NCBI GenBank assembly: GCA_964016885.1 | Contig: OZ024740.1 | Span: 333,870,001-333,934,000 of the forward strand | Origin: Eledone cirrhosa | Lineage: Eukaryota | Length of the DNA: 64,000 nucleotides | Direction: 5' to 3' | Shown here: positions 1 through 64,000 of the stretch, piece after piece | Numbering within the stretch: the first letter of the stretch is position 1 | Layout: each line of letters starts with the position of its first letter | The notes under the pieces: model-generated | What the model saw: only the letters and a program-made list of their open reading frames with translations | What the model was told of the DNA's origin: nothing | The model's database searches: none | Made by a program: the position numbers and the translations under genes

Positions 1-2
1 TA

Positions 3-92
3 TCCTCTTGATAAGTCGGCAGACCTCGCAAGGACTCTATATCTTTATAATGTATTGTTTTTGTTTATGCCACGAAACTACGTAGTCGAGGA
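3..92 (+). ncRNA. Type I hammerhead ribozyme, U3-A8 core variant, extended stem II
   Basis: tcctc-TTGATAA-gtcggca...tgccac-GAAA-ctacgtag-TC-gagga; stem I tcctc/gagga, palindromic stem III. Confidence 0.8.
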
Positions 93-187
93 ATCTAGGA
101 GCAGTTTAGGTATGATACATTTTATTACTAATTATATCTAAATGTTTCTTCTCTCTTCATAATGTATATATATATATATATACATAT

Positions 188-219
<32 letters not shown>

Positions 220-248
220 TTTTATATATATATATATTTTTATATATA

Positions 249-302
<54 letters not shown>

Positions 303-569
303 TATGTATGTATATATATATATACACACAGAAGTATCCACTGTAAGTTGTGGGGTCTATTCTGATTGCTTTTGAAAACAGCTGGTGATATACAAGTAAG
401 TAAATATTCTCTCTATCTGATAGTTTGTAAACTTACATAGATCAATAACTGAGTAGAGATACAATGTATTATCACCATCTAGAAACGATCTTAAAGCAGT
501 GAAGTATATCTCTAATGACTTGATTTTTTATGTCATTGTTTTAACTTATATTATATATATATATATATA

Positions 570-1042
570 TGTAATGAAGGGTATTAGTAGTGGTTGTTAG
601 ATGAAATAATAAGAATAGCTGATTTCCATTATATATGAAATATTTACTTCACTTCAGTCAAAAAGAACAACAAATAAGTTACCACGAGTCGCAAAGGTTG
701 ACGATGTTATTTTGTTGTTGGTTCATGAGGCGGGTGTAGTCTGAGACCAGGAGAGAGAGAGAGAGTAATGGCCTGTGATTGTCTGAAGAGCTCAGCGGCC
801 TGTAGGTAGCGGTGAATCTTTCACATATTCTATAGCGGTGAATCTTTCATATATTCTATAGCGTAATGCGCAGCTCCCTCTGTCTGTCAGACCTGGGACT
901 ATACAGGCTTTTTATACCAGTCGCTCTCTGCCTCCCGCCTCGAGGGACCGCCCACGCATCAACCTGTCCACGCCGATAAGGATGGTGACCTAGAATTTGA
1001 CTGTTAGGTGTCACCCAGGGTTAAAGGCGTGGACAGATTTCG

Positions 1043-1047
<5 letters not shown>
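570..1047 (-). mobile_element. Probable solo LTR in (TA)n
   Basis: Ends tgtaatgaa...ttcgctata (TG..CA-like imperfect inverted termini); TATAAAA on minus strand at ~909-916; GC-richer than flanks; internal ~26-bp tandem duplication at ~807-862. Confidence 0.5.
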
Positions 1048-1097
<50 letters not shown>

Positions 1098-1127
1098 TCT
1101 TTAAGTCATTTGGAAGCCTCGACAATG

Positions 1128-1176
<49 letters not shown>

Positions 1177-2530
1177 CAGGCAGGAATTGAACAATCTGAC
1201 TGACTGAAAAGATGTACCCTATATATGCATTACCTGTAAAATATAACTTTGGTGCACGAATGGAAAAGTTATAATATTATGTATGACTTGTTAAAGAAGA
1301 GTTGGGTATTATTTTCTTAATCAAAATAAAAGGAATTTGCATATTTTAGTCATATATGTACATTGATATCATGATAGTCCTCGATATCTTGAGAGACAAG
1401 TAATTATGGTATAATCTTCTTCTAATAAAACAGATTCATATTGAGATATATCCATATGAAGTATCAAATTTAAAAGCCGTGAAATCCGTTGCATAAAATA
1501 AACATTATAAGACGAAGACAGGCGTTATATATATAAGCATATATAATGCGTACAACGAATTAAGTCATATATGTTAAACATATTATATTAATAAAAATAA
1601 TTAATTTGCAAAGTGAAGTCGATATACACGTGTAACAGGCTAGGTCGTAACGTCATTGAAATTATCTCTAATCAGAGGTATACCTACAATAGTAATCATA
1701 TCATGACAATAGCAGTCGAACTGCCTGTATATTATTAACTGAACGTGTTGCATTTCATATTATTCACCAAAGAAGAAAGACTCCACCCATTGTAATTAAT
1801 GAGAATAGCTAAATGAGCAAAGAAGCATTATTGTGTAGCGACACAAATATTGAAGAAACTAATCACTCTATAGCAATTGAATGAACAGAAATAGAAATTC
1901 CTTGCGTAGGTGTTTAATTTAGACACAATCTTACAAGTAAATCACAGTTGTTTAATTAGTGGTTGATGCATTATCCGATCTGAGTTACAGTACCACCAAA
2001 TATTGCAGAGTAACAATATATACTTCCTCAGCTGTGAGATATACATACCTTCACTGAAGCTTTCATTTCTAAAATGTCAAACTTCTTGAATAGAGTGGGA
2101 TGACAATTAGAGATATATGATCACTGATTTTCAGCTGCATTAGTAAGATGCGATTGTGTTAACAGATACATGCTTCCTTAGATGTCATTTAGCCTGTTTT
2201 ATTTCTTTATATTTACACCAATTCACATAAGGAATCTTAAAAATACAAATACAAAATTTAGTATATATATATATAAGCTCATACACATAAGCAGATCTTC
2301 GAGCGAACAGATCCATTACGTTCTCAAATGTACTCCCTTTCTCCGATATTCCTGTTTCCTGAAGAACGTATTGCCGACACGTCAAAAACCTCAATCTGTG
2401 TGTTTGTCTTGTTTAGTAAATACGATCTATATGGCATACATATGAAAACACGTACCTGTGTGCTGCATATTGGAACATGTGGGTATATGCATATGCATGT
2501 GCGAATATACTGTATATATATATATATATA

Positions 2531-3564
2531 TGAAAAAATGGGGAGAAGAATACTGCAGGTGGCACATGGATAACATGTAATAAAATGAGTCCCTCATCAG
2601 TGATTTGCCGACGATCATAGATATTTCATTGCATTAAAAATCATATACCTCACGTCGGTGCAATAATAACTAAATTAAGTTATTAGGACAATTAAACCGC
2701 GTAAAGCGAGTGAGACAAGATAACAACAAAGAGGAGAGCTAACCGTAGAGAGGAAAGGAACAAGCTAAATAGTTATTCGGTTAGCATAAGCTAGGTGAAT
2801 ATATAAGCGCTTAGAAAAAAGACCTTTCGGGATGAATCCAAATGTGAGAAAGAGAGAAAATGTTTTCGTCGCGAACGGGGTGAAGTGAGAAGGGGACAAA
2901 CAGTGAGTGAGTGGAAGTGTGAGGAAGAGTTAACTGACATGACAGAGGGGGCGAAAGAAAGTAGGAGAAACAGAGAGAACGAGGGAGCAGTAAGAGAGAG
3001 AGAGAGAAAAAAACAGAATCGCAGTGTAGGTAAATATATGTGAAAATATGGGGAGAAGAATACTGCAGGTGGCACATGGATAACATGTAATAAAATGAGT
3101 CCCTCATCAGTGATTTGCCGACGATCATAGATATTTCATTGCATTAAAAATCATATACCTCACGTCGGTGCAATAATAACTAAATTAAGTTATTAGGACA
3201 ATTATAACGCGTAAAGCGAGTGAGACAAGATAACAACAAAGAGGAGAGCTAACCGTAGAGAGGAAGGGAACAAGCTACATAGTTATTCTGTTAGCATAAG
3301 CTAGGTGAATATATGAGCGCTTAGAAAAAAGACCTTTCGGGATGAATCCAAATGTGAGAAAGAGAGAAAATGTTTTCGTCGCGAACGGGGTGAAGTGAGA
3401 AGGGGAGAAACAGTGAGTGAGAAAGTAGGAGAAAAAGAGAGAACGAGGGAGCAGTAAGAGAGAGAGAGAGAAAAAAAACAGAATCGCAGGTATATTAGGT
3501 ATATGATTTTTAATGCAATGAAATATCTATGATCGTCGGCAAATCACTGATGAGGGACTCATTT

Positions 3565-3569
<5 letters not shown>
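2531..3569 (-). mobile_element. Non-coding ~510-nt element: tandem dimer plus inverted short arm (retrozyme/non-autonomous PLE-like)
   Basis: Direct repeat with period 510 (2531-3039 and 3040-3489, second copy with an internal deletion); inverted copy 3497-3569; (TA)n on both sides; homologues at 19620-20130 and 28315-28718. Confidence 0.75.
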
Positions 3570-3604
<35 letters not shown>

Positions 3605-3964
3605 ACATGTACTTATGTATGTATAAGTGGGGGTGCATATGCCACTATGCACACGTGTGTATACTGTGTGCACATAACATACATAATTTACCGAATTATT
3701 TGTCCATCTACTGATGTATTTATTTTTTTTATTTTATTTAGTTTTATTTCATCATATTTCTTTCATTTACTTACGAATTTATATGTTTATATATGCAATT
3801 CTCTATATAAACTCCTTTTAGAACTCCTTAAAATATCCCTCCATCTATTCATCTCCCATTTCGATGTGAGAATGTCTGTAGGTACTCACAACTCTACCTA
3901 TTTTATATTTTACCCTTTATGCTCTCGGCATTGGTGTGGCACTTGTAAAGGTATATACGTATAT

Positions 3965-5550
<1,586 letters not shown>

Positions 5551-5742
5551 ACAGGGAGAAAGAGACGATTATTAGGAAGAACAATTTTTTTTTTCCTTTT
5601 TAGTTCCTCTCACTCTTTTTTTCTGGGTTAGAACATGATTAAAACGAAATGTTTTAATTTGTGTGAAGTGTTAAGGTATTAGTTGATTTATTTATTATTT
5701 AACAATGCCATTTATTTATCTATTTATATATTTAATTATTGT

Positions 5743-5784
5743 CTATTACCGGTTTCAGCATTTTTATGCATTATCATATGATAG
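5743..5784 (-). ncRNA. Degenerate type I hammerhead in 3' UTR of the Neptune-like PLE
   Basis: Minus strand ctat-(cata)TGATAA-t-gcat-aaaa-atgc-t-GAAA-ccgg-TA-atag; core damaged. Confidence 0.55.
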
Positions 5785-6086
5785 TGAAATGTATAAGGTG
5801 CAACAACTTTTATGAAGTGAAAAGAAAAAGATAAAGGAAAAAAAGAGTGCATAATGTGGAACGTAAAATTCAATGTGGAAGAAAAAATAATGTTATTTAC
5901 AAGCAAAGTCATTGAAATTAACAGATCAAAATGTGTTAATACAGCAAGAGTGCTTAGTTGATCCATAATTCGGTGATGGAGGCAAATGGTGGACTTAGGT
6001 TTGATATGATTTCCCTTTTTACAGAGTTAATATGCAGGGGGAAGCAATTCTTGCTGGGTGATATTTAATTTATTTCAGAAAAAGGA

Positions 6087-6578
6087 TTAGGTAGGGTGTG
6101 AGGGAGGTAACTCTTGTAAATGTTTGATTGTTTGTTGCAGTTTTAGATTGGTCCGATTTTTAAAGCATTTTAAAGCATTAAGTAGGAGTTGAAATTTATT
6201 AATGAGATGTGTTTCCGTATTGGTACGTTGGATGAAAGTAGCGTTGTCTATGAATTTGTAAATGGGGAAAATTTTAATATTTGGATGTTGGTTGAGAGCA
6301 CAATTGGCGATATGTTCACTAAATGCAATCTTTCTGTATTCCTGTATTTTAATTTGTGATTTATGGATGGTCATATGGAGGATGTTTTTTGTCTGTCCTA
6401 TGTAGTGCTCTTGACAACCTGAGCAGGTCAAAACATACATAAGGTTTTCAGATGCACATGTAAAGTTGTGTTTAATTGTGAAACGTTGTCCTTGTTTGAA
6501 ATGGAATGTTGAACCTTTTATTAGATTTATGCATATGCCACAGTTGGGCCTTCCGCATTTTGTTACTGTAGGGTTCAT
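6087..6578 (-). pseudogene. PLE Zn-linker + GIY-YIG endonuclease fragment
   Basis: KCGRPNCGIC...FTCASENLMYVLTCSGCQEHYIGQT...HKSQI...FSEHI...E.HLINKF..LN. Confidence 0.88.
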
Positions 6579-6812
6579 TGTGAGGGTTTGTTGGATTTTG
6601 ACTTGTGTGAGGATGTTTTTATGGATTTGGGTTCTCTTTTGCTCTTTATGAGGTTGTTTGTTTGGACGATATTGTTCATTCTTGGGTCTCTTATTAGTAA
6701 AGGAATGTTCTGGAGGATGGTGTCGTTGAGGGGGTTGTGTGTGGAGATGTATGGTAGAGTTTTGTTGCGGTTCATTCCTGTGTTTGAGGAGTCTGATTTC
6801 CTGGATGTATAG

Positions 6813-7740
6813 TTATAGGGCACGATGGAATCCATTGGTGATTAGTGTGTTTTTTAATTCTTCTAGTCGTGTGTAGCATGTGTATTTATCTGAAACTATT
6901 GTGCAGATCCTTCTGGCTAGGTTATAAGAAATTGCCATTTTGGTGTGTCTAGGGTGGCACGAGTTGAATGGAAGGTATTGTTTGGGGTCTGTGGGTTTGT
7001 AGTATATGTCTGTTTTTATTTTGTTGCTTGTTTTCTTGATGAGGATGTCGTCGAAGAAAGGGAGTTGTTCATGGCTGTAATCCATTGTGAATTGTAAGTT
7101 AATGTTGATTCCATTCAGAAGGGTTTTGAACTCAAACAGTCTATCTATACTGTCATGCCAGACGATGAAGCAGTCGTCCAGATATCTCTTCCAGTTCTTT
7201 CCTATGTGTTGGTAGAAGTGGTTGCCGTATTTGTCTAGAACTTTGCGGTAGAGAATGGTTTCCAAATATCCCATAACAAGGTTGGCGTATGAGGGTGCCA
7301 CTTTCGTGCCCATGGCAGTCCCAGATTTATGTCTGCAGTATTTGGCATTTGAATTCAAAGAAATTGTTTTCCAAGATGAATTTTAGTCCCTCCAACACAA
7401 TTCCTTTAGGAATGCGCTGTGGAAGTTCATTAGGGAAATTTTCCATCCAGTATTGTATTGCCTCTATACCTAGGTTGTGTGGTATATTGGAATATAAATT
7501 GATGACATCAAAGTTTACTAGTAGGGTATGTTCGTTATTGAGTGTTGTTGGGAAGTGGTTGAGCATGTCAAGGTCGTCCCTTATGAAGCTTTTTATATGT
7601 TTTAGGAAAGGTTTAAGCAGAATATCTAGGAAGTTGCTTAGGCGGTGGGTTTCACATGTGGTATCTGCTATTATGGGTCTTAATTTAAGGTCATCAGGAG
7701 GGGCTATATTGATGTAAACGTCTGTGGCTTGCTTGCAGGT
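6813..7740 (-). pseudogene. PLE reverse transcriptase core, frameshifted
   Basis: ORFs 7327-7566 and 6813-7358 carry RT motifs including YLDD and the thumb region. Confidence 0.9.
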
Positions 7741-10075
7741 CCTGTCTATTACTTCACTTTTGTGTGTCTTGGGGATACCGTAGAAGAGGCTGGTTCTGCT
7801 TTTGAAATTGGTGTTGTAGTTGTATTCCTTGTCTGTAAGGCTTTGTAAAGGGCTGTTAGGGATTTTAGGTTTCTCATTATTTTCCCTTGTATGTAGTGTT
7901 GGGCCTTTTCATAATATGTTTGGTTTTCTAGAGTTGAGAGTACTAGAGTTGTGTAATATTCTGTCTCCATAAGGACTACTGCACTCCCTATATCTGACTC
8001 TTGATTGTTAGGGTTTTGTCGTTTTTTAGACTGTTAGGACCATTCCATTCTTTTTTGCTTAGGTTTGCTTTTTGTTTATGTCTGTGTAGGTGGTGGTATG
8101 GGTAATTAGTAATGTGTTCGCAGAATTGATCGAGGAATTTATTCTTGCATTTTGGTGGGGTGTAGTTGCTTCTATTTCTGGCTATTGAGTCATCCTCATT
8201 GTATTTGTCATATTGTTGTTCGCTGAGTCTAAGCTTTCTACATAATTCTGCAATATCTTCCTTCATTTCGGGGTAGTTTGGTTGTTGGGGAGTTGGTGTA
8301 AATGTTAGACCTTTGGAGAGTATGTTGATTTGGTCTGTTGTTAATTCTTTAGAGGTTAAATTGACAATTTTTATTGCATTTGGTGTCCCCTGTGTGTTTT
8401 GTGTTATCTTGTAATCCTGTGTCTGTGTGCTGTGTCTAAAAAATGATTATGGAAGTTGTGATGGCTGTTGAAGTTTGGATGTGTCTTATAGTTGTATTGG
8501 CTCCTGCTGTTGTAAGATGGTGTGTAGCTGTGGTGGTTGTTGAGTTTAGGTTGTATCATGTGGTTGTATTGAGTCCTGCTGATGTTGTTGTAGGGTGTGT
8601 AGATTTGATGGACGTGTTTATAGGGTGTGAATTTGTGGTGGTTGTTGAAGTTGGGTTGTATCGTGTGGTTGTGTTGAGCACTGCTGTTGTGTAGGGTGTG
8701 TAGACTTGGTGGTAGTTGTAGTAGGGTTGTCTTGTGTGTTCATATTGTGTCCTGTTGTTGCTGTTATATGGTGTGTAGCTATGGTGGTTGTAGAGGTTAG
8801 TGTGTCTCGTGTGGTTTTATTGTCCCCTGCTGGTGTTATTGTAGTAGGGTGTGGTTAGTGGGGGAGGGTAGATTAGGATTTCCTTATAGCTGGTGTGTGG
8901 CTGTGAGGCCCTGTGTGACATGTGTGGTAGTTGTGTATTTGGGGTTCTATGTTGGAAGTAATGATGGTTGTAGATTTGTTGTGTGGGGATGTTAGGGGGC
9001 TGTAAGTGTGTGTGTGTATGGGGGGGGGGGGGGTTTCTCCTGGTAGGAGAGAAGTTGTGGTGTCTATCTTGTAGCTGATGTTTCTCTATTACTATATTTG
9101 TTGCTTGGGAATCCGTGTGGTAGTTGTGTGGAGGATGTAGGAGGTAGGGGCGAGGTGATACCTTCTTATGTTGGTATGTGGGGAGGTATTGTTTTTGTTG
9201 TTGTTGTTGGTTGTTGTGTGTTGTTTGGGTGTTGATTGAATTTTCATGTTATTATGGTTCTTGGATGAGTGTTCTTTTTGGAAAAGTGTTTCATAGTTAG
9301 AGAACCAGGTTTCGTTTATTTCCCAGCGTTGAAGGAATTTTAATTCTTCCTTATTACAGTCCTCTAACCATAATTTTGAAATATTTTCTAGGGTGGTGTC
9401 TTTGGTTATATTGATAATTGCTAGATTAATCTCATCTTCGATTGATTTCATCCTATTTCCATTTGCTTGGGCTCTCAATTTAAGGAGTTCAATTTCGGTT
9501 TTTATGTTATCAAGTGCTATTCACCCCCTGTGGTGTCTTTGTGTCTCTGGTTCGTTTGGGATGGATTTAATTTGTAATTAGCGGGGGTTGATTATTGGGG
9601 ATGAGTTAATCCATTTTTCATAGATCTCCGCTTTGTTATTGTTTTGTAACATCTTCCAAAAAGAGAATTTCCTGTTTTTAAGAAATGTGTACCTTTGTGG
9701 CATTAATTTGTTTTTATTTGGTAAGTATTAGTGTCATGTGTATTTTCATTCGTTTGAATAGAGTTTGTGTTGTTATTGTTTCACATAAGTTATTGATATT
9801 GTCGTTGATTTCATAGGATGTGTATTTGGGGATTATTTCTTCACTTGTAGAGTTTAGTTTGTTGTTGAGTATTGACAAATTAGAGTTAATTTTTTGTAGT
9901 TATATATATATATATATATATATATTGTTATACTTTGGGAGGGTCATGTTGCCAATAAGAAATACACGCACCAGTTGCTTTCACTTCAATTTATTATAAT
10001 AAATTTATAAATTTAGGAATTTATAAATTTTAGGTTCGCTGGTTGGTTCCACAACCAGATAATTGTTTATATATT

Positions 10076-10118
10076 GTCAAAGTTCTTTCGTCACACATTA
10101 TGTGACCACTTCAGTGAC
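10076..10118 (-). ncRNA. Minimal type I hammerhead (A9 mutated)
   Basis: gtca-CTGAAGT-ggtcacataatgtgtgac-GAAA-gaac-TT-tgac. Confidence 0.7.
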
Positions 10119-10728
10119 TGGGGATTCTTTTCTTTGTTTTTGAGCCTCTCCTTTGTTCTGTCCTACGCCATCTTGTTTTTGTGTGTGTGTTGTGTGCTTA
10201 GTTTGCGCATGTGTTACATCCGGGTGTCTGTGTGTGTTTATATTCGTTTATTTATTTGTTATTTACATGTTACTGGTTGGTTGTTTGTTCTATGTGCGTG
10301 TGTGTTTTCATTTTGTCCTTAATTGTAAGTTGTGATGTTGCTGTTAAACTCATGTTTTCTATTTAATTTTGGTTGGAGTTCATTTATGTTTATTGCCTCT
10401 GTGATTTGTCTAAACATGTAAAGACGCAATGTTTAGACAAATCACAGAGGCAATAAACATAAATGAACTCCAACCAAAATTAAATAGAAAACATGAGTGG
10501 AACAGCAACATCACAACTTACAATTAAGGACAAAATGAAAACACACGCGCACATAGAACAAACAACCAACCAGTAACATGTAAATAAACAAATAAATAAA
10601 CGAATATAAACACACACAGACACCCAGATGTAACACATGCGCAAAATAAGCACACAACACACACACAAAAACAAGATGGCGTAGGACAGAACAAAGGAGA
10701 GGCAAAAAACCAAAGGAAAGAATCCCCA

Positions 10729-10771
10729 GTCACTGAAGAGGTCACATAATGTGTGACGAAAGAACATTGAC
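10729..10771 (+). ncRNA. Minimal type I hammerhead (U16.1 mutated)
   Basis: gtca-CTGAAGA-ggtcacataatgtgtgac-GAAA-gaac-AT-tgac. Confidence 0.7.
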
Positions 10772-11010
10772 AATATATAAACAATCATCTGGTTGTGGAA
10801 CCAACCAACCAACCAACCGGAAATTTATAAATTCCTAAATTTATGAATTTATTATAATAAATTGAAGTGAAAGCTACTGTTGCGTGTGTTTCTTATTGGC
10901 AATATGACCCTCCCAAAGTATAACAATATCGGTTTCAACACACGTTTTCAGATAAAGAATCTTGCTAAACAAATTCAGAAACGATATATATATATATATA
11001 TATATATATA

Positions 11011-12008
11011 ACTCTTTCGTTGGTTTTTGCTTCTGTATCTTTTTTATCTCCATAGTTAATTCATTAGTCAATCAACGTTTATCATTGTTTCACCAACGGT
11101 TAAAAATATAGATATAAATATATATATATCAAATTTCTTTCGTTGCACATCTGCAACATCATCAGTGGTACTCTTTTTTATGTTCCCTCCTAGTGTATTA
11201 TAATGCCTACGCCAATTTTATATTATTTATTTATTTATTCTTGTCTCCGTCTCTGCGCGTGCGTTTGTGTTTGTGTGTGTTCGCGTTTGAGTGTATGTGT
11301 TTTGGTTTTTGTATTCTATCTTTGTGTACTATCTGTGCTTGTTGTTATTGTACTCGTGGATATATTTATATATTTATTTAGTTATTTATATTTCCTTAAG
11401 TCTGTATTATTTGATTGGGTATGGTTGTTGTTGTTATCCCATTCATTTTTTCTGTTTAACTTTGGTCTTCTAAGCACTATCTCAGTAGCTTCTCTGACTT
11501 GCCTACCTGTTGAGTCATATCTATATTTAGATATTATTTTAATTTTTATGTTGTCTCTATTACCGTCATGTCTTTGCCTGTCATGTTCGTATAGTATTAA
11601 ACCGTTTTATTTGTTTGTCCTCTTAGTTCACCGCAGTGTTGGTCTATTCTTTCTTCTATGCTTCGCGCCGTCTCACCTATGTATGTCGTTGTCATGTTTC
11701 TGTACATCCTACATACTACATTTCTAGTTTTAAAGTTTATCTGGGGGTTAATTTTACAAATAACACATTTCTTATTATTGTAGTGGGTTTTCTGTTTTGC
11801 TGATCGGGGATTTTATGGTAGTTCTTGGCTTTTCTACCACTTTAATATTTAAGTGGGTCTTTCTCAGGGCCTACACTGGTTAACTAATTTCCCCCCAGGG
11901 GTAGCATACACGAACATAATATTATTACAACAATATGACCCTCATCAAGTATAATAATATTTGTTTCGACACACGATTTCACATCAAAAAACTTGCAAGA
12001 CAAATTCA
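11011..12008 (-). mobile_element. 5'-truncated Naiad-like PLE (subfamily B) with short inverted tail
   Basis: 11011-11917 minus is a decayed homologue of ~59360-60353 (GIY-YIG, 3' UTR, HHR); 11918-12008 plus encodes MTLIKYNNICFDTRFHIKKLARQI. Confidence 0.85.
11128..11169 (-). ncRNA. Minimal type I hammerhead
   Basis: acca-CTGATGA-tgttgcagatgtgcaac-GAAA-gaaa-TT-tgat. Confidence 0.75.
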
Positions 12009-12018
12009 TATATACATA

Positions 12019-12664
12019 TATAGAAGTAGTAACGCAACAGTTAGTTCACCATACCGAGAACAATTGTTTCACCTTAGCGGACTTTCTGCTCGTACTGGTC
12101 ATGGTTATACGGAACAGGAAGAACAACCGCATGAACGCGCATCCGAAGAAACAGTCACTTCACCCAACTGATACAAAGCCACCGGCGAAATATATACATA
12201 TACACACACAATTGTTTCGTTGATCTGGACGGTCTAGAGCTCGCTAATCACTTGGTGTTGCGACAATCGATCTCCAATACTTTGTTTACAACCAGTCAAT
12301 ACATCAGAGAACGTGGATATGAGGATGATACGCAAGGCATGGCTTTTATAGGAGAGTGGTGTTAGACCAGAACAATAACATCAGTAACAAACTAACTTGA
12401 TAGTGAATAATTAAAACAATAGCATCAATACAAGTAAGTAATGGTGATAAAACAAGCATCGTAAACAAACAGATATGATACAGATGTATTAAGTGACATG
12501 CGAAATCTACTATAGGGTACATTAGAGGTAGTAGTTAAGGGATGAGTTAGATGAAGGGATAAATAATAAAATGTACTTAGAGTCATGTTTTGGAATCTAC
12601 ACTTTAAGTGCAATTATGAGAGATTTAGATACAAGTGAGTTGTGGATCTGACACTCTACCAACA
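12019..12664 (-). mobile_element. Possible solo LTR
   Basis: Ends ...ctaccaaCA (minus-strand start TGttggtag); TATAAAA on minus strand at ~12344-12350; left end abuts TA repeat. Confidence 0.35.
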
Positions 12665-12930
12665 ATAAAACGAAGATTGATTTAAAGTTTTACAGATAAG
12701 CGCTTGTATTAGGTATTTTCCCCTGTTGTATCAACTTAGTGAGATTGATGGAGGGAGTGTATATAGATTTATGGTTTATTGGTAGCTGGTATTAAGTGAA
12801 ATTGTGGATTCAGTATGTTATTCTAAATTTTGGGATTGCTAGTTCGAATCATGGGGGATAGTTCTCGCAATATCAATAACAAAAAAGTGTATAATTGAGA
12901 TATATATATAATTAAGATATATATCAGATG

Positions 12931-13006
<76 letters not shown>

Positions 13007-13144
13007 GATACATACATATATCTCTCTCTATATATATATATGTGCGTCCCACTCCCCACTTTCAAGCATGAATCTAATACCACACTGTTCGTACTGGGTT
13101 TGTGTTGTTATTCAGGTGTGTTATTGTTTTTGTTTTTTTACTTC

Positions 13145-13301
<157 letters not shown>

Positions 13302-13714
13302 CATAAATATACATATAGAATGAGGAAATACAAAGTTCATATATGCATGCATCGATGTATAAGTTTCTGCGTATATGTGTATCTAAGTGTGTAGTATATA
13401 ATATACACATTTTACTAAAAGTCCCTCTTCCATATTATTCACTTAATAATCTATTTCTAATTACCTTAAATTTCGTTATATTTTATCCTATTCATTCTCT
13501 TACTCACTAATTGCATTAGCTATTTATTGTTTTAGTTTTATATAACTGATTTTAATATTTCGTTAAAATGACACTTTATCTTCTAAGATATGTGTTTGCG
13601 TCTGTGTCTACCCCTCGCCTGCTCCGCCTTTTATACCTTCTGAACATTATATTAGTTCTTCTGTTAAACCACTCCAAACAATAACCCACTCCTACCGCAG
13701 GCACATTATTTCCT

Positions 13715-13900
13715 GGATTGGCAGTATCGGGAGAGGGTCGGACACCATGCTTTGATGAATAGAGTTACGGCCCTTGTCATTCTGTGTTCAAATCTCGCCG
13801 AGGTTAACTTTGCCTTTCATCCTTACGGGGTCGATAAAATAAAGTACCAGTAATGTACTGGGTAATTGCTGGCCTTGTGCCAATAGTAGAAAGAATTATT
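13715..13900 (+). mobile_element. tRNA-derived SINE (MESC/Meta-like central domain)
   Basis: A-box-like TGGCAGTATCGG, B-box GTTCAAATC, core gccgaggttaactttgcctttcatccttacggggtcgataaaataaagtaccag; TSD attatttcct. Confidence 0.85.
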
Positions 13901-14730
13901 TCCTTCCTCAAAAAATTCACTATCTTTTCTCTTGCCCACTCCCCTCATCGCCATTGTCCTTATCTTCTTCCTTAGCCCAATCCAAGAACCCCTGAAAGCT
14001 TATCACAATGATATATTTGTCCATAATTCTACGAAGCTAATGACACACATTACATAAATTCTAATCAGGAAAATATTCTACTTAACCCCAGTACCACTTC
14101 GGGAATATTTTGGTAATAACAAAATGCGTGTATCAAATTCGTTCTCAGAAATCTTCAATAACAAGCGACATTTCATGAGGAAGGTTTCATTTTGAGGACT
14201 TATATATGAATCCTCGGGTACATCTAAAATTTAAAGAAAGGAAAATGTGAATTTACTTGCAGGTAGGTGACAACTACTGATGTGTGTTTAGCTTCACCCT
14301 GCCTATTTTATCATAAGAACCCATCTCAAATATAAATGTTACTACACATTTTAAAGTAGGTGTAATTTGCACAATCTGTTTTATAAGGAAATGAGTGAAA
14401 TAATTGGATAATCAAGTCAAATACCAGTGTTCAGATTGCTGTGCACAAGATAATCTATTCACATTTCGCTCAGTTCACAGAGGAGTAGCAAAAATATGTC
14501 AATGATTTTACAAGGAACAAAAGGAGAAAAAGAGCTTACTATCAAATAATTTGTTATAAATACAGCCTTTGGTGTCTATGCTATAATGTATATGAATATA
14601 TGTATCTGTGTGTGTGTGTGTAAGATGTAAACATAAATAACAAAGCAAATGACTCAGTAAACACACACACACACACACACGTACAGCCATATACCCCCCC
14701 CCCCCCCATATATATATATATATATATATA

Positions 14731-14992
14731 TATCACAGAAAAAAAGGGAATCAGTGTTGCGACGAATGGAATTTATTGGACATATTACAATCGGTTCTCT
14801 GGCGACCAGCTCGAGGCACGATCGATGTGATGATCGAACCTGACTCTGAAAATTGTAATATGTCCAATAAATTCCATTCGTCGCAACACTGATTCAAATT
14901 TTTTTTCCTGTGATATCATACTCTGCTCTATGAGAGCATCGAGTACTCATACAGTCTACCGCATACGGACCCTTTAAACATCCAACACCAAT
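14731..14992. mobile_element. Head-to-head non-coding PLE-type end fragment
   Basis: Inverted repeat 14731-14791 / ~14852-14916; plus arm extends ~77 nt further; (TA)n on both sides. Confidence 0.7.
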
Positions 14993-15016
14993 TATATATA
15001 TATATATATATATATA

Positions 15017-15317
<301 letters not shown>

Positions 15318-15347
15318 CATAGTGATTAAGAGAGAGTGAGATATACT

Positions 15348-15388
<41 letters not shown>

Positions 15389-15546
15389 ACTACAAGAGCC
15401 TTGAGTTTACTTTTGATTTAGTTCCCTTCTATATCCATTTGTGAAATTCGAATTGTCTCTTATTTACCTCTTATTGTTTTACGCGATATCGTTTGACTAC
15501 AGTAAGAACTGTTTCTCCTCCTCCCCATTATTCTCTGCCTATTGCT

Positions 15547-15882
15547 CTTTATGATCTGAGTTTAAATCCCGCCGAGGTTAGCTTTACCTTTCATCCTTAC
15601 GGGATCGATAAAATAATTGTTTCTACTTTTGGCACAAGGCCAGCAATAACCCTGTACATTACTGGTACTTTATTTTATCGACCCCGTAAGGATGAAAGGC
15701 AAAGTTAACCTCGGCGGGATTTGAACTCAGATAGTAAAGGGACGGAACTCTTTGCATCAAAGCATGGCGTCCGATCCTCTACTGATACCATAAAATAATG
15801 TACCAGTCACGCACTGGTTCGATTTAATCGACTTTCCCCTCCCCCCAAATTGCTTGCTTTGTGCCTATATAAGAAATCATTA
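15547..15882 (+). mobile_element. SINE split by a nested antisense SINE
   Basis: 5' part 15547-15617 continues at 15790-15882 across duplicated ataaaataat. Confidence 0.75.
15618..15789 (-). mobile_element. tRNA-derived SINE (nested)
   Basis: Reverse complement of the 13715 family; TSD ataaaataat at 15608 and 15790. Confidence 0.85.
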
Positions 15883-16582
15883 TTCTCTCCCTACTTTCTA
15901 TTTCATCAGCCATAACCCAAAATTATTCAACCTTCACCACACCGCTATCATTACAAAGAAAATGGGAAAGTATTCAGTGCACAGAATATTATTAACATTT
16001 TAAATTCATTTAATGTAAATGTTCATTCTTCATTGTTAAATATGTCGACACTATAATCACATACATGTCATACCTTTCCAAACAATAGAAATACAACCCA
16101 ACAAAAATATATTTTAAATATTTCAAGCATGTTAACTTCTAATATTTCACAGAAAAATAACATTTTTTTCAAACCGAAATAATATGGATTCCGAATCTAC
16201 TGGAGATTTTTACATGTTAATAATAAATATTAAATATAAATATTTATCTGTTCACTACCAGATTAGAAGATATACTACAAGCAGGAAATGTGACATACTC
16301 GTTAAGGTAGGTATACATAACATACCCTCTTGTAGAAGCAAGCCTATTGAGTGAAATTGTATAGCCGGAAGCCCGTAAATGGGTGTATTAGTAATACAAA
16401 TATCCAAACATGTAGGTCAGCGTCGTACAGAATATCTCATAAAATTATGTTAACAATATATGTGATTATGGAATGCCTAATCACTTACACGTCACTGACA
16501 TAAAGAAGCTAGTGAACTGAATCAATGACACAAAGAAGCTAGTACACTTATCACTATATATATATATATAAATATATAGATA

Positions 16583-16715
16583 AAGTGAGATAGATAAAAT
16601 AGATAGATGAAGTGAGATAGATAAAATAGATAGATGAAGTGAGATAGATAAAATAGATAGATGAAGTGAGATAAATAAATATATCTTTAGATAGACATCG
16701 AGAAAGAGCGAGAGA

Positions 16716-16792
<77 letters not shown>

Positions 16793-16820
16793 GGGGAGAT
16801 AGAGAGAGAGGAAGAGAGAT
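16583..16820. repeat. 27-bp minisatellite (aagtgagatagataaaatagatagatg x~3.5) followed by (GA)n
   Basis: Direct reading. Confidence 0.9.
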
Positions 16821-17117
16821 GGGAGGATAATGCATCTAGAATACGTTTCAAGATGATGTATTGCACGCAAATTGACCTTGAAATGAAAAGCATGTTCAGT
16901 ATTAAAAAAACATATATAGATTTTGACACGTTACCGGGAATAGTTGTTACATCCAATATATAGAGTTTGACATATCATTAGCTTTTAAAAAATGATTTTC
17001 AAGAAACGTGCGAATAGTGCTGCATATCATCAGCTAGTTCACGTTAATACACCCACTGCACACACACATAAATATATATTTTTTACTTATTTATCTAAAT
17101 GCGTATTCTAAATGCAT

Positions 17118-17206
<89 letters not shown>

Positions 17207-17537
17207 CTCTCTCTCTCGCTCTCTCTCTCTCTTTCTGCCTATTTATATTTTCGCATATATATATGTATGTATATACATCACAGGCTTATGACCGATATAG
17301 GATTGTTATTTTTATTGATTTTTTACTTTAAATGGAGTCAGGCAAACCAAATTGTATTAAGTTATTATTTTTTTCAACCTAGTTAACTTGGTCCTTTGCA
17401 ATTGGAACACATGTAAACTTATATCTGTGTTCATCTCTCTCATATATTCAATTATATTATGTTACACGGCTTGGAAAATTTTCTTTCTTTGTGCTATTTA
17501 ATTGTAAAAGATTAATTTGAGTTTCTAACTCAATGTA

Positions 17538-17717
<180 letters not shown>

Positions 17718-17845
17718 GAGGTTATATGAAAGCGCACCACGATCTGCCTTGGTGGCCCTTGAAATATGTATAATGAAATAAATATGGTTCTATAAATATA
17801 GTTTCCATTTGTTAATATATTGTATATATATACATATATATGTTT

Positions 17846-17881
<36 letters not shown>

Positions 17882-18229
17882 GTATGTATGTATGTAAGTA
17901 TGTATGTGGGTGTGTGTGCGTGAGTATGTGTGTGTGTGTGCGTGTGTGTGTGCGTGCGTGAATCTTTGTGAGGAATGTATTAAAGGGAGTATTGGAAAAT
18001 CCAATGCGAATAGAAATATAAAGTTAAAACTAGGGTGGGTGAAATAAATATGAGAAAATAAAACAATAATTTTACACTATATATTTCATATTTCATGGTG
18101 ATGATCTTCTTTGCAAATGATGAGAAAAAAATGAAGCAAAATCTACTTCACTTTATCTTTTCATTGGATTTATGATTGAACTGTGGTAGAAATGTGACAA
18201 GCATTTTACTCACTCTGCTCCATGCACAT

Positions 18230-18600
18230 CAGGTCTATTGTTGATATTTGGCTTAATCATTGTTATAATGAGTTCCTATATATGCATTCCGTTTTATTGT
18301 TAAACCTCCTATAGGTGTAGTGACTACCAGTTCCTAAATAAGAGAGATGTCCAGAAAATTGACTATGGTCACTTCGGCGTTGACTGTGATTCCTTGGCTG
18401 AAAAATGTCATGATCGTTATAGGAACATTTCTGAGCTTAACCATAGTGTGGCCGTTCATATGGCTTGGAATTACTAGGATAACGCCTTTGTACAGATCTG
18501 AAATACGAATTCGTTTTCTGATTGTGTAAAGGTTGAATAAGAACATGATGCCTGCACCCTAAGCTCCATCAAAGGAGCCTAATTAGTTACGAAACGAAAT
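18230..18600 (-). pseudogene. Ancient Nematis-like PLE RT remnant
   Basis: Minus-strand translation LGSFDGA...ITVNAEVTIVNFLDISL / GSHYTYRRFNNKTECIY resembles PLE RT MGS(F/Y)DGAE...VNFLDVTL..G.Y.PYRKPN. Confidence 0.6.
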
Positions 18601-19344
18601 GACTTCCTGCCGCTCAGTTTTATTCTGACATTAAGGTCGATCAGCATAGTTTATTTTTTTTTTAAATATGGCTATCCGTAGAAGTGGTTACAATATAATC
18701 ATGCTTGGTGAATCAGCATTCAGGGAAACCTCTTAATTATAGCGTTTTACACGAAAATAAGGAAAGAAAGTGTTCGATTTGTCGGGCTTTAGCCGTTCTT
18801 CATTAGTACAAAGATTAAGAGAGGATCACACATGATAGATAGAGAATATAAAAGATAGTCCAAGTAATATACATATATATATATATATATATATATTTAA
18901 GTTGTGAATTAGACTGGTTATCTATGCACGTGGCTGACACATTTCAGCTATATTGTTATATAATGGATAATCGCATTTAAAGTCCGTTAAAGGTTCTTGA
19001 CACTACCATTGTTAGTATCGCTTTCCCCTAGCCATGGGGCTTGGAGACATGAAGCGAATGCTACCATTCTATGTTATATCAATGTGAACTGCTATTTCTA
19101 ATAGCCATCTTTTCACCCCTTGATAATTTGTGTGTGAGACAGGTTGGTTGAAGGCTTCTGACAGGAACTAAAAGATTGATTCTTTTTAGCTTCCCGTCCC
19201 CACGTAAAATGTGTAAATCGGTGGCTAGTTGAGAGATAGAGTCCTATCGGTTGCCAGTTGCTAATCGCTTTACCGTGTCGGTTGTCACAAACAGTCATGA
19301 CCGGAATGGATTGTGTCGATCGATTGATTATTGATTAAGCGATA

Positions 19345-19454
19345 CCCGCTGATGAAGCCGCATAAGCCGATTGTGCATTGTTGCATAATATATGCAGACG
19401 GATGGTGCAGTGCACCTTACTGCTGCATTAATGCAGCAGAAACTCGAGTCCGGG
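19345..19454 (+). ncRNA. Type I hammerhead with ~80-nt stem II domain
   Basis: cccg-CTGATGA-a-gccgcat...atgcagc-a-GAAA-ctcgag-TC-cggg. Confidence 0.85.
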
Positions 19455-19619
19455 AACCTTATATGCACCCGTTTTACGTGTGTTGTGTTGAGGCAAATAA
19501 CTATGTGTATACTCTGGTAATGTATCTCACATTGTCCATTGTGTGCGCTGAGATACACCCGGTACTGGCATTGTTAAATATGCTGGGTCCGTCAACCTGT
19601 ATTATATATATATATATAT

Positions 19620-20241
<622 letters not shown>

Positions 20242-20872
20242 GTGTGTGTGTATGTATGTATGTATGTATGTATGTGTGTGTGTATGGGCGTGTGTATGTA
20301 TGTGTATATACATGGTGCTTCTTATTATTTGTGTCACTTCCATATTTCATTGTGTATACTAATCCCAGCTACAACTTCTCTTTATCTGATGATGACTATT
20401 TTGTTCATGTTGAATACTTATATAATCATATTTAGATAAGAGCATGCGGAATATTAAGGATAAAATCTACTCGTATCGTTTCGTTTATTTAATTCCACTC
20501 AAGTTTCTTTTTCTTTTCATTTTGCATTCATTTATTGATATATGTAGGTAAGTGCTGATTTTAGAAATGGAGAATCTGAAAAGAAATGCCGTAGGAAAAT
20601 TCAAAGTAATACAACGGTTAATGCAATCCCAATTCAAAACGTTAACGTTACAATAAAGTAGAAGCAAGAAATTATCACCAATGATATGACATAAAATATA
20701 TCAAAATTCGTGTATATGTTACGCAGAAACAAGACCGATTATATAAGAAACATCATGTAAGTACAATCAGCAGAATAGCTAAGTGTTAAAAAATCTGATT
20801 TGTAGAACAAGAAATCTATCCAAAATAACACATATTTTAGTAGTCAATGCATAATTTAGTTATTGTAATAGT

Positions 20873-21063
20873 TGTTTCTACGTTAGGCACAATGCCAGCA
20901 ATTACCCAGTGCATCACTGGTACTTTATTTTATCTACCCCGTAAGGATGAAAATCAAAGTTAACCTTGCTTGGATTTGAACTCAGAAACGCAACGGCTGT
21001 AACTCTATACGTCAAAGCATGGCGTCCTACCCTCTACCAATACTGCGAATCCACCGCCCTAAA
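20873..21063 (-). mobile_element. tRNA-derived SINE
   Basis: Same family as 13715; TSD ttattgtaatagt. Confidence 0.85.
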
Positions 21064-21375
21064 TTATTGTAATAGTGTTCAAAGTTCATTGCTGGGTTGT
21101 GTTATTTTGGATAAATTTCCTGTTCAACAAATCAGATGTTTTAATACTTAGCTATTCTGCTCATTGTACTGACACGATTTCCCTTATATATTCGGTCTTC
21201 TTACTGTGTAACATATTCGCGAAGATTCCTATATTTCATTTCATATCATTGGTGATAAATTCTTGCTTCTACTTTATATTAACGTTAATGTTTATTGCTG
21301 GAATTGACATCAGTAAAATGTTACGATCAACTTATGCACAATTCTGGACGCATCATAGATGAACGTAATTATAAT

Positions 21376-21562
21376 TGTTTCTACTTTAGGCACAAGGCCA
21401 GCAATTACCCAGTGCATTACTGGTACTTTATTTTATCGACCCCGTAAGGATGAAAGGCAAAGTCAACCTCGGCGGGATTGAACTCAGATCGTAAAGGGAC
21501 GTAACTATGCTGGAAAGCATGGCGTCCGACTCCCTACTGATACTGCCAATCCACCACCCTAA
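21376..21562 (-). mobile_element. tRNA-derived SINE
   Basis: Same family; 17-bp TSD atgaacgtaattataat. Confidence 0.88.
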
Positions 21563-22277
21563 ATGAACGTAATTATAATATTAATAAGTCTGTATTCACT
21601 GGAATCACTAGCGTTAATTAAACTTATGAATAACAAATAAGATGTGGATATCAGGGACGTCTTTCATGATAAATCGTTTGAATAGATGTGATAATTGACT
21701 AAACAACAGACACGAATTGGAACATCCAAATATTGAAATCTGGAAATACACAACAAATTCAATCCATTAACATTTGAAATATTTATTATGATATTACATA
21801 TATTATATATTAGTAAAATAGATACAGAAAAATCATAATCACTTCTGAGCTTACACATATTCACAACATACTGGAAGTAGCGTTGGTTTATTACATAGAT
21901 TATTATAGTTTAGATTACTTTCAATACTATGAAAAACGATAAAAATAAAATACAACAATTACTCAAATTTGCTGAAAAAAATTATTTCCCATTTGGCATA
22001 AGTCCAGAATAATTTTTAGAGAGATTAATCAAGTAAATTCATCCGATTTTTGTTATAATGTTATAAATGCGTCAAGATTTAACAAGGCCAGAATCATGTT
22101 TTTATTATTAAAGACTACTTCAATTGATTAAACAAAGAATCAAAGCCATTAACGATTTAATAACAGTGTATCCTTTAGATTTTCTTAGTAGTTTTAGGAT
22201 GAGCAACAAATCCTGATATAAAATACCACGCAGTTATTAGCCACAGGATAAAAAAATACTATGTACAAGTTACAATT

Positions 22278-22345
22278 GATTATTTCTACATAAGGCACAA
22301 GGCCAGCACTTTCATGGAATGGGTAACTTCCATTAAATCGATTCC
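22278..22345 (-). mobile_element. SINE 3' fragment
   Basis: ttatttctacataaggcacaaggccagca...ttaaatcgat matches the SINE tail. Confidence 0.55.
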
Positions 22346-24524
22346 AATTGACTGTCGGAATGAGCAAATTACAAAAGCCGATAAAGTGCTTTTATTATAT
22401 TAGACAAGATATTACTCGCTGGTATTCATAGCGAATATTTTGGATTTATTTGCGAGCAGCTATTTAACTTTACAAAATACATAATATAATTTAAAAAGAA
22501 AATTAATTACATAGTACACATTTGTTGAGAAATACAAGAGCTAAATAAACCACAATGTGTTCTTTGCAACAAAATTGAAACGTATACCGAATATTTAAAT
22601 ATATACAATAAACAAATATTTCAGTTTCACAACTCTTATCGTATCTCTAATCCTTAAACATGAGATTAACCATGCTAAATTAAAGAAAAATATAATTAGA
22701 GAGTTACTTGCACTACGTTTCGGTGCTGAATTATGTTTGCACTGAATTTGGGTGTTGAAATTGTTGATATAAGTTCATAAAACCAATATCCCATTATGTA
22801 TCGAAAACTGCTATAAACGACTCTCTCTAAGGAGATATTTCCAAGTACAATTGTTAAGAATCATCATTACATTAATACAGTCATCTTTTATTCGTTTCCA
22901 TTTCATTCTGCAGGAGTTTTGTCATGAAAATCTGAAGTTGCCTGGACTAGTTCTACTCATAAAAACGTACGTAATTATGAAAAAAGGAATTTATATACAA
23001 TATACTTACACTAGATGAATAATTCTCAAATGATGGTGAATGAGACCAGTAGACACGTTAGAGAATGCGAAAGTGGAAGTTTTCAATGCATGACATAAAG
23101 ATGATTATTTTTTTTAAATTTACCGTAAACTCGTCTTACTAATCTGTTCTATATATATATATTTGTTCAATGTTTATATCCTGCTGGTCTCAAAGACGTG
23201 GTTTACCAATATGTATAATTTATCAACACGAAGAAAATGGTAGCTGATAATTTTACACCTTCTGTAAACTGTTCATTCCATGTTTTCTACCAAGATGTCT
23301 CCTCACGTAAAATAACTCGGCTGTAGAATCCATGTTCCAATATCCACCGACATACGTTTCCTTATTCATCTTTTAAATTGCAGTGTTTCTGAAACCCAGC
23401 GCCTACACATATTAATGTGCATATCGTACCTATTTAAAACGGAAACATGGTATACAGGTGGGAGATGAATTTCTAATAAATACACATTGCAATAGCTGTT
23501 CTCTGATATTAAACATATAATACGGGAAATAATAACTGAAGAGAATCAACACGCATGTATGTCCCAATGTCAGACCCAAGAACATCGTTTTCGGTTTCAA
23601 AATCAAGAGCATTGTTTTTTCATTATTCTGTGTTGTGGGACATTGAGTTATGATTATACCTATATGTGAGTCCATACTGAGTCATGATAGTCCCGAGGGT
23701 CTCTATTTCCTGGACTACACTACATAAGGGACTTCATTAAACAGAACTACAGTTTTTTTGTTGAAGCCATCGCAATGACTCATCACTACTGAATCGTAAA
23801 ACACCTTCTGGCTACAGAAAATCCGTAGTGATTATCACTCTGCGGGGAATGGGAATACATGTGATGACAATTCTTAACAGCTGCTAGTTCTGTGTCAACA
23901 TATGTTGAAATTTGGTGTGATATGTCTGTATTTGGCTTAACTTAGATGTCACCAATCAAACTAAGGTGCAAAAAAAAAAATATGTCCCATATGCTTGTTT
24001 CTTAAAGTGTCTTCTTCCCTGCTTCATATTGACAACTGATAAGGCAATTAGAAGAAAGTTTCATGACTCTATTGCTGAATATTTTCTTCTTGTTAATATA
24101 ATTACATATATGTTTACGTCCAATAGAGATAGATGTAACCGAATGGTATGGGCAAGAAATAGCATATTGCCGAAATCTATTTTTCATTGCATCAGTTGTC
24201 CCATCTCTGGCCTATGAATTGAAAGCCTCTCTACGTAATATTTTTCTTTATATAGAGTAAGCAGCCATTGTTGAGACGTTCGCTTTTTTGCCATACAGTT
24301 CGGGAACAGAAGGACATTATATGCCCAACATATTGATGCCTCCCTCCACACACACGTAGGCACTTACGCACAAGCATAAATGAGCAAGAATGTGTTCCCG
24401 CATAAGGGATTTTGGTTTTCTCCAGCATTAAGAATATACCTGTGTCTGTCAAAATGATATGTGTATACGTGCGCACACACTAACATGCATGCATATCTCT
24501 ACCTCTCCCTCTATCTATAGTTTC

Positions 24525-24576
<52 letters not shown>

Positions 24577-24600
24577 ATATAAATGCGCACACCCTTTCAT

Positions 24601-24648
<48 letters not shown>

Positions 24649-24751
24649 TAGATAGATAGATATACGTACGCACACACTTTCATAAATTTCACATTTATAT
24701 ATATACACGCGCACACATACACACACAAACACAGACACACACAGAAACACA

Positions 24752-24869
<118 letters not shown>

Positions 24870-24923
24870 TAAACAAGCAACAACACAATCGGTACAGTAT
24901 ATGGAAGGGACATATTAGGTTAA

Positions 24924-24969
<46 letters not shown>

Positions 24970-25379
24970 ATATATATACATACATATATATACTTTAAAT
25001 ATGAACCTAGATGGAAACCTCCACAAAAAACAAACAACATGACTTGCAAAAAGAATCCCTAACATGTTTAAGTACTACATGTATATTGCACCTATTCACA
25101 CTTGCATATATACAGGATAACATCACTCTTATATATATATTCATTCAGATGCGCCAAAATACATTATAAGCTACATCCATGCACGGTCGGACTAATGAAT
25201 TTCTAACATTCCATGTATTAAGAGATATTCATATAAAATGTATATGAGTAGTGAATACAATACTTCAAATAGTTTCAGATCAATATACACATATGATATA
25301 TATTCGAAAGTAACAATGCAAAAATAAACTCACGCGTACTCATAACACACGTAAACACACGTAAACACATACACATACG

Positions 25380-25441
<62 letters not shown>

Positions 25442-27997
25442 GCGATAGAGAGAAATAGATATTCATATGTATGTAATTGTGTTTGTATGCAAGTATACGC
25501 AACCGAGAAGCAAACGCCATATTTGTAAATATGTTATATTTGTACTGCCTAAAAAAGAAACATGAATATGAGTGCACAAACAATACAACGTTAGCACATA
25601 ATGAGATAAAGATAAATAATCATGAATAAATAAAGATAAATAATCATGAAAACTAATAATAGTCAATAGATTGCTTGTGATATAGTGAAAGGAAACGAAA
25701 GGGAAAAATTGTTCGTTTTGACATAATCGAACAGATGTACTAAGACGAGATGGCGTGTATATAATTCAATACATATCACCCCTAGATATTATACAATGGA
25801 TATATGCATCTCCTGCTTTCCTTGTTTGGTGTAGGTAAGAATCATCCTTATTTAAATGACTATGTAATTTCTCCATTTATCGAACTACATTTCGTTTTCA
25901 AATTTCCAAATAGTGCCAGAATGTGTATTATCGAATAGATGCATACTTGAATATTGTATAATAGAAAGAGATATGCCCTCGTAGGCAAGTAGTATGTGGA
26001 GGTGGGATTAAGTGTGGGATTGTTACTGTGTACTTCTCCAATATTTTTCCTTTATTGCTGCATTACTATGATGAAAAATTCGCATTTTATATTTCGATAA
26101 CGATTGATTTAAGGTCTAACATTTGTACGAAGATTTTTGAAATACAGTTTAACATTAATAGCATTTTCAGCGCAATTAAGAAGTAGCATATGTCGAATAC
26201 AATAGTTCGGATTTACCTTCATTGAGTTAGGTATAAGGAACGAATGGCAGTTGGAAAGATTAGATGATGTTTGATTTCTTGCGCTGATATAGGAAAAACT
26301 AGAATAGATTATTATAATGGACGATGGCATCTACTATAATATACACATAGTACAGTAAGTATCAAACAATATCCATAGGGCAACTATAACTCATTAGTTT
26401 TTCATCATCCTTTTATCGGCATTCATCACTTTCTTTAAAGATCAACATATTACAATGGAGTAAGTTACGTCTGTGTACATGAATGTTGAGTAGGGGAGAA
26501 GATTACATGGGCAATCTAAATTATCAAACACATTTACGAAACTAAAAATCAATTCACAGATCGCATGGGTAAAGAAGCAAATACAATTGGAAAACTAGAA
26601 GAAACGGGTGCCATGTTGTTTTAAGCCAATAAAATCTAGTGCCATATGTGGAGTTGCGTGGGATTGAGTACACCTATTAACTACATTAGTCGTTAAAATG
26701 TCGGCTATAACAACTAGTTGGATAATCTTTAATTGTATATTTCTTAATTGGTGTGTATAAAGAACTGCAAATACACTTCTACGGTTTAGGAGGCATGAAT
26801 TTAACAAAGTAATAGACTGAAATGTCTACAACGTTTTACACCCGACCAATTTTTCAGATGCAAGTAGACACGGCGAATTATTTTCTCTTCACAATATACC
26901 ACTTGGAATAATTTCAATTTGTTTATAGTGGCATGAACTGGTCCTGTACCATTCTATTAAATTATTACTTTCCCTATGGTTTGGTATAAATCATCTCAGC
27001 TAAGAACACTATGACACATGGATTGCAAATGTAGTTCATATATCTCTCAATGTCAATGATGTTTCATTTCCTTTTCGTTTGACACATGCTTTAAAATTTG
27101 TATCCAAATCATAATATCATTGCACAGCTCGCTAACTCTGAAACAGCTTTTTTTTTTAATGTCGCTGTTGTGATGATGAGATGGAATGTCTTTGAATCAC
27201 TTGAGTTTGACATGCCTCGGAACAATTTTACCAATCTTGGTTTTAAAATATTTGAAACCAATAAACAAACCTACTCTACCACCAGATAGTAAACCTATTA
27301 TAAACATAACACAATACCATCGTGGGGTTCTATATCAAGTCAAATCATATTTTGTTTATTATTTCTAATACTTTACAACAATGGTATTTTTAAAGAGAGT
27401 GGCCCCATTTAACAAGGGAATTGTATATCAAATAAGGTCAGAGCTTCGATTTCATCAATTGAAACATCTATTTTCCTGATGATTGGTCTATGAAAATGCT
27501 GTGTTCATGCCAGTGTAACTTCGTGAATGGATTAGAAGACAGAATAGACATGTCTCTGGTTCAGAAATTCCATTCATAATCCTGTAATTACGGGATCAGT
27601 AAATTTTCTTTTAGCAGAGCCTTGGATCGATCCAAGGAATGTATTTAGCATTGGATACACAGTAACTGCATCTAAATCTGTCAAATAGAGTTTGTTTATA
27701 TATGAAAGGTGCAACTGCATTACATTTCCACTCTAATTGAGCATAGTCTTACATGACGAACAAAAGTGTTGGAAGAATACTCATCCACGTAAAATGTAAA
27801 TTCAATGAGTAGGTCACAGAGTTCATTGAACAAGTTTATGTTCGTAAATTCATCTCGATGTGAGCGTCCACAATACGCAAATATCCTGACATAAATAAAT
27901 GTGCACCCACATATACATACACACATAAACACTCATACACGCACACACACACGCGCGCATGCACACACACACACACACCCATAAATGTGAGTGTGTC

Positions 27998-28029
<32 letters not shown>

Positions 28030-28030
<1 letters not shown>

Positions 28031-28266
28031 TTATTAAAATAACAGATTAAAGTTTAAGCAAAGAATCGCTGCTTTCACCCTTAACAGGATCTTCTGAAAC
28101 TTGTTAGTTTCAGAAGATCCCGTTAAGGGTGAAAGCATCGATTCTTTGCTTAAAGTTTAATCGTTTATTTTAATAAATATTTGCTCTACGGTTCTTATAT
28201 ATTTGATATATATTTATCCTTATCGAGCCCTCTTTGGATTTTAGTCTTCAAATTTATTATTATTAC
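28030..28266. mobile_element. Palindromic head-to-head PLE-type end fragment
   Basis: 28030-28100 inverted to 28107-28180; plus arm ~86 nt longer; tail also found at 42065-42133; HHR-like cagaaga-tcccgttaagggt-gaaa. Confidence 0.7.
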
Positions 28267-28314
<48 letters not shown>

Positions 28315-28319
<5 letters not shown>

Positions 28320-28718
28320 AAAAACATGGAGAGAAGAATACTGCATGGTTGCACATGGATTACATATTATAAAATGAGTCCCTCATCAGTGATTTGCCAA
28401 CGATCATTGGTATTTCATCGCATTAAAAATCATATACCTCAGGTTGATGCGAGCAATAACTAAAATAAGCTATTGGGACAAGTGAAACGCGTAAAGCGAG
28501 TGAGACAAGTAAACAACAAAGAAGGAAAAGCTAACCGAAGATGGGAAGAAAAACAAGCAACATGGTTATCCGATCAGTATAATCTGGGTGAATTTCATGA
28601 GCGCTCAGCAAACAGACCTTTCGCTGTGAATGGGATGTGAGAAAGAAGGAATCCCACTCCTAGCGAACGGGAGGAAGTGAGAAGGGGAGAAACAGAGAGT
28701 GAGTGAGTGGAAGTGCGA
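28315..28718 (-). mobile_element. Partial copy of the ~510-nt non-coding family
   Basis: Clearly alignable to 2531-2920. Confidence 0.85.
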
Positions 28719-28815
28719 TATATATATATATATATATATATGTATTTATGTATGTGTGTGTGCGCGCGTGTATATATATATATATATGTATTTCTGTATG
28801 TGTGTGTGTGCGCGC

Positions 28816-28858
<43 letters not shown>

Positions 28859-30490
28859 CATACATATACATGCTAAACAGCAGAAGGCCGGACTGGATAT
28901 TTTTGTTTTAATGTTAATCCTGTGAAAACAATATACATATTACATTGGCTCAGTTTGATCAACTGGTCATGTTACTTGCCACAGGACCTCTGCTTAGAAT
29001 TATCACATAGAAGTGTTTAAGATTATGCCGGTTTACAGAAACACGCCTATTTATGCTATGTACACATAGTATTAGTGAATACTTAATATAGAAATAAATA
29101 AGCTTAATTTCCTCGTCCGTGATGGCAAATATACACGGTGTTACACGGAGATGTAGTCAAAATTCTGAATAATATATATTGTGAGCAGAAAAAATGTATA
29201 CTGTTAACTATAAAGTGCACCGATCACATTTTTCTGGTATCAAAGTACATAGAATAAGTATTTACTTAAGCTTAACAAATTTGATTTCTTTAATATAAAC
29301 GACTCACTTGCTAAGACGTAAATGATTTTATTATGAGATCATACAAGAATTCTTGTATGTATATTGACATTTTTTTTTATTGTAGGCATTGCTGCACTCA
29401 TTCTCGATAAAACAATTATGACCTTTGGTTTTTAGCCTATTCGTCTTCCTCTACATCTTTACACAACTTCCTACAACATCTTATATTTGATTTCATAATA
29501 TTACGGCTTCAATAATACATTATATATTGTATCACTACCAGTCGTCTCCATAATGTATTGTATTCATATACATTTCAGATTTAGAAACAATAACGAATGC
29601 AGATGGGAAGGATTTAATATTTATGCATTTTTTAAATATAGGAGTAAGCAGTGACAAGCATGACCTGAGAAGAATGAACATGCGTCAGCATAGCTAATCG
29701 ACGTGATTATATATGTCAGATGTTTATATCTGTAAATGTGTATATATTTAAACATAAACGTACAGTGTATTTAGGAATAGAGTAATAATTGATTGATATA
29801 ATATGCAGGAATTAGATCTAGACATTGTGCCTCTCGCTTTTATTTCGAATGGCACGAACTAAGTTATATCTCTGACAAGAAACAAACCAAACCGTGTTAA
29901 ATAAGAAAACCATATAAGACCCAAATGTCTCAGATACAGTTAAACATAAGGATTATTGCAGATGATATTTTTATGTTCTGACAATTATCGATCTTATTTA
30001 ACATGGGACTACCCAATGGCAACAAGTAAATATGATCTTGGGATTTGAAATATATTGCTGACTGCCGATAACTATTCATTAAAAGGATTTAATCTCACAA
30101 GAAATTCATTCAATTAGTATTCTGCCAGCAGCTAAAATTAAATGTATATCTTTTCGGAATATTCTAATATAGCAACAAGTATAGAAAATCTACTAGCAGG
30201 ATTTTAAACAAGTATTTAAGTTCTTGAATCATTTAGAAAAGATACCAGTATATGGTTAATATATCGATATCTTGGATATGCACTTAACCTAAGATTTCTA
30301 GGAGAATGCTGATAATTATGTATGAGATCCATTCTATTTTCAAGAGTAATATCAACTTCTTCAATTAGTTGAGTTGATATTTCTGTAACAAAAAAAAAAT
30401 AAATAAAATAAGAAAGAAATGTGTTGTGAAATGATTACATGGCGCCAATCGCTAATTGCCACTGGGAATATTCTGAAGGAATTCAAAGAT

Positions 30491-30627
30491 TCGGGAAAGG
30501 CATTAACACAACAAACGTCAAATATAATTAACTGTAATGGGCTTCGTTAAATCCGAGTTTCGGGAAAGGCATTAACACAACAAACGTCAAATATAATTAA
30601 CTGTAATGGGCTTCGTTAAATCCGAGT
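30491..30627. repeat. ~69-bp direct tandem duplication
   Basis: ttcgggaaaggcattaacac...aaatccgagt twice. Confidence 0.92.
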
Positions 30628-30890
30628 AGCACTAGTGCCGTTTATAGAACGCAATGTGCGTATTCGTACTAAGCACACTAGGCTAAATATTTTCTTGATA
30701 TATATTTTATTCATTTTTACACACACACACACATACACATATGTATACTCATAATAATATCGTATATGCTTTATACACATCTCATATATATATATGAAAT
30801 AAGCTGGTAATGAATTACTGACCTGTCCTGTTTATAATTATATATAGTGTATATATAAGTATAAATATTATTATTATTATTATTATAATA

Positions 30891-30951
<61 letters not shown>

Positions 30952-31073
30952 GTACACACACACACACGCACATATATATATATATATATACGTTACTCCG
31001 GGTTGAATCGGAGGTAACCACAGTAAGTAAGGTACTCAATACATAGCAGAGTATAAAAGTTTTAATATAGATG

Positions 31074-31124
31074 AGATTCTACATGACTAGAACTGTTTCT
31101 TTCTTTAGAAATCATCAGTAATCT
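31074..31124 (-). ncRNA. Type I hammerhead
   Basis: agatta-CTGATGA-tttctaaagaaa-GAAA-cagttctagtcatg-TA-gaatct. Confidence 0.8.
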
Positions 31125-32095
31125 GGGTATGAAAGAATAAATATGGTATTTATAGGTCTCTGCGGGTGGTAGGAGAGGGTAAGGAGTGGGATGGGTAGCG
31201 GTCATTCGTTGATAGAAAAGGGAATTCATTAAAAGCTAATTCTTTAAAGTTATAATTTATATTTAGAGTAACGAAGGCAGAAATAATTCTATAAACAAGT
31301 TCAGAATGGGGTGCCACTCGTCATTTTTAAGTTTCTCTTAAGCTAACAATGTCTATATTTCAGGTGTCTATAAGATCGTTGGGGGTCAGTCATCGTTGAT
31401 GTATTTAAAGAAAAGGGAAATTTGTTAAAAGCTAATTCTGTAAGGTTCTACTTAGTGACAAAGGCCTAGAGAATTCTATAGACCAGTTCAAAATATTGAG
31501 TCCATATCATACCATTATCTTCAAATTTCTCTTAAACTATGTTCCAAAAGTCAACAGACACATTCACAAACACACACACACTCGCGCGCACCCACACAAA
31601 CATATATATATATACACATAGACATACATATACACACATATACACACACATACAAACACACACAAATCGAGTTTTGGAATATAGTTTAAGAGAAATTTGA
31701 AGATAATGGTATGATATGCACTCAATATTTTGAACTGGTCTATAGAATTCTCTAGGCCTTTGTCACTAAGTAGAACCTTACAGAATTAGCTTTTAAAGAA
31801 TTTCCCTTTTCCTTAAATCCATCAACGATGACTGACCTCCAACGATCTTATAGACACCTGAAATATAGGCATTGTTAGCTTAGAGAAACTTAAAAATAAG
31901 GAGTGGCACCCCATTCTTAACTTGTTTATAGTATTATTTCTGCCTTTGTTACTCTAAATATAAATTATAGCTTTAAAGAATTAACTTTTAATGAATTCCT
32001 TTTTCTATCAACCAATGACCTCTACCCATCCCACTCCCTACCCTCTCCTACCACCTGAAGAGACCTATAAATACCATATTTATTTTTTGATACCC

Positions 32096-32146
32096 AGATT
32101 ACTGATGATTTCAAAAGAATGAAACAGTTCTAGTCCTGTAGAATCT
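32096..32146 (+). ncRNA. Type I hammerhead
   Basis: agatta-CTGATGA-tttcaaaagaat-GAAA-cag-ttctagtc-ctg-TA-gaatct. Confidence 0.8.
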
Positions 32147-32182
32147 CACCTATATTAAAACTATATATATATATATATATAC

Positions 32183-32226
<44 letters not shown>

Positions 32227-32450
32227 CGTTTCTGAATTTGTTTAGCAAGATTCTTTATCTGAAATCGTGTGTTGAAACCGATATTGTTATACTTTGGGAG
32301 GGTCATGTTGCCAATAAGAAACACACGCACCGGTTGCTTTCACTTCAATTTATTATATATTTATAAATTTATAAATTTACAAATTTACAAACTTATAAAT
32401 TTCTGGTTGGTTGGTTGGTTGGTTCCACAACCAGATAGTTGTTTATATAT

Positions 32451-32495
32451 AGTCATAGTCCTTTCGTCACACACTCTGTGACCTCTTCAGTGACT
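32451..32495 (-). ncRNA. Minimal type I hammerhead
   Basis: agtca-CTGAAGA-ggtcacagagtgtgtgac-GAAA-ggac-TA-tgact. Confidence 0.82.
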
Positions 32496-32774
32496 GGGGA
32501 TTCCTTTCTTTGTTTCTGTGCCTTTCCTTTCTTCTATCCTACGCCATTTTGTTTCTGTGTGTGTGTTGTGTGCTCAGTTTGCGCATGCGCCACATCCGGG
32601 TGTCTGTGTGTGTTTGTGTTCATTTATCTATTTGTTTATTTATTTATTTATTTATTGTTGGTTGGTTGTTTGTTCTATGTGTGTGTGTGTTTTCATTTTG
32701 TCCTGTGTGTGTTTTCATTTTGTCCTTAATTGTAAGTTGTTTGTTCTATGTGTGTGTGTGTTTTCATTTTGTCC

Positions 32775-34363
32775 TTAATTGTAAGTTGTGATGTTGCTGT
32801 TCCACTCATATTTTCTATTAAATTTTGGTTTTAATTCTTTTATGCTTACTGCCTCTGTAATTTGCCTAAACATTGAGTCTTTTCTGTGTGTGGATTCTAT
32901 TTTTATTTCTATGTTCTCTAATCTACCCCTGTGTTCTATCTTAGCATGTTGGTAGAGCACAGATGATTCTTTATTATCTTGGAGGTCTCGCCAGTGTTCA
33001 TTTATTCGTTCCTCTATACTACGAGCTGTCTCACCTATGTACACTATATTTTTGTTTCTACATTGTCCTTCAGTACATTTTATGCTATACACTACATTTC
33101 TAGTTTTACAGTTAATATGGGGGCTTATTTTACAGGTTATACATTTCTTATCTATACATGAGGGTCTTTGGAACGGGTATGTCTTGCTAATAAGTGTTTT
33201 TACGGAGGTACCTGGTCTTTCTACTATCTTAATATTGAGATTATGTTTATTTAGGGCCCTTCTAAATTTGTAGGCTAGTTCGCCTCTAGGGGTTGTATTG
33301 ATGAACATTACACTCTGGTATTTATTGCTATCATACCATAAGTTTATTTTATTGGCCTTGTTCCTAGTTCTTTCTATTCTATTCCAAAATTTGCTCCTAT
33401 ACAAGGGGCAGGTCCCATTTATGTCATTATTTACCATTTTTTCCCATTTAGTTCTGGCTCCTTTATACACTCTGATTCTATCTCTCTGATTGTAGCCAGA
33501 GAACTGCATACGGTGGATGCAGTGTTGTATGTGTCTCTCTAGTTCTTCGGGGTTGCACATGCGGGACACATTTCTCATCACCCGTACCAAATCCGCAATC
33601 AGTATGTTGATTTTGGTATGGTCCGAAATGGCCGAGTTTCGGTGGATCAGATGTTTGGAAGTCATGGGTTTGGCATAATGGGAATGGAGGATTTGTTTTT
33701 GGTTGTTAATGGTATCTAACCAGAGCTCTGTGTCTAGTACAGGTAATCGATGGTTGGGGTGTCTACTTGGGTAGTCTATAGTAACTCTAATGCTCTGGTG
33801 GATGGAGTTTGCTATTTGCTGGATGCTTTCCATTGTGTTTTTCTCTAGTTCCTGACTGTTCTTTAGTGGGGGTGTCTTAACTACGATGTTTATATCATCT
33901 ACGTAGCGGGAGTACATTATCAGGGTTAAGCTGTCTTCTAATTGTTCTTTAAGTTTTTGTTTAAGTCTACTGTCCCACCATACCATGAATAAGTTAGCTA
34001 TGTCGCCTGCAATGCTAACACCAATGGCTGCTCCTTCCTCTTGGGCATATGTTTTACCATTAAATTTGAACATATGTTCCTTAAGGGTTAATTTTATGCT
34101 GGCCCCTACCGCATGTGCAATCATTTTCTTCAGTTCATCGTGGTTTTCGGGTGTCCGTATGGCTCTGGTCCACCCGTTCCATCTATCTGTGTGGGTTTTC
34201 TTGGCCATTGAGGTAATGGTAGGTGGTCTGCCTCTTGCTGGTCTTGTAGGGCACAGGTTGCTAAGGTCATAAGTGTCTAGGTAATTATTACTATGGGCAA
34301 GCTTAAGTAGAAGTCCCAGCTCACTGGTATCAATCCCACGGAACTCAACCTTGCTCTCGCTGA
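32775..34363 (-). CDS. 5'-truncated inverted copy of PLE RT + GIY-YIG (the ORF-track N-terminus beyond 34363 is chimeric)
   Basis: Uninterrupted; differs from 35177-36832 at only a few residues. Confidence 0.85.
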
Positions 34364-35156
34364 GAGACATAGAAACAATCATGAGGCTGTTGGTGGAAAT
34401 AGAACAACTAACAATAATAATAGCACTAGTACACATAAAGCAGCAGCCTGGAACTCTCCGTTGTATAACCCCTCCGATAAATCATTCGACCTACGACGAG
34501 TCCACGCCACGACTTTGCCATTTAACAAACGCACGCAGTTGCCGTCGCAGGTCGATGAACAAACAGAAGCACAATTTAGTATAGCTAAATCCGAACTTAG
34601 AAATATTATAGAACAGTATAGCAAGAAGCATAATAGAATAGAGGCCCAGCAACTGGGAGAAAAATCTGCAAATGGCTTGCGTAAGCTCATGCAGCGCTCG
34701 CGTAATGGAGAGATAGCATGTTTTCCAACAGACAAGTCTGGCAGAATGTCGGTTGACAGCCTGCCAAACTACATCCAGGCAATGCAAATCCACATCACTA
34801 ACACAAGAGAGGTAACACCACAGGAGCATGAGGATAGAGAAAAAGCCCTCAATGCCCATATGGTGATGTGGACGAATATAATGCAGCCCAACAAAAGGAC
34901 TGCCAACAACTTCCAGGCCTGGAACAATGACGTGCCGGCGTTGTATGGGCTTCGAAAAGACCATAAAACGGGCTGGGACCCTGTCGCGGGACAACCAACA
35001 CGGCCAGTCTGTGGCGCTAACATTGCTAGTAACTACAGATTGTCCTACTTCCTGTCCCTGATCATACGCCCCATCATTGAGATGTCCCCAGATGTGTGTG
35101 ACAGCACGGAGGACCTCCTCAGCAAAATAGGCGCGGGTAACCGATCTGGGAACTAA
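34364..35156 (+). CDS. PLE polyprotein N-terminal and RT finger region (5'-truncated; frameshift at ~35150)
   Basis: ATTLPFNKR..LP, PTDKSGRMSV, VPALYGLRKDHK, PTRPVCGA, CDSTEDLL; continues as ELTNCIIGSMDV in the neighbouring frame. Confidence 0.88.
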
Positions 35157-35176
35157 CAAACTGCATAATAGGCAGT

Positions 35177-36832
35177 ATGGATGTTGTGTTCCTGTATCCC
35201 TCTATTGACGTGGATTTTGCTGTGGAGAAATGCGTAGAAATGATCAGCAAGAGCAAGGTTGAGTTCCGTGGGATTGATACCAGTGAGCTGGGACTTCTAC
35301 TTAAGCTTGCCCATAGTAATAATTACCTAGACACTTATGACCTTAGCAACCTGTGCCCTACAAGACCAGCAAGAGGCAGACCACCTACCATTACCTCAAT
35401 GGCCAAGAAAACCCACACAGATAGATGGAACGGGTGGACCAGAGCCATACGGACACCCGAAAACCACGATGAACTGAAGAAAATGATTGCACATGCGGTA
35501 GGGGCCAGCATAAAATTAACCCTTATGGAACATATGTTCAAATTTAATGGTAAAACATATGCCCAAGAGGAAGGAGCAGCCATTGGTGTTAGCATTGCAG
35601 GCGACATAGCTAACTTATTCATGGTATGGTGGGACAGTAGACTTAAACAAAAACTTAAAGAACAATTAGAAGACAGCTTAACCCTGATAATGTACTCCCG
35701 CTACGTAGATGATATAAACATCGTAGTTAAGACACCCCCACTAAAGAACAGTCAGGAACTAGAGAAAAACACAATGGAAAGCATCCAGCAAATAGCAAAC
35801 TCCATCCACCAGAGCATTAGAGTTACTATAGACTACCCAAGTAGACACCCCAGCCATCGATTACCTGTACTAGACACAGAGCTCTGGTTAGATACCATTA
35901 ACAACCAAAAACAAATCCTCCATTCCCATTATGCCAAACCCATGACTTCCAAACATCTGATCCACCGAAACTCGGCCATTCCGGACCATACCAAAATCAA
36001 CATACTGATTGCGGATTTGGTACGGGTGATGAGAAATGTGTCCCGCATGTGCAACCCCGAAGAACTAGAGAGACACATACAACACTGCATCCACCGTATG
36101 CAGTTCTCTGGCTACAATCAGAGAGATAGAATCAGAGTGTATAAAGGAGCCAGAACTAAATGGGAAAAAATGGTAAATAATGACATAAATGGGACCTGCC
36201 CCTTGTATAGGAGCAAATTTTGGAATAGAATAGAAAGAACTAGGAACAAGGCCAATGAAATAAACTCATGGTATGATAGCAATAAATACCAGAGTGTAAT
36301 GTTCATCAATACAACCCCTAGAGGCGAACTAGCCTACAAATTTAGAAGGGCCCTAAATAAACATAATCTCAATATTAAGATAGTAGAAAGACCAGGTACC
36401 TCCGTAAAAACACTTATTAGCAAGACATACCCGTTCCAAAGACCCTCATGTATAGATAAGAAATGTATAACCTGTAAAATAAGCCCCCATATTAACTGTA
36501 AAACTAGAAATGTAGTGTATAGCATAAAATGTACTGAAGGACAATGTAGAAACAAAAATATAGTGTACATAGGTGAGACAGCTCGTAGTATAGGGGAACG
36601 AATAAATGAACACTGGCGAGACCTCCAAGATAATAAAGAATCATCTGTGCTCTACCAACATGCTAAGATAGAACACAGGGGTAGATTAGAGAACATAGAA
36701 ATAAAAATAGAATCTACACACAGAAAAGACCCAATGTTTAGGCAAATTACAGAGGCAGTAAGCATAAAAGAATTAAAACCAAAATTAAATAGAAAATATG
36801 AGTGGAACAGCAACATCACAACTTACAATTAA
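35177..36832 (+). CDS. PLE reverse transcriptase + GIY-YIG endonuclease (Naiad-like)
   Basis: MDVVFLYPSI, QEEGAAIGVSIAGDIANLFMVWWD, YSRYVDD, DYPSRHP..RLPVLD, HYAKPM, CxxxxCxxC, VVYSIKC...YIGETARS..ER..EH, RQITEA, LNRKYEW. Confidence 0.95.
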   Translation: MDVVFLYPSIDVDFAVEKCVEMISKSKVEFRGIDTSELGLLLKLAHSNNYLDTYDLSNLCPTRPARGRPPTITSMAKKTHTDRWNGWTRAIRTPENHDELKKMIAHAVGASIKLTLMEHMFKFNGKTYAQEEGAAIGVSIAGDIANLFMVWWDSRLKQKLKEQLEDSLTLIMYSRYVDDINIVVKTPPLKNSQELEKNTMESIQQIANSIHQSIRVTIDYPSRHPSHRLPVLDTELWLDTINNQKQILHSHYAKPMTSKHLIHRNSAIPDHTKINILIADLVRVMRNVSRMCNPEELERHIQHCIHRMQFSGYNQRDRIRVYKGARTKWEKMVNNDINGTCPLYRSKFWNRIERTRNKANEINSWYDSNKYQSVMFINTTPRGELAYKFRRALNKHNLNIKIVERPGTSVKTLISKTYPFQRPSCIDKKCITCKISPHINCKTRNVVYSIKCTEGQCRNKNIVYIGETARSIGERINEHWRDLQDNKESSVLYQHAKIEHRGRLENIEIKIESTHRKDPMFRQITEAVSIKELKPKLNRKYEWNSNITTYN

Positions 36833-37133
36833 GGACAAAATGAAAACACACACAGGACAAAATGAAAACACACACACACATAGAACAAACAACTTACAAT
36901 TAAGGACAAAATGAAAACACACGCAGGACAAAATGAAAACACACACACACATAGAACAAACAACCAACCAACAATAAATAAATAAATAAATAAACAAATA
37001 GATAAATGAACACAAACACACACAGACACCCGGATGTGGCGCATGCGCAAACTGAGCACACAACACACACACAGAAATAAAATGGCGTAGGATAGAAGAA
37101 AGGAAAGGCACAGAAACAAAGAAAGGAATCCCC

Positions 37134-37178
37134 AGTCACTGAAGAGGTCACAGAGTGTGTGACGAAAGGACTATGACT
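37134..37178 (+). ncRNA. Minimal type I hammerhead
   Basis: agtca-CTGAAGA-ggtcacagagtgtgtgac-GAAA-ggac-TA-tgact. Confidence 0.82.
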
Positions 37179-37360
37179 ATATATAAACAACTATCTGGTT
37201 GTGGAACAAACCTACCAACCAGAAATTTATAAGTTTGTAAATTTGTAAATTTATAAATATATAATAAATTGAAGTGAAAGCAACTGGTGTGTGTGTTTCT
37301 TATTGGCAACATGACCCTCCCAAAGTATAACAATATATAAATATATATATATATATATAT

Positions 37361-37705
37361 ATGATGGCTGTCCCCTTGTTATCGAGTATGGCCATTGCAC
37401 AATATACAATTATTAATAATTATTAATTAATGCAATCGTGCAGTACCTGTGAGTAGAGATATTTTTTAAAGTGAGGAAATACTGTACACTGAGCCAATCC
37501 CTCTCTCTGAGCGACAGTAGCTATAACCCGAAGAGAAGAAAAGATCAACATCATCGGTAACTACTGAGCCGCAGGTTTTATATCGGAGTTATCCCACTTT
37601 CCTGAGATGCCTTCTCCTAGAAGAATGCCCTGACAAAGTCTAGGGGTCATTCACTCCCAGTGGTTTAACCGCGCGATCTGGTGTCCAGCCCGACTATTTC
37701 TATGT
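37361..37705 (-). mobile_element. RTE-LINE-related non-coding fragment
   Basis: Similar to 42161-42600 (atggctg..tcgagtatggcca; aagaagaa..tcaacatcat; ccttctcctag..tgcc.tgacaaag.cta.ggggtcat); resembles RTE 5' UTR motifs as I recall them. Confidence 0.45.
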
Positions 37706-38035
37706 CCCCGCACATATACATGTGTATATATGCGCGTGTGTGTCTGTGTGTGTCTGTGTGTGTATGTGTGTGTGTGTGTAATGACATTACAACAGCAATT
37801 GTCCGACGAGCTTTTGATTCCAGAATTGGGCCTCATCGATGCAGATCGAATCTTGAGCTGATCAATAGCGAAGCGCGCGTCACCAATCAATAGACGTAAT
37901 GAAGGCTTAACAAGTCATACTTGTATTATTATACTACACTCTGTTTAGCTCTACACCTCGCCACTGAAGGGAACCTAAACATCGACTGCTCACCTGTGTG
38001 AACGTACAGTACTTCACGTTACACTCCCTGGGTTA

Positions 38036-38096
<61 letters not shown>

Positions 38097-39924
38097 CTCC
38101 ATATCGTTTTTCATTAATTTTCTGTATCTATTGTTGTGATCCTGTCTCTATGTTTGTACTCCTGAAAATGGGTCCGACACGTCGACCTTTCTTACCCTTT
38201 TTATATATAAAGCGTAAAACTAATAAGACTGGTTGTAATTACATTGTGAGGTTCAAACGAAAAGTAGATTTAAAAATCACAAAACAATTGGCCCTCCATT
38301 CATATTCACCTAGTACTGTTGAACGGAATTCATTAAATACGCAATAGTATGTAATCCTTTACTGTATATGAACACGGTGATTTTTTGACATCTCTTTTAA
38401 ACATATTAGATCAGTCTATCCTTGGATTAGTTCATACTGACAGTGAATAATATAATTTATTTTCTGTAGAAATAGTGCATTTCCGGATTATGCCAACCTT
38501 AGTATAAATAGTTCAACGATAAATATTTCAGCGATTTATATTAAAATTAGCATGTAGGAAGATGACAGTTTTTATCGGAAGTGTTTGCTAACGCAGTGAT
38601 ATTACTCGTGTATGCTGGAACAAACACGGCCTGGAGTACAACGTATTACTTCATTATGTCGTGAAGAGGTTGCTGTTCTTTGCCAAACTAATGAACCGAA
38701 ATTGAATTAAAAGATTGCTCGCATTTATGACATAATACAAAATGATGGAGAGTTACGCTTTCAACAAAATTAGTTAGGGAGCAAAATACAAAAAAAAATC
38801 AAAGCTTTAACAGAATAAAATTCCTTATAGTGTTAGCATTTAATATTGGAATGGAAAAAAGACAAAATTAAAATCGTAAAATGATGAAATCCTGTCAAGG
38901 TAATGGGTTGGGCGGATCATATAGAAAGAACATTTATGAAACATGTAATTTCAACTAGTCTCTCGTTATTTATGCGTATGTAAAGTTTTGGAGAATGTGA
39001 ATCTATTATTTGAAAATAGTTTGAAAACTTGTTGATAGAAAAAATTATAACGCCTTAAATGCTAGACAGAAAATGAATTGAAATATATTTATCAAAGGAA
39101 AGAGCATAAAAGATTATTTTCAAGCCATTGAAAAGTATAGATGAAAATAAATTTAAAACTTTTAATCAGTGAAAAATGTTTATTTGGGGTTTTATATAAA
39201 ATTGGTTGATACTTTTTGCAATATTTTAGGTTAAACGAGAAAGATCGTGGCTGACCCTTTGCATTAATATAATAGCTTTCGTCTAGTAATAATTTACCAT
39301 CTAAATTGAATCTAAAAAAACATAAATAAAAATATAGCATTTCCTGTAAATAGGAGCACAGATTTAAGGTGAGATATATGAATTAAATCATAAAATGCTG
39401 AAAACAATTAACGTCAAAAATTAAAAATATACTTAAATTCTTAACAAAATGAGGTAACGTGCCAATATTTTGTATTTAGACAAATAACCTAGCCAAATAT
39501 TGTAGGCCATGTTTTCTTGATTTCGTTTGCTTAAAATGAAGATGTATCGAACATTTGGCCTTCCTCCCAGAATTATTAACAACTGTTTTCTTCGCCTTCT
39601 CTTCTTGTATTGACTCACCATTAAACATCGTCGGAAGGAAATCTCAAAGAAAGCCAAAATAAAATTATTCTTTCATTAAAAATCGGAGATTATTTATGTA
39701 GAGATATTGAATAACTGTTTGTTATTTATAACTACGAGAATCACCTGAAAAACGTGCATTACAAACTATTTTGATTTTAATTTCACAACTGATGCTTTTG
39801 AAAGATTCACATACAAATCTTTCCGAACAATCACATAGACATACTCCGACACACTCACACACATTACAAATACATCAAACTCATTCATACTTTACATGCA
39901 TTTATATATATATATATATATATA

Positions 39925-40525
39925 CAGTATTTTCCGTTGTGTTGTAATATAAATATTACACACAGTAGATTATCAGCTCACGTAGAGTTTGCTCGACGGT
40001 TCCAGTTGTAGTTCCAAAAGTAATCCGGAGAAAAATAGAAAGATTTGAATGGATACAGTTTAGTTGAAAGGAATTTATTGACACGTGTTTCTATAACAGT
40101 TACATAACCTAAAACAGCTGCTATGTTAATTAAGTGCAAACACAAAACCAACCACGCATATCTTTACTATCTCTAATCCTTCTATAGATTTAGAAAAATA
40201 ACCAATAATATATTCTATAAAAATGTCAAAACAACAGATGGGAATCTAATTACTCACTGCCACCAAGAATTCTCACTGCTATCGAAAAAACACTCCTTCA
40301 AATATTCTTCTAACAACTTCACCCCTCCCTCCTAATATTCTCTATAAAAACTAAATAGGTCCTCAGTAATATTATTCTGATGAAATGACAGTAAATAATA
40401 ACATTGAAATATTGAATGTCTGCATAACTAAAAGTTTGTAGATAGCAGCTGTTTTAGGTTATGTAACTGTTATAGAAACACGTGTCAATAAATTCCTTTC
40501 AACTAAACTGTATTCATTCAAATCT

Positions 40526-40529
<4 letters not shown>
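39925..40529. mobile_element. Head-to-head hammerhead element
   Basis: ~40037-40123 inverted to ~40442-40529; minus arm ~112 nt longer; (TA)n on both sides. Confidence 0.82.
40372..40491 (+). ncRNA. Type I hammerhead with ~90-nt stem II domain
   Basis: ttatt-CTGATGA-a-atgacagt...actgttat-a-GAAA-cacgtg-TC-aataa. Confidence 0.85.
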
Positions 40530-40581
<52 letters not shown>

Positions 40582-40594
40582 ATACACACAAAAA

Positions 40595-40800
40595 AGGATC
40601 GATCGACTTTCGTAAAATCGGACCGAGGAAACAATGTTTCCGTTGGTCTTTCCAGTTACTAATACTATATGTCGGTCGCAAGTAGAAGGAGCAACGTGAA
40701 ATAAAGTGTCTTGCTCAAGGACATAACGCATAGCCAAGTCCAGGAATCAAACTCACAAACTCAAGATTGTGAATCCAATTCACCAACCAGCTACGCGTCT
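40595..40800 (-). mobile_element. Second tRNA-derived SINE family (CORE/V-like)
   Basis: Minus strand: gcgtagctggttgg...gagtttgattcctgg...tgtccttgagcaagacactttatttcac. Confidence 0.6.
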
Positions 40801-40803
40801 TCA

Positions 40804-40910
<107 letters not shown>

Positions 40911-40916
40911 CATATA

Positions 40917-41162
<246 letters not shown>

Positions 41163-41235
41163 TCCAGTTCCTCAGTGAAATAACAACCCAACCAGGAACT
41201 GGGCATATGTACTTGTCTATACCATACTAATTCAA

Positions 41236-41290
41236 ACTGCCTGAAGAGGTCACAGCCAAAGATGGCTGCCACTGAAATATATATAGCAGT
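41236..41290 (+). ncRNA. Type I hammerhead inside a ~280-bp island (41160-41440)
   Basis: actgc-CTGAAGA-ggtcacagcca-aaga-tggctgccact-GAAA-tatata-TA-gcagt. Confidence 0.85.
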
Positions 41291-41437
41291 AATAAACGAA
41301 GCTAAATTTTATTCATTTGACTTTTTATTTAACTTTATTTTACACTACTCCGGAGTAACCAAACCAACCAGCGCACTTCGTCGAGTGCTCCAGCCTGCAT
41401 ACTGAGGTGGTGGTATACAACCAACATAAACTCAAAA

Positions 41438-41490
<53 letters not shown>

Positions 41491-41493
<3 letters not shown>

Positions 41494-41690
41494 AACGAGT
41501 AGGACTCCGACAGGCTGAGCTCATGCCGTTTCGACGGCTAATTCTGGACTAGTCCAGAATTAGTCGTCGAAACGGCTTGAGCTCAGCCGTCGGGGGTCCT
41601 ACTCGTTCCTATTACCCACTCTACTAGCCTAAGTATTGAGTACTTTGGTGCGTTATGGTCCACCTGGTTCCTTACCACATTTCCTTCGTT
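41491..41690. mobile_element. Palindromic mini-element (15017 family)
   Basis: Perfect centre ctggaCTAGtccag; same short and long ends as the 15017 copy, with subfamily-specific substitutions present on both arms. Confidence 0.85.
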
Positions 41691-41791
41691 ATATTTATAT
41701 ATATATATATGTATATATATCTCTATATATATATTTATGTATATATATCTCTATATATATATTTATGTATATATATCTCTATATATATATT

Positions 41792-41858
<67 letters not shown>

Positions 41859-41941
41859 GTTATTCCGGGTTGAATGGGAGGTAACCACAGTAAGTAATGT
41901 ACTCAATACATTGCAGAGTATAAAAGTTTTAATATAGATGA

Positions 41942-41990
41942 GATTCTACAGGACTAGAACTGTTTCATTCTTTAGAAATCATCAGGAATC
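41942..41990 (-). ncRNA. Type I hammerhead
   Basis: gattc-CTGATGA-tttctaaagaat-GAAA-cag-ttctagtc-ctg-TA-gaatc. Confidence 0.85.
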
Positions 41991-41993
41991 ACA

Positions 41994-42042
41994 GATTCCT
42001 GATGATTTCTAAGTAATGAAACAGTTCTAGTCATGTAGAATC
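41994..42042 (+). ncRNA. Type I hammerhead
   Basis: gattc-CTGATGA-tttctaagtaat-GAAA-cagttctagtcatg-TA-gaatc. Confidence 0.75.
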
Positions 42043-42129
42043 TCATCTACATTAAAACTATATATATATTTGATATATATTTATCCTTATCGAGCCCTCT
42101 TTGGATTTTAGTCTTGAAATTTATTATTA

Positions 42130-42160
<31 letters not shown>

Positions 42161-42164
<4 letters not shown>

Positions 42165-42775
42165 TGGCTGCCAACTCGTTTTCGAGTACGGCCACTACTT
42201 TACATCCATGTAGGAAAACCTCTACCGATGGGCTGAACGAGTGTGACTTTTTAGTCCAGCCAACGACTTGAAGACTCTGGTACAAACACTACACTTGTGA
42301 CAATTATTGACACATAGTGCTGGGCCCATGGTACCGTGTGGTGACAAGTGCAGAGAGATCTCCAGATGTAAAGCAATGCCTGTGCCGTGAAGCTTTTATA
42401 GTGAGCAAAGGCACTGCACAGAGCCAGTCACACTCTCTTAACCAAGATGATATTTACCAAAAAGAAGAACAACTCAACATCATTGGATACCATCCGGGTT
42501 TCAGGTGTTATATCAGAGTTTTCCTTCTCCTAGAATTCTGCCTTGACAAAGGCTAAGGGGTCATCTCTCCCGGTGAATTTGGATGGACATTGACTCTTAA
42601 GAGATCCTTTGCCCTTTAACAGGTTTTGTTTTTAGTCCCGCAGGATGTCCAAAGTCACCCTCCTAACCAAGAAACCTTGGTGGGGTTGCCAGTTTAGTCG
42701 CCAACGACTCGACCATGACACCGGTTGTACTGGGATACATGTTACCAGAAGCACCAACTGGTGACCTGACATATA
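42161..42775 (-). mobile_element. RTE-LINE-related fragment
   Basis: Homologous to 37361-37705; ttccttctcctag...tgccttgacaaaggct motif. Confidence 0.45.
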
Positions 42776-42784
42776 TTCATATAT

Positions 42785-45305
<2,521 letters not shown>

Positions 45306-45351
45306 TATATATATACATAAATATATATGAATATATGTCAGGTCACCAGTT

Positions 45352-46338
45352 GGTATTATATCGGATCTACCACCACATCGTTTAAATCTCGCTGGTACCG
45401 TCATCGATTCTCAATCAAACATCCGAATCACCGTTTTGTGACCACGCTCGCCAACAAGACCTGGCAACTCCGTGAACACAACCAACAGTTCACCTTAAAA
45501 TGGAATATACTTTCCAGCGCAAGTGCATATCGGAGTGGATGGAAGTACCGCAGGTTATGTAACCTTGAGCTATTTTACATATTAAAATCCAAAAACAAAC
45601 TACTTAACGATAGAATTGAACGATCATTATACTGCAACCACAAACTAAAAGCTAAATTCTCTCACTATAAAATAACTTAACATTCGAACCCGTAACTATA
45701 ACACCACTTTCTAGCTAACAACCTTCTCTTCCCCCCACACTACAAGACAATACACTGCTTATCACTATACATGGTAACTCAGTACAATTCCTAGATTACT
45801 ACTACAAATACAAAAGTTCACTCACCACACATACTTTATCTGTCCCCTCTCTACCTATCTCTCTCTCTACATCCATTACACTCTCTCTCTCTCACCTTTG
45901 ACCTACCTCCCTCTCAACATCTATGAACCTGCCCTCTGGGGCAATAAATAATTCCGACCTTAACTATCAACGCATCTCTCCAATAGTAACCTGTATAATA
46001 AAACCCCTACCATAACATTTTGATTAAGATATCTAGAAACCACTCTCTCCTACTTCTCCAACCCCTGCGTATCTTTCCTTCTCTCTCCCTCTTCCCTACT
46101 TTTCTCTCTTCCTGTTCCACTCTATCTTCCCCAATAACCCCACTTAAGGGTTTTTACATTGTACATTTACCATTCTGCTCTGAGGAAACAGTGGTCACAG
46201 CATTGGATATTCGAGTTCTGCAAGTACTTGTGAATTTGCACATAGCGGAACTAGGCTGCAGTACCACCGTGGAAACACTTGTAAGCACACAGAATAAATT
46301 ACCTTTTTATGATGTCTACCTGTTATTATTCATTCTTT
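45352..46338 (+). mobile_element. 5'-truncated Nematis-like PLE (GIY-YIG C-half, 3' UTR, HHR)
   Basis: YIGSTTTSFKSRWYRHRFS...TTLANKTWQLR...LKWNIL...LCNLELFYI...LLNDRIE...CNHK, stop at 45680. Confidence 0.85.
46176..46287 (+). ncRNA. Type I hammerhead with ~85-nt stem II domain
   Basis: tgct-CTGAGGA-aacagtggt...accaccgtg-GAAA-cacttg-TA-agca. Confidence 0.8.
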
Positions 46339-46528
<190 letters not shown>

Positions 46529-46544
46529 ATATATATATATACAC

Positions 46545-46716
<172 letters not shown>

Positions 46717-46729
46717 TATATATATATAT

Positions 46730-46764
<35 letters not shown>

Positions 46765-46844
46765 GACATATATATATATATATATATATATAGATATATA
46801 TATATATATATATAGATATATATATATAGATATATATATATAGA

Positions 46845-46878
<34 letters not shown>

Positions 46879-46949
46879 GATATAGATAATTTAATTTTTA
46901 TATGAGCCGCCAGTGTCCGCGCATTGCCTGGAGACTTAACTGAGAATAG

Positions 46950-47031
46950 ACTTCCTGATGACGCAATGAATTCTCGACAGTTGGATTACGTAACTGTCTT
47001 TATCCCATTGCAGAAACTAATTAGTTGGAGT
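46950..47031 (+). ncRNA. Type I hammerhead with bipartite stem II
   Basis: acttc-CTGATGA-c-gcaatg..gacagtt..aactgtc..cattgc-a-GAAA-ctaattag-TT-ggagt. Confidence 0.87.
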
Positions 47032-47081
47032 GAAATTTAAGTAAGAAAAAAATTTTAAAAAATATTTTCTTATTTTACGTC

Positions 47082-49258
<2,177 letters not shown>

Positions 49259-49322
49259 AAATATTTAAAAAATAATGAATAAAACAATGAAACAGTTCCT
49301 TATATTAAACCAAAAAAGTTCA

Positions 49323-49467
49323 TTATTTAACCATCGTTTCTAGGACATATATGTGTTAGAATTGGCATGCATATTCAAAAGATCTATCCACAAAATTATA
49401 CAAAATTATACAAACTATCAAATATAATATACATACCAACACATACATATGCCGTCTTCAGAAATAA
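49323..49467 (-). ncRNA. Type I hammerhead with ~115-nt stem II domain
   Basis: ttattt-CTGAAGA-c-ggcatatgtatgtgttgg...ctaacacatatatgtcc-ta-GAAA-cgatgg-TT-aaataa. Confidence 0.8.
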
Positions 49468-49501
49468 TCATCTTCAGAAATAATCATATATATATCAATA
49501 A

Positions 49502-49536
<35 letters not shown>

Positions 49537-49557
49537 TTACATATATATTTCTGTATA

Positions 49558-49629
<72 letters not shown>

Positions 49630-49698
49630 ACATAAATATATATATATATAGAGAGAGAGAGAAATTACATGAATCAAAGTTCAGTTTAAATCATTTAT

Positions 49699-49746
49699 TT
49701 GCTTACAATTGTTTACTCCAAACCGAGGTTTGGATCTTCGGAGCAA
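49699..49746 (-). ncRNA. Degenerate type I hammerhead
   Basis: ttgct-CCGAAGA-tccaaac-ctcg-gtttgga-gTAAA-caattg-TA-agcaa. Confidence 0.65.
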
Positions 49747-49967
49747 CTATTTAGTGATTTTTCACATACCTGACCTCCTTATCAACACAAGAGACATACA
49801 AAAACATATGTATATATTGCTCTGTAAAACAACTGATGTTATTACATTGAGCTATTTATCTTACTGGTAATAAGATAGTAATGAATTACTGTCTTTCACT
49901 ATTTAGAGTTTAATTATATATAACCAAAAAAGGTTTTATTATATACATAACCATAAATAGTATCTTT

Positions 49968-58994
<9,027 letters not shown>

Positions 58995-59291
58995 TGTGTG
59001 TGTGAGAGAAATAGACAGGGAGAGAGTTGAATCTCATCTATATTAAAACTATATATATATATATATATATAATATATATATATATATGACAGCGATTAAT
59101 TAGTTTTTGCGAGGTTTTTATATGAAATCGAGTGTCGAAACAAATATTGCTATACTTGGGGAGGGTCATATTTGTGTAATATTGCGAGAATTACATACTC
59201 ACTGTTTGGTTGGTTTTCGCTTTTCGCTTCTTTGTCTTTAATATCGGTAATCAAATTTATGCGGTCCTCAATGAACCTCAATGGTCCTCAA

Positions 59292-59907
59292 TAGCTTAGA
59301 TAGGGCTAGACATAAGATAGGGAACGCCACCTCATGGTACAACAACCAGAGATACCAGAGTATCATGTTTGTGGATGCTACCCCTGGAGGGAAATTTGCT
59401 AACCAGTGTAGAAAGGCCCTGAGAAAGACCCACTTAAAGATTAAGGTGGTAGAAAAGCCAGGAACCACCCTAAAATCCCTGATCACCAAAACCTACCCTT
59501 TTAAGAAAACCCACTGTACTAATAGGAAGTGTATCATATGTAAGGTAAACCCCCGGATAAACTGTAAAACTAGAAACGTAGTCTATAGCATAAGATGTAC
59601 AGAGGGTACTTGTAGAAACATGACAACAACATACATAGGCGAAACAGCTCGTAGCATAGGTGAAAGGATAGACCAACACCGGGGGGATCTAAAAGGACGA
59701 AAAAACGGGCCAGTACTATACGAACATGCCAGACAACAACACAACGGTAACATAGACAACATAGAAATTAGAATAATATCTAAACATAGAAATGATCCAG
59801 CAGATAGGCAAATCAGAGAGGCCAGTGAAATAGAACTTAGAAGGCCAAGACTAAACAGAAAGAATGAATGGAATAACAACAACACTCAACAAACAACACT
59901 GACCTAA
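59292..59907 (+). CDS. PLE linker + GIY-YIG endonuclease (5'-truncated)
   Basis: YQSIMFVDATPGG, CTNRKCIIC, CKTRNVVYSIRC, YIGETARSIGER, RQIREA, LNRKNEW; paralogue of the 35177 ORF C-terminus. Confidence 0.9.
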
Positions 59908-60168
59908 GAGAAGTATAAATAAATAGATAAATAAATAAATAAATACATACACAAGCACAATAACAACAAACACATATAAACACACACTAGTAAACATAGA
60001 ACACATTAACCAATACACAGTCACCCAATCACGAACACACATGAAACAAAACACTATACACACACGCAAACGCATGCACAAATAAGACAAAATAAAATAA
60101 ACAAACAAACAAATAAATAAATAAATATATAAACAGACTAAATAAAGATGGCGGGAGGAATCTATAGC

Positions 60169-60210
60169 ACCACTGACGATGTTGCAGATGTGCAACGAAA
60201 GAACTTTGAT
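60169..60210 (+). ncRNA. Minimal type I hammerhead
   Basis: acca-CTGACGA-tgttgcagatgtgcaac-GAAA-gaac-TT-tgat. Confidence 0.78.
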
Positions 60211-60431
60211 AAACTATATATATGTGTTTGTGTCTATATTGTATCTGTATTATTTTTGACCGTTGGTCAGTCAATGACAACATTGAGGACCGCATAAATT
60301 TGATTACCGATATAAAAGACACAGAAGCGAAAAGCGAAAACCAACCAAACAGTGAGTGTGTTCTGTTATTAATTCTGGCAATATTACACAAATATGACCC
60401 TCCCCAAGTATAGCAATATTTGTTTCGACAC

Positions 60432-60700
60432 CCCCATAACACCAAAGCTTCTTTTAAAGCCGCTATAATTCGAGTCATGTCCGATATAAACAAGGACCAC
60501 TTAATCCGAGCTTGCAAACGATTTCGACCCCGTCTAGAGGCAGTTAATGATGCTTTTAGTGGTTTTATTGAATGAAATTATTAAATTAATAATTTAGCTT
60601 CATGTTTATATTATTTTTATAAGAATACAGTTTTTTTCTGTTATTATATAAGCGTTTTTTTAACCACAAATCTGTCCTCAAATGCCGTCCGTATCCTGTA
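60432..60700 (+). mobile_element. Tc1/mariner (DD37D/maT-like) right end
   Basis: PHNTKASFKAAIIRVMSDINKDHLIRACKRFRPRLEAVNDAFSGFIE* matches the transposase C-terminus; element ends ...atcctg-TA. Confidence 0.75.
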
Positions 60701-60839
60701 AATATAAATTAATCCCTTTATCGCACAATTTATTACATTTCAGTAACCTGAGTTTAATGTAAGAAATATTTGTGCAGATAAAGCTTATAATACACACTCG
60801 CTTAGACATTTTTCCAGATATACAACCTACGAACAAAAT

Positions 60840-61300
60840 GACGATAGATTTGCTCTAGAGTACAACAATTATATCCACTGCGTCCACGATGACACCCCCT
60901 TCATTAATTGTGGTGGAATTTCCCCAATTTGGCAAAAGAAAACGTAAGTCCGTAGTCACAGGTCACCTTAGATCTTATGGGCGACGTACATACATCGGTT
61001 GTTATTTATTTAGCTTTACTTCGTGTAGGGTACTAGCCGCAAAGATTGGGTTCATATTTGATGAGGTGAAGATTTTACTAGAGAAATTGCAACAAGTTGT
61101 GGCATCTTTGATGAGTGAAATATATACAGGAAAATATGTCTCCACGTCTCAGTGTCTATCGTAGGTGCAGTCAAAGCCGAAAATCTCCTATTTTGTTAGG
61201 AAAATGACTGCCTCGATGCATTTCTTCATTTTAACAATCAGAACAGCATCAGGATGGAAATGATTTCTCACAACGACCGCAATAGAGCTGAAATTATAAA
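60840..61300 (+). pseudogene. Possible heavily decayed CR1-like RT remnant
   Basis: YIHCVHDDT resembles IHxYADDST; collinear with the 62530 fragment; weak. Confidence 0.3.
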
Positions 61301-61390
61301 TATGTTGTATGGAAGTTGTATGCAAACAGCTAATTGAAAGAAACAGATTTTGTTTTTAGACCGATAATTAGCGATTATAGACGTAATGCA

Positions 61391-61557
61391 GTATTGTCGG
61401 ATGCCATGCTTTGACGCATAGAGTTACGGCCCATGCCATTCTGAGTTCAAATCCCGCCGAAGTTAACTTTGCCTTTCATCCTTACGGGGTCGATAAAATA
61501 AAGTACCAGTAATACACTGGGTAATTGCTGGCCTTGTGCCTAACGTAGAAACAAGTA
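61391..61557 (+). mobile_element. tRNA-derived SINE (slightly 5'-truncated)
   Basis: Same family as 13715; TSD ttata(g/a)acgtaatgca. Confidence 0.85.
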
Positions 61558-62529
61558 TTATAAACGTAATGCATTCACAGTAATCAGCGCAGCACTCTTC
61601 CGATGTATTTGATTAAGAATATTTTTGCATTTAAGAGCACCAATCTGAATGTGGAAACACCAGCCTTTTTTGTCTTATGTCAGATACGTATTAACATATT
61701 CCCCTACTATCCCGTTTTCCTTCTCTTGGAAACATTTACTGACATCGATATTTTCTGCAGTGTTAACCAATTGCAAATAGTATATATATTCTCTCGATAG
61801 TAAGTCTTGAAACTTTAATCGGGTATACAACTTTTACAGCGATTCTGCTGGCTATATATGCCAGCCTTGTAGGTTTTACCCTAGCCTATCTACTGAAAAC
61901 TAGACTTGCTTCGTTTGATGAGAATAATCTTATAATATGTGTATTATAAAGTAATACTGAAATAACTTAAACAATCAACCAACACTTTGTAGATGCTTTC
62001 CTCACTAGGAGTCAACCATGTATTTTATTGCTAGGAGGTATGTTTCAATAACAAGAGAGGAATGAAGTAACCCTATAAGTGAGAGTTTCCACAGAAATAT
62101 ACTTGCGTTACTGCAAAGGGTACGTGTTTCTAAATCATAAAGGGTATCAGAAATTCTAAGAGTCTCATTCATCTCTAAGAGGAGAATACATGGAGAGATA
62201 TATGAATCAGAAATGTTATTATTTTAAGTAGTTTTGCATATTCTCCTAGATTGAAATGTATGTAGTATCTACAAAGAGTAAGTGATATAAGAATATGATG
62301 GAATCGATTAGTGACAGAGATAACAGAAACTGTATTAAGCGTGCTATATAGACTTCTGAGGATAATAAAGACAGCACCATTATATAATAATATGTCAGTT
62401 AATTAACGATATTATTTAATAAACCTGCTTATATTGATAAATGGGATATGGTTGTGAAACATATGAGACTGAAATGATGATTGCCCATGAATATGTTTGC
62501 TTTATGTAAGGTTTTGAATTAGGAGAAAA

Positions 62530-62860
62530 CTCACTCAGGCCGTGGAATTATTTCCGGTGGCATTCTATTTAACATCTACCACCACGGCAATTGATAGATT
62601 TTATAAACTATGTGTTCTTCCGATAGTCAAGTTGAATTAACGGCTAGGTCTCATCCATTAACATTTGAAATACCTGAATGTAGTCGCATATTCTATACTG
62701 ACAGATACTTCCCTCGCACATTTGGCTTATTGCATTCTCTTCCAGCTTCTTGGCTTCCTGACCATTACAATTTTCAAAAATTCAACAGCAACATCAATCG
62801 TTACCATGTCCCTCCTTGAATTATTTTCTGTCTGTTTTGTTATTTTTGCTGGTGAGGAAC
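62530..62860 (+). pseudogene. CR1/Zenon-type LINE ORF2 C-terminal remnant
   Basis: RSHPLTFEIP..RIFYTDRYFPRTFGLLHSLP...PDHYNFQKFNSNINR. Confidence 0.65.
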
Positions 62861-63619
62861 CGTTTGCACCTTTGCGTTTTATTGAGCAAAGAAAAAAATA
62901 CTTCACTCTTCAGATTTCACGTGTATAACACATTTCGTATTAGTACTCCATACAATCAGTTAGCAATTAGTCTAATTTGTATATGCATAACTCGTTAAAT
63001 ACGTATTATTTTCTACTCTGAAGTAGGACGGATTGCCCCTTTCAGTAGATTTAAAAAATAAGTATAAATATTAGTCGCACGCTCGTGCAATAAAGAAAAG
63101 TAGTTGCCAATATTTCAAATTACTCGATCATGATTCAGTCATGTTCCTATAATTGCTTCAACAGATGCGTATATTTCACTTTTTACTTTTAATTTCAGCT
63201 CTCGAAATTCATTTGAACAAATATGTACATTCCACTGCAAGTATGCATTATGTTTGAACAGCAACAATTTACTGATAATTGGCATATTAATAACATAATC
63301 TTATAGTTTTAGACAAATAGACAACACAAAAAATAACACATTAATGAACTGCTAGTCTTCCTGGAAGCGTTTATATTGAATGACAATCACACATCTATTA
63401 TATAGCAACTAATTGCCATCCAAATATTAAAAAGAAATATATCTTACCTATAAACAATCGCTGATATTCTCCAAAATATGTGTGTGCGTAAAATATAAAG
63501 TAGTTGTAGCTCTTGATTAATAGAATATCATTTATTAACAAGTCATCGATCAAGAAATAAAACACCTATATCTAGGAAATGTGATCGCATGCTTCTCCGA
63601 ATTGTGAGAGATCATAGCT

Positions 63620-63867
63620 CAGATAATATGGTTAAGTGGTAAGAATGTCTCAGGAAACAGTGACTGGACAGATTTTACGAGCAAACTGAAACGGCTGGAA
63701 CCCCAGGGGTAGACACTGAGCAGGATGTTTGGATAACACCAATGAGCTTCGCTGGTCCTGCTTTGGGCTTCAGTCGGGTCTGCTGACGACGGTTGCTTCT
63801 GACTGGACCCGTTTGAAGGCATGCGTTTGGAATCTTATGAATAGTAGAAGAAGAAGAAGAAGAAGAA
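63620..63867 (+). mobile_element. RTE-type LINE 3' end with (AGA)n tail
   Basis: PRGRH*AGCLD...LRWSCFG...ASDWTR resembles RPRGRP..RWLD...A.DR..W; followed by a gaa repeat. Confidence 0.5.
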
Positions 63868-64000
63868 CTGATAAATTCGCGTTTTGTGAGGGGTAAACAC
63901 ACGCACATACTTAAATAAGAGATATATAAAGGGTATACAATTAACACCTCTAAGCGCACAGCATACTTATTCGGAAAATTACTGCTAATTTAACATAAAA

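Follow-up and report, generated by a model that had tools for sequence, protein, structure and literature searches.

A predicted hammerhead ribozyme in non-circularly permuted order near the 3′ end of a 510-nt Penelope-type element of Eledone cirrhosa

We analyzed a 64,000-nt stretch of Eledone cirrhosa contig OZ024740.1 (positions 333,870,001–333,934,000; hereafter the window) and consider the following joint reading of one of its repeats probable: a non-coding Penelope-type insertion carries near its 3′ end all parts of a hammerhead core, arranged as cleavage Site, then GAAA, then CUGAUGA (S-G-C), this region folds into a predicted pseudoknotted self-cleaving ribozyme, and the element is likely copied into (TA)n by a reverse transcriptase (RT) of the Naiad clade of Penelope-like elements (PLEs) acting in trans. 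On its sequence, the element is thus best read as a non-autonomous, Naiad-mobilised retrozyme whose putative hammerhead has a novel architecture. The preliminary description of the locus had proposed a retrozyme-like unit whose insertions have a Penelope-like anatomy and whose 3′ region contains a conserved structured RNA, and our analysis supports this. Its proposal of a candidate new ribozyme class or a mere RT-recognition RNA is replaced here, as the core is that of a hammerhead in non-circularly permuted order.

We read all units on the pyrimidine-rich strand (64–71% pyrimidine), which is the minus strand for units A and C and the plus strand for unit B (Table 1). That the 3 loci represent one element with a pyrimidine-rich body and a common core, as first described, was borne out by the core pattern, which occurs without mismatch at 5 sites in the 64,000-nt window (2614–2637(−), 3124–3147(−), 3510–3533(+), 20016–20039(+), and 28403–28426(−)); 100 shuffles gave zero matches even with up to 3 mismatches allowed. 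Unit A1 is identical to A2 at 439/448 positions (98%), to C at 328/390 (84%), and to B at 337/467 (72%). The anatomy agrees with the preliminary description and is as follows: (i) locus A is a head-to-tail dimer with a period of 510 nt, flanked by a short inverted arm that has neither the upstream strand of the motif nor the last 47 nt of the unit; (ii) unit B starts with the unit's final bases and a short AT run, as seen at the A1/A2 junction; (iii) (TA)n borders every outer end of the copies; and (iv) the units are non-coding, the longest ATG open reading frame (ORF) of any of them being 49 aa. No Pfam match to an RT or an endonuclease/GIY-YIG domain was found in the 69 frames scanned of the 102 listed outside known PLE ORFs, and a search of unit A1 against plasmids and phages gave no match. 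Between A1 and B, 71/103 columns are identical in the motif region vs 64/140 in the preceding body.

Table 1. Positions of the units of the 510-nt element and of the parts of the predicted ribozyme in the window.
Feature	Position	Strand	Remarks
Unit A1	2531–3040	−	Full-length monomer, 510 nt, non-coding; 3′ end adjoins (TA)n
Unit A2	3041–3489	−	Upstream tandem copy, 449 nt; slight 5′ truncation; 46-nt internal deletion
Inverted arm of locus A	3497–3572	+	76 nt, 99% complementary, 5′-truncated; blocks S, G, and C present
47-nt 3′ tail	2531–2577	−	In tandem units; missing from inverted arm
Unit B	19620–20134	+	Diverged monomer, 515 nt; starts with last bases of unit
Unit C	28315–28718	−	404 nt, 5′-truncated, sits in (TA)n
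Predicted permuted hammerhead, A1	2589–2689	−	~101 nt
Block S, A1	2643–2645	−	U16.1 = 2645, H17 (A) = 2644
Block G, A1	2624–2627	−	G12-A13-A14-A15.1
Block C, A1	2594–2600	−	CUGAUGA (C3–A9)
Stem III, A1	2649–2645/2624–2620	−	Helix
Stem I, A1	2643–2638/2606–2601	−	Helix
P1 (stem II substitute), A1	2663–2659/2633–2629	−	Helix
P2, A1	2658–2653/2613–2608	−	Helix
P5, A1	2689–2685/2593–2589	−	Helix
Hairpin Pa, A1	2684–2678/2671–2665	−	Helix between P5 and P1
Kink-turn-like internal loop, A1, between stem III and P2	2652–2650 opposite 2619–2614	−	3-nt bulge, tandem G.A, U.U
Motif in A2	3099–3199	−	H17 = 3154, 510 nt from A1 H17
Motif in B	19963–20064	+	H17 = C at 20009; 8 compensated pairs vs A1
Motif in C	28378–28479	−	H17 (A) = 28433; 33/34 pairs intact

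The copies might instead be 5′-truncated 3′ UTR or pseudo-LTR pieces of an autonomous Naiad, with no separate element involved; the ribozyme reading would be unaffected. Naiad insertions are mostly 5′-truncated (PMC8557442), unit C is 5′-truncated as well, and the motif is common to Naiad 3′ ends (described below). We nevertheless regard such an origin as rather unlikely: at the junction in locus A, one unit's 3′ end passes directly into the start of the next 510-nt unit, and therefore the whole element is 510 nt; unit B, although 28% diverged, has an equal start, end, and length; and no ORF adjoins any copy.

Every part of the hammerhead core is present in the aligned copies. CUGAUGA (C3–A9), GAAA (G12–A14 and A15.1), and U16.1 are invariant in A1, A2, B, and C, and H17 is present throughout, being an A in units A1 and C and a C in unit B. 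The cut is predicted to fall between 2644 and 2643 in A1. Stem III is paired at 5/5, 4/5, and 5/5 positions and stem I at 6/6, 5/6, and 6/6 in A1, B, and C, respectively, and the linker from the 3′ strand of stem I to block G is an invariant 4 nt. The ordinary stem II is absent: positions 10.1/11.1 are G/U, C/A, and G/U in the 3 copies, with no helix beyond them. Each stem II flank instead pairs with the upstream strand, forming P1 before GAAA and P5 after CUGAUGA. The statement in the preliminary description that the element does not fold as a hammerhead holds for types I–III and fails overall, the permuted core having stems I and III in place. In unit B, 5/34 pairs of the motif are broken and one kink-turn base is changed; this motif is likely an older, decayed copy.

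In the fold that we propose, the strand before GAAA would join the upstream strand as P1 and so replace stem II, and the strand after CUGAUGA would pair further upstream as P5; P5, hairpin Pa, P1, and the core would meet in a four-way junction. On the upstream strand, P1 directly adjoins P2, and together they would link stem I with the substitute for stem II. The internal loop between stem III and P2, which we take to fit the kink-turn consensus, would bend P2, the extension of stem III, back toward stem I.

Across the 3 independent copies, 93/99 cells of the six-helix model are paired and 9/33 pairs are changed on both sides (4 in P2, 2 each in Pa and stem I, 1 in P1, and 0 in stem III and P5); slid-partner controls were 27–52% paired. 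Because the model was drawn from these same 3 independent copies, the shuffle and null figures overstate its significance: 0/500 shuffles were as high, and among 200,000 random-substitution trials, the 8 compensated pairs of A1/B were reached in 4, the 7 of B/C in 34, and the 2 of A1/C in 4,173. The helices named in the preliminary description fared unevenly. Its hairpin (alignment columns 94–99 with 107–112), which we reject as the conserved fold and regard as a rival of similar stacking energy that would bury CUGAU, has 0 pairs changed on both sides because the CUGAU side never varies, and its 2 helices taken jointly showed no excess over shuffles (80/500 for percentage paired and 426/500 for double changes); the upstream pairing that it noted is real and is helix P1 of the six-helix model.

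A descriptor composed only of the core words and stems I and III found, in SGC order, exactly the 5 window copies; in the other 5 block orders, it gave 9 loose matches elsewhere in the window and none at the element loci, and 30 shuffles of 47.6 kb gave a mean of 0.17 loose SGC matches and 0 tight ones. In a genome contig search, a longer core pattern gave 0 matches and a shorter one gave 3 chance matches, all in bacterial contigs that do not have the helices (stem III, 0–2/5; stem I, 2–3/6; P1, 0–2/5) and that scored at most 13 bits with a covariance model of the 3 copies, vs 117–123 bits for its own training copies. The same model detected no additional copy in the whole window, the next best score being 16.9 bits. 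Minimum-energy folding, a method without pseudoknots, did not recover the six-helix model and was no better than for shuffles (z −1.06, −1.49, and −0.11), and circular folding of whole units against 40 shuffles gave z −2.1 (A1) and −1.4 (B). The wobble evidence for the strand is thin (4 G-U vs 1 A-C).

The Naiads described by Craig et al. in 2021 insert into (TA)n targets and show partial tandems, inverted 5′ copies, 30–40 bp tails, and no canonical hammerhead, and some of them were flagged “HHR_core” or “HHR_half_core” in that study (PMC8557442). The (TA)n target, the partial tandem, the inverted 5′-truncated copy, the tail, and the absence of a canonical hammerhead are common to Naiads and the present element. 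The two differ in size and coding content (3.4–4.4 kb with an EN-CxC-RT ORF in Naiads, 510 nt without an ORF here) and in tail length (30–40 nt as described for Naiads, 47 nt here) (PMC8557442). We read by eye the last 330–600 nt of 53 of the 54 Naiad consensus sequences, together with passages around the core words (PMC8557442, File S5). In this reading, 9 of the 53 3′ ends (Bfor, 3_Chem, Amil, Aacu, Anas, 2_Movir, Plae, Obim, and Ovul) have the SGC order and a matching P5/Pa/P1 junction, with unrelated helix sequences; approximately 6 of the 9 are independent because the 3 Acropora and the 2 Octopus entries form near-identical sets. By eye, Naiad Amil is paired at 8/8 positions in P5, 6/6 in Pa, 6/6 in P1, 8/8 in stem III, and 6/6 in stem I, and Naiad Plae at 5/5, 8/8, 6/6, 6/6, and 6/6, respectively; stem I of Bfor appears to have only 2 bp, and P5 looks weak in Obim and Ovul. 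A G from the upstream strand seems to lie opposite C11.1 in Amil, Plae, Bfor, 3_Chem, 2_Movir, and Obim/Ovul, and this G-C pair favours P1 as the replacement for stem II. The kink-turn-like loop, as well as a Pa loop like that of copy C, also appears to be present in Obim and Ovul; the helix sequences of the element differ from those of Naiad_Obim/Ovul by eye, and these Naiads are not put forward as its partners.

Inspected in the same way, 3 more Naiads (Esco, Ptep, and Smim) have the SGC order with a stem II that is different or unclear, and 6 nematode Naiads (1–3_Nbra, Hcon, Hpol, and Asuum) have the CSG order with ordinary stems I–III; in Asuum, A9 and stem II are separated by one additional base. 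The 3′ end of Naiad-1_Movir has what we take to be a twister-like motif at the place where other Naiads have the permuted hammerhead. The other 35 consensus 3′ ends contained no hammerhead that could be parsed by eye in the part of the sequence inspected, and of the 17 families that Craig et al. had flagged, 8 were left unparsed in this inspection. The bivalve and hemichordate Naiads CGi, Sglo, Olur, Tgra, Pmar, Skow, and Pfla were seen by eye to have a different conserved, pseudoknot-looking 3′ motif directly after the stop codon, which is without hammerhead words and is a candidate for another ribozyme. The link to Naiads rests on by-eye reading: an autonomous Naiad ORF (N-terminal GIY-YIG, CxC linker, and RT) was not found in the window among the 69 of 102 listed frames scanned, a protein search with the window's Neptune-type endonuclease gave 1 match and no Naiad protein, and none of the best 150 matches to this endonuclease combined similarity at the N-terminus with a long stretch C-terminal to it.

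The permuted order likely accounts for the description of Naiads as lacking a canonical hammerhead. Going further, we think there is a good chance that Naiads and their non-autonomous retrozymes are not ribozyme-less and carry active non-circularly permuted hammerheads in 2 forms, namely a four-block form whose stem II is divided over a four-way junction (in a ctenophore, cnidarians, an acanthocephalan, and octopuses, and here with a kink-turn) and a CSG form in nematodes. No such ribozymes would have been seen in cellular genomes before, although they would exist there in very high copy number, because the descriptors now in use miss them. From the missing canonical hammerheads of Naiads, Craig et al. 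concluded that ribozymes may be mere parasites of PLEs (PMC8557442). If ribozymes persist in Naiads under other topologies, PLE biology seems to have a conserved requirement for self-cleavage.

The fold could be real and no longer catalytic, that is to say, a hammerhead-derived binding or priming signal for a Penelope-type RT. Such a signal would fit the weak or missing 11.1 pair (this position is U, U, and A in the window copies, against a G-C pair in the Naiad consensus sequences as read by eye), the A17 in 2 of the 3 copies, the location of the motif approximately 60 nt from the 3′ end, and the in vitro insertion of the PLE Poseidon without hammerhead cleavage (PMC11167929). It would also fit a competing hairpin over CUGAU, whose stacking energies are −8.7, −8.3, and −5.9 kcal/mol vs −12.7, −8.6, and −6.2 kcal/mol for P2. 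We consider a loss of catalysis unlikely, as all catalytic core nucleotides are invariant although the copies differ at 24/68 helix positions, and other Naiads, read by eye, seem to have a CSG hammerhead or a twister-like motif at the equivalent place instead, a substitution that points to cleavage, and not any one shape, as what is selected. In all 3 copies, the 3′ strand of P2 (A1 2608–2613) can alternatively pair with the CUGAU of the core (2595–2600, −); in our model, this pairing could be an off-switch or else a by-product.

Comparison with known RNA families revealed no Rfam match at the gathering score in the window, no hammerhead match in 2535–3566 at E-values up to 10, and no ribozyme among the 150 listed of 164 matches in an E-value scan of 1–42700, these being mostly microsatellite-driven miRNA models. 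A canonical type II hammerhead, in which GAAA precedes CUGAUGA and the two enclose a hairpin stem I, was rejected because the intervening stretch forms neither stem III nor stem I. A SECIS element was rejected on its helix, which is too short, and for want of an ORF. A new ribozyme class or an unrelated RNA of box C/D snoRNA-like or SECIS-like type, with the hammerhead words coincidental, is highly improbable: the absence of an Rfam family at gathering score and a kink-turn-like loop that recalls box C/D speak for it, but the snR66 model, the only Rfam match on 2535–3566, reached 18.8 bits vs a cut-off of 65 (E = 7.6), and the placement of stems I and III around the core words is just what a hammerhead requires, a placement that by eye recurs in unrelated Naiad sequences.

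In the life cycle that we propose for the retrozyme, read-through RNA of tandem copies would be cut once per unit (after 2644 and 3154) to yield 510-nt monomers, which a host ligase may circularise by analogy with retrozymes (PMC7229834). A Naiad protein would then nick (TA)n and begin reverse transcription internally, at one of 2 start sites 47 nt apart that lie 66 and 113 nt downstream of the cut; these 2 starts would give insertions of 0.8, 1.0, and 1.9 units with the tail present or absent. A circular or a tandem template would equally explain such insertions with a common 3′ end, and the window fits either. In the Poseidon element of Anolis, the tail is defined by 2 internal start sites, which the 2 element 3′ ends 47 nt apart match (PMC11167929). 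In the same work, Poseidon hammerhead cleavage required protein, insertion in vitro did not depend on this cleavage, and the cleavage site was not the end point of any RNA-seq read (PMC11167929). The 3′ ends of the insertions lie 113–123 nt from the predicted cut and not at it, which counts against the proposed cycle. The inverted arm begins at most 7 nt upstream of the predicted cut; we do not count this start as evidence of cleavage because junction microhomology blurs its position.

The window is microsatellite-rich animal DNA with several PLEs. An ORF at 35141–36832 joins an RT to a GIY-YIG domain at the C-terminus, with weak Pfam matches below the cut-off, and the best of its 146 relatives is an Octopus vulgaris protein (66%), from a lineage that has Naiads. 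This PLE is arranged as a 2.1-kb inverted repeat (97.6%) at 32200–37340, where type I hammerhead words lie at 32490 and 37139, and related fragments occur at 9900–11010, 11024–11921, and 59275–60430. At approximately 5550–9520 (−), a decayed PLE remains in ORF pieces with a Zn-finger/Cys-rich linker before a C-terminal GIY-YIG, resembling Neptune/Nematis; it has a very strong strand skew and adjoins a 1.6-kb (TA)n tract. A short TA-flanked family in inverted arrangement (30990–32165 and 41820–42165) contains a compact type I hammerhead with a GUA site, has no ORF of at least 100 aa at 30990–32165, and is likely a conventional retrozyme. Other features of the window are a dispersed SINE- or MITE-like repeat of approximately 180 nt in 5 copies that are 82–90% identical (13714–13900, 15611–15788, 20867–21053, 21371–21553, and 61396–61562) and a 16-kb AT-dinucleotide tract (42771–58973) with an assembly gap of 200 N at 51638–51837. 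A Pfam V1R match at 39732–39944 falls on low-complexity sequence and was dismissed.

Eckert et al. (2023) defined the hammerhead by blocks C, G, and S, with types I–III being CGS, GSC, and SCG, and identified and validated 2 orders that are non-circular, SGC (583 sequences) and CSG (2 sequences) (PMC10085705). This was the first demonstration of non-circular permutations of natural RNAs, and genomes of known organisms yielded none there, barring one doubtful GCS case (PMC10085705); in its supplement, Penelope occurs in the references only, and Octopus, Acropora, Metazoa, and Eukaryota are not mentioned. The literature searched, outside which subscription journals largely lay, contained no report of a non-circularly permuted hammerhead from Naiads, from PLEs, or from the genome of any animal. 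The section covered of a 2026 paper in NAR cites other hammerhead variants only in general, and that of PMC10162972, a paper it cites, shows nothing similar to the permuted motif. If our reading is true, it places a non-circularly permuted hammerhead, in an order previously known from environmental RNA only, in an animal chromosome. The 6 nematode Naiads, as read by eye, would likewise add to the CSG permutation, published from just 2 metagenomic sequences.

The closest known relative in design is the type-SGC hammerhead (HRIMA-1 and its variants), which self-cleaves in vitro (PMC10085705). The element shares with it the S-G-C order, the full core, stems I and III, and a short S-to-G linker (4 nt here, typically 3 in type SGC), and a scan of all 6 block orders placed the copies in SGC only, the orders of types I, II, and III not being found in them. 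The type-SGC hammerhead, known from metatranscriptomes, has an ordinary stem II plus a helix for stem I–II interaction (PMC10085705). By contrast, in the element (i) stem II is split over P5, Pa, and P1 with a fourth, upstream block; (ii) stem III is lengthened through the kink-turn-like loop; and (iii) the connectivity of P1 and P2 differs from the published description, in which the extra helix binds the other sides of stems I and II. The motif would work like type SGC but is not classed as a member, its block C and stem II being interrupted; this architecture breaks the published assumption that block C is uninterruptible. An unpaired base between A9 and stem II is already known in PLE hammerheads (PMC4209133), and a whole junction at this place was not found in the literature searched.

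Ordinary type I hammerhead words occur in the other PLE families of the window (for example, at 10733, 32490, 37139, and 60173), which share the genome, the (TA)n flanks, and the inverted arms with the 510-nt unit but have the canonical C-G-S order, a hairpin stem II, and no DNA similarity to it. The metazoan non-LTR retrozymes (Cervera and de la Peña 2020, PMC7229834; Li et al. 2026, 10.64898/2026.07.22.740005) are, as here, non-coding tandem units with one hammerhead per unit and a proposed mobilisation by PLEs. They are defined by a type I hammerhead and are mostly 170–400 nt long, in contrast to the 510-nt unit with its permuted core, and the consulted text of the 2026 preprint uses type I models only (10.64898/2026.07.22.740005). 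The non-circularly permuted core of the 510-nt unit escapes such type I descriptors, and a new descriptor would uncover a class of animal retrozymes that type I searches miss.
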